Source: an uncultured Pseudobdellovibrionaceae bacterium (GTDB lineage: Bacteria > Bdellovibrionota > FAC87 > UBA2466). From it: 64,000 nucleotides of DNA. The notes under the pieces were generated by a model. It searched no databases and had not been told where the DNA came from. It worked only from the letters and a program-made list of their open reading frames with translations. Below are positions 1 through 64,000 of the stretch, piece by piece. Both the position numbers and the translations under genes were made by a program. Within the stretch, counting starts at the first letter, position 1, and each line of letters starts with the position of its first letter. Where the stretch lies: contig CAYNEF010000006.1 of the NCBI GenBank assembly GCA_964396165.1, positions 3,505 to 67,504 on the forward strand. The letters are read 5' to 3'.

Positions 1-5
1 GCATT

Positions 6-377
6 TTACTTACCTGCCTTTGTTCCATATTTGGAGCGGCTTTGCTTACGCTTTTCCACTCCGGTTGTATCTAAAGATCCTCTAACGATGTGATAACGAA
101 CTCCTGGGAGATCCTTCACACGTCCTCCGCGGATGAGTACCACGGAATGTTCCTGTAAATTGTGCCCTTCACCAGGGATGTACGAAGTCACTTCGTAACC
201 GTTGGTAAGTCTGACACGGGCTACTTTACGTAGCGCCGAATTAGGCTTTTTAGGGGTTGTTGTATAGACGCGCGTACAAACACCACGTCTTTGGGGACAG
301 CTGGCTAGAGCTGGCGATTTTGTTCGGTTTTTCTGAGCTGCCCGCCCGTCGCGGACTAACTGATTTATCGTCGGCAT
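6..377 (-). CDS. rpsL: 30S ribosomal protein S12
   Basis: 123 aa; MPTINQLVR...[19 protein letters not shown]...[14 protein letters not shown] is the near-universal S12 sequence. Confidence 0.97.
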
Positions 378-772
378 GTAACTACCTCAAATTGTTAAAC
401 TAAGGACTCTTATCGAAAGGGGGTATCAATGTCAATGAGAATGCGTGCTTTTTTTTGGAATTTTGAGAATAGTTGTCGTGGATTCCATTGACTCGAGGGC
501 CGAATTCTTCTAAATATCCCCCCCACTCGGGGAAAGAACGATTTTTTCCTCGAAATAATGCACTGCTCTCAGAGTAGGAGAACGCGATGTACGGGAAATG
601 TTTTTTAGTCCTTTTTTCGCTCTTGTTAATAGTGGTTACGACCCTAATGGAAAACTTTCGTTCTCTTAGAGCGGAAGCAAAAAACAAAGGTGTCTGTACC
701 GAACGACTCCTTCCCGTGCATGAAGATGGGGTTTTCTCCCGTCTTGTTCGAGAAACCAGCTGCAAAAAGTAA

Positions 773-836
773 TCCGTCTTCGCTAAAGGCTTCCGTCTTC
801 GCCCTGCGGGCTACGCCGCGACAAGACGCCGCGATA
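773..836. repeat. GC-rich island with two direct copies of TCCGTCTTCGC (773-783, 792-802) and one inverted degenerate copy GCGACAAGACG (818-828)
   Basis: Read directly in the 524-bp rpsL/gltX divergent intergenic region; sequence differs from the REP family seen at 37.7, 38.7 and 56.7 kb. Confidence 0.4.
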
Positions 837-901
837 GGATGGTCCTCCTAAAATTACGAAAGTTTTAAAATCAAATCCGTTCGTGATAGTCTTTCTTTCT
901 T

Positions 902-2296
902 ATGACTAAGACTAGAGTGCGCTTTGCACCATCCCCCACAGGTTTTTTACACATTGGCGGAGCTCGTACAGGGCTTTTTAACTTTCTCTTTGCCCGCGCA
1001 ACTGGCGGCGAGTTTTTGCTTCGAATTGAAGACACTGATCGCGAACGCTCCGAAGATAGATTTACCGCCGATATCATGGAGTCACTCAGATGGCTTGGGA
1101 TGGAATGGGATGAAGAACCTGTCTATCAGTCAAAACGCTTTGGACATTATCAGGCAATTATCGAAGGGATGATTGAAAAAGGGCTCGCTTACCGTTGCGA
1201 ATGTACCGCATTAGAACTCGATGCCTTGAGAAAGAAATACGAACAAGAGAAAAAACCGTTTCGCTATCCGGGGATTTGCCGCGATAAAAAAACAGTGGGG
1301 GAAAAGTTCGTTGTTCGCGTAAAAACTCCGGAAATCGGGGATACCGCCTTTCATGATCTCATCCGTGGAGACATCAGTTTTTCAAATAAAGATATCGACG
1401 ATTGGGTAGTCATGCGAACCGATAAGGCGCCTACCTACAATTTTACTTGTGTCGTGGATGATGCGGATCAAAAGATTACACATGTATTAAGAGGCGATGA
1501 TCATATTAACAATACGCCCAAACAGATTTTGCTTTATCAAACTCTCGGACTTCCTGTGCCGCACTTTGCCCATCTGCCAATGATTTTGGGGGCGGATAGG
1601 CAAAAACTCTCTAAGCGGCATGGTGCTGCTTCCACATTGGAATACCGTACAATGGGATATTTGCCTGAGGCACTTGTCAATTTTCTAGTCCGCTTGGGTT
1701 GGAGCCATGGAGATCAAGAGATCTTTACGATGGAAGAGTTGAAAAAGTTTTTCTCGCTCGAACACATTGGTATTTCCAATGCCGTTTTTAATACGGACAA
1801 ACTCAATTGGATAAGTGGCCATTGGTTTAAGGAAACGCCTGCGGAGAAATTAGCAGAATACCTAAAGAAGTATTTTTCGACCGAAATGGCAAAGTACTCT
1901 AATGTAGAAGCCAAAAGAATGGCGCGAGGAATTCAGATTATCCAAGCCAAGGTAAAGCTTGCTCCTGAGTTTTTTGATCAATTGGATTGTTTGTTTGGGG
2001 AAGATCCTCAGTACGATTTGGCTAAATACAAACCAGAAGACAAAGTGAAAATGAAAGAGACGCTCAATAAGTACGCGCCTCTGATTAAAAACCTGGAGTT
2101 TGAACATACATTGCTTGAGAAAACGGTGAAGGAAGAAGTGGCGAAAACCGGGGGAAAACTTGGGCCTATCGCTCAGGCATTCCGGTTTGCGGTCACAGGC
2201 GGAAAAGTCAGTCCGGGGCTTTTCGAAATGCTGGAAGTGCAAGGTAAAGAAACCGTTTTTAGAAGAATAGACAAGGCACTCCTAGCACTTCAATGA
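902..2296 (+). CDS. gltX: glutamate--tRNA ligase
   Basis: 464 aa; class I HIGH motif (PSPTGFLHIGGART) and KMSKS-like LSKRHG; overall GluRS layout. Confidence 0.95.
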   Translation: MTKTRVRFAPSPTGFLHIGGARTGLFNFLFARATGGEFLLRIEDTDRERSEDRFTADIMESLRWLGMEWDEEPVYQSKRFGHYQAIIEGMIEKGLAYRCECTALELDALRKKYEQEKKPFRYPGICRDKKTVGEKFVVRVKTPEIGDTAFHDLIRGDISFSNKDIDDWVVMRTDKAPTYNFTCVVDDADQKITHVLRGDDHINNTPKQILLYQTLGLPVPHFAHLPMILGADRQKLSKRHGAASTLEYRTMGYLPEALVNFLVRLGWSHGDQEIFTMEELKKFFSLEHIGISNAVFNTDKLNWISGHWFKETPAEKLAEYLKKYFSTEMAKYSNVEAKRMARGIQIIQAKVKLAPEFFDQLDCLFGEDPQYDLAKYKPEDKVKMKETLNKYAPLIKNLEFEHTLLEKTVKEEVAKTGGKLGPIAQAFRFAVTGGKVSPGLFEMLEVQGKETVFRRIDKALLALQ

Positions 2297-3735
2297 AACC
2301 CAAAAACAATAAGCCATTAGTCATTCGCGATGAAATCCACGGAGATATCTCGTTTGAAGGGATTTCGAGGTTTGTAATCGATCATCCTGATTTTCAGCGC
2401 CTACGTAGTATTAAACAATTGGGCTTAGCTGAATTTGTATTTCCGTGCGCGACACACACGCGCTTTCAACATTCTTTGGGGGCAGGGTTTCTGGCAGGGC
2501 AATACTTTCAAACCATGCTGAAAGCCTGGCTTGAGTCTCCGCTCGAAAGAGATGAAAAATTTGAAAGTACCGAGCTCCATGTCCTTCGGACGAAAAAATG
2601 CTTTAGCCAAATTGCGACTGATTTAAAATCCGTTAATTTTTGGACAGATGTTTCCATTCTTTCGGGTCTTTTGCATGATGTGGGGCATGGGCCCTGGAGC
2701 CATACATTCGAATTTTTGGAGCTAGATCAGAATTTTTCGCCCGAAATTTCCGAGATGGATGGCTGTGTGCGGGCGTATTTTGATGATCTCGCAAAAACAA
2801 AAACGCCTCTCATGCACGAGGATATTTCGGTCGTTTATATCTTCCAGATTTTAAAAGACATGGAAAAGAATGGGCACATTGAGAATTTTGTGCCGTATTT
2901 CTTAACTGTTGCGACGCTAGTGAACAAAAAAGTAGTGAAAGGGAAGTTCTTTGCCCGATTCCAAAAAGAATTAGAAGAGGAATTGAAAAAAGAAAAAATC
3001 CTGGGCGGTTTGGACGTACACCGGATGATTGGGCCTTTGGTTTCTGGTCCCTTTGATGTCGATCGCATTGATTATATCCAACGAGATGGAAGAAATTCTG
3101 GCGTGCAAATCGGAGGAATTGAATGGCGAAGAATCGTCACAAAAGTCATTCCTTGTCTTGCAACGAACCCGAATAAATTTTCAGAACCTGAAGATGTGGT
3201 CTTGATATCCAATATCAAAAACCAACATGTTATCGACGATTTTATTTTTAGTCTTTTTCAAATGTACGCGCAGATTTATATGCACCCGAAAATTGTGGGA
3301 ATCGAAGAAATTGCCCGTAAGGAGTTAAGTGGTAAGGTACATTCTAAGAAAAACCCGAAGATTACCTTTGAACTACACCGAAGTTTAACGGATGAAAAAT
3401 TTCGACAAATGTTGAAAGAAGAATTCAGTGCGCCGAAAATTGAAGGGGTTCTTTTACGAAGCCCAGGAATGGGATTTCATGTGGGAAGATACCCTAAAGA
3501 CGCACAGCTTGAGAAAGAGCTTTCGGGAAATGGGTTTCAACTGATTGAACTATCAGAGCGTCCGATGATGAAAGACAGCATGGGTGTTTTCTTATACAGT
3601 CTGATTAAGTCGCCTGGAAATAGCTTGAAATCTAGATGTTATGTCAGACCTTGGTCGAACATCTCGCAACTTGCCGAACAGTTCTTTTCTATCTATTACT
3701 CGCCTCGTGTCTGGCTTCAGACGGAATGGAATTAA
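2293..3735 (+). CDS. HD-domain dNTP triphosphohydrolase-like protein (SAMHD1/EF1143 type)
   Basis: 480 aa; RFQHSLG, LLHDVGHGPWSH and DVDRIDYIQRDG motifs; ATGA start/stop overlap with gltX. Confidence 0.75.
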   Translation: MKPKNNKPLVIRDEIHGDISFEGISRFVIDHPDFQRLRSIKQLGLAEFVFPCATHTRFQHSLGAGFLAGQYFQTMLKAWLESPLERDEKFESTELHVLRTKKCFSQIATDLKSVNFWTDVSILSGLLHDVGHGPWSHTFEFLELDQNFSPEISEMDGCVRAYFDDLAKTKTPLMHEDISVVYIFQILKDMEKNGHIENFVPYFLTVATLVNKKVVKGKFFARFQKELEEELKKEKILGGLDVHRMIGPLVSGPFDVDRIDYIQRDGRNSGVQIGGIEWRRIVTKVIPCLATNPNKFSEPEDVVLISNIKNQHVIDDFIFSLFQMYAQIYMHPKIVGIEEIARKELSGKVHSKKNPKITFELHRSLTDEKFRQMLKEEFSAPKIEGVLLRSPGMGFHVGRYPKDAQLEKELSGNGFQLIELSERPMMKDSMGVFLYSLIKSPGNSLKSRCYVRPWSNISQLAEQFFSIYYSPRVWLQTEWN

Positions 3736-3813
3736 GAAAAGCTAAATGTCTGATACGTAGTGAATGAGCCGGCCTTTTTGGACTAACTCATTCTCGAATG
3801 GTAGTATTTTTAT

Positions 3814-4443
3814 ATGGATATTTTCGGGATCTGGCTTTCTACTTTTGGTGTCATATTTGCGATCGTGGATCCGTTTGGCTACGTCCCCGTTTTCCTTTCT
3901 ATGACCGCGAAAGATAGCGATGCTTTAAGAAAAAAAATGCTTTTAAAGGCATGCATCGCAGCTTTCATCGTGCTTTCGGTTTCGTCTATTATAGGGGGGC
4001 CAGTACTGCATCTGCTTGGCATTAGTGTGCCTGCACTTCAAATCTCAGGCGGGATGCTGCTTCTTGTGATTTCGTTTGAAATGCTAAAAGTTTTGCCTGT
4101 GTCAGAAAAACTTACCCCGCATGAAGAAAATGAAGGCACTAAAAAGGAAGATATTTCTATCATCCCACTTGCGATACCTATGTTATCCGGACCGGCATCG
4201 ATTGCGACTGTGATCGTACTCACTTCCAAGTCGGAGTCGACATTGATTTATCCGGCAATCGTTGTTTCTTCATTTCTGACTCTTGCTTTTACTTACTGGA
4301 TTTTGCGGTTCGCAAGCCCCATCTTAAAAGTGATCGGAGTAACAGGTTTAAATGTCATGACGCGAATTATGGGACTTCTTTTGTGCGCTATGGGTGTGCA
4401 ATTTATCATCAACGGCTATTTGGCGGTGGTTACTCGTGGATGA
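3814..4443 (+). CDS. MarC-family (UPF0056) integral membrane protein
   Basis: 209 aa, about 6 hydrophobic helices; N-terminal IVDPFGYVPVFLSMT matches the MarC-family signature. Confidence 0.75.
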   Translation: MDIFGIWLSTFGVIFAIVDPFGYVPVFLSMTAKDSDALRKKMLLKACIAAFIVLSVSSIIGGPVLHLLGISVPALQISGGMLLLVISFEMLKVLPVSEKLTPHEENEGTKKEDISIIPLAIPMLSGPASIATVIVLTSKSESTLIYPAIVVSSFLTLAFTYWILRFASPILKVIGVTGLNVMTRIMGLLLCAMGVQFIINGYLAVVTRG

Positions 4444-5416
4444 GTTTTCGCTAATAGAAAAAATCAAACAAAAATTAACCGGCACAAATGAAAAAGTACT
4501 TTTAGGCATCGGGGATGATTGTGCGGTTCTAGTTCCCCCTCATGGGAACTTAATTACGACTACTGATTGTCTGGTGGAGTCAGTACATTTTGATTTGAAT
4601 CTTATCAAAGCTGAAGAGTTGGGGCACAAAGCATTAGCCGTTAACTTAAGCGATATCGCTGCTATGGGGGGGACTCCCTTATACGCGCTTGTTTCTCTCG
4701 GTATCAGAAAGGGAATGAGTGAAGAATTTATTCTTAAAATGTACGACGGAATGAAAAATATCGCTGGCATGTTTAAAACAGCAATCGTAGGTGGAAATAT
4801 TACGCACAGCCCAGAAAAGTTTTTTATAGATATTACTTTAATTGGGGAAGGGGAAAGGTACTGGACCAGAAGTGGTGCCCAAGTCGGAGATATAATCGCC
4901 GTAACGGGAAAATTAGGGGGAAGTGCGCTGGGACTTAAAATGTTACAGTTAAATAAGTTAGATGCCATTGCTCACTTTCCACATCTTGCCACTGCCCACT
5001 TGATGCCCATCCCGCGCGTACTGGAAGCGAAAGCGTTGATGCAGACGGGAGGCGTAACCTCTGCGATAGATATCTCTGATGGATTATCGAGTGAATTAAA
5101 TCATCTAAGCAAAGCGTCAGGATTACATTTTGAAATTGAAGAAAATAAAATTCCTTTTGCAAACGGATTGGAAGAGGCAAGCCTGAAGAACGGTGTGAGT
5201 GCCATGGAAATAGCTTTACATGGAGGAGAAGATTACGAATTGCTCGTCACGGTTTCGCCATCCCAAATTGAGAAAGCGATTGGGGCAGTAAGAAGCATGG
5301 GCACTAAATTGACTGCCATTGGAATAGTGAAAAGCGGAACTGCAAGAGTGAGTTTGAAAAAATCTGATGGCTCATACGTGCAAATCCAGCCTAAAGGCTG
5401 GAAACACTTACTTTAG
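4436..5416 (+). CDS. thiL: thiamine-monophosphate kinase
   Basis: AIR-synthase-like fold motifs (DEFSLIEKI, GDDCAV, DISDGL). Start moved to GTG 4436 because the ORF-track N-terminus (from 4394) lies inside the MarC gene and ThiL proteins begin near the EFSLI motif. Confidence 0.85.
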   Translation: MDEFSLIEKIKQKLTGTNEKVLLGIGDDCAVLVPPHGNLITTTDCLVESVHFDLNLIKAEELGHKALAVNLSDIAAMGGTPLYALVSLGIRKGMSEEFILKMYDGMKNIAGMFKTAIVGGNITHSPEKFFIDITLIGEGERYWTRSGAQVGDIIAVTGKLGGSALGLKMLQLNKLDAIAHFPHLATAHLMPIPRVLEAKALMQTGGVTSAIDISDGLSSELNHLSKASGLHFEIEENKIPFANGLEEASLKNGVSAMEIALHGGEDYELLVTVSPSQIEKAIGAVRSMGTKLTAIGIVKSGTARVSLKKSDGSYVQIQPKGWKHLL

Positions 5417-6805
5417 CCAGTCGGTGATTAACTCTTGAAGCTTTGTGCGAGCACTTTTGAGAATTGTCGAGTCTGAAGCTTTGGGAGTTCTTAAATCATC
5501 ACAATGCGCCTGTCCCGTAATCGTCATCAAAGTCAGACTGGGGTTTTTGCCTTGTATGTTTTGTTCCACTTTTTCAGACAAGATGGATAAGTTGGACCAC
5601 GGATCATTGGAGCCGTTAGTAAAAAATATTCTGGATGCGGATTGCTCTTCAAACAAAGGTTGGTAGAAAAGCTTATTGATAATCGATGTGTCGACCGGTT
5701 TTTCAATGTGGAACAAACGGCTACAAAGCTTGTTATGGTATTCCTGATTAATGCGTTGGGAGCGAACGGAAATCGCCGCATCAGGATAGGCAATCTGCCA
5801 ATATCCGTATTCGTTGCAAGATTGGTAGAGCCACTGACGGTAGCCAAAACCCTCTAAGTAAGAATTCGGATCTTCGTTGATTGCGCCTTCATACATCGAC
5901 ATTTTTTCGGCATTGACGCCAATCATTTCGTAAACGGATTGGGCGTATTCTCCGTATGCTTTGATAGGATCAGATGCTTCGAGCGCTTTACAAAATTTTT
6001 CTTGGTAGCCGTATTGGATAGCAAAGGCTCCCACATCAGCAACGACATAGAGAAAGTCTGTGTCGTCTTTGACGGCTTCAGCTTTAAAGAATTTTTTCAT
6101 CTCTACTATTTCAGGCTTGCCAAAATGGCTTTCGATTTCGGCTACAACGCTGCGGATTTTGCTAGCGCACTCGTTGCCTGCGACTTTGGCTACATGAAAA
6201 TCATATTCGAGGTAATCTGCTTTTGCCATGACAGGGGCAGAACTTGCTAGCGCTCCCACTACGAGGCTAGGAAGTTTACTTCTAAAGTAGGCAGAAAGAG
6301 AGCCAGGGTATGAACCACCGAACGCGACCCATTTGCCTTTTAAATTCAGTTTTTCTCTCGCAAACTCTACAAAGTTAGCAAGATCTTTCACTGCATACTG
6401 AGTCGTTAAGTATTTCATGTTCTCAGTTGTCAGTTTTGGAAATGGCTGGCTTTTGCCGTAATAGCGATGCTCTAGAGCAATCAGGTGCGCGCCAAATTTT
6501 TTGGCGTGCTCGCGGATAGCGCCGCCTAAGATGCTGCGTTGTTCGCAAGTGGATTCGCCACAAATGTATAAAAATACAGGGGCATTTTCTGAAGTGGCAA
6601 GGCTCGAGTCCACATAATAACGTTGTTTGAATGTTTCAAAGTTACAGCAGTTATCATGGTCAATGCGTTGATCGTAAGTGCCTTCGACTAGCGAATCTGT
6701 TTCTACTACCGGCTCTTGTTTGTCTAAAATACGGTTGTAATAGAATTCTTTTGGATTTGCGTGAGCAAGAATGGAAAAGGCCAATAAAAGTATAGATAAA
6801 CGCAT
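5408..6805 (-). CDS. secreted serine peptidase, S28 (Pro-Xaa carboxypeptidase/DPP7-like) family
   Basis: 465 aa; signal peptide MRLSILLLAFSILAHA; nucleophile elbow FGGSYPGSLSAYFRSKLP resembles the PRCP GGSYGG motif; YYVDSS...PVFLYICGE N-terminal block typical of S28. Confidence 0.7.
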   Translation of the reverse strand: MRLSILLLAFSILAHANPKEFYYNRILDKQEPVVETDSLVEGTYDQRIDHDNCCNFETFKQRYYVDSSLATSENAPVFLYICGESTCEQRSILGGAIREHAKKFGAHLIALEHRYYGKSQPFPKLTTENMKYLTTQYAVKDLANFVEFAREKLNLKGKWVAFGGSYPGSLSAYFRSKLPSLVVGALASSAPVMAKADYLEYDFHVAKVAGNECASKIRSVVAEIESHFGKPEIVEMKKFFKAEAVKDDTDFLYVVADVGAFAIQYGYQEKFCKALEASDPIKAYGEYAQSVYEMIGVNAEKMSMYEGAINEDPNSYLEGFGYRQWLYQSCNEYGYWQIAYPDAAISVRSQRINQEYHNKLCSRLFHIEKPVDTSIINKLFYQPLFEEQSASRIFFTNGSNDPWSNLSILSEKVEQNIQGKNPSLTLMTITGQAHCDDLRTPKASDSTILKSARTKLQELITDWLK

Positions 6806-6925
6806 GGAAGTTCCCCCTGAAATAAGAAATAGATGGGATTGGTTGGTAGGGCAATAGATTTCGGGGCCTCAACGAACTTTTGTTAACATTAGGGTGAGTG
6901 GCAAAATGGCTCTATTTAAGCGCGC

Positions 6926-9900
6926 TTAGTGTGCGTTTTTCCATTCGTATTCGGATTTTTTGCCTTCTTTATCCAGCTCATACATCTGCACGCGGCTACG
7001 CATTGGGGTGACAAGCTTATCTTGGACGGTTTCTTTGTATTTGGGCTCATCTGGAAACACAAAATTATTTCCTTCCCCTTTGGCATAATGGGGATTTTTT
7101 TTCATGGCTTGGCGGATCTCTTCAAAACTTTTTGCTTCGCGAATTGCAGTTAATAAGATTTGTTCTCCGTGCTCTTCATGGTTACGAAAGAAGTAGTTTG
7201 AAGTGGTGGATGCAACCTCCAAAAGTAGCGGAGTATTGGCTTCCATCATTTCAGGGACTGCTTTTTGTACAGACCAACAACTGCCATTCACGTAAGCGAA
7301 CTCTGATCCCCCGTTTGCCTCTCTTTTTCTTAACCATTCGCCGAAGTTTGCATTGGGAACTTTTACCGTTTCGTGTTTATGGCCATTGGGCCATATAAGA
7401 TAGACTTCTTCTTTATTGCCTTCGGTGTATTCCAATGTGCCTTTGATGTACCAGGATTGTTTGTCCATCTCGACGAGGTTTTTGTTGTCCCCATCCGAAT
7501 GTGCGTGTTTCATCATGTAATCTGCTTCATTAGATTCTATTTTTTTCTTTAAAAACTCCGGCAGATCGGGAACTTCGACAAAGTCGTCTTTAAATTTGAA
7601 TCCCTTTTCTTCATAATATTTTCTTAAATGTGTGTAGGCATCCAGTCCGTTTTTCTTATCGCTCGATCCAATCAAATGTACTCCAGTGAAGGCTTTGTCT
7701 TTCCACATTGCGGAATAGTCTGGAGATTTTTTCCCCAAAGGGTAAATGTTTCTTTTTTCGGCAATTCCCGTAATCGAAGCAGTGTAGTTTTTATCTCCAT
7801 GTTTCCACTCGATTACTTTATCCAGCATCTTAGATCCTACAGGTGTGTCATTTTGCACAGAAACGGGCGAAAAAGTCTGCGTGTAAAAACCGTATTCGTT
7901 TCTTTTACTTATAACTGTATTATCTTTTATGCGTTGTGCACTACTCGCATGCCCTCCATCAGTTGCCACGGGGACTGGCCCGTTTTTTTCTTCAGTATAT
8001 TTCACTTCAATTGGTTTGGAACCCACAGCATACGGAATCACCAATACTTTTTTTCCTTCAACAGTGCCCATTCGGTACCCAACGTCAGTAAGTTCCGATT
8101 GAGTTTTTCCAAAGATAGGTTTTAACGCATCATCGATAAGATAGTTCACAGTAGATGCAAAAAGATGCGTGAAATCCTCACGAGTCGCGGCCCCTTCTCT
8201 GAGAGAGTTAGTCATCTGATCGTGTATCTCTGTTTTTTTACTTTCTGGAAGTACAGAAAGTAGCGATTTTAGAGGGAGAATACTTGTCCAGTCTTTCAAC
8301 TCAGTAGGGTGTATAGCAAGCTCCATTTGCTGTTCGATATAAGGCAGTATTTTTTCCAAACTTCGCTTTGTTTCTTCCTCTGTTCGACAACCGTCTGTAT
8401 TATTCTCCTTGATCATGTAATCCAATTCGCCCATTTCAGGAAATTCGGCGAGAAGATGTTCATATAATAGTGGTGAAGATAAGAGGACTCCTTGCATGGC
8501 ACTAGCTATTAACGAAGGCGAAAAAATGCCTTTAGGTTTGCCGGGATCTTCGAATTCTTGATGTAATGCTGCATATAAAACAGGAAGGTGTGCCTCTGCT
8601 TGAAAACCTTGAGGTTTGGAAAATCTTTTTAAGTACAATTCCATCTGTATTTTGTTCACTGTAGCGCTGGGAGGATAGGGAGTAATTTCATCCCAGTCTT
8701 TTTTGTTTTTATCTAAAGGCAATGAGCATAGAGATTTCTCATTAAGCTTTTTTAAGTTTTCTTTGGATTTTGCTTCAACTTCTTTAGAACCATGCATTTC
8801 TAATGAATCGCAGCCATCTTTTCCACATTGGGTAATATCTTCTGCCATATGGACATCTAGCTTTACACAAACAGAAGCGAGTTCTCCTGTCTTGATTCCT
8901 TGGCCTGATTCGTAAATGACTTTGGAGCCGTTTTGATTGAATTTAATGCGAGAACTGCTGTCCGTAGTTCTGAGCCGTGAGATTTTTCCAGAGGTTACGT
9001 CGAGTTGAGTATGCGCTGTATCGTACCCATCTCCCCAGCGAAGATTTTTATTGTCGCTGTCAAAGCGAATACTTTCTTTGTCTATATCTTTTGACTCGAA
9101 TCTACGTACACTTCCATCCTGAGTACTGTGGAGCATCAGTTTTTTTCCATCAGAAGTGTTGTAATACCATTTCCCATCCGGTGATAAGCCGTATTTTCCT
9201 CTCTGAACTAAATCTACTTTTTCCCCATCTGCTATATGGTAAAGAATTAAATCATCCTTTCCGGGGGCTTTTGCGGTTGCATACCCCGGCATTTGTGAGG
9301 AATAGTTTAATCCGCAATCTGCATTCTCCCCGCATACCTCAATCAATGATAGCTTTCCGGTAGTAAGATCTGCTTGCCAGATACTGGACTTGTGGTCTTT
9401 TGGATTGGTCGTGGAAAATAGGGCAAAACGCCCATCATCTGTGCATACGCTTCTGTTCACCTTTTCGCCAGAGCGGGATTCCATTTTCTTTTCATCAAAC
9501 ATTTGTTGCAAGTTAATTTCTTTAATCCCGTCAAATTGAGGATGGAAGAATTGAAGGGTACTCCCTTCACTTAAACAAATGCCCGATGTGTTTGGTTGCA
9601 CTTTTCTAGGTTCGTCCATATATCCACTTGGAGCTTTCCAAGGCGTTTTTTTTACTCGTCCCGAAATTAAATCGACCATACAAACTTCAAGCTTGCGATA
9701 GTCAAATCGGTACAAGTATTTCCCATCTCCGCTTAATGTTTCTCTGCCTGCTTCGCATCCGAGTGCAGTGTGTGTGCGTTGTCCGGTTTTTGTATCGAAT
9801 ATTTCTAGCTCGTTTGTGGCTAGTCGAAAAAATCCTCTGTTGATTTGAGGTGAATATTTAAAATCCTGGCTTCCCTCTCTGGAAGTCATCTTCACATGTG

Positions 9901-10336
9901 AGAGTGAAATCGGGTCGACTATCGTAACAGAATTTTTTTCAGTCCCACCGTAAAAATTGGGCTTAATCACTAGCTGATTGGAATCTTCTTCTTGGTCCAT
10001 CCAGGGATTTTTAGGGGTTTCTACAATCAGTTTTTCCTCTCCTGTTTCCATCGACTTGGAGATAAGTTGTGGGATGGATTGTCTGTCTGATTTTTTTCTT
10101 TTTAGATAGACGCCTGTTTTACCGTCTGGTGAGAGATGGTAGAGCGAGTAATTGTAGCCTTTTTCCACTTTTGGTAACCAATTACTTGTGCCGATGGGAA
10201 AATAAGTGCAATTTTTTGAGTCTGGAACAGGCCTTCTTGGTCTTGTTGTTTTTTCACTTACGAATCCCCCATAAGACAAGCGTGTGTCTGAAATGAGAAA
10301 CAACAGAAAGAAAAAAAGTAGAAGCGTTTTCTTCAC
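6926..10336 (-). CDS. large secreted protein: beta-propeller-like N-terminal half plus C-terminal putative clan-CD-like His/Cys domain
   Basis: 1136 aa; signal peptide MKKTLLLFFFLLFLIS; recurrent TolB/DPP-IV-type blade motifs (SPDGKTGVYL, SGDGKYLY, TDDGRFALFS, SPDGKWYY, NQNGSKVIY); C-terminus has MMKHAHSDGD and FAYVNGSCWS after hydrophobic strands. Confidence 0.6.
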   Translation of the reverse strand: MKKTLLLFFFLLFLISDTRLSYGGFVSEKTTRPRRPVPDSKNCTYFPIGTSNWLPKVEKGYNYSLYHLSPDGKTGVYLKRKKSDRQSIPQLISKSMETGEEKLIVETPKNPWMDQEEDSNQLVIKPNFYGGTEKNSVTIVDPISLSHVKMTSREGSQDFKYSPQINRGFFRLATNELEIFDTKTGQRTHTALGCEAGRETLSGDGKYLYRFDYRKLEVCMVDLISGRVKKTPWKAPSGYMDEPRKVQPNTSGICLSEGSTLQFFHPQFDGIKEINLQQMFDEKKMESRSGEKVNRSVCTDDGRFALFSTTNPKDHKSSIWQADLTTGKLSLIEVCGENADCGLNYSSQMPGYATAKAPGKDDLILYHIADGEKVDLVQRGKYGLSPDGKWYYNTSDGKKLMLHSTQDGSVRRFESKDIDKESIRFDSDNKNLRWGDGYDTAHTQLDVTSGKISRLRTTDSSSRIKFNQNGSKVIYESGQGIKTGELASVCVKLDVHMAEDITQCGKDGCDSLEMHGSKEVEAKSKENLKKLNEKSLCSLPLDKNKKDWDEITPYPPSATVNKIQMELYLKRFSKPQGFQAEAHLPVLYAALHQEFEDPGKPKGIFSPSLIASAMQGVLLSSPLLYEHLLAEFPEMGELDYMIKENNTDGCRTEEETKRSLEKILPYIEQQMELAIHPTELKDWTSILPLKSLLSVLPESKKTEIHDQMTNSLREGAATREDFTHLFASTVNYLIDDALKPIFGKTQSELTDVGYRMGTVEGKKVLVIPYAVGSKPIEVKYTEEKNGPVPVATDGGHASSAQRIKDNTVISKRNEYGFYTQTFSPVSVQNDTPVGSKMLDKVIEWKHGDKNYTASITGIAEKRNIYPLGKKSPDYSAMWKDKAFTGVHLIGSSDKKNGLDAYTHLRKYYEEKGFKFKDDFVEVPDLPEFLKKKIESNEADYMMKHAHSDGDNKNLVEMDKQSWYIKGTLEYTEGNKEEVYLIWPNGHKHETVKVPNANFGEWLRKREANGGSEFAYVNGSCWSVQKAVPEMMEANTPLLLEVASTTSNYFFRNHEEHGEQILLTAIREAKSFEEIRQAMKKNPHYAKGEGNNFVFPDEPKYKETVQDKLVTPMRSRVQMYELDKEGKKSEYEWKNAH

Positions 10337-10520
10337 AAAACCCCGAAAAAAAATCTAACAGTTAAAAAAAATCCCCTATGAGTCAGTAGCTCCATTCTAA
10401 TGGTGAAATGTGGAGTAAAAATGATGCGAAAAAGGACGTTTCACAACTGTTAACGGGATTTAGTGCGCTTTAAACGAGGGTGTATTCCAAAGAGATACGA
10501 TTGATCCTACGGAGAAAATC

Positions 10521-11456
10521 ATGAATCGTCTTGCAATCTTGTGTTGTCTGTTTACCTCTTTGTCAGCCTTTTCGCTAGACTTCGATAGGTACCACCGTCA
10601 GGATGAAATTAATCAGTATATGCGAGATTTGGCTCACGATTACCCCCAGTACATAAAATTCTACAATCTTGGCGAATCCGATGAAAAAAGAGAAATATCT
10701 TACGTTACGCTTACCAAGGGAACAGAAGCATTGCCTGCAATTTATTTTAATGGAACTCACCACGGTAACGAATGGTCATCCACTGAATCCATCTTGGGCT
10801 TGATGGATTATTTGCTTGTGCACCGGGATGACGCTGACGTGTCTCTTCTTTTGTCTAAATATGTTTTTTATCTTCAGCCAATCGTTAATCCTGATGGGCA
10901 TCAACACCACACAAGAGAAGAAATTCACGGAAAAGATCCAAACAGAGATTATGCGTATCCGGGGGGAGCGGCGAACAAAAAATTTAAAACAAAAATTATT
11001 CCGCTCGTAAAAAAACTTTTGGATAGCCGCAAATTTATAGCTGCAGCGGCCTACCACTCGGGAATTGAGGAAGTGTTGTGGCCCTGGTGCTACACCGGTA
11101 GTCCGACCAACTTGAAAGATGTCTTTTTCACACTTTCTAAAAAAACGGCGATGGCGATGAAGTATAAACGGTATTTGCAGTCTTATTATGATTACGCTAC
11201 CGACGGAGAATTTATTGATTATGCTTTTATGAGCCAGGGCACGCTTGCGTTGACATTTGAAGTGTCGAGCGCACTGACTCCAGCAGAGTCTCAGTTGGAT
11301 TTTGTGGTTAAACGCTCTATCCAGGGTGCACTAGCATTTGTCCAAGCACTCGATGCCTATCGCGACGGTCGACTTATTTTGGAAGCTGCTCCGCAATACA
11401 CACTAAGACAACTGCAGAATCCTATGTGGAAAATGCTTGGTCAAAAACTTGAGTAA
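10521..11456 (+). CDS. secreted M14-family zinc carboxypeptidase
   Basis: 311 aa; signal peptide; zinc motif HHGNEWSS (HxxE), NPDGHQH, later YHSG. Confidence 0.8.
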   Translation: MNRLAILCCLFTSLSAFSLDFDRYHRQDEINQYMRDLAHDYPQYIKFYNLGESDEKREISYVTLTKGTEALPAIYFNGTHHGNEWSSTESILGLMDYLLVHRDDADVSLLLSKYVFYLQPIVNPDGHQHHTREEIHGKDPNRDYAYPGGAANKKFKTKIIPLVKKLLDSRKFIAAAAYHSGIEEVLWPWCYTGSPTNLKDVFFTLSKKTAMAMKYKRYLQSYYDYATDGEFIDYAFMSQGTLALTFEVSSALTPAESQLDFVVKRSIQGALAFVQALDAYRDGRLILEAAPQYTLRQLQNPMWKMLGQKLE

Positions 11457-12071
11457 TTATTGAGCGCGGACTTCTAAATTTTCCGTGTAGCCGTTCAGAT
11501 AGAAACTTAAGTATTCAATCTTGTCTTCCACACCCAGCCAAACTTCTACTTCTTGTTCTGGTTCCACTTCCACGGCATCCTGAAAGGTGAGGTGAGAGGT
11601 TGCAAAGTAAATGTTTAGTCTAGAGAGAGACATTTTTTCTCTTCCATGGTGAATGAAAAATAGTTTAGTCACTTTTTGTTCGGGGTGCGCATTGTTCATT
11701 TTGACCCAGTTATGGGAAGTGCGCGCTGTCGTTCCCACTAGAAAAGTAGGAGTAGCGGGAACTGGTGTCGGAGGCGTAACCACTGGTGGAGGTACGGGAG
11801 TAACTGGAGAAGGTACTGGTACAGGAGTGACAGCTGGTGGTGGCACAGGAACTACGATCGGAGATGGCACGGGTGTTGGGGATACGACCGGTGTCGGAGT
11901 GGGAGATGCAACTGGAGAAGGCGTAGGTGTCGGTGTCGGTTGTCTTCTTTCTGCTTCAGGTGAAGTAGGCGGCGTTTGTGGACCAGGAGCAGTTTCCTCT
12001 TTTCCGCAACTATTTAATAAAAGAACAATACTGAGAGCGAAAATAATTTTAAAACCGTTTTTGAATTGCAT
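11457..12071 (-). CDS. lipoprotein with long Pro/Thr/Val-rich linker and about 100-aa C-terminal domain
   Basis: Lipobox LLLNSC; start set at ATG 12071 (AGAGG RBS 6 nt upstream); abuts the convergent M14 gene with zero gap. Confidence 0.6.
   Translation of the reverse strand: MQFKNGFKIIFALSIVLLLNSCGKEETAPGPQTPPTSPEAERRQPTPTPTPSPVASPTPTPVVSPTPVPSPIVVPVPPPAVTPVPVPSPVTPVPPPVVTPPTPVPATPTFLVGTTARTSHNWVKMNNAHPEQKVTKLFFIHHGREKMSLSRLNIYFATSHLTFQDAVEVEPEQEVEVWLGVEDKIEYLSFYLNGYTENLEVRAQ
11741..11990. repeat. low-complexity coding repeat (PTPTPSPV / PVPPPVVTP units)
   Basis: Translation APGPQTPPTSPE...PTPTPTPSPVASPTPTPVVSPTPVPSPIVVPVPPPAVTPVPVPSPVTPVPPPVVTPPTPVPATP. Confidence 0.7.
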
Positions 12072-12244
12072 CTTTGCCTCTTTGTTAATTTGGACCTGCA
12101 ACTTAGTCTAATTTTCTCAAGTTTCAAGGGTATTTAACGGTTTGTAACGCAGTGCAATTTTCCGGCCCCATCCTTTAAGTAAAAAGACTTCCCTTGTGAG
12201 CAAAGTAATGGAATTATTAAAATAATATTAATAAAGGAGTTCGG

Positions 12245-12718
12245 TTGAAGAAGCTTTTAATCAGTCTATTTATTCTGGCAACGATTCAACCCAACGCATT
12301 TGGACTGGGAAAAGTAGGGGATTACATCGGGACTGGTGGAATCGGGTTTACCGCATCCCCCTCTACTTTCTTACTCGCCCCACAATTGGAGTATGTCTAC
12401 CGAGAAGATTTAACTATCGCAGGGGCTGCACAAATCGGTCTGTCTGAGGGTGTGCTTTTTACCGGTGGCGGGATCGCCCGTTGGAGTTTGGGAAGTCACG
12501 CGTATATAAAACCCAGTTTTGAAGCGGGTATTGGAATAGCATTAGCCTCTGGCATTTTATCGAAAAGTTTCGGCGTACATATTTTAACAGGGATTGGCGT
12601 CGACTATGTCCTTTCAAAAGACATGACGATCGGAACGATGTTGCGCCTGAATTTTGCGCCGCCCTTACAAGGATTTTTTATTTCCTGGCCTCTGATAACC
12701 GCGCGGTTTCTTCTATAG
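12245..12718 (+). CDS. small secreted Gly/Ala-rich protein, possible outer-membrane beta-barrel
   Basis: 157 aa; TTG start with AAAGGAG RBS; signal peptide MKKLLISLFILATIQPNAFG; alternating hydrophobic pattern. Confidence 0.45.
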   Translation: MKKLLISLFILATIQPNAFGLGKVGDYIGTGGIGFTASPSTFLLAPQLEYVYREDLTIAGAAQIGLSEGVLFTGGGIARWSLGSHAYIKPSFEAGIGIALASGILSKSFGVHILTGIGVDYVLSKDMTIGTMLRLNFAPPLQGFFISWPLITARFLL

Positions 12719-12764
12719 GCTAGAGCCTAGACGCCTAGCAAAAAGACGAATAAGCTGTACATAA

Positions 12765-14081
12765 ATGGAAAAGCGCCAATTAGCTGAAAAAATTGTTTCT
12801 ACTTTACGGCAAGCAGGACATGAGGCCTATTTTGCCGGCGGCAGTGTGCGCGATGCTTTGCGTGGCGTAACTCCTAAAGACTTTGATATTGCGACCAGCG
12901 CAAAGCCGGAACAAACGCAAAAACTTTTTCCAAAAACGATTCCTGTCGGCGTGCAATTTGGAGTGATTTTGGTAGTGGAAGAGGGCACTTCGTTTGAAGT
13001 AGCCACTTTCAGAAATGAAACTGGGTACCTGGATGGCAGGCACCCAACTCAAGTCACTTTTTCAAGTCTAGAAGAAGATGCCAAACGCCGTGATTTCACA
13101 GTGAACGGACTGTACTTTGATCCTGCAACAAAAAAAGTAATCGACTTTGTCAAAGGCGAAGCGGATATCCAGGCGAAAATTATTCGTACCATTGGCAGCG
13201 CGGAAGAACGATTTTTGGAAGATCATTTAAGAATGATGCGGGCCATTCGCTTTTCGGTGCAGCTCGGGTTTGAAATAGAAAAAAACACGCTTGAGTCCAT
13301 TAAAAAGAACCATGCACTGATTCAAAAAGTCAGCATGGAAAGAATCCGGGATGAATTCTCTAAAATTTTAACGTCTAAAGAACCCTCACGCGGGATCCAC
13401 CTACTCGATAGCACGGGACTTTTAAAATACGTTCTGCCTGAAATGGAAATCATGAAAGGGGTGGAACAGCCAATGGAGTATCACCCTGAGGGCGATGTTT
13501 TTATCCACACGATGATGCTTGTCGATGGGTTAAAAGAAGCCCCACTGGAACTAGCACTTGGTTGCCTGTTACATGATGTCGCAAAGCCTGCAACTTTTGT
13601 CAGAGCAGTCGATCGCATTCGATTTCATGGCCATGACACGATTGGCGCTGAGATGTCTGAAAAAATTATGAAACGGCTTACGTACTCGAATGATCAGACG
13701 GAGCTTGTGTGTGATTTGGTGAGAGAGCATTTGCGTTTTAAAGACGCATTCAATATGCGGACTTCGACACTTAAACGTTTTTTGTCGATGCCACGTTTTG
13801 ACTTACACCTGGAATTACACCGTCTGGATTGCATGGCGAGCCACAAAAAGCTTGAGGCGTATGAGTTTTGCAAACAAAAGTACGAGGAGTTTTTAAAACT
13901 TCCTCCTCCTCCACTAAGATTGATAAATGGACAAGATTTGATTGCGGCCGGCTTTAAACCCGGGCCAAAATTCACAGACATTTTGCGTGCTGTCGAGGAT
14001 GCGATTTTAGAAGGGACTGTGAAAACGAGGGATGAAGCGCTCACCTATTTAAAGGAGAATTTTTCACCTGATGAAAACTAA
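12765..14081 (+). CDS. cca: CCA-adding tRNA nucleotidyltransferase with HD domain
   Basis: 438 aa; GGSVRDALRG...PKDFDIAT polymerase-beta head; RDFTVNGL; HD domain HDVAKP...HGHD. Confidence 0.85.
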   Translation: MEKRQLAEKIVSTLRQAGHEAYFAGGSVRDALRGVTPKDFDIATSAKPEQTQKLFPKTIPVGVQFGVILVVEEGTSFEVATFRNETGYLDGRHPTQVTFSSLEEDAKRRDFTVNGLYFDPATKKVIDFVKGEADIQAKIIRTIGSAEERFLEDHLRMMRAIRFSVQLGFEIEKNTLESIKKNHALIQKVSMERIRDEFSKILTSKEPSRGIHLLDSTGLLKYVLPEMEIMKGVEQPMEYHPEGDVFIHTMMLVDGLKEAPLELALGCLLHDVAKPATFVRAVDRIRFHGHDTIGAEMSEKIMKRLTYSNDQTELVCDLVREHLRFKDAFNMRTSTLKRFLSMPRFDLHLELHRLDCMASHKKLEAYEFCKQKYEEFLKLPPPPLRLINGQDLIAAGFKPGPKFTDILRAVEDAILEGTVKTRDEALTYLKENFSPDEN

Positions 14082-15009
14082 ACCAAATTACACAGAACTG
14101 CTGACACGTTTTCAAAATGGCGATTTACGAGCTTTGGGAAGATTGATTTCCTTGGCGGAAAATCAGGATCCGGCAGTTTATCAGGTCTTAGAAAAAATAT
14201 ATTCTCCTAGCAAAAAAACAAAGGTGTTTGGCTTGACCGGTGTGCCGGGGGCGGGAAAAAGTTCTTTAATCAGCGGCTTTATCAAGCAAATTCGAGAAGA
14301 AAAATTAAAAGTCGCAGTCATTGCCGTAGATCCGGTGAGCCCGTTTTCTGGTGGCTCTATTTTGGGAGATCGCATCCGATTGTCCGCGCATTTTAATGAT
14401 CCCGATGTGTACATTAGAAGTTTGAGTACAAGAGGTAGACTGGGCGGAATTTCTCTGGCGACAGAACAAGCCGTGCATTTGGCAATGGCCTTTGGGTTTG
14501 ATTGGGTACTTGTAGAAACAGTAGGTGTCGGGCAAAGCGAAGTGGACATAAGAAACATCGCTGATCTAACTTCAGTCGTGCTGGTCCCTGAATGGGGCGA
14601 TTCTATCCAGGCGTTAAAGTCAGGTATCATCGAAATCGGGGATCTCTTTATCGTAAATAAGTCTGATCGCGAAGGTGCAGATAAAATAGTGATGGAGTTG
14701 GAAAATACGCTTCACATGGCGGGTAAAACCGATGTGAAAGTGAAACCGACGTCTGCCCTAGACGATACAAAAGTATGCGAAGTGTATAACGAGATAAAAA
14801 CACTCTTTGCTGCGAAAGCCAGTTATATCGAACAGAAAAGAAAGTTGCGAAGCTTCGGCACGGCAAAAGATGTTATTCAATTATATCTGCTTAAAGAATT
14901 AGAAAATTGGCTGAGTGATAACCATTCCCTAGAGACTCACACGAATCCGTATGAAACGATTCAATCTTTTCAAAAAAAATATCCTCCTGGGAGCTTGCTT
15001 AAAAAATGA
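14071..15009 (+). CDS. meaB: G3E-family GTPase MeaB/ArgK (LAO/AO transport ATPase)
   Basis: 312 aa; P-loop GVPGAGKSSL, VETVGVGQSE, NKSD; 11-nt overlap with cca. Confidence 0.8.
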   Translation: MKTKPNYTELLTRFQNGDLRALGRLISLAENQDPAVYQVLEKIYSPSKKTKVFGLTGVPGAGKSSLISGFIKQIREEKLKVAVIAVDPVSPFSGGSILGDRIRLSAHFNDPDVYIRSLSTRGRLGGISLATEQAVHLAMAFGFDWVLVETVGVGQSEVDIRNIADLTSVVLVPEWGDSIQALKSGIIEIGDLFIVNKSDREGADKIVMELENTLHMAGKTDVKVKPTSALDDTKVCEVYNEIKTLFAAKASYIEQKRKLRSFGTAKDVIQLYLLKELENWLSDNHSLETHTNPYETIQSFQKKYPPGSLLKK

Positions 15010-16016
15010 GTCTTAAAATTCTGATTTCTAGAACAGACAGATTGGGCGATGTATTACTCGCTCTGCCTGCGCTGGCCTATGTCAGACGTGCACTTCCCGA
15101 TGCGGAGATAGATTTTTTATGCCGGATGGAAGTAGGAGATGTCATTCGGCCTACGCTCGATGCCTTGCGCATCCAGACACTGTTCATTCCCGATGGTGAT
15201 AAGTTAAAATTCGTAAAAAAATACAAGGCATGTCTATTTTTATTTTGGGAAGAGCGTTTGTGTAAAGGAGCTTTCTATTCTCGTATTCCCATTCGAATGG
15301 GAATTTACTCAAAACCGCTTTCCTATCTTTTATTAAATAGTGGCATCAGACAACACAGATCCCTCGCGCGAAAAAATGAAGCTCTGTACAACCTGGATTT
15401 AGTAAGAAAGTTTTTAGCAAAGCTTGGAGTAGCAGAAGAGTTTTCTATCGAGGAGAAAATAACACTTTCCACAGACGAAATGAGCAAGCGACGGGCGGAA
15501 CAACTGGTTGCGCAATTAGGGCTTACCAAATCTCAATACGTTGTCGTTCATCCTGGAATGGGAGGAAGTGCGCTTAATCCTTCTATCGAAAATTATATTC
15601 AAATTATTGAAAAACTGCGTGCGGACAAAGAAGAAGTGGTGCTTTCCATGGGACCTTTGGCGCTAGATCAAGGAATGGGTAAACGCATCCAGGAAAAACT
15701 TGCAGATTTAAAAATTATTCAAGGTCAGACGCTTCCTGTTTTAAGGGAGTTCTTCAGGCTTTCCAGAGTCGTCATTGCGCCAAGTACAGGTCCGTTGCAT
15801 CTTGCCCATCTTTCGGGTGCAAAAACGATTGGTTTATTCTCTCCTGTTTTAAGCCATTCCCAAGTCCGATGGGCACCTTGGGGCGGAATAGGCGAAAGTT
15901 TGACGCTAGCTCCCCAAGTTCCTTGTCCTGCTAAACAAGATTGTTTAGGGCAAGCATGTACATATTTTCCGTGCATGGACAAGGCAGATTGGGTAAATTT
16001 GATGGGAAAAATATGA
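15006..16016 (+). CDS. glycosyltransferase family 9 (LPS heptosyltransferase-like)
   Basis: 336 aa; ILISRTDRLGDVLLALPAL N-terminus and PSTGPLHLAHLSGAKTIGLFSP C-terminal block typical of GT9; ATGA overlap with meaB. Confidence 0.75.
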   Translation: MSLKILISRTDRLGDVLLALPALAYVRRALPDAEIDFLCRMEVGDVIRPTLDALRIQTLFIPDGDKLKFVKKYKACLFLFWEERLCKGAFYSRIPIRMGIYSKPLSYLLLNSGIRQHRSLARKNEALYNLDLVRKFLAKLGVAEEFSIEEKITLSTDEMSKRRAEQLVAQLGLTKSQYVVVHPGMGGSALNPSIENYIQIIEKLRADKEEVVLSMGPLALDQGMGKRIQEKLADLKIIQGQTLPVLREFFRLSRVVIAPSTGPLHLAHLSGAKTIGLFSPVLSHSQVRWAPWGGIGESLTLAPQVPCPAKQDCLGQACTYFPCMDKADWVNLMGKI

Positions 16017-17026
16017 AAACAGATTTTATCGAAAAAATGAGTGGGGCTCATCTCTTGGTAGTCGGGGAGGTGGGAATTGATGAATACATTTGGGGCGATA
16101 CCAAACGCATTAGCCCTGAGGCTCCTGTGCCAGTTGTGGAAGTGAGCGCGCAAACTCAAAAATTGGGAATGGCGGCAAACGTAGCACACAATATCACTTC
16201 TCTTTCTGGACAAGTCACACTTGTCAGTGTTTGCGGTAAAGACAGGGAAGCGACAGAGCTTAAAAAAATGATTAACGAAGCGGGTATTACGCAAAGTCAT
16301 TTTATAGAAGATGCTACGCGACCCACTTTGAGAAAAGTGCGTGTAATTGCGCAAAAACAACATGTCGTGCGTGTGGATTATGAGCGCTCGCACTTACTAG
16401 ATGAGAAAATTGCAAAAACGCTCACTGAAAAAGTTTGCGACACACTAGATTCTGTAGATGGCGTGATTGTGCAGGATTATGGGAAAGGTTTTTGGACAGA
16501 AGCTTCGATGGCATTTGTAAAAACAGCACGCCAGAAGAAAAAACCTGTGTTCGTAGATCCCAGCCGTAATACTCCGCTGGAACTTTATAAGGGTGTAACA
16601 CTTTTGACTCCGAATATGGCTGAAGCGGAAAGTTTGACGGGGCTTCCTCCCGATAGAGCTCCAAGTAGTGGACTGAATATGGAGCGCCTTGAAAAAATTG
16701 CGCAGAAAATTTTAAATACGACGGAATGTACGCACTCCATTGTGACTTGCGGAGAGTGGGGCATGATTTCTGTTTCTCATGACGATAAGAAAATCAAACG
16801 TATCCCGACTTTTGCAAGACAGGTATTTGACGTAACAGGAGCGGGCGATACAGTCATTGCAGTCATGTCTTTGATGATGGTTTTAGGTTATTCCCTTTCG
16901 GAATGTATGAAGGTGGCTAATGCTGCGGCCGGTATTGTGGTTGGCCAAATTGGCGCCGCGTGCGTAAAACCTCAAGAGCTTAAATCTGAGCTTGAAAGAT
17001 TAGAGACACTTGGTCTATTAAAATAG
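16013..17026 (+). CDS. hldA: D-glycero-beta-D-manno-heptose-7-phosphate kinase (RfaE domain I, monofunctional)
   Basis: VVGEVGIDEYIWGDTKRISPEAPVPVV and DVTGAGDT PfkB-family motifs; start set to ATG 16013, overlapping the GT9 stop (ATATGA). Confidence 0.8.
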   Translation: MKTDFIEKMSGAHLLVVGEVGIDEYIWGDTKRISPEAPVPVVEVSAQTQKLGMAANVAHNITSLSGQVTLVSVCGKDREATELKKMINEAGITQSHFIEDATRPTLRKVRVIAQKQHVVRVDYERSHLLDEKIAKTLTEKVCDTLDSVDGVIVQDYGKGFWTEASMAFVKTARQKKKPVFVDPSRNTPLELYKGVTLLTPNMAEAESLTGLPPDRAPSSGLNMERLEKIAQKILNTTECTHSIVTCGEWGMISVSHDDKKIKRIPTFARQVFDVTGAGDTVIAVMSLMMVLGYSLSECMKVANAAAGIVVGQIGAACVKPQELKSELERLETLGLLK

Positions 17027-17034
17027 TTTCTTAC

Positions 17035-17108
17035 TGGTCGATCGTCTAATGGTAGGACAGAGGACTCTGACTCCTCTAATCTAGGTTCGAGTCCTAGTCG
17101 ACCAACCA
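17035..17108 (+). tRNA. tRNA-Gln (anticodon CUG), CCA encoded
   Basis: Cloverleaf folded by hand: 7-bp acceptor stem (U1:A72), D arm GTCT/GGAC, anticodon stem GAGGA/TCCTC with loop CT-CTG-AC (17067-17069), T arm CTAGG-TTCGAGT-CCTAG, discriminator A, CCA 17106-17108. Confidence 0.92.
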
Positions 17109-17237
17109 AGTCTGACTAAAGAAATAATTGATGAATCAATCTTAAACAGTGTTGCATTCTCGCAAATTTATTCCATAGGAAAATCAATGCCATTTTCGAG
17201 GCGGATTTGGCGGATCTTTTGCACCCTAAAAAAGCAT

Positions 17238-17873
17238 ATGACTAAAAGAACTTTTTTAATCTACTTATTACTCTGTTCCATATTTACGGGCCAAGCGAAG
17301 GCTGGATGGTGCGGTGATATTCTTACGGCAATATTCGTTCCCAAAAAAGTCCAAAGAATTTGGGAGATAAATAAGGAGCTCGCCGATTTGAAGAAAGTGA
17401 TTGCGGATAAACCTAAGAGTAAAGCAGAGCAAATACGCGAATCGTGGGACAACCGTTTCGCACCTGCTATACATCATAAAAAGATTAAACCAGAGGAAGT
17501 TCAGATTTTTACGGGCCCCATTCGTCAGGATCCCAATTATCTTAAACTCGAAAAACAAATGGTGAATGACTATTATTCATTCTTAAAAAAAACGGACGGT
17601 TTGGTAGAATTTGAAACTCCTTTTCCTAACGCCGTAAATGAATTCATTGAATATACCCGAAAGCACCAAGAACTCATCGATTCTGCTGTCGTTTACTCAG
17701 TCTACAGTCCAGTTCACGGGGGATTCTTGCCATGGAGTAACCCCGGCGCTGTTATCGATGTACGGTATAAGCGCCTCCCTTCCGACGCAGAAACTCAAGC
17801 GCGGCACAAACAAGCCGAGGATCGTATCCAGGCCCTAAAAGCAGAAGCTCTAGCCCTGCATCCTCCCAAATAG
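17238..17873 (+). CDS. hypothetical secreted protein
   Basis: Start set at MTKRTFLIYLLLCSIFTGQAKA signal peptide; no recognisable motif. Confidence 0.5.
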   Translation: MTKRTFLIYLLLCSIFTGQAKAGWCGDILTAIFVPKKVQRIWEINKELADLKKVIADKPKSKAEQIRESWDNRFAPAIHHKKIKPEEVQIFTGPIRQDPNYLKLEKQMVNDYYSFLKKTDGLVEFETPFPNAVNEFIEYTRKHQELIDSAVVYSVYSPVHGGFLPWSNPGAVIDVRYKRLPSDAETQARHKQAEDRIQALKAEALALHPPK

Positions 17874-17916
17874 ATTGTATGAAATTTACTCTCGTATAAG
17901 CAGGCATCGTTTGCTA

Positions 17917-18714
17917 TTAATACAGGCTCAATGAGCTGCTGTATCTCTCTTCGACATCGCTTTCGTTTAAGTCCTCCCAAACAAATTCGTTCTGCTTTGT
18001 TTTTACAGAAACGATGTGAACGAGTCCGTCGTCTCCAACAGCAAGTTTCGCTAAATGGTACCCTACATACTTCGGAGTAGTGAATACGAGATCATAACCG
18101 TTTTCAATGTGCCATGAGACGTCTGCAGCAAAATCCACGATCTGTTCAATGTTATCCACGTCGATTTTTATCTTTCCGTTGGATGCATCATAGAATGTAA
18201 AACGCATTTCCGTTGCTTTAAGAGCGTCTAGAACAAAGGGATAACTGGTCACGTTTTTCTTGCAGGCTTCGCTCATGCCGTTTAAGTAATAATCCTGAAA
18301 CGCAAGCTGATCGATTCGCTCAATTTTTGCATCCACTAGCTTAAAGTCTACTGTTCTTACGTAATCTGCTTTAAGGTTGAATGAGAAAGTCGGAGAGCCT
18401 GCTGTAGCAATAGTATTCAACTCGGCACCGAACTCGATTTTAGCTTGATAATGCTTATTTGCGATCGAACTATCATTGTCCCATCTTAAGTTTGAAGGTT
18501 TTCCTTCGATCATCTCGGGCACACAGCGATTCGCCGGTGCCATAGGGGAAAGATTGTCCGGAGCTCCTCGGACTAGCAATCCAGTTCCGACACCTGTCAT
18601 CGGGTGTGTAAAGGGAATAAATCCATTTTTCTGAATTTCTGTGAAATATGCCTTTTCAGCTTTACATCCTCCTAGGAGAAGAAGACCGATAAGAGCGAAT
18701 GATAAATGTTTCAT
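17917..18714 (-). CDS. hypothetical lipoprotein (265 aa)
   Basis: Lipobox LLLLGGC; beta-rich sequence, no catalytic motif. Confidence 0.55.
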   Translation of the reverse strand: MKHLSFALIGLLLLGGCKAEKAYFTEIQKNGFIPFTHPMTGVGTGLLVRGAPDNLSPMAPANRCVPEMIEGKPSNLRWDNDSSIANKHYQAKIEFGAELNTIATAGSPTFSFNLKADYVRTVDFKLVDAKIERIDQLAFQDYYLNGMSEACKKNVTSYPFVLDALKATEMRFTFYDASNGKIKIDVDNIEQIVDFAADVSWHIENGYDLVFTTPKYVGYHLAKLAVGDDGLVHIVSVKTKQNEFVWEDLNESDVEERYSSSLSLY

Positions 18715-18885
18715 AAAAACTCCTGTTACGATTAGGTTGAGATGTAGAGTACAGGAGCATTTTAAGGTAATGATGCGACAAATATTTTAACAAGCTGAAG
18801 CTTTTATGTTTTTCGAGACATGATTAGAGATTCGGTGCCAAAGCGCTACTGATGTTTTTTTGGTAATCACCCAGCAGGAGATTTT

Positions 18886-20448
18886 TTAATGTGATGTATT
18901 TTGTAATTCGTGTTTTGTAAGGTCAGCGATTACTGCCGATTCACACACGCTTTTCTGAGTCTTGTCGATTACCACGGACTCAGCCGGGAAATCGCTGAAA
19001 GATACTTTTTCAAATTTTCCATTTCTGACATAGGCTTCGACATGACTTCCGTTTAGGGTCGTACCGACAAGCTTTGCACCATTTGTACTGTCTTCGCTTT
19101 CGAGTCTTAGTGTGAGTACTTTATAAGAGGCGGGCTTAGTTGCGTCTGCATCTTTTACTTTAATAATAAATAAACCGTACTCATCTTTACTATCATAGGC
19201 TGCAGTAAACGGCATTTCCCCTGCAGTTTTAGAAATAAGCACACCCGAGTTTTGATCCGCTGTCGAAAAATTTTTCATTCTTTCGCACGCATCGATATCC
19301 ATTCCATCTACCGCGGAAGTTGCTCTAGCAAGACCATAGTCGAGATGTTTTGTGACTTTGTCTTGGAAACTTGCAAAGTCTTTTGGAACATCAAACTTGA
19401 TTTTAAAACCTGTAATTCCGACAGGTACAGGCCTCGGCCAGAATAGATCGGCTTTTAATTTTTCTTTAAAATCTACCGTATCAATAAATTGAATCCCTGG
19501 CATTTTTGACACCATTTTTCTGCGTTCATTGATGTCAGTTCCGTACGCATTTTCTAAAAACAGGGTTTCACTGCCCGAGAAACGATGCGAAAGGCTCATT
19601 ACTATTTGTCCACCATCCGGATCTACAAGACACTTTGCCAGTTCTGCTGGGTAAAGATCGGAGGACCCGCCCAGATAGGTTTTACCGTCTAGAGTCGCAG
19701 GTTTCATTAAATAGGGATCGGATATGACCGTTCTAATCGCTTGATTCATAGTCGCATTCGTCACAGTTCCTGTTTGATTGGCAATTCGGCTGTCTGTTTG
19801 TTTGCTTAATGCAGACTCGAAACCTTCCAGCTGTTTTGCCGTATCCGGATCAGTAAAATAGATTTGTTTATAGAGCGGATCATTTCCAATTTTTTGACCA
19901 ATCTTGTCTTTTTCATACTCAAGTTCAGTTGCTAGATAAATGGAACGCAGGCCCTCTTTAGGAAAAGGCAGATTAAATTCCGTAAATCCCAAAGTTTGGG
20001 GAACGTTTAAAATATGGTGCTCATCAAAATCTTTAACCGTATTGGATTCCCGGTTAGCTTTAAGTTTGCTGAGATTATACATGGTCTTTCTGCCTTCCCA
20101 GCTATCGTCGACTTTAACGGACTTTAAAAAGTCATAAGATCTCTCAGAAAGAACGTAAGCGCGCTGTTTTTCTAACGAAGGTTCTGCTTGGATCAAGGAG
20201 GCAGGAATAGAAGAACCGCAACTGGAAATGATTAAATCAGGTTTCCAGCCTTTTTCTACGAGTCCTCGATACATCCCTAGTTGTAATCCTGCTTCAAGAC
20301 CACCACCGGGAAGGACTAAGATTTTTTTAAATTTTCCGTGCGTTTTACATCCATTGGCTACTTCAGAAGCTTGGGGTGCTTCACTGGCAAAAACTGGGAC
20401 TGCAAAAAAAAGTGTAAACGACGTTAAAAGCGCCAATGTGCATTTCAT
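18886..20448 (-). CDS. secreted patatin-like phospholipase candidate with atypical nucleophile elbow
   Basis: Start set at MKCTLALLTSFTLFFAVPVFA (AAGGA RBS). ILVLPGGGLEAGLQLG resembles the patatin oxyanion Gly-rich box, DLIISSCGSS sits where GxSxG is expected, and LDGKTYLGG is a candidate DG(G/A) Asp motif. Confidence 0.45.
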   Translation of the reverse strand: MKCTLALLTSFTLFFAVPVFASEAPQASEVANGCKTHGKFKKILVLPGGGLEAGLQLGMYRGLVEKGWKPDLIISSCGSSIPASLIQAEPSLEKQRAYVLSERSYDFLKSVKVDDSWEGRKTMYNLSKLKANRESNTVKDFDEHHILNVPQTLGFTEFNLPFPKEGLRSIYLATELEYEKDKIGQKIGNDPLYKQIYFTDPDTAKQLEGFESALSKQTDSRIANQTGTVTNATMNQAIRTVISDPYLMKPATLDGKTYLGGSSDLYPAELAKCLVDPDGGQIVMSLSHRFSGSETLFLENAYGTDINERRKMVSKMPGIQFIDTVDFKEKLKADLFWPRPVPVGITGFKIKFDVPKDFASFQDKVTKHLDYGLARATSAVDGMDIDACERMKNFSTADQNSGVLISKTAGEMPFTAAYDSKDEYGLFIIKVKDADATKPASYKVLTLRLESEDSTNGAKLVGTTLNGSHVEAYVRNGKFEKVSFSDFPAESVVIDKTQKSVCESAVIADLTKHELQNTSH

Positions 20449-20565
20449 AGTTTTTTTCCTTAGTACCAGATTAGAGTAGTCATGACTGCAGTGACACATA
20501 CTTAATTGGCAGGAAGTTAATACCAATAGTGGTCGTATACTGAGTAAATACGGTGCTTCGATTTA

Positions 20566-21429
20566 CTAGATTTTCTTTTTTTGGGTGCCTAGATAGATGG
20601 CAGAGAGGGTGAGAAGCGCTCCACATATTTGCAATGTGCTTAAATGCTCATTCAAAATCAGATTGCCGGCAATTACCGCAACGACAGGTTGTGCGTTGAT
20701 GATAAGCCCCGCGCGAGATACCGGCACAAGACGCAGATTCTTGGTGATAAGAAGCCAACCCATTACTTGGGCTACAAAGGCGAGAGAAAAGAGTAGCGGC
20801 CATTCGTTACCCACTGGTAATCTGAAAGTCCCTTCCATTAAGGACGCAATAAACAGACAAAGAGATGCAATAAGAGAAACCATCATTAAAACTTGTTCTC
20901 TGGGAACTGTCTGGCTGAAACTCTCAAGCTTTCTCATGGTAAGAATATAACTAGCGTAGACCACGCCAGTAATTAGTCCGTAGGTCACGCCCAAAGCAAA
21001 CTCCGGTTTTACTTCCGTGGGAAGGCGATAATTAACAAGAAGATAAATACCAAAAAATGCCATCACAATAGCAGCTATAAAGGAAATCGAAATTTTTTCT
21101 TTGTGAAAGTAGATACCCACTAGTGCCACATACAAGACCTGTGTATTGCCAAGGATGGTTCCGAGACCTGCACCTGCGAAAATGACAGATCGATGCCATA
21201 CAAAAAGATCTAGTCCAAATAAAAATCCAGCGAGCAAAACAAATTTCCATAATTCTTTGGTCCACTGAAGTGGTTGAAAGGGTTTTTTAAGGTATTGGAT
21301 GTAGGCTACAAGGAGAAGGGCAGCGAACCCGCAACGGTATGCACCGATTAAAGAAGGCCCGAGGAAAAGAACACGTACGAATATGGGAGCAAAGCCAATG
21401 CAAACAGCCCCCAAGAAAAGTTTGAACAC
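20566..21429 (-). CDS. EamA/DMT-superfamily transporter
   Basis: 287 aa, about 10 TM helices in two similar halves; GTG start. Confidence 0.7.
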   Translation of the reverse strand: MFKLFLGAVCIGFAPIFVRVLFLGPSLIGAYRCGFAALLLVAYIQYLKKPFQPLQWTKELWKFVLLAGFLFGLDLFVWHRSVIFAGAGLGTILGNTQVLYVALVGIYFHKEKISISFIAAIVMAFFGIYLLVNYRLPTEVKPEFALGVTYGLITGVVYASYILTMRKLESFSQTVPREQVLMMVSLIASLCLFIASLMEGTFRLPVGNEWPLLFSLAFVAQVMGWLLITKNLRLVPVSRAGLIINAQPVVAVIAGNLILNEHLSTLQICGALLTLSAIYLGTQKKKI

Positions 21430-22797
21430 TTATTTCAGCTCTCTTAATTGATTGTGTGCGTGGTAAGCCGCAACTTTGTATGCTTCAGCAAGAGTCGGGT
21501 AGTTAAAAACATTAGCCACAAAAAAATCAATTGTAGCACCGAGTGACATCGCAACCTGTCCGATATGGACAAGTTCAGTCGCATGTGTGCCAATGATATG
21601 TACTCCCAAAATTTTTCGAGTCGTGCAATCGACAAGCAATTTAAGAAAACCACTTTCGTCTTCTAGTATTTTACCGCGCGCCAGTTCCTTGTAACGTGCT
21701 TTACCGGAAACGAATTTAATTTGTTTGGTATTTAATTCTTCTTCATGCAAGCCGACTGAAGAAATTTCCGGAATAGTGTAAATTCCATACGGAAATGTTT
21801 CTGGAAACGTCGTTGTTTCCAAACCGAATGCATGAGCTGAGGCAAGTCTTCCTTGTTCACTCGACGAAGCCGCCAGCGCCGGAAATCCTATCAAATCCCC
21901 CACTGCGTAAATGTGAGGGATATTAGTCTGGTAATGCGCATTCACTTTTAGGGTATTGCCTTTTTCTGGAGAAATTCCCACTTTCGGAAGATTTAAGTCT
22001 TCTATGTTTCCGTCTCTACCCATGCAGTAAAGTACAGAGCTAAATCTTTCTGTTTTATCACCCAGTTCGATGGCTACTTTGTCGCCTTCAAGCGAAACTT
22101 TTCCTAATGTAATGCCGAGACGCACAGAAATATTATTTTCGTCGAAATGTTTTGCAAGAAGTCCGACGATCTCCTGATCCACAGATCTCAATAGACAATT
22201 TCTGCGATCCAGTAGTGTTACTTTCACTCCCAGTTTTGCAAATATACTTGCGTATTCGCAACCGATGACTCCAGCGCCCAAAACGGCCATCGTGTCGGGG
22301 AGTTTGTTCATCGATAGAACAGAATCACTGTTAAAAACATTTTTATCATTAAAGGGTATGTGAGGCGGGCAGACTGGTCTGCTTCCCGTTGCGAGAATGA
22401 TGAAATCGGCTTCGGTATCTTCCACTTTAGAAGTTGTTTTAATTGCAATTTTTTTTGAGGATAAGAATGAAGCTGTGCCTTGGATAAACTGCACAGAGTT
22501 TCTCTCCATCTGCATTCCAATCACTTCTTGCTCTTGCTCGATGATGAGATTTTTTTGCGCCATTACCCGAGTAAGCGTATTGGGGCCTGAGTCCTGGTAA
22601 ATTGACGCGGCTTCACGTAAGGTTTTGCTGGGAATGGTACCGGTATGAAGGCAGGAACCGCCCATATGGTCTTTTTCCACGACTAAAACAGATTTTTTTA
22701 GCTTTGCTGCCTGGATAGCGGCTCTTTGGCCACCGGGACCCGAGCCGATTACTATCAAATCGTACTTTTTTTTCAGTTCTATAGGGGCTTTTGCCAT
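21430..22797 (-). CDS. sthA: soluble pyridine nucleotide transhydrogenase (flavoprotein disulfide-reductase fold)
   Basis: 455 aa; YDLIVIGSGPGG FAD site; GGSCLHTGTIPSK has a single Cys as in SthA rather than the CxxxxC of Lpd; second GAGVIGCEYA dinucleotide site. Confidence 0.75.
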   Translation of the reverse strand: MAKAPIELKKKYDLIVIGSGPGGQRAAIQAAKLKKSVLVVEKDHMGGSCLHTGTIPSKTLREAASIYQDSGPNTLTRVMAQKNLIIEQEQEVIGMQMERNSVQFIQGTASFLSSKKIAIKTTSKVEDTEADFIILATGSRPVCPPHIPFNDKNVFNSDSVLSMNKLPDTMAVLGAGVIGCEYASIFAKLGVKVTLLDRRNCLLRSVDQEIVGLLAKHFDENNISVRLGITLGKVSLEGDKVAIELGDKTERFSSVLYCMGRDGNIEDLNLPKVGISPEKGNTLKVNAHYQTNIPHIYAVGDLIGFPALAASSSEQGRLASAHAFGLETTTFPETFPYGIYTIPEISSVGLHEEELNTKQIKFVSGKARYKELARGKILEDESGFLKLLVDCTTRKILGVHIIGTHATELVHIGQVAMSLGATIDFFVANVFNYPTLAEAYKVAAYHAHNQLRELK

Positions 22798-22804
22798 TGA
22801 TGTA

Positions 22805-23170
22805 CTATTTTACATCAAAGAATTTCTTCCAGTCTTCTTTTTTATATCCCACGATTCCGCGGTCTCCATGAAACGCGAAAGGGCGTTTTACCAGTTTTCC
22901 ATTCTTAGAGAGCAGTGTGAGGGCTTCGTCTTCGGTCATTGTGGGAAGTTTGTCTTTTAATTTCATCTCTTCAAAGACATGTCCATGCGTATTAAAAAGG
23001 GCTTTGATATTTCCATTTAAATAACCGAGCATCTTTTTTAATTCGGCTTTGGTAGGAGGATTCGTAAAAATATTGATTTTTTCTACTGCGTAGCGGTTAT
23101 GTACCAAAAATTTCAATGCGTCTTTGCAAGTACTGCATTGTGGGTATTCGTATAATTTAACAACTGGCAT
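22805..23170 (-). CDS. ArsC/Spx-family thioredoxin-fold protein (YffB-like)
   Basis: Start set at MPVVKLYEYPQCSTCKDALKFL (GGAGAG RBS 5 nt upstream); LVKRPF motif; 14-nt overlap with the upstream MutH-like gene. Confidence 0.7.
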   Translation of the reverse strand: MPVVKLYEYPQCSTCKDALKFLVHNRYAVEKINIFTNPPTKAELKKMLGYLNGNIKALFNTHGHVFEEMKLKDKLPTMTEDEALTLLSKNGKLVKRPFAFHGDRGIVGYKKEDWKKFFDVK

Positions 23171-23828
23171 AAGTCTCTCCAAATAGGATTTTCGAAATAA
23201 AGCGTTTGGTAACATAAAAAGCACGCGCTGGGAATTTGTTCCCTGTAATTGGGCAAGTGCTAAAGTGTTTTCCGTCTCCGGTGGGGCGTAACTGTATGTA
23301 GTCGTCTGATCTGCCTACGTCATGGTACATCGATAGTTCGCCGCTGATTAAAATGTGTTGTATGTCCTGCCAAAAATCTTTGATGGGATTGAGCAATTCG
23401 GGACAGTTTAAATCCAATGCACGTACGGTAACTGCTTTGCAAATACTTTCAGATTCGTGGTGGCATCCGACGAAAATCAGACGGGTTAATTTGTTCCAAA
23501 GTGCAGATGTTTCAAAAGTTTCTTCAAGCATCTGAGTGGGATTTAGCATCGTGACTTTGATTGTTTCTTTGGGAACCCAGATAGAGTCTTTTAAGACAAG
23601 GCTAGTAGACTTTAATTCAAAGTCCTCCCCATCGCTTTTTTGCGCATTCGAAAGCTCAAGTTCTGCTACTTTTTCCAGCGTCTGTCCGACCCAGCCTTTA
23701 TTGAGCTTGCCGTTTTTTTCAACCGTGATGGCGTGGATTTTCGCTAAATCATACAGATTTTTACCAGGCAGGATGGTCTGAAGTGTATGTAGGGAATCTG
23801 CTCGTAACATGGATTTTAGGATTAACAT
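23157..23828 (-). CDS. MutH/Sau3AI-family endonuclease-like protein
   Basis: 223 aa; NKGWVGQTLEKV, DFELKST, IQLRPTG and ARAFYVTKRFISKIL align by eye with E. coli MutH DKGWIGVLLE, DF..GVELKT, LQIRPKA and PRGFYLKKNFTSALL. Confidence 0.6.
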   Translation of the reverse strand: MLILKSMLRADSLHTLQTILPGKNLYDLAKIHAITVEKNGKLNKGWVGQTLEKVAELELSNAQKSDGEDFELKSTSLVLKDSIWVPKETIKVTMLNPTQMLEETFETSALWNKLTRLIFVGCHHESESICKAVTVRALDLNCPELLNPIKDFWQDIQHILISGELSMYHDVGRSDDYIQLRPTGDGKHFSTCPITGNKFPARAFYVTKRFISKILFGETYASC

Positions 23829-23881
23829 GAAAGACTTGAAAAGCGTACCCCGATGGGAGAAAAACTAAGTAAGAGGTATCT

Positions 23882-25024
23882 ATGTCGACAGCCCATCCAT
23901 TTCCCGACCTTTTTTCCATCGATTCGATGCTGACTAATGATCAGAAGCAGGTGCGCGAGGCTGTGAGAAACTTTGTGCAAAAGGAGATGGAGCCTCGTGT
24001 ACAGAAAGCCTGGAGAACCGAGACTTTTCCAGTCGAATTAATTCCCAAAATTGCGGCGTTGGGGCTTTTGGGCGGTGATTTAGACGCAATTAGTTATGGG
24101 CTCGCAATGAAAGAACTCGAAAGATGCGACTCCGGTTTTCGCAGTTTTGCTTCAGTGCAAAGTTCCCTTGTGATGTACCCCATTAAAACATTTGGGTCCG
24201 AAAAACAAAAAAATGAATGGTTGCCACAACTGGGTAATGGGACGGCGATTGGTTGTTTCGGTTTGACCGAATCGGACGGAGGCTCTGACCCGTCAGCCAT
24301 GCGAACCCGCGCAGAAAAGAAAAACGGAAAATGGATTTTAAACGGTTCAAAAACATGGATCACAAACGGCAATCTTGCTGCAGTGGCCGTGGTTTGGGCA
24401 AAGACCGATGATGGCATCCGCGGATTTTTAGTTCCGACAAATTCAAAAGGTTTTATGGCAAAAAAAATGGAAGGAAAAATTTCGCTTAGAGCTTCTGTTA
24501 CCTCAGAACTCTATTTTGATAATGTAGAGCTTTCTGAAGATTCGATTCTTCCCAAATCGGAAGGGATAAAATCCGCACTCCAGTGTTTAAACCAGGCCAG
24601 ATATGGCATTTCGTGGGGAGTGTTGGGTGCCGCAGAGGCGTGTTATGACGAAGCAGTTAACTTTGCAAAATCCCGCATTCTTTTTGGTAAGGCTTTAGTC
24701 CACAAACAACTTGTGCAAAGAAAACTCGCAATAATGCTTTCTAAAATCACGCAAGGCCAACTTCTTGCTTTAAGACTAGGGCAATTAAAAAATGAGGGTA
24801 AGTTGCAGCATTACCATGTCAGTCTTGCCAAACAATCTAACGTTGAAGCCTCACTTGAAATCGCAAGGATGGCGCGCGATATCTTGGGCGCAAACGGAAT
24901 CATGGATGAATACAAATCTATGCGCCATATGTGTAATCTTGAAACGGTTTACACCTATGAAGGTACAAACGACATTCATTTGCTTGTCTTAGGCAAAGAA
25001 ATTACGGATGTTGCCGCTTTTTAA
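23882..25024 (+). CDS. gcdH: glutaryl-CoA dehydrogenase-like acyl-CoA dehydrogenase
   Basis: 380 aa; GCFGLTESDGGSDPSAMRTRAEK...GSKTWITNG...VVWAKTDDGIRGF and C-terminal YEGTNDIH. Confidence 0.8.
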   Translation: MSTAHPFPDLFSIDSMLTNDQKQVREAVRNFVQKEMEPRVQKAWRTETFPVELIPKIAALGLLGGDLDAISYGLAMKELERCDSGFRSFASVQSSLVMYPIKTFGSEKQKNEWLPQLGNGTAIGCFGLTESDGGSDPSAMRTRAEKKNGKWILNGSKTWITNGNLAAVAVVWAKTDDGIRGFLVPTNSKGFMAKKMEGKISLRASVTSELYFDNVELSEDSILPKSEGIKSALQCLNQARYGISWGVLGAAEACYDEAVNFAKSRILFGKALVHKQLVQRKLAIMLSKITQGQLLALRLGQLKNEGKLQHYHVSLAKQSNVEASLEIARMARDILGANGIMDEYKSMRHMCNLETVYTYEGTNDIHLLVLGKEITDVAAF

Positions 25025-25364
25025 GAAAATCTAAAAGCTCACTCCCATAATCTTCCATCCGTTTTTCTTTAATACCGTTGATTTTTAACATCTCGTCTAA
25101 TGACTGCGGATTTTTTGTCGCAAGATGTAGAAGCGTGCGGTTGTTAAAGATCCGGTAGGAGGGTATGCCGCGTGTACGCGCTAAGTTTTTTCGCCACAGT
25201 TGAAGTTCGTTCACACGATCTTGAACTTCGTCTGGCAAAAAATCCAACTGGCGCAAGTCTTTTGCGACTTTAGGCACGACTGGCATTTTCCTTTCCCCAT
25301 GTACGACGGAAACGAGGTTATCGACGTTTCTTCTTACTCTTTTTTCAAACCAAGAAATAATCAT
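25002..25364 (-). CDS. stand-alone HRDC-domain protein
   Basis: 120 aa; RGIPSYRIFNNRTLLHLATKNPQSLDEMLKINGI matches the HRDC helix pattern; 23-nt convergent overlap with gcdH. Confidence 0.55.
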   Translation of the reverse strand: MIISWFEKRVRRNVDNLVSVVHGERKMPVVPKVAKDLRQLDFLPDEVQDRVNELQLWRKNLARTRGIPSYRIFNNRTLLHLATKNPQSLDEMLKINGIKEKRMEDYGSELLDFLKKRQHP

Positions 25365-25415
25365 GAGTGGCTAGGTAGTGCGTAATCTTTGAACTTGCAA
25401 GAATAGGAGGGGAGC

Positions 25416-26375
25416 ATGAATAAAACATTGAAATCTCAATTGAAAACGGAATTTGCTGGATTAATTATTGTCTTTTCTTTACATTGCGCCATCTCCAAGA
25501 CCGAAAGGGCCCCCAAAATGAAAAGCTTTTTAAGTATTTTAGTGTGTCTTCTGTTAGTGAGTGCTTGCGGCCAATCCATCAAGCAAGATTTAAATACTGA
25601 ACCTGCAAACAGAAACATAATTGATGGGCAAAAAATCTTTTCAATGAATGCAAAAGATTTTGGCCCTCTATTGAAGCTAACCTTTAGCGGAAATGACAAT
25701 TACACTTATTCCTGCTCAGCTGTACACATTGGCCATGGTTGGATACTGACGGCAAACCATTGTATCGCAATGCCTATCGCACGCTATGGCGGTATGCCTT
25801 ACATCACCGTAAATCAATACGCGCGTCGCTCGACAATCGGGCCTATTTCAGGACAAAATTATAAAGCCTACTCCCCCAAAGCAACGTCTAAGAGAGTGTT
25901 ATCTGAAGAGGGGGTTTTCTATAATCTTCAGAACCCGGATTTAACGGCTATAAAATTGGATGCGCAATTTTCTAACCAAATTGCCCTTAATCCCAAGGTA
26001 ATTATTCCGACAGAAGAGTTGAAAAAAGAAGAAGAATCAAAACTTCATATCGCAGGTTTTGGCGAAACATACCCACATAGAAAAGACTATGGAGTACTGA
26101 ATGTGGCTCTTGCCTATCTTTGGTTCAGTACAGACGATTTTTTTCAGCTGACGCAGCTGGACTCAAATAATAAGCATTATGCAGCAGCACTGCCAGGAGA
26201 TTCGGGCGGCCCTCTTTTTACAAGAAACGCGAAGAACGAAATCGTCCTCTACGGCATTTTTTCTACGTACAACACGATGGTTGTGGGCGGTAAACCCTCT
26301 ACGGATAATTCCTATACACGTACAGAAAAAGGTGCTGGTGCTGCTTGGTTGAAACTTTTAATGGAAAGAATCTAG
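25416..26375 (+). CDS. secreted trypsin-like (S1) serine protease
   Basis: Triad contexts LTANHC (His), DLTAIKLD (Asp), GDSGGPLF (Ser). A strong AGGAGG RBS precedes 25416; the internal ATG 25518 (MKSFLSILVCLLLVSACGQ, lipobox) is an alternative start. Confidence 0.8.
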   Translation: MNKTLKSQLKTEFAGLIIVFSLHCAISKTERAPKMKSFLSILVCLLLVSACGQSIKQDLNTEPANRNIIDGQKIFSMNAKDFGPLLKLTFSGNDNYTYSCSAVHIGHGWILTANHCIAMPIARYGGMPYITVNQYARRSTIGPISGQNYKAYSPKATSKRVLSEEGVFYNLQNPDLTAIKLDAQFSNQIALNPKVIIPTEELKKEEESKLHIAGFGETYPHRKDYGVLNVALAYLWFSTDDFFQLTQLDSNNKHYAAALPGDSGGPLFTRNAKNEIVLYGIFSTYNTMVVGGKPSTDNSYTRTEKGAGAAWLKLLMERI

Positions 26376-26432
26376 TAAAATTATTTGTCGCAAAGTAGTT
26401 TGCGTGCGGCAAAGTAAAGCCGTACCTTTGCC

Positions 26433-27404
26433 CTACTGGTTTGCAAATTTGTCTGTGGCAGAGACAAGCGCTTTTGAAATTCCATGCTCAAATGCGGAGT
26501 GGCCTGCATCAGGTACTAATACAAATTCCGCCTCAGGCCACTTACGGTGCAGAGCCCAGGCGCTATCCATCGGACAGACGACATCGTAGCGTCCTTGCAC
26601 AATCACTGCGGGGATATTTTTTAGCTTGATCGCATCTTGTAGTAACTGATCATCCGTTTTTAAAAAGCCTTTGTTGATAAAATAGTGGCATTCGATCCTC
26701 GCAAAGGCTAGTGCGAACTCATCTTCTCCGTAATGCTCTACAAAAGAGAGATCAGGCAAAAGCTTGCTGGTAGATCCTTCCCAAACACTCCACGCACGCG
26801 CAGCATCCGTCTGTACTTTTTTATCAGGGCTTGTCAGGCGCTTGTAGTACGCTTTTACAAAGTCATTTCGTTCTTCGACAGGAATGGCGTTTTTATATTC
26901 TTCCCATGCGTCGGGATAAATAAAGTCACAGCCGCCCTGGTAGAACCAATCGATTTCTTTTTTTCGAAGCAGAAATATTCCGCGTAAGACTAACTCAGTG
27001 ACTACTTCGGGGTGCGTTTCGGCATAGGCTAGCGCAAGCGTGCTTCCCCACGAACCACCAAAAACCTGCCACTTACTAATAGAGAGATGCTTTCTTAATT
27101 TCTCCATGTCTTCTACTAGGTGCCAAGTCGTATTTTCTTCTAACGATGCGTACGGAGTGCTTTGCCCGCAACCTCGCTGATCAAATAAAATGATACGGTA
27201 TTTATCCGGATTAAAAAAACGGCGCATTTTAGGTTCGGTACCGCCCCCAGGACCTCCGTGCACAAATACGGCAGGTTTTCCTTTAGGGTTACCTGATTCT
27301 TCATAGTAAATTTCATGAAGGGAGGAAACTTTGAGTCTTCCTGTGTTGTAAGGTTTGGGTTCTGGATACAGCCAACTTTGTGGATCTTTTTGTAAGTCTA
27401 ACAT
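26433..27404 (-). CDS. pip: proline iminopeptidase (S33)
   Basis: 323 aa; HGGPGGG, GGSWGSTLAL nucleophile elbow, C-terminal GHSAFE. Confidence 0.9.
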   Translation of the reverse strand: MLDLQKDPQSWLYPEPKPYNTGRLKVSSLHEIYYEESGNPKGKPAVFVHGGPGGGTEPKMRRFFNPDKYRIILFDQRGCGQSTPYASLEENTTWHLVEDMEKLRKHLSISKWQVFGGSWGSTLALAYAETHPEVVTELVLRGIFLLRKKEIDWFYQGGCDFIYPDAWEEYKNAIPVEERNDFVKAYYKRLTSPDKKVQTDAARAWSVWEGSTSKLLPDLSFVEHYGEDEFALAFARIECHYFINKGFLKTDDQLLQDAIKLKNIPAVIVQGRYDVVCPMDSAWALHRKWPEAEFVLVPDAGHSAFEHGISKALVSATDKFANQ

Positions 27405-27410
27405 GCGTAA

Positions 27411-27890
27411 TTACTCCGATCTTATTTCAGAATGCCGTATTTGTCCGCCCTTAAAAGCCGTATAAGAAAGCGAGAGAGTGCAAGATACCGCAAAAGCGAG
27501 CAGCACTTTCATGAGCAATGGTTTTGGAATTTTCAGTTTGTCAGTGAAAAATAAAATTACGATTGAAATAATTCCGCAAATAATCGAAAGAACCAGTGAC
27601 ACCAAACCAGCTTCCTCGTGTGGTTCGATGAGTTTCTCTACTCCTGGCAGCATACTGACTGCATCTTCTGCCGGCTCTCCCGTTAAATAAACGGGGATAG
27701 CAATGAGTGCTACAAATATAAATAGGCTTAGTCCCAGTTTGATTATTTTTTCGTCTTTTGTAACGAGCCCGACTATATAAACCAGAAGGGTGAAGGGAAT
27801 TCCTACTACGGGTAAATGGTTTAAGAAAAGATGTACGTGTGTGAAGTCAATCATGGTTGAATAGACTACTCCTTCACTGGCAGTTTTCAA
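27411..27890 (-). CDS. small polytopic membrane protein (about 4 TM)
   Basis: Hydrophobic helices throughout; start may be the internal MIDFTHVHLF (27854). Confidence 0.5.
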   Translation of the reverse strand: MKTASEGVVYSTMIDFTHVHLFLNHLPVVGIPFTLLVYIVGLVTKDEKIIKLGLSLFIFVALIAIPVYLTGEPAEDAVSMLPGVEKLIEPHEEAGLVSLVLSIICGIISIVILFFTDKLKIPKPLLMKVLLAFAVSCTLSLSYTAFKGGQIRHSEIRSE

Positions 27891-28007
27891 CTAGATAGAA
27901 ACATATTTCGCTGTGCGTAACGCTTAATTTCGCGCAAACAATATGGAGAGTTACGCATAATCTGCTCTTTACTTAATTTCTCAGGAAACGTTGCCGAATT
28001 GTAATAC

Positions 28008-28649
28008 ATGAATACAAAAATCTTATCCGTAATTACATTGGCATTAACCCTTTTTACAAGCGAAGTTTTCGCTTCTGATGTGTCTTCCATGGTGCAAGAC
28101 GAACTGCAAAAAACGCAGAGCGAAGTCAGCAAATCGCTCAGTGCTGCCACTTCCAAGCTTGCAGAATTAAGAGCGCAAAAAGAAAAAGCGCTTTCTGACT
28201 CCAAGAAAAAAGGGGAAGAAGAAGTAAAAGGCAAAAGTTTGATGGAAAAATATGCCACACTTCTTGTAGCTCGTTATAGAAACGACAAAAACGAATTTGA
28301 AGTCGGAATGGTTATTTCTGAAAAAGATCAGGAAAACGTGAATAAACTTTTTCAAACTTACCTTTCATCCCAACCGTTAAACGGCCCTACAAGTGCTGGG
28401 GAAGCAAAGCGCGTTCTTGAAATCGGGTCCAGAAACTTAGGCGAAGTGGCAAAACTTCACTTAAGTCCAAGTGAAAAAAATAATTCCCAACTAGAAATTT
28501 TGGAATACCAAGTTCAAAACGCAGAACAAAGCTTGAAAAGAGCTAACGAACTTGCAAGTACATTGGGTGTAAACTCTGGCAGAACACCAGCATCTGAAGT
28601 TCCGCCTTCTTCAGAAAAACCAGGCAAAAACACTTCTGCAAAAAGATAG
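28008..28649 (+). CDS. secreted K/E-rich coiled-coil-like protein
   Basis: 213 aa; signal peptide MNTKILSVITLALTLFTSEVFA; no motif. Confidence 0.55.
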   Translation: MNTKILSVITLALTLFTSEVFASDVSSMVQDELQKTQSEVSKSLSAATSKLAELRAQKEKALSDSKKKGEEEVKGKSLMEKYATLLVARYRNDKNEFEVGMVISEKDQENVNKLFQTYLSSQPLNGPTSAGEAKRVLEIGSRNLGEVAKLHLSPSEKNNSQLEILEYQVQNAEQSLKRANELASTLGVNSGRTPASEVPPSSEKPGKNTSAKR

Positions 28650-28779
28650 GCTTTGTCGATTCTGTAGTCGTCCAAAAGTACATTTTTTGTCTCCAACATT
28701 TAGTTTTATCAAATACAAGCCTGAGATAAGGCTTGTATTCATTTAGTCTTCTGGCCACGCGTTTGCTTTAAGTATCCTC

Positions 28780-29688
28780 TTGAAGGAGAACTCAAGGAAC
28801 GTGTTCTTATCTAAAGAAGAAAAACCAAAGCGCAGGATAGCCCAAGTCGAAGACACAGATCGGTTTAATAACTGGTATAGAGACTTCTCTGTCCGCAGTG
28901 AATCCTGGCCCATTATCGAGCATTGGGCGAATGAAATGGGTTATCACTTAACTGCAATGAAAGGCAGAAAGCGCACCTATACAAAAGGCTATAATACTTC
29001 CACCTATCAAACCTGCGTTGAGTTCAGACATGAAGAAGGAAGAGTAGTCATGTCCGCGTGGATTCTAGTGGGGCCCATGCTTCGCTGGTTAACACTCTTT
29101 CAATTACCCGAAGTGCTGCCGATTGATCCCAGCGGTTGGAAGGGAATTCAAACCAGACGTGAAGCGTGTCAGGATCTCAATGTTTTATTAAATCGTTTTC
29201 GCCAAAGAGAAATTGCGGGATCTGATGGTTGGCATCCGGCTGATTTTGATCTCTCTAGTATTTTATTCTTTTTCTTCAGTCTTTTTACCATTGGTTATTT
29301 TGGTGTCTTAAGTGCGATGCGCATGGAAGTACGCCCCAATCTTTCAAACGGACTACTTTCCATCATTTTAGAACGGCTGGGAATTTTAGGAGCCTTTGCT
29401 TTTGTTTTTTTGATCGTTCACGAAGGAATTCTTATCAAGCGGTTTGAAAAGCCGGTTTTGAAATGGACATCGATGGGAGTCTTGTCACTCTTTTTGACTA
29501 TCGGTTCTATCTTTTTTCTCTTTCAATCTAAAAACCGCATGCAGGAATTAAAAACTGCACACTATTGTCTGACACAATACGATGCAAAACGCTGTGAGAT
29601 GCTGGTTCAGACGCTGAAGCCGGAAGAGCGCGAAAACATCAAAAAAAGACTCGAAGTCTTTGAGAAACACCTCTCCTTGAAGCCCTAA
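28780..29688 (+). CDS. hypothetical membrane protein (soluble N-domain plus about 3 TM)
   Basis: 302 aa; TTG start uncertain (GTG 28801 is an alternative); hydrophobic segments FFFSLFTIGYFGVL, GILGAFAFVFLIV, VLSLFLTIGSIFFLF. Confidence 0.5.
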   Translation: MKENSRNVFLSKEEKPKRRIAQVEDTDRFNNWYRDFSVRSESWPIIEHWANEMGYHLTAMKGRKRTYTKGYNTSTYQTCVEFRHEEGRVVMSAWILVGPMLRWLTLFQLPEVLPIDPSGWKGIQTRREACQDLNVLLNRFRQREIAGSDGWHPADFDLSSILFFFFSLFTIGYFGVLSAMRMEVRPNLSNGLLSIILERLGILGAFAFVFLIVHEGILIKRFEKPVLKWTSMGVLSLFLTIGSIFFLFQSKNRMQELKTAHYCLTQYDAKRCEMLVQTLKPEERENIKKRLEVFEKHLSLKP

Positions 29689-29726
29689 CCCTTGGCAATT
29701 TAGACCTCTCGTGTAAATATTTACGA

Positions 29727-31511
29727 GTGAAAACTCTACTTATTCTTTTGTGTCTATCTATCAATCTTATTGCTGAAGAAGAAGCGCGCGAAATTGACGC
29801 TGTTGTTTCGCTGGAAACCAAAGCTGAAAAAACCGAATTCAAAGAAACCGGTCGCTATGAAGAAGTCGCAAAGCTTTGTAAGGCATTTGTAAAAGCATAT
29901 CCCGAAAAAGTGAAGTGTCACAGTTTTGGCAAAACTCCAGAGGGAAGAGAAATGCTTTCGTTGGTCGTTTCTGGAGATGGCACGCTAGAACCTGAAACTG
30001 CAAAAGCAAAGAATAAACCTGTGCTCTTTTTCCAAGGGGGGATTCACGCAGGCGAGATTGACGGAAAAGATGCGGGCTTTCTCTATCTGAAAGAATTGCT
30101 AAGAGGAGAAATAAACGACAGCCCTCTTAAACAAACTGTAATGGTTTTTGTTCCCGTTTTTAACATCGACGGGCACGAACGCTTTGGAAAAAATCAACGT
30201 CCCAATCAGCGGGGGCCCGAAGAAACGGGCTGGCGTACGACAGCACAAAATTACAATTTAAACCGTGATTATCTAAAAGCAGATGCGCCGGAAATGCAGG
30301 CAATGATTTCCTATTTAAATGAATGGGATCCGATTGTGTATGTGGATTTACACGTCACAGATGGCGCGGATTTTCAGCCGGAAATTTCTGTCATGATTAA
30401 TCCTGCACTGAAAGGGGAAGAACCCCTGCACCCTTTAGCAAAAAGTTTTTCTGATTCAGTGATAAAAAAAATGAATGCCAAAGGGCATTTGACGTTGGAT
30501 TTTTATCCCTCTTTCGTAAAAGATGACGAACCTGAAACCGGTTTTGAACTAGGGGTTGCACCGCCTCGTTTTTCTCAAAGTTATTGGGGCGCAAGAAACA
30601 GAATCGGTATTTTAGTTGAAACACATTCGTGGAAAGAATACCCAGTGCGGGTAAAAGCGACACGCGATGTTCTTGAATTTATCGCAGAAGAAACAGCACT
30701 GAAAGGTGCGACCTGGAAAACCGCGGCAGCGAAGCTCGACGAAACTTCCAAAAAACGAGGTGGAAGCGAAGTCGTTCTTACTTACGAAGCGACAAAAAAA
30801 AGTAAGACAATTGATTTTGCTGGTTATCGCTATGAAAGAACTGCTTCTCCCATCTCTGGACAACTGGTCACAAAATACTTTCCAAAAGAACCTGTAGTTT
30901 GGAAAGTGCCTTTTTTTGATGAAGTAGTTCCGAAGCTAACTGTGTACGCACCTAAAGGGGGGTATCTGATTTCTCCGGCATTTCAGGATATGGTTGAGAA
31001 GAAATTAAAAATCCATGGATTGGAATATAAGGTGTTAACCAATCCCTTGTCGCAAGCAGCTGTGGAGCGTTTTAGCCCCAAAGAATTTGAGTTTGGAAAG
31101 TCCTCTTACGAGGGACACATGACTTTAAAACTAACCGGGAAGTGGGAGCTAGCACGGGAAAATTTACAAAAAGGGACACTTTTTGTCCCCATTTCGCAAA
31201 GCAAATCAAGATTGGTATTACACCTGTTTGAGCCTGAGGCGCCAGATTCCTTGCTCAGCTGGGGCTTTTTTAACACCGCTTTTGAAAAGAAAGAGTACAT
31301 GGAGGCATACGTAATTGACGTGGCTGCCAAGGAAATGCTGGCGCAGGATGCGGCACTTAAAGCAGAGTTTGAAGCTAAATTAAAATCTGACCCGGTTTTT
31401 GAGAAAGATCCTGATAAGCGCTTTGAATTCTTTCACAAGCGCCATCCTTCTTGGGATACGCGTTTTGGTGTCTATCCTGTGCTGAAAAGTGCAACACTCG
31501 ATTTTAAATAA
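29727..31511 (+). CDS. secreted M14-family metallocarboxypeptidase-like protein
   Basis: 594 aa; GTG start; signal peptide; GGIHAGEIDG (HxxE) and NIDGHER, later LHVTDG. Confidence 0.7.
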   Translation: MKTLLILLCLSINLIAEEEAREIDAVVSLETKAEKTEFKETGRYEEVAKLCKAFVKAYPEKVKCHSFGKTPEGREMLSLVVSGDGTLEPETAKAKNKPVLFFQGGIHAGEIDGKDAGFLYLKELLRGEINDSPLKQTVMVFVPVFNIDGHERFGKNQRPNQRGPEETGWRTTAQNYNLNRDYLKADAPEMQAMISYLNEWDPIVYVDLHVTDGADFQPEISVMINPALKGEEPLHPLAKSFSDSVIKKMNAKGHLTLDFYPSFVKDDEPETGFELGVAPPRFSQSYWGARNRIGILVETHSWKEYPVRVKATRDVLEFIAEETALKGATWKTAAAKLDETSKKRGGSEVVLTYEATKKSKTIDFAGYRYERTASPISGQLVTKYFPKEPVVWKVPFFDEVVPKLTVYAPKGGYLISPAFQDMVEKKLKIHGLEYKVLTNPLSQAAVERFSPKEFEFGKSSYEGHMTLKLTGKWELARENLQKGTLFVPISQSKSRLVLHLFEPEAPDSLLSWGFFNTAFEKKEYMEAYVIDVAAKEMLAQDAALKAEFEAKLKSDPVFEKDPDKRFEFFHKRHPSWDTRFGVYPVLKSATLDFK

Positions 31512-31664
31512 TTCGATTTTTTATTTGTAAAAACTGACAATAATTGCGCGTTTTCCTCTCGTATATTCCCTTGTGTTCCTCTTTAGATTTATGGTACAAG
31601 CCGCATCAACATATCGTCCCTGACTTCTTCGCTTAAGGGATAACAAAATAATTCTGGAGGTTCC

Positions 31665-32987
31665 ATGTTCCGTGCCCTTATCGTTCTATGCGTGTCTTTG
31701 TCCGCATTTGCTGGACAGCGTGAAAGAAAACTTTACGTCGGTAGTAACTCTACTGAAACAACAATGAGTTTTAATTACCAGGTGGAAATTCGCTCTAACT
31801 CAGTTCCCACACTAGAAGAAGTAAAAGAAAAAATCGATAATCAAGTTGTGCATATGTTTGGTCCAATGGGAGAAGCAACAGTAAAAGCTGTACCCAAAGG
31901 TGATTATAAAATTACCAATATCGGAAAAGCACAATTGGTCGCGAGAAACACTTTCTCCGTTCCTTATACATATACCGGCACTGTAATCGTTCAAAACAAT
32001 GCGACAGGAAATTCCTACAATGTCATTTTGCCGAAAAATCCTGATCTGATTTACAAACAAGCGATGGTTTTAAACCGTAAACCTTGTACGGATCACCACT
32101 ATGATTCCGAAGGGGATTTTTGGTACTTTTGGAATCCGTCCAATCCTGGTTGCAGATTAAGACAAGGCGTTCATTATGATGTGATCAAATCTTCCATCAA
32201 GCGCATTGCAAATACAAATGTTAGCTACCCAGAGTATGCGAAGCTTGTACAAAACTTGTCTGTACCTACCATCAAAGTAAGTATGATGATGGGAATGGAT
32301 GATACATCAAAAGGCACAGATCCACTTCGCTCTGGCGATATCAATGCTCAAAACTACAGAGGCATTCGTAATACTTTAATCCAAATGGGCTTCCAAGAAA
32401 GCCGCGCATTATCTGAAGCTGAATTTGAACAACTAGTCGGGCATGCAGTGAAAACGGCTCACTATGTTCAAGAATTCGTAAAAGAAGACAAGAAAGCACG
32501 CATCCTTGTCAGATTATCTTTTGGACCTACTGGTATTGATGAAGATTCCGATGGCTTTCACTGGTTGATGAAAGAAGCGATGGAAAATTCTTCCATCATG
32601 ATCTACGACGGCCATTCTGGTTTAGGAGGTCACCTTGATTTGGCTTCTATCGAGAATACAGAAGGATTCAAATTTCAACCGAATAAGAATCAATACCAAA
32701 TCTACTTCTTTAACTCCTGCAGTTCTTATACGTATTACAATACGATGTACTTCGCGAGAAAGAAGACAGCTCAAGATCCTAAAGGAACCAAAAATCTGGA
32801 TATCATGACAAACGGTCTCGCTACATACTTCTCTGTAATGGGTGAAACCAATATGGCAGTAGTAAAAGCCGTAGACTCTTGGGCAAACGATAAAGGTACG
32901 ATGAGTTATCAAACTTTGGCTCGCCAAATTGATAGCGGAAACCTCTTTGGAATCAACGGCGATGAGGACAACAGTACAAGAGAATAA
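31665..32987 (+). CDS. secreted protein with putative clan-CD-like His/Cys dyad
   Basis: 440 aa; signal peptide MFRALIVLCVSLSAFA; SSIMIYDGHSGLGG (nt about 32596-32630) and QIYFFNSCSSY (nt about 32705-32728), each after a hydrophobic strand. Confidence 0.5.
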   Translation: MFRALIVLCVSLSAFAGQRERKLYVGSNSTETTMSFNYQVEIRSNSVPTLEEVKEKIDNQVVHMFGPMGEATVKAVPKGDYKITNIGKAQLVARNTFSVPYTYTGTVIVQNNATGNSYNVILPKNPDLIYKQAMVLNRKPCTDHHYDSEGDFWYFWNPSNPGCRLRQGVHYDVIKSSIKRIANTNVSYPEYAKLVQNLSVPTIKVSMMMGMDDTSKGTDPLRSGDINAQNYRGIRNTLIQMGFQESRALSEAEFEQLVGHAVKTAHYVQEFVKEDKKARILVRLSFGPTGIDEDSDGFHWLMKEAMENSSIMIYDGHSGLGGHLDLASIENTEGFKFQPNKNQYQIYFFNSCSSYTYYNTMYFARKKTAQDPKGTKNLDIMTNGLATYFSVMGETNMAVVKAVDSWANDKGTMSYQTLARQIDSGNLFGINGDEDNSTRE

Positions 32988-32997
32988 TTAAACTATC

Positions 32998-34548
32998 ATG
33001 AATAGTAACTTCTTAAAGTTAGGCTTGCTTGGATTTTTCTGGGCAAGCCTTTCTTTTTCCGCTGTTACTTGGGAAGCGGCAGTTGTATTTCTTGGCACAA
33101 AACTCCCAGAAGATTACCAGGCCGATATTGATCGCAATATATTAGATCTCGCAAGAAGTAATCCGAATGACACTTTTCATTTAAGCATTTTTCGTGAATT
33201 TGAAAACCGTTCTGTCACGTACTACGTCGATTCCAAATCACCGAAATTGCAGTCGTGGCGACCACTCTTTCAATCTCAAATCATTGCAGACATCCAAGTT
33301 CCTGGCGAATTGATAGTGGAAACGCGAGAACCGGACGATTTAAGTATTCTGAGTCGCAATGTAAAACTCGCTGATTTTTTTCAGCGCGCTTACCAAAACA
33401 AAGATGCAAAGCGCATCCTGCTTCTTTATGATCACGGGCAGGCGTTTGAAGGGTTGGGCTCCGGCGTCACTTTATTGGAATTAAAAAAACAACTGACTGA
33501 TAATTTACCCGCACGTGCCGGTAAGCCTCTGGATATCCTTTGGATGGATGCTTGCTTCATGGGAAACCTGGAGAGTATTTTTGAATTAAGAAAAATTTCA
33601 AAGCTCATCATTGGTTCCGAAGAAGCTGAATTTTCTGCCGGCGCCCCTATGGAAATGTTTAAAAGCTTGTCTTACGGCGATCGTGACAGTGCGAGAGTTG
33701 CGTTCGACTTTGCTGAGCGCTTTATCGAGTCGTATTCCTATTCCCTTCAGGGCAGTAAAAGAAAAGCCATATTTTCTAGCTCAGCCACCATTAGTGTAAT
33801 TGATACCGCTGGACTAGATACACTTGCAGAAGAGATTACGAAGTTAAAACAAGCAATCGGGAGTCTGTCCAAAGAGCAGATAAGTGAGATCCGAAAAGAT
33901 GTTCCCGCAATTTCTATGGATCGAAAGGATCTGGTTGATTTAGGATCTTTGCTACTTAAAATGTCAAAAAGCCGACTATTTTCAACGAATTTAAAAATAC
34001 GCGAAGCCTTATTTAATTTAAGAGTGCTAATGGATTTGGGAAAGCCAAGTAAAACCCTTACCAATCCCCGAATCGTCATTGATCCAGATTCAAACCGTTC
34101 TCACTCCTTTGTATTCGGATACAACTATTGGAAAAACGGGGACGAAACAGATAAGGATACTTTGGAAAAAATTCCTCAAGAATTAATGGATTCTGTTTCT
34201 TTTGTTTCGGGACCCATGCGTAAAAAATGGCCAAAGAGACAAATGGCAAACCTTATGTACTTCTCTCCCTTTTCTGTAGGGCTGAATGTTTTTAGTTATT
34301 ACGCCGTGACTGATAAGGGAGACAAAGTACTGTCGTCAACCAAGACTCTTAAACGAGAAAGAGACTTTACTTTGCTTTCGCGTGATACGAGAACAAACCC
34401 GATCTTATTATCGGGTTATACACAAGGCATTGGCAAGAATGCGGAACGCTATACGGGATTGAGCATTGCGGATCCAACGATAGGACTACCTTCATTCGAT
34501 TATACCGATTTGGAATTCTATAAAGAAACTGGCTGGACAAACTTTTAA
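32998..34548 (+). CDS. secreted C11 (clostripain-like) cysteine peptidase
   Basis: 516 aa; signal peptide; RILLLYDHGQAFEG (catalytic His context) and DILWMDACFMGNLES (DACxM Cys context) about 45 aa apart. Confidence 0.7.
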   Translation: MNSNFLKLGLLGFFWASLSFSAVTWEAAVVFLGTKLPEDYQADIDRNILDLARSNPNDTFHLSIFREFENRSVTYYVDSKSPKLQSWRPLFQSQIIADIQVPGELIVETREPDDLSILSRNVKLADFFQRAYQNKDAKRILLLYDHGQAFEGLGSGVTLLELKKQLTDNLPARAGKPLDILWMDACFMGNLESIFELRKISKLIIGSEEAEFSAGAPMEMFKSLSYGDRDSARVAFDFAERFIESYSYSLQGSKRKAIFSSSATISVIDTAGLDTLAEEITKLKQAIGSLSKEQISEIRKDVPAISMDRKDLVDLGSLLLKMSKSRLFSTNLKIREALFNLRVLMDLGKPSKTLTNPRIVIDPDSNRSHSFVFGYNYWKNGDETDKDTLEKIPQELMDSVSFVSGPMRKKWPKRQMANLMYFSPFSVGLNVFSYYAVTDKGDKVLSSTKTLKRERDFTLLSRDTRTNPILLSGYTQGIGKNAERYTGLSIADPTIGLPSFDYTDLEFYKETGWTNF

Positions 34549-34880
34549 GAAGCATTCCGTCTAGGGAATTTGCTAATCAATTCTCTTTGCTCTGCTACAA
34601 TTTTTCTTAAGGGAAGGGGAGTTTTCAGTTTTACGGAAACATCCGCATCCGATAAGCGTGTGATACCACCGCGTACAAGGTACGTTTCTCCGTCTGGAAA
34701 ATTGAGCGTGCCCGCCAGTGCATCATTAAAAGAAATTTTTGAAGATTTGATATTCTCAAATCGCAATCCTTCTTCAGACAAATCCAAAACTTTGTAATTA
34801 ACCCCATTCATTCTAAAAAGCGGACAATGGCTTTCCGAATAATAAAGTCTGTAATAAGTTCTGCGGTTTTCTTCTGACAT
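34545..34880 (-). CDS. PilZ-domain protein (c-di-GMP binding candidate)
   Basis: 111 aa; RRTYYR (RxxxR) and DLSEEGLRF (DxSxxG) motifs. Confidence 0.75.
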   Translation of the reverse strand: MSEENRRTYYRLYYSESHCPLFRMNGVNYKVLDLSEEGLRFENIKSSKISFNDALAGTLNFPDGETYLVRGGITRLSDADVSVKLKTPLPLRKIVAEQRELISKFPRRNAS

Positions 34881-34953
34881 GGCTTATACCTATCGGAAAA
34901 AATTGAGGTTTTCATTATCTGCAGTGCGACAATAGACTTAACAGGCAGAGGCT

Positions 34954-35514
34954 TTAGGAAAATGCTTCATACACTATCTTAATAATTTCGAACTCTTCTT
35001 CCCCTTTAGGAAGGCGCACCGCAATAAAATCACCGACTTTGGACTGTAAAAGCGCCTTTCCAATCGGTGAAATCCAACTGATATGACCTCGGCCTGCATC
35101 GATCTCGTCAACACCAACGATGCGGTAAGTTTTTTCGCTTCCCGCTTCCGTTCGAATCGTGACTGTCGCACCAAAAACAACTTTTTCGGAATTTTGGGCT
35201 GCTGGATCGACTATCTCAGCAGCATCAAGACGTTTAGTCAGAAAACGTATGCGTTTGTCTATCTCTCTCAGTTTTTTCTTACCGTAGTAGTAATCTGCGT
35301 TTTCCGATCTATCGCCATTAGATGCGGCCCACTGTACGACTTTTACAATCTCTGGACGATCTACGTCCATCAGTCTTTTAAATTCATCTTTCAGTTTTTG
35401 GGCACCCCAAGGAGTGATGTAGTTTTTTCCTCCGGGCACCTGGAGTTTGGCATCATCCTCGTCGTCAAAATCGTCGTCTATATTGTCAGTTTCTTTTGTG
35501 AAAGCTTTGCTCAT
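34954..35514 (-). CDS. greB: transcription elongation factor GreB-like, with acidic N-terminal extension
   Basis: 186 aa; YITPWGAQKLKDE...GDRSENADYYYGKKKLREIDKRIRFL...ISWISPIGKALL. Confidence 0.8.
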   Translation of the reverse strand: MSKAFTKETDNIDDDFDDEDDAKLQVPGGKNYITPWGAQKLKDEFKRLMDVDRPEIVKVVQWAASNGDRSENADYYYGKKKLREIDKRIRFLTKRLDAAEIVDPAAQNSEKVVFGATVTIRTEAGSEKTYRIVGVDEIDAGRGHISWISPIGKALLQSKVGDFIAVRLPKGEEEFEIIKIVYEAFS

Positions 35515-35990
35515 ACTTTTTCAGGTGTCCCCATTTTGCAAACAATTTCGAAGTGTGTTTCGCTCACCGGTTGCACTGACAGCCGAGATCCCTTTTGTAA
35601 CACTAACATTTTGGCTAGTTTCTCGTTTTCTTTAAGCTCTTCTCTTGTCACAGGAGTTTTAAAGCGTTTAACTGCTTTAACGTCTACCATTATCCAAGGG
35701 CTTGCGCCTTTTTTAAAACTGTCTTCGTCAAAATATTTGCTTTTTGGATCCAGCGCTGTTGAATCCGTGTAACCTTCTTTGGCGACTTCTGCGACGCCCA
35801 TGATGGCAGGAATGTCTGTATTGCTGTGATAAATCAAAACCTGATCTCCCAGTTTAAATTCATCGCGCATAAAATTTCTTGCCTGATAATTTCTAACACC
35901 TTCCCACGAAGTGGTACGCTTTGGAGCTTTTACCAAGTCCTCAAAGGAAAAAACATCAGGTTCCGTTTTTACAAGCCAAAATTTCTTCAA
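35511..35990 (-). CDS. EVE (PUA-like) domain protein
   Basis: 159 aa; FWLVKTEPDVFSFEDL...WEGVRNYQARNFMRD...GDQVLIYHS; ATGA-type 4-nt overlap with greB. Confidence 0.8.
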   Translation of the reverse strand: MKKFWLVKTEPDVFSFEDLVKAPKRTTSWEGVRNYQARNFMRDEFKLGDQVLIYHSNTDIPAIMGVAEVAKEGYTDSTALDPKSKYFDEDSFKKGASPWIMVDVKAVKRFKTPVTREELKENEKLAKMLVLQKGSRLSVQPVSETHFEIVCKMGTPEKV

Positions 35991-36018
35991 ACATTCCTCG
36001 TAGTTAAGGTATCATAGA

Positions 36019-36115
36019 GTATATAGGTAGCATCCGTAATTTGAAGAGAGGAGTAAGGGCTCCAAAAACCAGTCGCCTCACCCCTCTCTTCAAATTACGG
36101 ATGCTACCTATGTAC
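36019..36115. repeat. long inverted repeat: 29-bp perfect arms (36023-36051 / 36083-36111), 31-nt spacer
   Basis: ATAGGTAGCATCCGTAATTTGAAGAGAGG and its exact reverse complement CCTCTCTTCAAATTACGGATGCTACCTAT; 4 more pairs (one G:T) extend the stem to 36019/36115. Confidence 0.95.
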
Positions 36116-36137
36116 CGCTATTTTTAGAACATAAATT

Positions 36138-37694
36138 ATGGTTGTAGAAAAGATGAAAAAACTGACAGCAAATGCACCGATCACACTTCTTTGTATCTGG
36201 TTCTGCTATACGCTGTATCTTGTCTTATCAGGCACAAAACTTCCCGGATCTGACGTATTTATTTTTAAAGAAGCGGGGGTAAACCTGGCGTTAAAGGGCA
36301 GATTTGTGGTTTCCAATCTACCGTTCATGCCGTCGAACCAGGAGTTTACCTACTATTTTTATCCTCCTCTTTATCCGTTTATCTACGGTGTGTGGACAAA
36401 AATTGTGGGATTTGGTTATTCACAAGGAGTGCTGTTTGATTGCTTGATTCGGTTGATTCGTACTTTGTTGATTTTGGGATTTTTAATCAAGCCATTGAAA
36501 AATGCGCCGAAGTTTAATCAACGTGTCTTTTTGTTTTACGCGCTTCTGTTAAGTTTTTTTATGAGTGACGGGGATAGGCCTGATGATTTGGCAGCCCTGT
36601 TTGGACTTGCGGCGTGGCACTTTCTTTTTCGTACGGACAAGCTTTCTCATCTACTGTGCGGACTCTTTATAGGGTTGTGTGCAAGTACTTCGGCAACAGC
36701 GGGCGTATTTTTTACTATCGGAGTCATGGCATATTATTGGCCCTGGTGGAAAAAAATAAAAAACATTCTGCCAGTGGCTTTAGTCTCTGTACTTGTATTT
36801 CTTGCCATTGTTGCCCCGACATTTATTCGTGAACCTGAGTTGTATGCGTTATTTAATAGACAAGCCTCTTTCAGTAATTTTTTACAATTTAGAAATTTTG
36901 AGGGCTGGTCGAAGCTTTTGCCTTTCTTAATTTTCTGGGCAGAACGGTATTATATTTGTCTAATGGGAGCTCCAGCCGTAACGCTGGCAGCAATCTTAGT
37001 ACTGGTAGCTTCTCTATGGGTCATAAAATCAGAGAAGCTGGATTCTCATGCAAAAACTTTTGCTACTCCTGCGATAGTGATGTTTGCGCTTACGGCAGTT
37101 GTTTGGATCATGCAACCCTACTATTTGTGGTTTTCCTATCTTTCCTTTTTCATATTTATTGGAACGTATGCATTAAAGGAAAATAAAAGAGCTTACGTGC
37201 TTCTTGCCATAGTGGGAGTGTCCTTAATCCCGAAATCGTTTGATGAGGCAAAGGGAATTCTTATTGCTCTTCAAGAACCAAAACAAGAATCTCAATTTGA
37301 AATGAGTAAAGAAATAAAAAAATATATTCCCGTGAGGGCGAAGGTTTCTGTCACACACGATCAGTTTTATTTATTGGGACGTGAGTACCAAATTTCAAAT
37401 GTAGGACACATCTGCATGCACGCAGAAGACATGGATTTTATTTATATGAGTCGAATGGGGAATGCGAAACAAGAACTTCCCATACCGCATCCGTGTAATA
37501 CCCGCTCCGCTTGCTTTGAAGTGGTTGCCAATACAAGCCAGAATAAGCACTTTACCATTGCTGGCAAAGATACAGGCTATTTTGTCAAAACAAGTGGCGG
37601 TACTTTGTACAAAAACGTGCGTTGCGTGGGAAAACAAATTCCCTGGGATGTGTCAGCGGAGCAGTATTTGAAAGAAGAGCAAAGTTCTAAATAG
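36138..37694 (+). CDS. polytopic membrane protein, possible GT-C-type glycosyltransferase
   Basis: 518 aa; more than 10 hydrophobic helices followed by a soluble about 130-aa C-terminus; family assignment is a guess from architecture only. Confidence 0.4.
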   Translation: MVVEKMKKLTANAPITLLCIWFCYTLYLVLSGTKLPGSDVFIFKEAGVNLALKGRFVVSNLPFMPSNQEFTYYFYPPLYPFIYGVWTKIVGFGYSQGVLFDCLIRLIRTLLILGFLIKPLKNAPKFNQRVFLFYALLLSFFMSDGDRPDDLAALFGLAAWHFLFRTDKLSHLLCGLFIGLCASTSATAGVFFTIGVMAYYWPWWKKIKNILPVALVSVLVFLAIVAPTFIREPELYALFNRQASFSNFLQFRNFEGWSKLLPFLIFWAERYYICLMGAPAVTLAAILVLVASLWVIKSEKLDSHAKTFATPAIVMFALTAVVWIMQPYYLWFSYLSFFIFIGTYALKENKRAYVLLAIVGVSLIPKSFDEAKGILIALQEPKQESQFEMSKEIKKYIPVRAKVSVTHDQFYLLGREYQISNVGHICMHAEDMDFIYMSRMGNAKQELPIPHPCNTRSACFEVVANTSQNKHFTIAGKDTGYFVKTSGGTLYKNVRCVGKQIPWDVSAEQYLKEEQSSK

Positions 37695-37724
37695 TGGTAG
37701 GTAAGGGGCGTAGGCATAAATGAG

Positions 37725-37929
37725 ATTGCCGCGCACTTCGGCCTCGCAATGACTGCCGTTGCGGAAAAATCTTGTGGGCCCGGTTACTATTATATGTATG
37801 AGGATTCGATAAGTTTTGGCGACACTTCCGCGCTCTAGTGGGTCTTATAGATTAGCGATTGGGGTGACCTTCGCTTAGAAGCCCACCAGATTTTTTCGGA
37901 GTCATTGCGAGGCCGAAGGCCGCGGCAAT
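37725..37929. repeat. composite inverted REP element (about 50-nt arms containing the REP core, 101-bp centre)
   Basis: Left arm ATTGCCGCGCACTTCGGCCTCGCAATGACTGCCGTTGCGGAAAAATCTTGTGGGC. The reverse complement of the right arm is ATTGCCGCGGCCTTCGGCCTCGCAATGACTCCGAAAAAATCTGGTGGGC. Confidence 0.85.
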
Positions 37930-38176
37930 CCAGTCGAATTAGGATGCATCTCCGCTAGTATTGTGAGTTTTAAACTGTCTTCTAAACTACCATTTCCAGT
38001 TGTCTTTTTATCTTCGCTTTATACGCACTTTTTAGCAGTCAATTTGGAGCGCCCCGTGCTTCTCATTTTTAACGAATGATCCGCGATCAAAATGAAATGA
38101 GAGAAGCATTATTGCCAAAATTTAAATCCATTTTTTCTCTTGGTGTTTGAGAATATTCTTTTTATGACAAAAGTGA

Positions 38177-38722
38177 ATGAAACAGGCCTTATTATTTAAA
38201 GATAAGAAAACATCACTAGAGTTTGGTGGAAGCCTTTTAAAGGGAAAAAGAAAAGGCAAAAGGCCCATTACACTTTCAAAGCCTTTACATCTAGTGATGC
38301 GAAGTGATGTAGCGGTAGGAAAGTTATCACTTAGACGCTTTCAGCTTTTGATAAATGTCAGACTTGAGAGTTATGCTTTAAAGTTTCATATCAAAGTGTA
38401 CAAACTAGCTATTAATAGAAATCACCTGCATCTTTGCATCCAAGGGCAGGACAGAGAAGAAATAGCTTCTTTTTTAAAAGTCTTTGCGGGGATTCTAGCG
38501 AAGAAAATCATCGCGCATTCCAATTTGAAGATAAAGAAGTTTTGGACGGAAAGGGTCTTCTCTCGCGTTGTGCAGTGGGGACAAGACTTTAGAGGAGTCA
38601 AAGCCTACATCTATCAAAACATCCTAGAAGCAAGTGGGGCCGTCCCCTACAAGCCGAGAAAGAGGAGAGCGAAAAAGCATCCGAGTGCATCGAGATTGCC
38701 GCGGCCTTCGGCCTCGCAATGA
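38177..38722 (+). CDS. REP-associated tyrosine transposase (RAYT), IS200/IS605-like HUH/Y1 family
   Basis: 181 aa; HUH motif NRNHLHLCIQG, catalytic Tyr context VKAYIYQNILEA, basic N-terminus; flanked by REP copies, and the last codons and TGA stop lie inside a REP. Confidence 0.75.
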   Translation: MKQALLFKDKKTSLEFGGSLLKGKRKGKRPITLSKPLHLVMRSDVAVGKLSLRRFQLLINVRLESYALKFHIKVYKLAINRNHLHLCIQGQDREEIASFLKVFAGILAKKIIAHSNLKIKKFWTERVFSRVVQWGQDFRGVKAYIYQNILEASGAVPYKPRKRRAKKHPSASRLPRPSASQ

Positions 38723-38723
38723 C
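38695..38723 (+). repeat. REP core copy (ATTGCCGCGGCCTTCGGCCTCGCAATGAC)
   Basis: 29/29 match to the reverse complement of the copy at 37901-37929; imperfect hairpin around a CTTCG loop. Confidence 0.9.
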
Positions 38724-38728
38724 TGGGC

Positions 38729-39775
38729 TCACCCTATGCGAAACTTGGCCTCTGGGAAGCTTTCAATGATCTCTGGACCAAATGCGAGCGAAGGCGTGTA
38801 GCAACCGCCGGGGATTTCGAGTTTTAGAAGGCGTTGCACTGACGTAACCGCTGTGAGTGCGGTGAAATGGTAAGCCTCACAAACATCCAGTGTAGCTTCT
38901 TTACTTTCGCCTTTAGCATTTTTAACTCTGCCCCAAAGATGTACTTTGCCTTTTGCCTGATCTTCTTTTGTAGGACCTTTCACAAATTTTTCGATGAGTT
39001 TTTTTAATGTCTCTTGAACAAGAGGGATTTGTGTAATTCCCGCTACTTTTTCTAATACTTGTCTGCCTTTCACGAGCAACTCTGGTGCTTGTGCATAGAC
39101 TGTAATGTTGGGAATTCCCGTAGAGTAATAAGCTGTACTCACATCTCCCCAAGCAGCTACAGTTACTCGCAATTTTCGATCGCTGAAACGTGCCTCAATG
39201 GATTTAGAAAGGGCACGGATGTCTGTAATTACCCCGTCTTCTCTTATTCTGCTCCCTCGCGATAAATTTTCTATTATCGTTTTAGAAGTTCCTGGACTTA
39301 ATTTCCCCCAACCGTGAAAGGCGAGTTCCAAATGCGTTGCATCTGGTAACGCTTTTTTCAAAAGTGCTGCAAGACAATCAGACGGCAACACGTCGAAGCC
39401 CACCCCGGGAACCACGATACAGTTTTTATCCTGTGCTTCTTTTTTTCGTTTAAAAATAGCTTCAAAAACATCAATCTCACCAGTGATATCCAGATAATGA
39501 ATTCCACTATCAAGACAGGCATTCAGCATAGGAAGACTGGTTTTGGAAAAAGGGCCGGCACAGTGGAGTACAGCTTTGACCTCTTTAATCCCTTTTACTA
39601 TTTCCTCATGCTTATCGAGAGAAAAAACTTTATAGGAAACGCCATATTCTGTAGCCAGTTTTTTTAAGACTTCTTCATTTCGTCCTGCAATGACCGGCTT
39701 TTCTCCTCTTGCCGCGGCTTCTTGGAGGATCAATTTCCCTGTGTAACCAGTAGCTCCATATAACATCCAGCTCAT
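38729..39775 (-). CDS. saccharopine dehydrogenase-like NAD(P)-binding oxidoreductase
   Basis: 348 aa; N-terminal MLYGATGYTGKLI Rossmann motif and overall Sacchrp_dh-like layout. Confidence 0.7.
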   Translation of the reverse strand: MSWMLYGATGYTGKLILQEAAARGEKPVIAGRNEEVLKKLATEYGVSYKVFSLDKHEEIVKGIKEVKAVLHCAGPFSKTSLPMLNACLDSGIHYLDITGEIDVFEAIFKRKKEAQDKNCIVVPGVGFDVLPSDCLAALLKKALPDATHLELAFHGWGKLSPGTSKTIIENLSRGSRIREDGVITDIRALSKSIEARFSDRKLRVTVAAWGDVSTAYYSTGIPNITVYAQAPELLVKGRQVLEKVAGITQIPLVQETLKKLIEKFVKGPTKEDQAKGKVHLWGRVKNAKGESKEATLDVCEAYHFTALTAVTSVQRLLKLEIPGGCYTPSLAFGPEIIESFPEAKFRIG

Positions 39776-40512
39776 TCATGCTCCTTTGGAGGGTTTAACA
39801 AACTCGCAAAAAAATGTTCGAATAATTGAAAAGAAAATGGGTCGAGCGGAATGGTCAGATCTTTCGCCGTAAGGACTTCATTTTTTAAAGAAAATGTTTG
39901 TTGAATATAAGTATGTAAATCCATCCCTTTTTCAAAGCCCTTTTTAAATTCGAGCACTATGTTTTGCAGTTCTGCAATCACCTTTTTCTCTTCAGGGAAA
40001 ATGCATTTTCTAGCAGTTTGCTCGAGCATCAAAGTCCACCATTCGGTAGAAACTTCTGCTATGAAGATGGGTACTCGCTTAAAAAGAATGAAGTGCTGGT
40101 CTAATTTATGGTGCTGGAGTTTTAAATTGCGAGGGGGTAAAAAAGTCCCCCACTGTAATCCAGCTACCCGAGAGAGTCCTTTAACAACAGTTTTTAAACG
40201 GGATTGGCTTTGAGTATCGCGTCTATATTGCTCGATTCCTTCCGACAAGCGCAAAAGGCTTGTGGCTGCCCGATTTTTAATCTTCGCTTTTTCATTTTCA
40301 AAGGCGCTTTCAAGCCCCAGCTTTTTCTTTTCTTCTCTCCAATCGCTTACAAGCTTGAGAAACTGTGTTTTGAAGGTAGGGACAGTCTCTTTGATACGAG
40401 GGTTCTCGGTAATATGCTTTCTGACGATGCGGATGAGGTGGACATGGCCCTGATCTTCAATCGTTTTTTTTAAATGTTTTATAGCTCCCAGCGTTGATTC
40501 TTTTGCGTTCAT
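39772..40512 (-). CDS. hypothetical cytoplasmic protein
   Basis: 246 aa, helical, no motif; ATGA overlap with the downstream oxidoreductase. Confidence 0.5.
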   Translation of the reverse strand: MNAKESTLGAIKHLKKTIEDQGHVHLIRIVRKHITENPRIKETVPTFKTQFLKLVSDWREEKKKLGLESAFENEKAKIKNRAATSLLRLSEGIEQYRRDTQSQSRLKTVVKGLSRVAGLQWGTFLPPRNLKLQHHKLDQHFILFKRVPIFIAEVSTEWWTLMLEQTARKCIFPEEKKVIAELQNIVLEFKKGFEKGMDLHTYIQQTFSLKNEVLTAKDLTIPLDPFSFQLFEHFFASLLNPPKEHE

Positions 40513-40539
40513 CTCACTCTTGATCTACCATGGTTTGCC

Positions 40540-41556
40540 ATGAAAAAGACAGGGATCTTGCTTGTAAATATTGGAACGCCGAAGAACCCCGAGCCAGAGG
40601 CCGTTGGGAAGTACCTCACCGAATTCTTAATGGACCCGTATGTGATCGATATTCCGTGGCTCTTGCGGTGGTTCCTCGTCAACGTTTTGATCGTCCCCAG
40701 AAGAAAAAAAGCGTCAAGCATACTTTATAAAAAAGTATGGACGGAGAAGGGGTCTCCACTCATGCATTTTAGTTTAAGCTTTGCAGAAAAGTTGCAGCGG
40801 ATGCTAGGCGATTCTTATGTAGTCAGGATGGGCATGCGTTACGGGACTCCCAGCATTGCAACGGCTCTTGCTGAAATGGCAGAAAAACATGTTGAGGAGC
40901 TCATCCTCGTGCCCTTGTATCCCCAGTTTTCTTACGCAGCAACAACCTCGTCCATCGAGAAGACCAACGCACTTGTGAAAGATTATTTGGGAGATATAAA
41001 AGTAAAAGTTGTCCCTCCCTTTTTTAAAGATCAAAACTTTTTGACCAGTTTCGAAAATGTAGCGAAAGAACATATTGAAAAAAGAGATTGGGACAAAATT
41101 CTTTTTTCTTTCCACGGTTTGCCTGAGAGACAAGTAAAACGAACTGATCCTACAGGCTTACATTGCCGAGCAGACCATTCTTGTTGTGTAGAAGTGCACG
41201 AAAAAAATCAGGATTGCTATCGTACCCAATGCTACGAAACGGCAAGGCAACTTGCAGTGCGATTGAATTTAAAAGAGGAGCAATACCTTGTCGCATTCCA
41301 ATCACGCCTGGGTAGAACACCCTGGATTAAACCCCATTCAGATGAGTACTACCGTACTCTGCCGAAAGAAGGGGTAAAAAAACTCCTCGTTATCTCTCCC
41401 TCTTTTGTGACTGACTGTTTAGAGACATTAGAGGAAATACAAATTCGAGGGAAAGAAGAGTTTTGCCAAAATGGGGGTGAAGAACTCACTTTGGTCCCCT
41501 CACTGAACGATTCAGATCATTGGATAGAAAATTTTAAGAAAATGGTTTTAAGCTAA
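40540..41556 (+). CDS. hemH: ferrochelatase
   Basis: 338 aa; GILLVNIGTP, PLYPQFS, FSFHGLPE, SPSFVTDCLETLEE. Confidence 0.9.
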   Translation: MKKTGILLVNIGTPKNPEPEAVGKYLTEFLMDPYVIDIPWLLRWFLVNVLIVPRRKKASSILYKKVWTEKGSPLMHFSLSFAEKLQRMLGDSYVVRMGMRYGTPSIATALAEMAEKHVEELILVPLYPQFSYAATTSSIEKTNALVKDYLGDIKVKVVPPFFKDQNFLTSFENVAKEHIEKRDWDKILFSFHGLPERQVKRTDPTGLHCRADHSCCVEVHEKNQDCYRTQCYETARQLAVRLNLKEEQYLVAFQSRLGRTPWIKPHSDEYYRTLPKEGVKKLLVISPSFVTDCLETLEEIQIRGKEEFCQNGGEELTLVPSLNDSDHWIENFKKMVLS

Positions 41557-41587
41557 ATAACTGCAAATACCTTAGGCAATCAGGAAA

Positions 41588-41803
41588 TTAGATTTTGATG
41601 TGGAGGTTTTGCCCAATTCTGCTTGTGGAGATTAAACTCCCGGTGTCGGAAAACATCGGAGAAGATTCTTTTTGTGCGAATATAGGGTTGGGTTCATTTG
41701 CGCGAGTGTTCTTTTCTGGCCACTCGGGTGCAGAGGGATACTTCTTTTCAAACAAACTGCTACCGTAAAAACTAGTATTATCGTCTCCCAGTGTTCTAAT
41801 CAT
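41588..41803 (-). CDS. small hypothetical protein (71 aa), paralog B
   Basis: GAAGGTGA RBS directly upstream; C-terminus TGSLISTSRIGQNLHIKI shared with the neighbour. Confidence 0.6.
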   Translation of the reverse strand: MIRTLGDDNTSFYGSSLFEKKYPSAPEWPEKNTRANEPNPIFAQKESSPMFSDTGSLISTSRIGQNLHIKI

Positions 41804-41834
41804 GATTCACCTTCTTCTAGGAAGTAGGCCACAC

Positions 41835-42050
41835 TTAAATTTTAATATTAAGTATTTGGCCGCTACGACTTGGAAAGTGCATATTACCCGTTTGGGTAAA
41901 CACTGCTCCCATGGAGCCTGAACCACCGGATGGGGCGTAAAGCTTTGCTAAAGCATCGCCTTTACTTGCATTGTTCTGGCTTTGGACTCTGTTAGACAAA
42001 GCCTGCGGCCAGAAAACATTGCCTGGATTTTCACCCATGGCACTAATCAT
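41835..42050 (-). CDS. small hypothetical protein (71 aa), paralog A
   Basis: AGAAGGTG RBS directly upstream; C-terminus TGNMHFPSRSGQILNIKI. Confidence 0.6.
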   Translation of the reverse strand: MISAMGENPGNVFWPQALSNRVQSQNNASKGDALAKLYAPSGGSGSMGAVFTQTGNMHFPSRSGQILNIKI

Positions 42051-42293
42051 TTAACACCTTCTTTCAACGTTCTACGTGACTAACAACTATAGTATGCCAT
42101 AAAGAAGTTAAAGAAATATGCTGCTGATAAGTACTTGTTACTTATTAATTATTTAGATTTTATTAGGCCAAAACAGTGACGAAAATATACAGGCGTCACA
42201 ATTAAAGATTCGAACTCCACAATTTCTTTTGGAGTTTTGGCCCTCTCCTTTTATAGGGTTTCCTTTGCGAGAAAAGTCGTTAAACTTTCACAA

Positions 42294-43661
42294 ATGGATA
42301 GGAAATCTTTAGTTGATGAGCAGCGTCATTATTTCAATAGTTTTAAAACCCGCTCTTTGGATTTTAGAAGAAAAAATTTAAGACGACTGGCTGATTGGAT
42401 TATGGCCAGCGAAACAGAAATCCACGAGGCTTTGCATGCCGACTTAAACAAGGGAGTGACTGAAGCATACATGACAGAGACTGCACTTTGTCTCGATGAA
42501 ATAAAATATGCTGAGAAGCATTTAAAATCCTGGATGAAACCAAAAAAGGTAAAGACGTCTTTCGTACAGATGCCCGGCAAAAGTTATATCTACCCGGAAC
42601 CTTTGGGGGTTGTTCTCATCATTGGTCCTTGGAATTATCCTTTTCAATTACTGATTGCTCCTCTTGTCGCCGCAATCGCAGCGGGAAATTGTGTAGTGAT
42701 AAAACCTAGCGAGCTTGCGCCGAAAACATCGGCGCTTGTCGCGCGAATGTGCAAAGAACTTTTCGATAAAGCTTATGTGAGTGTCGTGGAAGGGGACGCA
42801 AACGCGTCTACAGCTTTGCTTCAGCAAAAGTGGGATCACATCTTTTTTACCGGCGGTACAAAAATTGGGCAAATTGTAATGGAAGCTGCGGCAAAAAATT
42901 TAACCCCCGTGACTTTGGAATTGGGAGGGAAAAGTCCCTGTATTGTCGACGGTGAATGCGATCTGGAAGTAACGGTAAAGCGCATCATCTGGGGCAAATT
43001 CATGAATGCAGGACAGACTTGTGTTGCACCAGACTACGTTCTACTCCCTGCGGGAATGCAAGGGAAGTTTGTAGAGCTTGCAAAAAATGAAATCAAACGC
43101 TTTTTCGGAGAAGATCCTAAAAAAAGCGAAGATTACGCGCGCATTATTTCCGAAAAGCATTTAAAGCGGCTCGAAGGATTATTGAAAGGGCCCAAAGTTG
43201 CTGTGGGAGGTATTGTGGATGAGTCCACCAAGTATTTTTCTCCGACACTTCTTACTGAAGTCGATTGGTCACACGCCGTCATGCAAGATGAAATCTTTGG
43301 TCCTCTTCTTCCTCTTATCGAGTATGGCACACTGGAAGAAGTAATTAAAATTGTAAACTCGCACCCAAAACCCTTGGCACTTTATTTCTTTTCGACCGAC
43401 GAGAGTAGGGTAAAAGAAGTCTTAACAAAGTGTTCATTCGGCGGCGGCTGTATAAATGATGTGTTAATGCATTTGGGTAACCCGCGTCTTCCCTTTGGGG
43501 GCGTGGGCCCGAGCGGAATGGGCGCCTATCACGGGGAATATGGTTTTGAGGTTTTTTCCCACAAGAAGAGCGTAGTTCACCGTAAATTTGCCTTTGATCT
43601 TCCCTTGCGCTATCCACCCTATAAGGACAAGTTGAAACTTTTGAAGAAAATTTTGGGGTAG
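42294..43661 (+). CDS. NAD(P)-dependent aldehyde dehydrogenase (class 3-like)
   Basis: ELGGKSP, GQTCVAPDY catalytic Cys context, EIFGP; start set at ATG 42294 (MDRKS) rather than TTG 42237. Confidence 0.85.
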   Translation: MDRKSLVDEQRHYFNSFKTRSLDFRRKNLRRLADWIMASETEIHEALHADLNKGVTEAYMTETALCLDEIKYAEKHLKSWMKPKKVKTSFVQMPGKSYIYPEPLGVVLIIGPWNYPFQLLIAPLVAAIAAGNCVVIKPSELAPKTSALVARMCKELFDKAYVSVVEGDANASTALLQQKWDHIFFTGGTKIGQIVMEAAAKNLTPVTLELGGKSPCIVDGECDLEVTVKRIIWGKFMNAGQTCVAPDYVLLPAGMQGKFVELAKNEIKRFFGEDPKKSEDYARIISEKHLKRLEGLLKGPKVAVGGIVDESTKYFSPTLLTEVDWSHAVMQDEIFGPLLPLIEYGTLEEVIKIVNSHPKPLALYFFSTDESRVKEVLTKCSFGGGCINDVLMHLGNPRLPFGGVGPSGMGAYHGEYGFEVFSHKKSVVHRKFAFDLPLRYPPYKDKLKLLKKILG

Positions 43662-43663
43662 AA

Positions 43664-44221
43664 ATGAAAACGCTAACCGTTCTTTTTTTAGTCGGGATAA
43701 CTTTGAGTTTACAGGCGAAAGAAATCGCAGGAGTTAAATTCAGTGATACGGTCAATGTCGGCAGGGCAAATCTGACATTAAATGGAGTGGGATTAAGAAC
43801 TGCTACGATTTTTTCTGTAAAAGTGTATGCAGCAGGATTGTATCTAGCGCAACCTTCACATGACGCTGAAAAAATAATGGAAGCACAGTGGCCAGTTCAA
43901 TTGCAGATGGAATTTTTAAGAAACGTGAAAAGCGCGGACATTGCAGATGCCTGGGACAAATCGTTTAAAGAAAATTGCTTAAAAGAATGCGAAAAGTTGG
44001 AGCCTCGGTTATATCTTTTAAAACAAATGATGCCTTCTGTGAAAAAAGGGGATCGGATGATTTACACTTTCCAGGAAAGTGGCGTAGAGATTTCTTTGAA
44101 CGGTAAAACGTTGGGGGATGTAGCGCGCGCAGATTTTTCCCGCTTTTTACTTTCTACGTGGTTCGGGAAAAAACCGCCCACTGAAGACTTGAAAAAAGGG
44201 CTTTTAGGTTTGACTCCCTGA
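43664..44221 (+). CDS. secreted chalcone-isomerase-like family protein
   Basis: 185 aa; signal peptide; LTLNGVGLRTATIFSVKVYAAGLYL matches the CHI-like family core. Confidence 0.65.
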   Translation: MKTLTVLFLVGITLSLQAKEIAGVKFSDTVNVGRANLTLNGVGLRTATIFSVKVYAAGLYLAQPSHDAEKIMEAQWPVQLQMEFLRNVKSADIADAWDKSFKENCLKECEKLEPRLYLLKQMMPSVKKGDRMIYTFQESGVEISLNGKTLGDVARADFSRFLLSTWFGKKPPTEDLKKGLLGLTP

Positions 44222-45243
44222 TGTCTTTCTCAAATCTCATTCAGAATATAAACGAGTCTGGTCTTGTTTTTTTAGGGGAAAGCTCGCTGGATCTGGATTT
44301 AGACTTCGAGCGGTTTCAAAAGTGGCTGTCGGATTCGAAACATGCAGGCATGCAATTTTTGGAAAAATACGATGACATACGGCGAGACCCAAAAAAACTT
44401 TTGCCCGAAGCAAACTCCGCCTGTGTCGTCGGTCTTGCTTACGATCAAGGCGATCACTGGCCAATGTCAGATCTCGAATCTCCGCGAGTGGCACAGTACG
44501 CGAGATTTCGCGACTACCACAAACTCTTCAAAGAAAAGGTGGAAAAAGTATTTTTTGAGTATGCTGCAAAAACACCAGACTTTAAATACCGCGTTTGCGT
44601 GGATACAGCCCCTCTTTTAGAAAGAGCATTGGCTGCGAAAGCGGGAAAAGGATTTATAGGTAAAAATACCTGCTACATCCATGAGTCTCACGGCAGCCTG
44701 CTTCTTCTTGCCGTTGTTCTTTCCAACTCCCCTAACCCAAAAAAAGAAGACGGTGCTAAAGACGGTTGCAACACGTGTACGTTGTGTCAGGTAGCCTGTC
44801 CTACGGGCGCTTTGAATGAAGACTACACAATCGATTCGAGAAAATGTTTGTCTTATTGGACAATAGAACACAGAGGAGAAATCCCGTTAGAATACTGGCC
44901 GCATCTAGCAAAATATTATTTTGGTTGCGACATCTGCCAGATAGTTTGTCCTTATAATCAAGAAGCGCGGGAAAATAGATTGAGCGCAAAAATTGAGACG
45001 CGGTCTTATCCGGACTTGCCAACTGTCGCATTGATGGGTGAGGGGGAATATGAAAAATATTTCGGCGGGACTCCACTTACTCGAGCAAAACGCACTGGAC
45101 TCAGACGCAATGCTTTGATTGCGATGACGGTCATGCGACACCCAGAACTGTCTCGAGTCTTAAACGCATTTTCAGAGGAATCTGATCCTGTTTTAGTTGC
45201 GACAAAGAGAACTGCTGAGGGGTATTTAAAAGTTCTATTTTAG
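44221..45243 (+). CDS. queG: epoxyqueuosine reductase
   Basis: 340 aa; CNTCTLCQVACPTGA and CDICQIVCPYN 4Fe-4S motifs, GFIGKNT, C-terminal HEAT-like tail. Confidence 0.85.
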   Translation: MSFSNLIQNINESGLVFLGESSLDLDLDFERFQKWLSDSKHAGMQFLEKYDDIRRDPKKLLPEANSACVVGLAYDQGDHWPMSDLESPRVAQYARFRDYHKLFKEKVEKVFFEYAAKTPDFKYRVCVDTAPLLERALAAKAGKGFIGKNTCYIHESHGSLLLLAVVLSNSPNPKKEDGAKDGCNTCTLCQVACPTGALNEDYTIDSRKCLSYWTIEHRGEIPLEYWPHLAKYYFGCDICQIVCPYNQEARENRLSAKIETRSYPDLPTVALMGEGEYEKYFGGTPLTRAKRTGLRRNALIAMTVMRHPELSRVLNAFSEESDPVLVATKRTAEGYLKVLF

Positions 45244-45245
45244 AC

Positions 45246-45279
45246 AAAAAAAAGGGAGATCCATATGGATCTCCCTTTT
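45246..45279. terminator. bidirectional rho-independent terminator
   Basis: AAAAAAAA-GGGAGATCCATATGGATCTCCC-TTTT; perfect 22-nt palindrome flanked by an A-run and a T-run between convergent genes. Confidence 0.85.
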
Positions 45280-45297
45280 CTGAAAGATAAGTAAGAA

Positions 45298-46365
45298 TTA
45301 AAGCTTAGGCATCCAGGTACCTTCAGTACCTGCAAGACAGTTGTCTCTCAATTCTTTCAATTCTGCGAGAGTAAGGCCTTTTGTAGCAAGCCCTTTAACC
45401 ATTTCGTTATTTGCAATTTCGTGAGCTTCCCATACTGTGCTGCCGGATTTAATCGCAGCAAGAAATGGATTTGCAAATAATTGCGCTGTGACAGCAAGAC
45501 CATCGACTACGCTCTGAGCGTCTTTACCTTCTTTTAGGTATTCTTTGATTTTGCTGATTTGTCCTTCGAGTGCTGTTGGATTTCTGTGGTACAGCATCAT
45601 CAGGTTAGCAAGCATATCTTTTCCCATGTTTTCTTTTCCGGGAAGATTGTTTGGCACTTTCGCAATTGCAGCCATGATGTCAGCATCAGAAGTGAATTTT
45701 TTGATAGCTTCTTTTGCTGCTTCTAAAGACTGGCCTCTAGCAAGAGTTTCTTCTCCAATAACTACCAGGGCTTCTTTTAATCTGTCGACTTGAGAAGCTT
45801 CCAATCCTTTGATTCCATCTACTAGTTCGTTGATGAACTTATTCACGGATGGGTTAGTAGATTTGATAGAGACTTTTCCATCTACACCTTTTTCAGTCAC
45901 TTTCAATACGTCTTCTACTTTTTTGAAAGTGCTTTCGAATTGCTTCTTGAGTTTTAATTCGGCTTTTTTCTCTTCAAGCTTTTGTCGGGCAATTTCATTA
46001 GTGAGAGTATCTTCTGTGGCTTCCGCTCTTCCTACTTTGCCTGCAACTTCTGCAGCTTTTTGAGACGCATCCACATCATGTGGGCCGCGAGCTTTTACAA
46101 CAGGGGCACTTCTTTCTTTGTCTTTATCTTGCTCACGTTCGCGAACTTCTACTTTAACCCCTTTTTCTTCGGCGCTATTTGCTCCTTTTTGAACTTTTTC
46201 TCTTACTCTTTCTCTTTCTTGAGCAGGAGTGACACCTGGTTGTTCTTCTACTTTACCTCCGCGGCCTTTGCTAACTTCTACGGCATTTACGGTGGGCGCG
46301 ATAAGCGCTAAGGATGCGAGTACTGCCAACACGGTTGTTTTATTTTTCATGTTCAAGGGTTTCAT
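45298..46365 (-). CDS. secreted K/E-rich hypothetical protein
   Basis: Start set at ATG 46365 (AGGAG RBS 11 nt upstream; MKPLNMKNKTTVLAVLASLALIAPTVNA signal peptide); no motif. Confidence 0.6.
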   Translation of the reverse strand: MKPLNMKNKTTVLAVLASLALIAPTVNAVEVSKGRGGKVEEQPGVTPAQERERVREKVQKGANSAEEKGVKVEVREREQDKDKERSAPVVKARGPHDVDASQKAAEVAGKVGRAEATEDTLTNEIARQKLEEKKAELKLKKQFESTFKKVEDVLKVTEKGVDGKVSIKSTNPSVNKFINELVDGIKGLEASQVDRLKEALVVIGEETLARGQSLEAAKEAIKKFTSDADIMAAIAKVPNNLPGKENMGKDMLANLMMLYHRNPTALEGQISKIKEYLKEGKDAQSVVDGLAVTAQLFANPFLAAIKSGSTVWEAHEIANNEMVKGLATKGLTLAELKELRDNCLAGTEGTWMPKL

Positions 46366-46891
46366 TTTATTTTTATCTCCTAAGATTAAATTTTGCTTCA
46401 AACTTGTGCCCACACTTTGAAATAGCAAACTACGTACCGTTAAAAAAAGTGGGGGAAGACCAGTTGTATACGACGAAAAAGCAATACAAATATTTTATAA
46501 CAGTTTCATTCTTTTGTGCGTATTTTGTTAATAGGTACAAGTACTTCACTTGTATTTTAGAGCGATTCTATTTTTGCAACGCGCAACAACTCTACAGCAT
46601 ATTTGCTGTCGAAACTTTTTACAGTAATAACCAAAGTGACGAATGTTAGTATCATTACCTTTTATTTATGGATATCAATAGTTTAAGTGTTTAATCTGCA
46701 GAAACACGAAAGTATCGACCATTAGTTTTGCATGTTGTACTGCGTAAAACATTTTGGCGATTGATCATTTTCCTCATGAGCATACTGAAATCACATATAA
46801 AAAAAATGGACTCAAGATTGTGGTGATTGTGAATACTGCCGGCATACGCATTGCACAATAAGAGGCTAAGAATCTTATTTGAGGTACATAC

Positions 46892-49800
46892 ATGCGCTTT
46901 CATACTCGCTTACTAACATATGCGTACATCGTATTATCAGCCATTTCATTTACTGCGTTCGCTGCAGAAGCAGAATGCAAAGATGGCCTGTGCAGCCCAG
47001 CTTTATTAAATTTAAACCAACCAGGCAAAAAGGATGAAAGTCCGTTTGAAATCAATACGGTTCTTGGGAAAAGAAAACACGTTGAGTTTACTGATGAGAC
47101 GTGGGAGTTGCCAGTATTTTCTGAAGATGGCAGTGGACGATCTTACCCTAAAGAATGTTCTGCTCAACAAACGTACAAAGTCAGAACGCCTTTTCCTTTT
47201 GCAAAGCCAAAAGACAGATCAAAAGAACCCCTTCAAATAATGCTGAATCCCAGTCAAGATCCTTTGGTCGACCACTTGAGAGATTTGAAAGAACAAGACG
47301 AAGCAAAGTACCGCTATGAACACCCAACGGTTGAGCAAAAACTAAAAAGAGAAGCAGAACTTCTCCGTGACTTTGCCATAGCATTACAATGCCCACCCGA
47401 TTCTCACTTCATTCAAGATGTAATGACAAAACTTGCAGATTTGCAAAGAATCGAAATCATGCAACACACTCTGCTTTTAGATCGCAAAAATAGAACCGTC
47501 GGTTCATCCAGTGAATTAATCGATGCGATGATTACAGCAATTCCTCTTTTTCAAATTAAATCAAACTCTGTACGCGGAGCATGGTCAAATGCCATTACCG
47601 CGCAGGCAGAGCGCAACTTGGCTTTGGCCGACAAGATCAAAACGTCAGGATTTGGTGGCTACCTGGAACACAGAATTTTGCCGAACGAACCGATGACATT
47701 TAAAAGCCTAGAACACGAGATGAAAAATTACGATCAAAGGATGTACGATGAGTTCCAAGTAAAAATTGCTGAGCTCAATACAAAACATCGTACTACTGCA
47801 GAAGTTGATCCTACATCCCGCATTAAACTACTTGCGCATAATTTGGGACAAAAGCTACAAGCCTTAAAAACAAAGCAAATGAACCCCAATTTTACTGAAG
47901 ACGATTATGCTTCTCTAAAACTTTTAAACGGGCTTATTTCCCAACTATTTCACCAAGGTGATGAGTTGTTGGGCCAGCTGACCATGGCAGAATTACGCTT
48001 ATTATTGCACGGAGAAAAATTTAATTTGCCAGATAGTAATAAGGACCAAAAATTACTGGACCTTGCAAAAAGTTTGATGCCTGCAAAAGCAAATAATGTT
48101 GAAAAAAATATGTTGATGAATCTCGGCGATATCGCGGGATTTGTGAACCAGGTTGTCGCACAATCAGGCGGGCCGCTTTTGACACAAAAAATGTCGGTGT
48201 TTTCTTTCTCCCCTGATGAATCTATCAGTATGAGAAAGTTCCTCATTGCGCAGATTGAAAATCTACATATCAACCGGTCCTCACCATTACTAAGCGAAGT
48301 GGATGTTTCAAATCCCAGTAAAAGATTAGCTGCTAAAGCCGCATTAGAAAGAGTTTTAGATTTATTGGATAAAGGCGCACCTGAGTACGAATCGTCTGAC
48401 GAACTTCCCTTGGTAACGGATTATGCCTATGACCACTGGACTACTGCGGAAAAGTTAAATCATGAACGCAAAGGACGCCTTAAAGCTGCCGATCTTGTCA
48501 TGAAAAATTCGCCTATGAGCAAAGAGCAAGCGATAGCCACAGTTGATAAAGAAGTAGATTCGCTTGCAAAGATTGCGCAAAAATGGACTGGATATCCTAT
48601 CACGTCTGAAAACTACCGTGATCTGTACGCGCTGCCACAAGCTTTTCGACAGGATCTGATCGTGGGACTTTCGAACGCAAAAAACAAGAAAGAGGCAGAC
48701 CACGTGCTTGCTGCTGTCTTGAAACCTAGTGTGGATTCCTATTCAGACGCACTTACTTCCTCCGGCAAGAATACCTCCACCATACTTGATTCTATTGACA
48801 AAACATTTTTTGCTCACGGGCTTACTCGTAATATTCCAGGAGATCTATCCAAGATGACCTTGGAGCAGAAAAATGCACTGGCTGATTGGGCAGTGACTCA
48901 GCTTTCTGTGCCATCAACAAAAAAAGGGGAAGTGAAATTGAGAAACTTGCCCCCTGACGTACATTCTGCGCTTAACCTGCTTGTAAATTTACGCGAAGAG
49001 TGGGGACATACAGATAATGACTTGAGCTTACTGAGAACTTTTCGTGGTAAAGATGGCGTGAGAGGACTTGCGAGTTTCAATGTCGGTACTTATCTCGCTG
49101 AAAAAGAAGCAAGAAAGACAGCATCTAAAGAAAATATTGGTTTAGTGGATGAGTTAGTTAAATATGCAGATACAGAAGGCTTTGCTATCCCTAAAGCATC
49201 GCAATTAAGACTTCTTGGACTTGAAAACACGATTTTAACGATGCTTCAACACTTAAAAGGGATTGCTAAATCCAGAGGAATTCAAAAAGAATTTATTCAA
49301 TTGATGGTAGCCGCAGATCCCCTTGAAGTGACAAAGTTCTTTCAAAGACACGAGCCACGGCTGCTTAGTCTTTTAATCGAAAAAAATATTCTAAAGATTT
49401 CTGATGCTGAATTGGCAGCTAATCCAGCCGCTGCTCGTGCAAAAGAAGTGATGGAATTTGAAAAGAATGCAAAAAACTCCTTTGTGTTGGAAGCTCAAGG
49501 CACTCCCTTGCCTGAAGACAAACAACAACAAATCAATGCACAGTTTGATTTCCTCGGAAAACAATCTGCTCATCAGGAAGTTGCCGCAAATTTACAGATG
49601 CATCCAGGCTTGTTAAAAAGCCGCATTGACATGCTCAAGAAATCGGAAGAAGAAGGTAAAAAAATAGGGGCTGCCGATAAAAAGTTTCTTGAAGACTATT
49701 CCAGCCAAATGGAAGAACTTAGTCTTACACATCAAGAAAATATCATGAATAACTACCGCAAGCGTGCCGCGGAAGACCTTCTGACAAAAGCAAAATCTCC

Positions 49801-52800
49801 AGATGCTGTCAGGAAACAATTAGAAGGCATTTTAAAACCTGTCTTTGGAACGGATGCAGAACTAAATTCTGCTATTGATGGAATCATTGCATCTCGTAAA
49901 GACGAACAGATGATCACAAACAAATTGGCAGCTGAAATCGGCACTTTTTCTATTGGAAAAATCATTCCTAAAATCGGATTGAATGATGAGCCTTTGACGC
50001 AAGATGAACAAAATCAAATCGATGCGTTTGTTAAAGAAATACCAAAACTGCGCGACGGTTTATTAACAGAAAAATTGAACATCAACCGGGATATCAATGA
50101 AAAAGAATTACAAAGCGCGAAGGAAATTAACGAGGATGCCGCACGCATTTCCGAACATGGTCGCGAAAAAGACGATCATGGAATCATTCGTTACTGCCAA
50201 TGTGACGAATGTAAAGCACGCAAGTTGACACCTCGCCAAAGAGCGGAAGAAGCAAAAGCTAAGCTTGAACAGATGTCCTCTCGTTTTGACAAAATAAAAG
50301 AGGATCTCGATGCGGAAAGAACGGCTTTGCTTTCTGAAGTAAATAACAAGGAAGCGGCCTTGAATGAAATGTCTGAAGTGATCAAACAGACATACATGAA
50401 AAACTCTCTGATTGAACTATCGGCACGTGCCAAAAAAATGGTAGAGGACAAATTAGCACCGGAACTTGTTCAGTCAGGCCTTAAGGGAGATGAGCTTGAA
50501 AAACGCAAGCAAGTTTTGATTGGTTTAACACAAAACGCATTAATTGAACGCTTGCGCTTACAGCAATCAAGTGATTCTGCACAAGAGCTTCTCCATCCTA
50601 ATTTAGGTGGTGACGCACAAGATTCTCTTCTTGCAAAAAAAGTAGAAGAAACTTTGAAAAAAGAAATGACCTCGGGTGAAACCGCTATCAAAATGAACGA
50701 GGAACATGCAGTAGCCCAAATCCAAAGTTCCAAAAACAAGGCGAGAGAAATCCAAAGCAAGAACGATGCAGAAGTAAAAAGACTGCTTACTATCTTAAAA
50801 CCACTCGATATGAAATTTGATGGAGAGTGCAATTTTGACAACGCAAAGCTTTGGTTGCTCAGCGAAACCAATCCTCCTACACCAACTCCTTGGAGCGACA
50901 CTCGCCATCCTCTTTCAAGTGATGCTAAAAAATTAATCGAAGCCTTGCACGAAATTGGAAAATATTCGATTTCCAAAACAGATTGCTACGATTTCTTAGT
51001 GGCAAAAACGAAAGACATGGTATTGGAGCGAAAACAATTAATCGATAACAGACAAACGGTAGCTACCCAAGATGGATTGAAAGCAAAGCGTAATTCGCGT
51101 TTGATCGAACTTTTTGAAAGCGGAGAAGGGGCCATGATCCAAAATCCCTACGCAATGGCTGGCTTGACTGGTTTAAAACCTGAGGAAGGTGCAGAGGTGA
51201 TCTTTTGGAATAAAGAACCGCTGCAAAAAGCTGCTCAACAAGCAATTATAGATAATGAAAAAATCATCGAAAATGAATGGTATCAGGATTATGTCAATGC
51301 AGAGCATTTTAAACGACGCAATATGAATATGGTTCAGGGGTTTGTGGAAAATGCACGTGATGTAGGTTTAGCCAGTGCGTACGATAGAACTCTTGCGACA
51401 AAAGAAAGAGAGTCTTATTGGAGTTATCCTTTCTGGTGGGCGCTTCGCAAAGGGGAGCAAATTACACCTAACTTCGTAGGCAACAGTATTGATTATCTCA
51501 GTCGTAGCAGTACGAAGAATGTAGATAACGTAGTAGAAATGTCCGGCGGTCAGAACGCGTACTACAGCAGAGGTGAAGAACTACAAAATAAAGTTTACCG
51601 TAACGCCCGCATTTTACAGTCCTCTGGAGATGTTTCTGTAACAATGGATGATTACCTATTTGGTAAGCAAGCAACAACTGCGGCTCATGCCTCTGACATC
51701 GAATTGCAAAAAAATAAGAAAATGTCGGAACAGTGGAATGCCCTTATCGCAGGGGATATGAATCACTATGCGCTGACAGAAGATATCGCCTGGAGCGCCG
51801 CAATTACTGCTGCTTCAATGGGTACTAGTGCTTATATTCAGACTCTTGTAAACGCCGGTAGATTTGCAGAAGCAGCTAAAACGCTGCAAATGATCCAAAA
51901 CTGGGACAAATTATCCAAGGCAGAAAGAGCTAGCATCACCTTAAAAGCTTCTTTGCAGGCTCGTGCTCTTGGTATGTTTACGACAGTGGGAGATGCAAGC
52001 ACTCTTGCGAATTCTGGCCTAAGAGCAGTAGGCAATGGAAAACTGGTAAACGGAATGCTTCACGGAGCTAAGGCCGGTATTCCCATGGTGCTTTCGGAAG
52101 TGGGCTACCACCATTTCAAAGAAAATATGGATGAAGAAATCCATAAAAAAGTTTTGGAAGCTCAAAAAACAGGTAAACAAGTTACCTTGACTGACTGGGA
52201 TTATAAAAAGTTGTTTATTGATGCAGACAAAATCAACAAATTCCTGATTGCACGACAAGGACTGAATCAGGATGGAACAGCACTTTCTGAAATAGAAGAT
52301 CAGGACTTGGAAGTTTCCAAGCATTTGGAAGTTCCTTATGCATTCATGGATAAAAATGGTGATGGAAAAGTCGACGCCACTTTCGTTCCTCAAGTAGAAG
52401 ACTATGGTAAATACATACAATCCTTTCACCATGGGTACAGACTGTTCGGTATTTCCAAGTCTTTAATGCCAAGTGGTGCAATTGCACGCAGCTTGGATGC
52501 GATAAAAGCACCGAAAGCCCTACAAGGTTTTGCAGAACTTTATGCCGCAGCAGAAACAAACAATATATTTGATAATTACAACAGTGCACACGGTCCCAAT
52601 AAAGATTTCTGGAGCTGGGACTCTTTCGCCGACAGACAAATCAATAACGTTCACACTGCTGTTTGGGGATTAACCGGAGCAGCTACTCAAAACGTAAGAA
52701 GCGTTCCGATGCAGATCGCAGTTGGATACGGAGTTAACGGTGGTGTAAATGTACTCAGTACCGCAGCAGATAGATTGCAAAACGGATGGGGCATGACAGA

Positions 52801-54769
52801 TGATCCAGAAAAAGGATTGTTTAGTCGTTTGAGTGATTACTGGAACAACGGCTACACTGTTTTGGGTGATGGCGGAATTGAGAGAGATATTGGTAAAGCA
52901 ATTTCCCATAAACTCGCAAGTACTGCAGCGATGGATTTATGGTTCAGCGCAGGCCACTCTTTGATGAATTCAAAGCAGACCCGTGCTACTAACGAAGCAC
53001 GTGGGACCTTACAAAAATTCTTAGCAAGCAACAGAGAAACGAAAGTAGTTGCTGTTGAAGAAGCACATAAGCTCGACATTGCTAGCAATGTAACCAAACT
53101 CTCAGAAATGCCTCTGATTCCTGAATACGTTAAAAACCCAGTGTTTGATAACAGCAAAGAAGCCAATCTTCGTGCAAAACCTGACATGAATAAGCGACTG
53201 ACAGGCGACGCACTTCAAACAAGAAGAACGCTTGAATACTTCGCAGAAAAAAGCGGCTTAACGCCGAAGTTAAATCCTGGTGTGGTAGATCGCATGGTAA
53301 AAGAATACCAAAATGCGAAGAGCGCTCCGGATTCCGCTACACGCAACCAAACGCTTGCTCAATTTGTTGCTAAATTTAAGTCTAAAGAATTAGCAGCTGA
53401 AAGAGAAAAAATCTATAATTTGCCATCTATAGATGCGCAACTGTTAGGTGGAGCATTGATCGATAAACCAGGAGAAAGAGACAACAGCATTGTGGCGAAC
53501 ACTCAAGTGGCTCGCGATAGAAAAAATCTGCAAATGACTCTTCCACACCGTCCGGAACTTTACATGAGTCTTGAAGTGGGCAAACTCGATAACAGATTCA
53601 GATATCTCGTAAATGCAATCGGTCGTTTACCAGCTTCACAAATCAAAGAAGAGCACCAGAATAAATTTTCGAATGAGTTTGAAGCGTACAGAACAAAAAA
53701 TCCTGGTAAGACGATGATGGATTACTTAATGGATTTCAAAGTGGCAAATAACTACGAAGGTTTTACGCCACGTGATTTCAATTGGTCCTCACCTACTGTT
53801 AACAAATGGGCGAACACAATTGAGCGCACAAGACAGCAAAGAAAAGACAAAGCTGAAGCACGTGAACTTGCCGAAGCTGAACGCGCAGGTACAAAGCAGG
53901 CTTTTGCTCCTACAACAGTAACAAAAGGTACTACTAATTCCAACGTACCTTCTTACACATACAATGCTGAAGGCGTGAAGGGTCGCATTGAAGGTTCTGA
54001 TGGAATGGTTGTGAGATCTGGAGATGGGCATATCGTATTTGCTGTGGAATCCTGGGGACAAGGTTTCATTCCAGGTACAAACGGAAATGGGCATGCTGTT
54101 GTGAAAACACCTCAAGCCGTTGTTGAAGGAACTATTGAACCTGTCACGACTGTAAACGGTGGAACTACAAAATACCCACAATTCAAAATCGTTGGTAAAA
54201 ACGGTGAAACGTTAGCAGCTGTCGACTTTAAAATCGCACCAGATAACAACGGAACAATTGCGGAAATCAGAGTTGCCAATACGAATGAAACAGCCAAAGT
54301 AGCATTACAGGAAAAACCGAAAGTGTTCCGCTCACAAATGGCTCCAAGTTTGGCAGCTGTTTATGAAGGAATTGCTCTCGAAGAACCTATTCCCAGAGGC
54401 ACTACACGTGTGAATGAAACCGGAAAATATACTACGGGCACTGTGCTGAGAAGCGAACCGGGTGTAGAAGGAAACAGAAAAACTGCAGGGTATGAAAGTT
54501 CTGACGGGCTTATTAAACTTGTCTGGAAAATTTCTGCAAATCCAAAGGCGGATCAATTAATCACTGTAACGATCCCTGAAGGAGAAACTTTTACGGCAAT
54601 TGCGGCGCCAAAAACGACTCAGAGCGGTGCAAGTGGAGGTGAAGAACAAGTACTTCTTGATGCCACAACCCGTCAGGAAATCGGAAAAATTACTTTCAGA
54701 AAAGGAAATAAAAACAGAATAATAGTAAAAATGAACGATGGCAGAAATGTTTCTTCGTTCATCCAATAA
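46892..54769 (+). CDS. giant secreted protein (2,625 aa), no recognisable family
   Basis: Uninterrupted 7.9-kb ORF; GAGGT RBS; signal peptide ...SFTAFA/AE; long helical K/E/L-rich N-terminal 1,600 aa; Gly/Ala-rich hydrophobic segments; beta-rich C-terminal about 280 aa. Confidence 0.85.
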   Translation: MRFHTRLLTYAYIVLSAISFTAFAAEAECKDGLCSPALLNLNQPGKKDESPFEINTVLGKRKHVEFTDETWELPVFSEDGSGRSYPKECSAQQTYKVRTPFPFAKPKDRSKEPLQIMLNPSQDPLVDHLRDLKEQDEAKYRYEHPTVEQKLKREAELLRDFAIALQCPPDSHFIQDVMTKLADLQRIEIMQHTLLLDRKNRTVGSSSELIDAMITAIPLFQIKSNSVRGAWSNAITAQAERNLALADKIKTSGFGGYLEHRILPNEPMTFKSLEHEMKNYDQRMYDEFQVKIAELNTKHRTTAEVDPTSRIKLLAHNLGQKLQALKTKQMNPNFTEDDYASLKLLNGLISQLFHQGDELLGQLTMAELRLLLHGEKFNLPDSNKDQKLLDLAKSLMPAKANNVEKNMLMNLGDIAGFVNQVVAQSGGPLLTQKMSVFSFSPDESISMRKFLIAQIENLHINRSSPLLSEVDVSNPSKRLAAKAALERVLDLLDKGAPEYESSDELPLVTDYAYDHWTTAEKLNHERKGRLKAADLVMKNSPMSKEQAIATVDKEVDSLAKIAQKWTGYPITSENYRDLYALPQAFRQDLIVGLSNAKNKKEADHVLAAVLKPSVDSYSDALTSSGKNTSTILDSIDKTFFAHGLTRNIPGDLSKMTLEQKNALADWAVTQLSVPSTKKGEVKLRNLPPDVHSALNLLVNLREEWGHTDNDLSLLRTFRGKDGVRGLASFNVGTYLAEKEARKTASKENIGLVDELVKYADTEGFAIPKASQLRLLGLENTILTMLQHLKGIAKSRGIQKEFIQLMVAADPLEVTKFFQRHEPRLLSLLIEKNILKISDAELAANPAAARAKEVMEFEKNAKNSFVLEAQGTPLPEDKQQQINAQFDFLGKQSAHQEVAANLQMHPGLLKSRIDMLKKSEEEGKKIGAADKKFLEDYSSQMEELSLTHQENIMNNYRKRAAEDLLTKAKSPDAVRKQLEGILKPVFGTDAELNSAIDGIIASRKDEQMITNKLAAEIGTFSIGKIIPKIGLNDEPLTQDEQNQIDAFVKEIPKLRDGLLTEKLNINRDINEKELQSAKEINEDAARISEHGREKDDHGIIRYCQCDECKARKLTPRQRAEEAKAKLEQMSSRFDKIKEDLDAERTALLSEVNNKEAALNEMSEVIKQTYMKNSLIELSARAKKMVEDKLAPELVQSGLKGDELEKRKQVLIGLTQNALIERLRLQQSSDSAQELLHPNLGGDAQDSLLAKKVEETLKKEMTSGETAIKMNEEHAVAQIQSSKNKAREIQSKNDAEVKRLLTILKPLDMKFDGECNFDNAKLWLLSETNPPTPTPWSDTRHPLSSDAKKLIEALHEIGKYSISKTDCYDFLVAKTKDMVLERKQLIDNRQTVATQDGLKAKRNSRLIELFESGEGAMIQNPYAMAGLTGLKPEEGAEVIFWNKEPLQKAAQQAIIDNEKIIENEWYQDYVNAEHFKRRNMNMVQGFVENARDVGLASAYDRTLATKERESYWSYPFWWALRKGEQITPNFVGNSIDYLSRSSTKNVDNVVEMSGGQNAYYSRGEELQNKVYRNARILQSSGDVSVTMDDYLFGKQATTAAHASDIELQKNKKMSEQWNALIAGDMNHYALTEDIAWSAAITAASMGTSAYIQTLVNAGRFAEAAKTLQMIQNWDKLSKAERASITLKASLQARALGMFTTVGDASTLANSGLRAVGNGKLVNGMLHGAKAGIPMVLSEVGYHHFKENMDEEIHKKVLEAQKTGKQVTLTDWDYKKLFIDADKINKFLIARQGLNQDGTALSEIEDQDLEVSKHLEVPYAFMDKNGDGKVDATFVPQVEDYGKYIQSFHHGYRLFGISKSLMPSGAIARSLDAIKAPKALQGFAELYAAAETNNIFDNYNSAHGPNKDFWSWDSFADRQINNVHTAVWGLTGAATQNVRSVPMQIAVGYGVNGGVNVLSTAADRLQNGWGMTDDPEKGLFSRLSDYWNNGYTVLGDGGIERDIGKAISHKLASTAAMDLWFSAGHSLMNSKQTRATNEARGTLQKFLASNRETKVVAVEEAHKLDIASNVTKLSEMPLIPEYVKNPVFDNSKEANLRAKPDMNKRLTGDALQTRRTLEYFAEKSGLTPKLNPGVVDRMVKEYQNAKSAPDSATRNQTLAQFVAKFKSKELAAEREKIYNLPSIDAQLLGGALIDKPGERDNSIVANTQVARDRKNLQMTLPHRPELYMSLEVGKLDNRFRYLVNAIGRLPASQIKEEHQNKFSNEFEAYRTKNPGKTMMDYLMDFKVANNYEGFTPRDFNWSSPTVNKWANTIERTRQQRKDKAEARELAEAERAGTKQAFAPTTVTKGTTNSNVPSYTYNAEGVKGRIEGSDGMVVRSGDGHIVFAVESWGQGFIPGTNGNGHAVVKTPQAVVEGTIEPVTTVNGGTTKYPQFKIVGKNGETLAAVDFKIAPDNNGTIAEIRVANTNETAKVALQEKPKVFRSQMAPSLAAVYEGIALEEPIPRGTTRVNETGKYTTGTVLRSEPGVEGNRKTAGYESSDGLIKLVWKISANPKADQLITVTIPEGETFTAIAAPKTTQSGASGGEEQVLLDATTRQEIGKITFRKGNKNRIIVKMNDGRNVSSFIQ

Positions 54770-54784
54770 TGTTAAACTGTTGGG

Positions 54785-55936
54785 ATGAAAAAAATCCTCT
54801 TTTTGATTACGTTGGTTATTGCAGGTTGTGCAACACAGCAACTGCAAAAAACAGAACTGCCGGCAAATTCTACGACTATTCTATTCTCTGCGAATAGAAA
54901 TTTGGAATTTGAACCTTGTGGTTGTTCGATGTCTCCACAAGGCGGTTTGGTCAGAGAGTGGAACTATCTTCAGGCAGTTAAAAAGAGTAATCCCTCTGCC
55001 TTTTATCTTGTGTCTGGCACTTCATTTTATCCAGAGTTAGGTCAATACGAATCAAAAGAAAAAAAGAGTTACTTTTTAAAAGCAGGGTATATCGCCGAGG
55101 CTTTTAAAAAAATGGGAGTGGATGTAGTGGGACTCTCCGATGAAGATTTGCGTTTGGGACTTTCTTCTTTGAAAAAACTCGCTTCTCAATACCACTTGGA
55201 TTTTATTTCTACGAACATTATAGACAAAAAAACAAAGGCTCCTCTGTTTTCACCTTATAAAAAAGTAAGCCGTAACGGTGCTACTTTTTATATTTTGTCA
55301 CTCACATCGGATGAAGGTGTTTTGCCCGCTAAATCTGGTGTGATGATTCAGTCACCTGAAATTGCTTTGCAAGAGTGGTTGGGGAAAATTCCGCAAGATG
55401 GATACGTCGTTGTGCTCTCTACCCTTTCTAAAATTGATAGGGATCCGTTAGTGCAGAAATTTACTGGCGTGCATCTATTTTTGGGGGGGCAGAGAAGAGA
55501 AGATATTCCAGGACGCTTTACACAAAATACGGTTTCCACTTTATTTGCTAACCAAAGCGGAGGAGGAAAAAGTATTTATCAAATCACTTTATCTTCTCCT
55601 GCACCCAAAAAGAGATTTTATAATGCAAACATTGTAAGAGAATATGCGGAGTTAAGGACATATTGGGAGGAAAACCTCGAGACTTACCAAAGAGAAATCG
55701 CTTCCAAGCAAAACGAAAAAAAACGAGCTTCTTTACAAGCCAGTATCGAGCAGCTTCGTACAAACCTGAAATTGTCGAAAGATATTATTGTAAATCCGGA
55801 CGAACAGTCTGTTTTGTATGATTACAAACTTGTGGAATTGGGTCCCTCCTTCGATAACGAAGATGCTACACAAAACCCTATGTACGACTTGATAGAGCGC
55901 AAGAAAGAAAGCGTCAGGCAGTCGATGTTGCGATAG
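54785..55936 (+). CDS. lipoprotein resembling a 5'-nucleotidase/metallophosphatase N-domain with metal ligands replaced (EPCGC motif)
   Basis: 383 aa; lipobox VIAGC; ILFSANRNLEFEPCGC, GGLVRE, VVGLSDEDLRLG and DFISTNIID mirror the order of UshA-type motifs but lack DxH/GD/GNHE ligands; 15-nt gap after the giant ORF. Confidence 0.4.
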   Translation: MKKILFLITLVIAGCATQQLQKTELPANSTTILFSANRNLEFEPCGCSMSPQGGLVREWNYLQAVKKSNPSAFYLVSGTSFYPELGQYESKEKKSYFLKAGYIAEAFKKMGVDVVGLSDEDLRLGLSSLKKLASQYHLDFISTNIIDKKTKAPLFSPYKKVSRNGATFYILSLTSDEGVLPAKSGVMIQSPEIALQEWLGKIPQDGYVVVLSTLSKIDRDPLVQKFTGVHLFLGGQRREDIPGRFTQNTVSTLFANQSGGGKSIYQITLSSPAPKKRFYNANIVREYAELRTYWEENLETYQREIASKQNEKKRASLQASIEQLRTNLKLSKDIIVNPDEQSVLYDYKLVELGPSFDNEDATQNPMYDLIERKKESVRQSMLR

Positions 55937-56124
55937 GTAGTCATTTAACCCTTAAAAGGCATCCTCACAATTTTCTCACTCGTTTTAGCTAACGTGTCTT
56001 CACAATCTTCACAATTTGGTAGGTGAGCGCGCCAAAACTCTAAATTGGAAGCGTGCTCCTATTCCCACATAATGTATACGAGATGAATACATTATTACGA
56101 AATTCAATATTCCAGGAGAAGCTC

Positions 56125-56649
56125 ATGAAACGAATGAAAATGAAACACCTCAGACTGACTTTGTTTTTGGTAACGATTCTAAACTACCCGCTTGCCTTTG
56201 CAGGAGAACCAGCCAGCCGTACGGGCAGTGTGGGCGCGGCCCAGGCAATCCAAAATCAGAGTGCCATTCGCTACGGTAAGATAGCGGAAGAAGAATTGAA
56301 AGCAGCACAAGATGCAGATAAGAAAATGAAAAATGCTACAAACAAGGCAGATGTAGAGAAGTATAAAAAAGAGAGAGACGAACATCTGAAGAAATATGAA
56401 CAGGCCTCTGGACAAGCTATGAGTGACATTGCGTACGAACGTAGTAACAGCGGTATTAAGGACTTGCTTCGTACAAATGAAACACCCAATATTGATCTTA
56501 GCACGACTCCTGGTGGCTTGCCTGGGCCGCATAACCCATTGCCCTCTGGTAACAGTCCACCTACTACTGTTCCCCCCCAATTCGGACGTTTAGAATCCGT
56601 AGATCTTTTTCCTCCAAACTTTCCGGACTTAATTGATTTAGGCAAGTAA
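56125..56649 (+). CDS. secreted protein with K/E-rich middle and Pro-rich C-terminus
   Basis: Start set at ATG 56125 (AGGAGA RBS); signal peptide MKRMKMKHLRLTLFLVTILNYPLAFA. Confidence 0.55.
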   Translation: MKRMKMKHLRLTLFLVTILNYPLAFAGEPASRTGSVGAAQAIQNQSAIRYGKIAEEELKAAQDADKKMKNATNKADVEKYKKERDEHLKKYEQASGQAMSDIAYERSNSGIKDLLRTNETPNIDLSTTPGGLPGPHNPLPSGNSPPTTVPPQFGRLESVDLFPPNFPDLIDLGK

Positions 56650-56688
56650 CGTTCTGTTTTAGTTCAGTGCATAGATGCGATCAGCTTG

Positions 56689-56757
56689 ATTACCGCGTCC
56701 TTCGGCCTCGCAATGACGATCCCCCCGGATTGCCACGCACTTCGTGCTCGCAATGAC
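56689..56757 (+). repeat. tandem doublet of REP cores (56689-56717, 56729-56757)
   Basis: ATTACCGCGTCCTTCGGCCTCGCAATGAC and ATTGCCACGCACTTCGTGCTCGCAATGAC, same orientation, 11-nt spacer. Confidence 0.85.
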
Positions 56758-56879
56758 CTCCCCTCCGAATAAGCAATTTACCCCTGTCTAATCTTTTGAC
56801 AGTTTCTCTGACCTAGACACTAAAAACCCGCATTTTGTGCCTGAAATCAGTGGTATATGGCTTGCAATCTAATAGGCAT

Positions 56880-57137
56880 ATGAAACATGCAATCTACACC
56901 TTGTCTTTAGGGCTTTTAATCCTCTCTGCTTGTGGAAAACAAGAGAGCGCAAAGAGCCGTTCCATCGTAGCACCTAGTGCAGTTGCAAGTGCCTGCTCAC
57001 TCCATGCAGTAGGGGAAAGTTTCGCTGCAGAAGATGGTTGCAATACCTGCTCTTGCAGAAGCAATGGCGCCATGATGTGCACCCAGATTGCTTGCTCTTC
57101 CGACTCTCTCACTATGCAAGCTGGAATCATCCGCTAA
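56880..57137 (+). CDS. small lipoprotein with pacifastin-like six-cysteine domain (putative serine-protease inhibitor)
   Basis: Start set at MKHAIYTLSLGLLILSAC lipobox; the mature part contains C-x14-C-N-T-C-S-C-RSN-G-AMM-C-T-QIA-C. Confidence 0.55.
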   Translation: MKHAIYTLSLGLLILSACGKQESAKSRSIVAPSAVASACSLHAVGESFAAEDGCNTCSCRSNGAMMCTQIACSSDSLTMQAGIIR

Positions 57138-57176
57138 ATTTTCCAATCTTACTTCTTTCGCGTATAGTGTTGTCTA

Positions 57177-58409
57177 ATGACACAGACGGCATCTTCGAAA
57201 CGCACACTTCTTATTGTTTTTTTCACTGTTTTTTTAGATCTCATCGGTTTTGGAATTATTATTCCTATACAACCATTTTTTGCTGAAAAATTAGGCGCTG
57301 CACCCCGTGTGATTACCCTTCTGGGTGCTTCCTTTTCCTTGATGCAATTTCTTTTCGCGCATTTTTGGGGAAGACTTTCTGATCGTGTAGGACGTAAACC
57401 CGTCATGTTGATTAGCATCGCTACAACCGCAATTGGATACGGCTTATTCGGACTTGCTCAAACCTTACCCATGCTTTTTGCTGCACGGATGCTGGCTGGT
57501 TTTGGCGGAGCCAATATCGGAGCCGCGCAAGCAATCATTGCAGACTCTACGGACGGTAAAAACCGCGCAAAAGGAATGGGATTGATTGGTGCCGCCTTTG
57601 GACTTGGATTTATTTTTGGCCCCGCGCTTGGAGGACTCTTCGGGCAATTTGGATTATCAGCGCCCGCTTTTGCTGCAGCTTTTCTTTCTTCTTTAAACTG
57701 GATCTTTGCGCTGTTTTATTTGCCGGAAACAAATTTGCCGGAAAACCGCGGGAAGTCCAAATCCGCTTCACACGGTTTTTCGTTAGCGGCACTAAAACAT
57801 GCTGCACGCCATATCAATGTCCCACAAATATTTATGGTGTATCTCATCTACTCGATTGCTTTTTCGATGATGGAGCAGGGCATAGGCTTATTTATCGCGC
57901 ATACTTGGGTAGAAACAGTAATGAATATCGGTGCCGAGTTGCACGCGAAAAAAGCGGCAGCTCTTACAAGCTACATGCTGATCATCGTCGGAGTCACGGC
58001 GACGATCGTGCAAGGTGGGCTCATTGGAAAACTTGCCAAGAGGTTTCAAGAAAGAAAGCTACTGGCAACAGGTCTAGTTTTGATTACGCTGACTTTCTTC
58101 TTTCTGCCTTTTATCGGGATGAGTAAAATTTATGGTCTTCTTTTACTCAATTCTGTTTTCATGGCTTTTGGTACAGGTCTTACCAATCCCTCTTTATCGA
58201 GTCTGCTTTCTCAATCTGTGGATCCGGGAGAACAGGGTGGAGCATTGGGGATCGGCCAATCTCTCGCTGGATTAGGCAGAGTCATCGGGCCTTCGATGAG
58301 CGGTGCTCTTTTTGAACTATACGCCGGCGCTCCCTTTTGGGTTGGTGCGTTGGTTATGGCTATCGGAGTAGGGGTAGCTCTGACCATCAAGGCTAAACCA
58401 GCATCCTAA
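57177..58409 (+). CDS. MFS transporter (TCR/Tet-like drug:H+ antiporter family)
   Basis: 410 aa, 12 TM; GRLSDRVGRKPVM motif A between TM2 and TM3. Confidence 0.8.
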   Translation: MTQTASSKRTLLIVFFTVFLDLIGFGIIIPIQPFFAEKLGAAPRVITLLGASFSLMQFLFAHFWGRLSDRVGRKPVMLISIATTAIGYGLFGLAQTLPMLFAARMLAGFGGANIGAAQAIIADSTDGKNRAKGMGLIGAAFGLGFIFGPALGGLFGQFGLSAPAFAAAFLSSLNWIFALFYLPETNLPENRGKSKSASHGFSLAALKHAARHINVPQIFMVYLIYSIAFSMMEQGIGLFIAHTWVETVMNIGAELHAKKAAALTSYMLIIVGVTATIVQGGLIGKLAKRFQERKLLATGLVLITLTFFFLPFIGMSKIYGLLLLNSVFMAFGTGLTNPSLSSLLSQSVDPGEQGGALGIGQSLAGLGRVIGPSMSGALFELYAGAPFWVGALVMAIGVGVALTIKAKPAS

Positions 58410-58476
58410 CACAATCCTGACATGAATTTTTCCTCCAAACAGCTATAAAAAGGCTGCAACTTAACGGAGGATCCTA

Positions 58477-59505
58477 ATGCGAAATCTGCTTCTAGCAATC
58501 TTAACAATTTTATCCCTACAAACAGTCCATGCCCAAACACTGGTAAACGGTGCGGGTGCGACTTTCCCTTTTCCCCTATATTCAAAATGGTTTTCTGATT
58601 ACCAAAAATTAAAGCCAGATGTCGCAATCAATTACCAGTCTATTGGAAGCGGCGGCGGAATCAGACAGTTCTTAGATAACACCGTAGACTTCGGAGCTTC
58701 AGATGCGCCGATGAATGAAGAACAATTGGGAAAAGCCAAAGAGAAAAAAATTGAAGCACTTCATATTCCCACTACATTAGGTGCGGTAGTTTTAAGCTAC
58801 AACATCAGTGGCGTTGATTCCGGTTTAAAGCTCACAGGCGAAATCGTTGCAGAAATTTTCTTAGGCACAATTAAAAAATGGGATGACGCTAAAATTACTG
58901 CGTTAAACCCAGGTAAAAAATTAACGGGAGAAATTGTAGTCGCCCACCGTTCAGACGGTAGCGGTACTTCAGCCGTATTCACAGACTATCTTGCTAAAGT
59001 AAGTCCTGCCTGGAAAGAAAAAGTAGGAGCAGGTACAGCCGTCAATTGGCCAGTGGGACTTGGCGGAAAAGGAAACGAAGGCGTGGCAGGGTTAATCAAG
59101 CAGACGCCAGGCTCTATCGGATACATCGAATACATTTATGCAGAAAGCAATAAATTGCCTTACGCTGCTTTAAAGAACAAAGCCGGCAATTTCGTATTGC
59201 CTACTACTAAAGCGGTAACTGCCGCTGCGGATGCGACAATTAAGTCAGTTCCCGAAGATTTCAGAGTATCCATTACAAATGCAGATGGAAAAGAGAGCTA
59301 TCCTGTCAGCAGTTACACCTATCTTTTGGTAAGTAAAACCCAAAATGATGCTGTAAAAGGCAAGATCATTGTCGATTTTTTGAAGTGGGCTATGAAAGAC
59401 GGTCAGAATTCTGCGGAAGCGCTGATGTATTCCCGTCTTCCCAAAAGCTTGATTGTCAAAATCGAAGCTAAAATCAATACAATTGAAGTGAAAAAACAAT
59501 TGTAG
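58477..59505 (+). CDS. pstS: phosphate ABC transporter substrate-binding protein
   Basis: 342 aa; signal peptide; GAGATFPFPLYSKW, SIGSGGGI, GASDAP, RSDGSGTS. Confidence 0.92.
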   Translation: MRNLLLAILTILSLQTVHAQTLVNGAGATFPFPLYSKWFSDYQKLKPDVAINYQSIGSGGGIRQFLDNTVDFGASDAPMNEEQLGKAKEKKIEALHIPTTLGAVVLSYNISGVDSGLKLTGEIVAEIFLGTIKKWDDAKITALNPGKKLTGEIVVAHRSDGSGTSAVFTDYLAKVSPAWKEKVGAGTAVNWPVGLGGKGNEGVAGLIKQTPGSIGYIEYIYAESNKLPYAALKNKAGNFVLPTTKAVTAAADATIKSVPEDFRVSITNADGKESYPVSSYTYLLVSKTQNDAVKGKIIVDFLKWAMKDGQNSAEALMYSRLPKSLIVKIEAKINTIEVKKQL

Positions 59506-59528
59506 TTTTGGAAGAGAGGGGTAATCCC

Positions 59529-60554
59529 ATGAATGTTCTTCAGTACTCTGGTAAAGAATCGCTGAAGATTCGGGTACAGCGAAATTCTACCCGGATAAGT
59601 TTTTGGGAGTACCCTATTTTAAAACAACTGCTACAATTCTCTCGAATGAGAATCGGAGATAAGATATTTTTCGGCCTGGCAAGATTTGCCGGGCTGTCTA
59701 TTATAGTGCTTTTGCTTTTGATTGTTACTTACCTGTCTTTTGCCAGTCTTGCCTCCATCAAAACTTTTGGATTTGAGTTTTTAACAAGCAGCGTTTGGGA
59801 TCCGGTGAGAGAAGTCTTTGGAGCCTTGCCGGTAATTTACGGAACTTTAGTAACGTCCTTTCTTGCACTGCTTTTTGCGGGACCCCTGGGAATTGGAATT
59901 GCGCTTTTTTTAAACGAACTGGCGCCAAAAAAAGTAGCAACGATAGCGGGCTTTTTAATTGAAATGCTAGCGGCAATACCAAGTGTAGTGTTTGGTCTGT
60001 GGGGGATTTTTGTTCTTGCACCCTGGTTTCGTGAGAGCATACAGCCTTGGATTATCGAACGTTTTGGTTTTATCCCGTTTTTCGCGGGACCTGCTTACGG
60101 AGTAGGTCTTCTCACTTCAGGAATTATTCTTGCTATCATGATTCTTCCGACGATTTCTTCCATTGCGCGTGAAATTTTCAGGACGATTCCCATTCACCAA
60201 AGAGAAGCGTCATTAGCATTGGGCGCTACCAAGTGGGAAACGATGAAGATTTCCGTTTTAAAGGCTTCAAAGAACGGCATCATTGGTGCTTTATTTTTGG
60301 GCTTGGGTAGAGCTCTCGGCGAAACGATGGCCGTGACTATGCTCATCGGAAACCGCGCACAGATTCACCCGTCACTTTTTTCACCTGGGCAAACGATGGC
60401 AAGTGTAATTGCCAATGAATATGCGGAAGCAACAAGTGATTTGCATATGTCTGCGCTTGCAGAAGTCGGTTTGGTCTTGTTCGGTGTAACCTTTATTATT
60501 AATTTCGCTGCACGCATCTTGATTTACAAGATGAAAAAGCCAGGTGCAGCATGA
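59529..60554 (+). CDS. pstC: phosphate ABC transporter permease PstC
   Basis: 6 TM; EAA-like loop REASLALGATKWET; start set to ATG 59529 (AGAGGGG RBS) instead of TTG 59508. Confidence 0.88.
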   Translation: MNVLQYSGKESLKIRVQRNSTRISFWEYPILKQLLQFSRMRIGDKIFFGLARFAGLSIIVLLLLIVTYLSFASLASIKTFGFEFLTSSVWDPVREVFGALPVIYGTLVTSFLALLFAGPLGIGIALFLNELAPKKVATIAGFLIEMLAAIPSVVFGLWGIFVLAPWFRESIQPWIIERFGFIPFFAGPAYGVGLLTSGIILAIMILPTISSIAREIFRTIPIHQREASLALGATKWETMKISVLKASKNGIIGALFLGLGRALGETMAVTMLIGNRAQIHPSLFSPGQTMASVIANEYAEATSDLHMSALAEVGLVLFGVTFIINFAARILIYKMKKPGAA

Positions 60555-61426
60555 AAAAATCCGCTTTATTTATTTTTGCAGAAAAAAGATACGGCAAAAG
60601 AAAAGCAAAAAACGTCTTCTTTTTAGGAACTCTCTATTTTTCAGCGACATTGGCTGTACTTTTTTTGGGAACCATTTTTGGTTATGTTGTAATGAAAGGC
60701 ATTCCTGGAATTCATCTGACTTTTTTGACGGAGCTTCCAAAACCTGTAGGTGAACCCGGTGGCGGTATGGCGAATGCACTTTGGGGTTCATTCGAATTGG
60801 TACTATTTGCTTCCATACTGGGAATTTTGTGGGGTGTGATGGTAGGCGTGTATCTTTCGGAATATGGCAGAGATCGTTTCGCTTCCTCCGTACGCTTTGC
60901 AACTGAACTACTTTCGAGTGTTCCTTCCATTGTAATTGGTGTTTTTGTGTACGTTGTTTTAGTACGTCCCTTAAAAACATTTTCGACTTTGGCAGGGTCC
61001 GTTGCACTAGCGATTTTGATGGTTCCTACTATTGCCAGAACGACAGAAGAAATTTTAAAAATGATGCCTGTACTTTACCGAGAAGCGGGTCTCGCGCTTG
61101 GTATTCCTCGTTGGAAAGTAATTTTAAAAATCGTAGTTCAAGGGTCCCTTCCTGGGATTGCAACGGGCGTAATACTCGCGATAGCAAGAGCAGCGGGAGA
61201 GACAGCACCGTTACTCTTTACAGCTTTGAACAACAGATTCTGGCAGTACAGTCTTTTCGAACCCATCGCTTCTCTTCCGGTACAAATTTATACTTATGCG
61301 ATTTCTCCTTTTGAAGAATGGCATACTCAAGCCTGGGCAGGCGCGATGTTACTAGTCTTTCTCGTTTTTATTTTAAATCTGACTACCCGCATTCTGATCG
61401 GGAGAAGAGGAAGAACAAGTGCTTGA
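60551..61426 (+). CDS. pstA: phosphate ABC transporter permease PstA
   Basis: 291 aa; [18 protein letters not shown] loop; ATGA overlap with pstC. Confidence 0.9.
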
Positions 61427-62186
61427 GCAAGAATTAGTATTGGATGTGAAAAAGCTAAAAGCATTTTTCAATGAAAATGAGGCTGTGCACGGAGTGGATA
61501 TGAAAATCTACTCCAATTCCATTACGGCGATCATCGGGCCCTCTGGCTGTGGAAAATCTACTTTCATCCGTTGTCTCAATAGACTCCACGAAGAAGTGCC
61601 AGGAGCAAGAGCCGAGGGTAAAATTGAATTAAGAGGACAGGATATTTACGCGAGAGAAATTGATCCTGTCATGATCCGAAGACAAATTGGGATGGTTTTT
61701 CAAAAGCCAAACCCCTTTCCCGGGATGACGATTTTTGAGAATGTAGTGGCCGGTTTAAAACTTGCTGGCATTAAAAAGAAAAGCTTTTTAGAAGATATGG
61801 CGGAACGTAGCCTTACTCACGCAGCCCTATGGGATGAGGTGAAAGACAAATTGCACATGCAAGCTACTTCCCTGTCGGGTGGGCAGCAGCAGCGTCTTTG
61901 TATTGCGCGCACACTTGCGATTGATCCGCCTGTTCTTTTAATGGACGAGCCTACTAGTGCCTTAGATCCGATCTCGACCGCGAAGATTGAAGAACTCATG
62001 CTTAATTTAAAAAAACATGTAACGATTGTGATAGTAACGCACAATATGCAGCAAGCAGCACGCGTTTCAGATTACACGGCTTTCTTTTTGCTTGGTGACC
62101 TCGTAGAATTTGGTGAGACATCAAAAATATTTACTATGCCTACAGATAAGCGTACGGAACAATACGTAACGGGGAAATTCGGTTGA
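61419..62186 (+). CDS. pstB: phosphate ABC transporter ATP-binding protein
   Basis: 255 aa; Walker [10 protein letters not shown], signature LSGGQQQRL, Walker [12 protein letters not shown]. Confidence 0.95.
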
Positions 62187-62881
62187 ACCAAAACAGACTA
62201 GATAATGGACTTACGAAATTGACAGAACTTTTAGTTCTGATGTCCGCTTTTGTCGAAGAAGCAGTGAATTATTCCATTTTAGCTTGGCGAGAGCGTGAAG
62301 CAAAGCTTGTAGAAAAAGTGCACCAGATTGAAATTCAGGTAAATGAAAACCATAAGCGTATCGATGCAGAGTGTTTAAAGTTATTTCCTATCGCACCTCT
62401 TGCTACTGACTTACGTTTTTTACTTGCAGCAGTCAAAATCAATACTGATTTGGAACGCATGGTAGATCAGGCTGTGAATATCGCAGAGACTGCAAATTAT
62501 TATCTTAAATTTCCAGCTCTTCCGCACCAAAATGCACTGTGTGAAATGGCAGACGACGTGCAGTTTATGGTGCGAGAGGCAATTGAGAGTTTCATCAAGG
62601 GCGACGGGCTTCTTGCTACAAATGTATTAAGATGTGACGACAAAGTTGATAATCTTAAAGATAAAATATTCAGAGATATCATTACTCATATCACTGCCAA
62701 CCCTAAAGATGCGGAGCAAGGGCTAAACGTCATACTCATTGCTAGAAATTTGGAACGCATCGGAGATCACGCAACCAATATAGCTGAAGACGTGATTTTT
62801 ACGATTTCGGGCGAAGATATCCGGCACACAGGAAAAAAAGCATTCCTTAGCAAGGGAGATAAAAATGAAAAGCAACAGTAA
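62183..62881 (+). CDS. phoU: phosphate signalling accessory protein PhoU
   Basis: 232 aa; two PhoU repeats with [14 protein letters not shown] and [16 protein letters not shown]; TTG start. Confidence 0.88.
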
Positions 62882-63560
62882 GATACTCATTGTCGAAGAC
62901 GAATCTGATATTGCAGAACTCATGTGTTTGCATTTAAAGCGCGAGGGACTTGATGTAGATCATGTGGAGAATGGGGAAGAAGCCCTGAAAAAGATGCAGA
63001 CAACCCAATACCAGCTGCTCATTTTAGATTGGATGTTGCCGGGAATTTCAGGACTCGAGCTTTGCAAAAAACTAAGAGCTGAGAAAAAGGTAAAACCACT
63101 TACTCCTATTTTAATGGTCACTGCTCGTGCGCAAACATCAGATATCGTCTTGGGGCTTGAAGTAGGTGCAGATGACTATCTCACTAAGCCTTTTGAGATC
63201 CCTGAGATGCTTGCCCGTGTGCGTGCGCTGCTAAGACGATCAAGCTTATTAGCCGAACCCGATACCGACAGAATTCAAATCGGACAATTGCTTTTAGACG
63301 CGGAAAAACACGAAGTGCGTTGCGCGAAGATTGAAGTTTCGCTCACCCCTTCTGAGTTTAAACTCTTACACGCCCTGATGAAAAACTCAGGCAGAGTACT
63401 CACACGTGAAAGGTTGATAGAACTTGTGCAAGGAGAAGGTGTTTCAGTGGTCGATAGGGCAATTGATACGCATGTTTTTGGCTTAAGAAAAAAACTGGGT
63501 GCTTGCGGTGATTTGGTTGAAACCATCCGTGGTGTCGGCTATCGTGTGAATTACGAGTAA
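62865..63560 (+). CDS. phoB: OmpR-family response regulator PhoB
   Basis: 231 aa; receiver ILIVEDE...LLILDWMLPG...KP; winged-helix IETIRGVGYR; gene context. Confidence 0.85.
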   Translation: MKSNSKILIVEDESDIAELMCLHLKREGLDVDHVENGEEALKKMQTTQYQLLILDWMLPGISGLELCKKLRAEKKVKPLTPILMVTARAQTSDIVLGLEVGADDYLTKPFEIPEMLARVRALLRRSSLLAEPDTDRIQIGQLLLDAEKHEVRCAKIEVSLTPSEFKLLHALMKNSGRVLTRERLIELVQGEGVSVVDRAIDTHVFGLRKKLGACGDLVETIRGVGYRVNYE

Positions 63561-63563
63561 AAC

Positions 63564-64000
63564 TTGCAGAACAGCCCTAGTAAATTTCCATGGAAAATCT
63601 TTTTAAGAGTTGCTGTACTTCAAGTGCTGTCACTTTGTATTTTTCTTTTGCTCTTTAATTATTCCCAAACAAATGTGTGGTGGTGTCTTACCGCCTTTAT
63701 CGTTATCAGCGCTCTTGCGATTGCGTATGACACGTCAAAACCATTACAAAGAGTCATTGAGCAGATCCAGGTAAAAAGCTGGCCGATGGAACAACTCTCT
63801 AGCGAGGCCTATGGCGAGTGGTCAGAGCTCGAATCGAATGTTCAGGGGATTAAAAAGAAACTTGAAAATACTTCACAAAACCTCACGATGGAGCAGATTG
63901 AGTTAGATACTCTGCTGGGCGCTATCTCGGATGCTGTATTGGCAGTCGATATGGAAGAGACGCCGCTCTTTTATAACTCTCGACTGGAAATGATTTTGGA
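63564..64000 (+). CDS. phoR: phosphate regulon sensor histidine kinase PhoR, N-terminal fragment (runs off window)
   Basis: My own translation from TTG 63564: LQNSPSKFPWKIFLRVAVLQVLSLCIFLLLFNYSQTNVWWCLTAFIVISALAIAY (2 TM), then a PAS-like LDTLLGAISDAVLAVDMEETPLFYNSRLE. Start codon uncertain; not in the ORF track because it has no stop. Confidence 0.65.
   Translation, partial: MQNSPSKFPWKIFLRVAVLQVLSLCIFLLLFNYSQTNVWWCLTAFIVISALAIAYDTSKPLQRVIEQIQVKSWPMEQLSSEAYGEWSELESNVQGIKKKLENTSQNLTMEQIELDTLLGAISDAVLAVDMEETPLFYNSRLEMIL

Follow-up and report, generated by a model that had tools for sequence, protein, structure and literature searches.

A Giant, Probably Exported Protein and Its Closest Described Systems

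Adhesion and envelope attack are the roles proposed for the giant proteins of predatory Omnitrophota, which exceed 30,000 aa, have numerous transmembrane regions as well as SecA-DEAD domains and are encoded near T2SS genes (West-Roberts et al., bioRxiv 10.1101/2023.11.21.568195). Here we describe a protein encoded in a 64,000-nucleotide stretch of bacterial DNA (hereafter the window) that resembles them in being very large, largely unannotatable and probably exported, from a bacterium that is likewise putatively predatory. It differs in having neither their size nor their transmembrane regions, SecA-DEAD domains or T2SS neighbours.

Large clostridial toxins (TcdA/TcdB) and Mcf-type toxins are of comparable size, and the order of regions in the giant protein can presumably be read as it is in those toxins, from an effector through a hydrophobic or translocation region to a C-terminal binding part. 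The hydrophobic region of TcdB-type toxins spans ~170 residues; unlike these toxins, the giant protein has only short and mild hydrophobic segments and gives no match to their glucosyltransferase, protease, pore or CROP regions. TcdA/TcdB and Mcf-type toxins are not known to carry a classical Sec signal peptide. Polymorphic toxins of the CdiA, Rhs and MafB type share with the giant protein a long conserved N-terminal part followed by a variable C-terminal domain, whereas FHA, Rhs and pre-toxin motifs, a recognisable toxin domain and a small immunity gene were all missing here, and the chassis is all-alpha in a low-confidence model instead of beta-helical.

A Native Gene with a Signal Peptide

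The gene is one unbroken ORF of 7.9 kb. The features discussed below, in window coordinates, are as follows:

46881..46885, + strand: Shine-Dalgarno-like GAGGT, 6 nt upstream of the ATG, by sequence reading
46892..54769, + strand: giant CDS, 2,625 aa plus stop, from the ORF, RSCU and GC
46892..46963, + strand: predicted Sec signal peptide, aa 1-24, n/h/c regions by inspection
46964..50716, + strand: N-terminal K/E/L/A-rich region, aa 25-1275, colinear with both homologs in alignment A2
50195..50212, + strand: CQCDEC cluster, aa 1102-1107, lineage-specific
50717..51001, + strand: most conserved block of the family, aa 1276-1370, with 45% and 31% identity to the two homologs
51548..53866, + strand: conserved core, aa 1553-2325, by homology, and all-alpha by DSSP of a low-confidence model
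51785..51859, + strand: uncharged Ala/Gly/Ser-rich predicted helix, aa 1632-1656, 25 residues
52349..52375, + strand: DKNGDGKVD loop, aa 1820-1828, DxDxDG-like, a non-canonical EF-hand
52700..52768, + strand: second uncharged stretch, Gly/Ala/Val-rich, aa 1937-1959, 23 residues
53897..54766, + strand: C-terminal beta-rich module, aa 2336-2625, found in the window protein alone
54785..55936, + strand: downstream UshA-like lipoprotein, 383 aa, PCGC motif, lipobox LIAGC

At the base composition of the window, a stop-free run of 2,625 codons has a chance probability of ~1e-71. Codon usage is native (RSCU correlation r = 0.89 with 29 other window genes), the GC content is 41.7% vs 42.4% for the window, and an independent Logan assembly of SRR12487046 contains the identical sequence. 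The giant ORF is a genuine, native protein-coding gene, and both the uninterrupted reading frame and the GAGGT ribosome-binding site proposed in an initial annotation were confirmed. That annotation had also noted the lack of tandem repeats, with which self-BLASTP and Tandem Repeats Finder agree, as neither detected internal repeats. No ancient internal duplication emerged from hhalign of profile A1 against A2, and no paralog was found within the window.

The N-terminus consists of the n-region MRFHTR, the h-region LLTYAYIVLSAISFTAF and a c-region ending in AFA, with predicted cleavage before AE. By inspection it has the features expected for SPase I: the n-region is positively charged, the h-region is 10-20 residues long and positions -3 and -1 are occupied by small residues. 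It is also the sole 19-residue window of the protein with Kyte-Doolittle hydropathy (KD) above 1.2, with a KD19 of 1.77. Sec-type signal peptides are present at the N-termini of both homologs described below, that of P0002 appearing once translation is begun from the in-frame ATG at L003:212. The proposed signal peptide is thus borne out, and, together with Cys residues conserved in 3/3 family members, it supports the earlier claim of export. We infer that the giant protein is destined for the cell envelope or for a location outside it. No T1SS, T2SS, TpsB or T6SS genes were found adjoining the giant gene in the window, so that nothing supports its translocation through the outer membrane.

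A Rare Family of Three Members

To find homologs, 1.84 billion cluster representatives were scanned exhaustively with HMMER, residues 1430-2625 serving as query, and two relatives were returned. P0002 (phmmer E 2.6e-33) is an unnamed ~2,330-aa protein from Logan contig SRR21359023_293. P0003 (E 4e-7) comes from a groundwater "Deltaproteobacteria bacterium" MAG (NC_groundwater_1289, GCA_016207775.1), in which it lies in JACQOU010000323.1, is interrupted by a single in-frame TAA and is annotated as two hypothetical proteins, MBI4405313.1 and MBI4405314.1 (HY537_14210 / HY537_14215), the second half lacking both a signal peptide and an obvious ribosome-binding site. The homolog survey that had been suggested for this protein therefore yielded two distant relatives, one of them interrupted. 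Each of the three members is a singleton cluster.

The three proteins are colinear over ~2,300 residues (aa 142-2298 by BLASTP and alignments) at 18-22% identity; BLASTP against P0002 aligned aa 460-837 (E 4e-27) and aa 1553-2298 (E 4e-44). Both homologs share with the window protein the signal peptide, the chassis, Cys167, the DCY motif and an uncharged helix, and differ from it in their unrelated C-terminal tails and their low identity; neither homolog is characterised. Cys167 and DCY are invariant across the members, with residue conservation only weakly defined by three sequences.

Searches against known families were negative throughout. Pfam and NCBIfam gave no family match to the whole protein, and ten 400-aa tiles searched against Pfam at E <= 10 gave chance matches only (HJURP_C, Tad2-like, DUF1670, EF-hand_5). 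Against the PDB, neither phmmer with the protein nor hmmsearch with profiles A1/A2 produced anything below E 0.2. There were zero matches in PHROGs and PADLOC, none by tblastn to the plasmid and phage collections, and zero relatives in metagenome-contig and viral-contig scans; genome-contig scans returned the MAG locus as the only relative. Word-indexed protein searches with the whole protein, the C-terminal tile and alignment A1 retrieved the query alone or nothing, a weak negative given that they missed P0002 and P0003, both present in that collection, probably because scoring is limited to the 8,000 candidates with the most words in common. A literature search on the run and assembly accessions found nothing.

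The description "no assignable family" accordingly holds across every library and profile search run, none of which revealed a characterised adhesin or toxin homologous over the full length. By these searches, the giant protein founds a very rare, unnamed family with three detected members, and as a sequence family it is new in having no detectable relation to any described one; this novelty applies to the sequence family and not to a mechanism.

Several known classes were considered and do not fit. A large clostridial or Mcf-type toxin is opposed by the lack of any Pfam or NCBIfam match, whole or in tiles, and by the empty PDB profile search. For an RTX or MARTX toxin we found no repeats, no HemolysinCabind match and no T1SS genes among the scanned window ORFs, and a Sec signal is present. 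A Bap or Ig-like repeat adhesin was dismissed on the lack of internal repeats and of Big, Cadherin and FN3 matches, and a large phage or defence-system protein on the empty results from PHROGs, PADLOC, viral contigs and phage genomes.

Conserved Chassis and Variable Tail

K, E, L and A are abundant across residues 1-1400. The initial annotation had extended such a composition, with a helical appearance, over residues ~30-1600; the composition stands for 1-1400, and helicity there is suggested by composition only. The best conserved blocks of the N-terminal region are aa 451-525 and 751-825, and its Cys167 is the invariant one. The CxCxxC cluster pointed out earlier is present as described (CQCDEC) and absent from both homologs, lying opposite a gap in P0002 and unmatched in the MAG homolog (alignment A2), and a zinc/iron cluster protein was rejected on this lack of conservation. 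Conserved Cys residues also lie in the aa 1276-1370 block, whose invariant columns in alignment A1 read ...C..(A/G)(K/D)LW..SE...PL...AK.LI...G.....DCY and which includes the pair C1313 and C1365. A Cys pair around aa 1313/1365 could form a disulfide in the envelope or beyond.

Structure prediction followed by Foldseek, recommended for tiles of the protein and applied to the core and the C-terminus, failed to identify a fold. AlphaFold2 models of the core (aa 1291-2335, from the 3-sequence alignment) and of the C-terminal 326 aa alone had pLDDT 36 and 37, respectively, and are unusable, and Foldseek of both against the PDB gave no match (best E 0.35, TM 0.15). In the low-confidence core model DSSP assigns all helix. 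The family chassis of ~2,300 residues may thus be helical where modelled (aa 1291-2335), with an N-terminal half rich in helix formers by composition.

Within the core, the two Gly/Ala-rich stretches lie where they had been placed, but they are only mildly hydrophobic (KD19 0.96 and 0.91). The first, aa 1632-1656, is positionally conserved as an uncharged helix in 3/3 members and is directly followed by the near-identical motif SAY(I/V)Q.LVNAGRFAEAA. Its KD19 is 0.96 in the window protein, 1.33 in P0002 and 1.55 in the MAG homolog, and among 19-residue windows ranked by hydrophobicity the aligned helix comes first in P0002 and fourth in the window protein, while in the MAG homolog only the signal peptide exceeds it. 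The aa 1937-1959 stretch carries family-invariant Asn, Thr and Asp. The proposed resemblance to membrane-insertion segments of large toxins did not survive these values (KD19 <= 0.96), the invariant polar residues and the lack of a TcdA/B-pore, colicin or other toxin-model match; judged by sequence, both stretches are too mild to be called transmembrane or membrane-inserting.

The EF-hand-like loop noted earlier is likewise present and non-canonical: in the 12-residue loop DKNGDGKVDATF, position 12 is Phe. Its counterparts are DQDGDQKVD in P0002 and DENGKLKKQ in P0003, so that it is kept in one of two relatives, and Pfam EF-hand_5 scores it at E 0.18, with 11.8 bits vs a cutoff of 25.9. An EF-hand calcium-binding protein was rejected on this sub-threshold score and on Phe replacing Glu/Asp at position 12.

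The tail is where the members part. The ~290-aa tail of the window protein faces 91-100% gaps in P0002, which is nearly without a C-terminal module, and has no detectable similarity to the MAG homolog, which has a different tail of its own; the three tails, of about 290, 225 and 35 aa, are mutually unrelated. The beta-rich character given to the C-terminus holds by composition (T/V/G/I-rich) and otherwise rests on the low-confidence model, in which a helix at aa 2300-2332 is followed by ~290 beta-rich residues with short strands of 4-9 residues, in two clusters separated by ~85 unstructured residues. The two similar sub-modules reported there are at chance level (score 35 vs a shuffle mean of 35.4 +/- 7.3).

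Genomic Neighbourhood

The downstream lipoprotein gene begins 15 nt after the giant stop codon, and the two genes are probably co-transcribed. The lipoprotein matches NF041198 at E 8e-41 with 140 bits, under the 275 cutoff. This linkage is not conserved at the MAG locus, where a convergent PIN/MazE pair lies downstream. Chromosomal housekeeping genes (ferrochelatase, QueG, pst) surround the giant gene. The window also encodes two M14 peptidases, C11, S28 and trypsin-like peptidases, a patatin and an alpha/beta hydrolase, along with many orphan proteins, and signal peptides were seen on those hydrolases and orphans whose N-termini were inspected. A predatory host is inferred from the gene content of these 64 kb only.

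Envelope-Acting Effector, Scaffold or Toxin?

As the genome encodes many hydrolases with signal peptides, we think a role at an envelope or surface the most likely, and we tentatively favour an exported protein acting on the envelope of another cell or on the surface of its producer, as a large adhesin or effector. In such a protein, the conserved core (aa 1276-2325) would carry the activity common to the family and include the Ala/Gly helix at aa 1632-1656, either buried or membrane-active under certain conditions, and the lineage-specific beta-rich tail would be a targeting or binding module, giving an architecture of a conserved helical chassis with a swappable C-terminal targeting module. 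A more speculative extension, which we regard as doubtful, places the three proteins in a new class: giant all-alpha effectors, exported through Sec, with which uncultivated and probably predatory "deltaproteobacterial" lineages attack envelopes. Here a conserved core with a conditionally membrane-active helix would inflict the damage, and interchangeable C-terminal modules would select the target. The label "machine" in the initial annotation has nothing behind it; activity, binding partner and final location are all conjectural. We do not think that the giant protein is an enzyme of central metabolism.

A structural scaffold that serves the producer itself from its periplasm or envelope, for instance by spanning the periplasm or organising a pole, and is not directed at other cells, is a credible if somewhat less probable alternative. 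It would suit a Sec-exported protein with no outer-membrane secretion partner nearby, long and all-helical in the low-confidence model and free of enzyme motifs, in a probable operon with a lipoprotein and among housekeeping genes. Housekeeping scaffolds, however, are usually lineage-wide, whereas here three singleton-cluster members were detected in 1.84e9 representatives, divergence is very fast, the C-termini are interchangeable and the lipoprotein linkage is lost at the MAG locus. An AB-type translocating toxin with an N-terminal effector, a Gly/Ala pore region and a C-terminal receptor-binding beta domain would account for the region order, the one uncharged helix kept in position and the C-terminal module varying among members. 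We consider it unlikely, as no toxin, pore or enzyme model matched the 400-aa tiles at E <= 10, the uncharged runs are just 23-25 aa long with KD <= 0.96, the second contains invariant polar residues, and P0002 nearly lacks the C-terminal module.

Comparably improbable is a polymorphic-toxin-like delivery chassis with a swappable C-terminal toxin and a downstream immunity protein. The shared chassis with unrelated tails and the closely spaced downstream gene would fit it, but that gene encodes the UshA-like lipoprotein in place of a small immunity protein, the MAG has the convergent PIN/MazE pair there, no pre-toxin demarcation motif was seen, neither tail matched a toxin family, and orphan toxin/immunity cassettes are absent. 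For a classical autotransporter (T5aSS), with a signal peptide, giant passenger, alpha-helical linker and C-terminal beta-barrel, the Sec signal and the low-confidence helix preceding beta-rich residues might be cited; yet aa 2226-2625 have no PF03797 or other barrel match at E <= 10, the protein terminates in ...SSFIQ without an aromatic beta-signal, the predicted strands are short and split into two distant clusters, and both homologs lack the module entirely, which brings this reading, very improbable in our estimate, close to refuted. Equally remote is a decaying or non-functional ORF: the TAA in the MAG homolog, whose second half has neither signal peptide nor obvious ribosome-binding site, would speak for it, and against it stand the intact 2,625 codons, the native codon usage, the identical sequence in the independent Logan assembly and colinear conservation over three genomes with signal peptides intact.

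If the giant protein acts at the cell surface or on other cells, as in the reading we favour, the few known architectures of giant bacterial effectors and adhesins would gain a new class of unexplored structure, and the biology of an uncultivated lineage seemingly rich in secreted hydrolases would become more accessible. Under the doubtful reading as a new effector class, the delivery and targeting architecture would be unrelated to RTX, autotransporter, Tc, LCT and polymorphic-toxin systems. It also exemplifies sequence "dark matter", as a ~2,600-residue protein from a three-member family in ~15 billion predicted proteins on which structure prediction fails.

Two minor observations concern other sequences. 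Rfam identified only a tRNA in the window. A ~115-aa module, with no match in the window protein and chance-level matches only in the MAG homolog, is duplicated in tandem in P0002.

The Giant Gene and Its Homologs

The 2,625-aa protein is the product of a real protein-coding gene. A stop-free run of 2,625 codons has a chance probability of ~1e-71 under the window's base composition, the RSCU of the gene correlates with that of 29 other window genes (r = 0.89), and its GC content of 41.7% against 42.4% for the window indicates that it is native and not recently acquired. The start region reads as follows.

46881-46885, + strand: GAGGT, six bases 5′ of the ATG
46892-54769, + strand: giant open reading frame, 2,625 codons, no upstream alternative start

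A 7,047-nt Logan contig (run SRR12487046) is identical to window positions 49454-56500, and since it may share the source sample of the window, it was not counted as a sibling genome.

The initial annotation described a large exported protein that could be assigned to no family, and library, PDB, plasmid and phage searches uphold this. Pfam, NCBIfam, PHROGs and PADLOC gave chance-level matches at most, as did Pfam against ten overlapping 400-aa tiles (E ≤ 10), and no match beyond chance was found among PDB sequences (queried with the window protein and with family profiles) or, by tblastn, in 72,556 plasmids and 50,697 phage genomes. In an exhaustive HMMER scan of 1.84 billion representatives at 50% identity, the query aa 1430-2625 retrieved exactly two proteins, P0002 (E 2.6e-33) and P0003 (E 4e-7). 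A word-indexed protein search returned only the window protein itself, and nothing for a C-terminal tile; these are weak negatives, because the same search with the P0002/P0003 alignment recovered neither protein, though both are in the collection. The miss probably arose because the search scores just the 8,000 candidates with the most shared words, and caution is due with its negatives whenever the query is long and K/E-rich. GTDB species representatives, JGI metagenomes and IMG/VR yielded no additional family loci, and each member forms a singleton cluster at 90% identity. Judged from these searches, this is a new sequence family and an extremely rare one.

P0002 is encoded on a Logan contig of 7.3 kb (L003, run SRR21359023) with its start called at GTG 323. 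This call is probably wrong: no stop interrupts the frame back to an ATG at L003 position 212, the probable true start, and the 37 extra codons (212-322, 111 nt) encode a predicted signal peptide, MKRHARTALFFLLLFSSPSFC, cleaved before QEKK. P0003 (MBI4405314.1) comes from a groundwater “Deltaproteobacteria bacterium” MAG (GCA_016207775.1), where a 1,254-aa ORF with its own signal peptide, MBI4405313.1, lies directly upstream in the same frame. A single in-frame TAA (L004 3899-3901, JACQOU010000323.1) divides the two, which together make up one ~2,418-aa homolog. This TAA aligns with roughly aa 1241-1250 of the window protein, in a linker of low conservation. MBI4405314.1 lacks a signal peptide, and no clear ribosome-binding site precedes it. 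A genuine two-gene arrangement is less likely than an error in sequencing or assembly or a nonsense mutation acquired recently.

Conserved Core and Variable Tails

Colinearity among the three proteins extends from the signal peptide, present in every member, to ~aa 2325 (window protein numbering), with 22% (P0002) and 18% (MAG homolog) identity to the window protein.

Conserved blocks of the window protein, with identity to P0002 given first and to the MAG homolog second.
aa 451-525: 39% / 16%
aa 751-825: 32% / 32%
aa 1276-1350: 45% / 31%; conserved Cys, LW..SE and PL..AK.LI, the motif extending to DCY at 1364-1366
aa 1651-1725: 41% / 12%; near-identical SAY(I/V)Q.LVNAGRFAEAA, beginning at aa 1646
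aa 1876-1950: 37% / 23%; FW and TA(I/V)WG motifs

Two cysteines, Cys167 and that of DCY, are invariant across the family, which would fit disulfides in an oxidising compartment, and an uncharged helix occupies a conserved position in each of the three proteins. Beyond aa 2325 the proteins diverge completely, with tails of ~290 T/V/G/I-rich residues in the window protein, ~225 unrelated residues in the MAG homolog and ~35 in P0002. P0002 also carries a ~115-aa helical module duplicated in tandem (residues ~359-466 and ~469-583, numbered from the ATG at 212; local alignment z = 17.7), which the alignment sets against a shorter segment of the window protein; a profile of this module did not match the window protein at all and gave only chance-level matches in the MAG homolog. 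Self-BLASTP and Tandem Repeats Finder detected no internal repeats in the window protein.

The AlphaFold2 model of aa 1291-2335 from the three-sequence alignment (mean pLDDT 36, pTM 0.24) is wholly helical, with helices of roughly 10-30 residues. The last 326 residues modelled alone (pLDDT 37) form a helix at about aa 2300-2332, followed by two clusters of short strands with ~85 unstructured residues between them. Neither model matched the PDB in Foldseek (best E 0.35 with TM 0.15, and E 2.9), and the N-terminal half is rich in helix formers by composition only. The models back only a coarse picture of a helical chassis with a beta-rich tail.

The N-terminus, MRFHTR-LLTYAYIVLSAISFTAF-A with predicted cleavage before AEAE, shows the three regions and A-x-A site typical of an SPase I signal peptide, and is the sole 19-residue window with Kyte-Doolittle hydrophobicity above 1.2. 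All motifs listed in the initial annotation are present and were correctly located, but most of the specific ones, offered as functional hints, did not hold up. The CxCxxC cluster (CQCDEC) is missing in both relatives. The EF-hand-like DKNGDGKVD has Phe at position 12, where an EF-hand needs Glu/Asp, reaches E 0.18 against Pfam EF-hand_5, and is retained in one relative (DQDGDQKVD) and lost in the other; it is at most a DxDxDG-type loop. Two Gly/Ala stretches likened to membrane-insertion segments are uncharged over 25 and 23 residues, but their 19-residue hydrophobicity is only 0.96 and 0.91, and the family-invariant Asn, Thr and Asp inside the second argue against a lipid-facing segment. The two C-terminal “sub-modules” are not detectably similar: their alignment scores 35, and shuffled sequences score 35.4 ± 7.3.

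Genomic Neighborhood

The giant gene is flanked by ordinary chromosomal genes: ferrochelatase, aldehyde dehydrogenase, QueG, an MFS transporter and a PstS-like phosphate-binding protein, after which we take the ORFs, by position, to be the remaining pst operon (an ABC_tran match is on the ATPase ORF only). Its closest neighbors encode a lipoprotein and two signal-peptide proteins.

45298-46428, - strand: familyless K/E-rich signal-peptide protein, sub-threshold PHA_gran_rgn match only
54785-55936, + strand: 383-aa lipoprotein (lipobox LIAGC), beginning 15 bases after the giant's stop
about 56120-56649, + strand: familyless K/E-rich signal-peptide protein

The lipoprotein is likely co-transcribed with the giant gene, and the two K/E-rich proteins immediately flank this pair, one per side. 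It matches the “UshA-like (seleno)protein PCGU” model NF041198 (E 8e-41) over positions 5-368 of 519 at 140 bits, short of the model's cutoff of 275, and has PCGC, with Cys replacing selenocysteine. A convergent PIN/MazE toxin-antitoxin pair lies 3′ of the MAG homolog, so the family does not share the linkage to the lipoprotein. Some 8 kb 5′ of the giant gene, at 38177-38722 (+), lies an IS200-like Y1 transposase domain (PF01797, E 1.9e-7).

Possible Function

Our single most likely reading, held tentatively, is an adhesin or effector directed at the envelope or at other cells. The protein would be exported, the common function would reside in the conserved core (aa 1276-2325), and each member's tail may adapt the protein to a target, the beta-rich tail of the window protein being a putative binding module. 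A self-directed periplasmic scaffold is somewhat less probable. It would fit the lack of secretion-system components, and with them of an outer-membrane secretion partner, among the scanned window ORFs, but the great rarity of the family speaks strongly against a housekeeping part.

We consider the AB-type translocating toxin of the initial annotation improbable: the order of regions agrees with it, yet the hydrophobic segments are short and only mildly hydrophobic. Polymorphic-toxin logic, suggested by the variable tails, is about equally doubtful, because both a toxin domain and an immunity gene are absent. It is very unlikely that the protein is an autotransporter, given unmatched barrel models, a non-aromatic C-terminus and relatives without the C-terminal module, and just as unlikely that the ORF is decaying, since it is intact, native in codon usage and conserved in sequence in three genomes.

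The defining features of autotransporters, RTX toxins, Ig-repeat adhesins, large clostridial and Mcf toxins, and EF-hand, Cys-cluster and phage/defence proteins were tested and not found in the window protein. What was found is a generic Sec signal and, in the family, a variable C-terminus, a trait in common with polymorphic toxins. Conceptually, the nearest parallel is found in the giants of predatory Omnitrophota, which are largely unannotatable but differ in size, transmembrane content and possession of SecA-like domains (bioRxiv 10.1101/2023.11.21.568195).

Hydrolases and Orphan Proteins

The window is unusually hydrolase-rich, with an S28 peptidase, two M14 carboxypeptidases, a patatin-like protein, a trypsin-like peptidase, an alpha/beta hydrolase and a C11 peptidase spread over ~30 kb, most of them starting with a signal-peptide-like N-terminus.

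5408-6805, - strand: hydrolase set
10521-11456, + strand: hydrolase set
18886-20526, - strand: hydrolase set
25416-26375, + strand: hydrolase set
26433-27404, - strand: hydrolase set
29727-31511, + strand: hydrolase set
32998-34548, + strand: hydrolase set
6926-10336, - strand: second large orphan, 1,135 aa, signal peptide, no Pfam, NCBIfam or PADLOC match

Orphan proteins are abundant as well, and most start with a signal peptide. Together with an LPS heptosyltransferase, the hydrolase and orphan content of these 64 kb suggests a Gram-negative host with a strongly extracellular-digestive, possibly predatory lifestyle.
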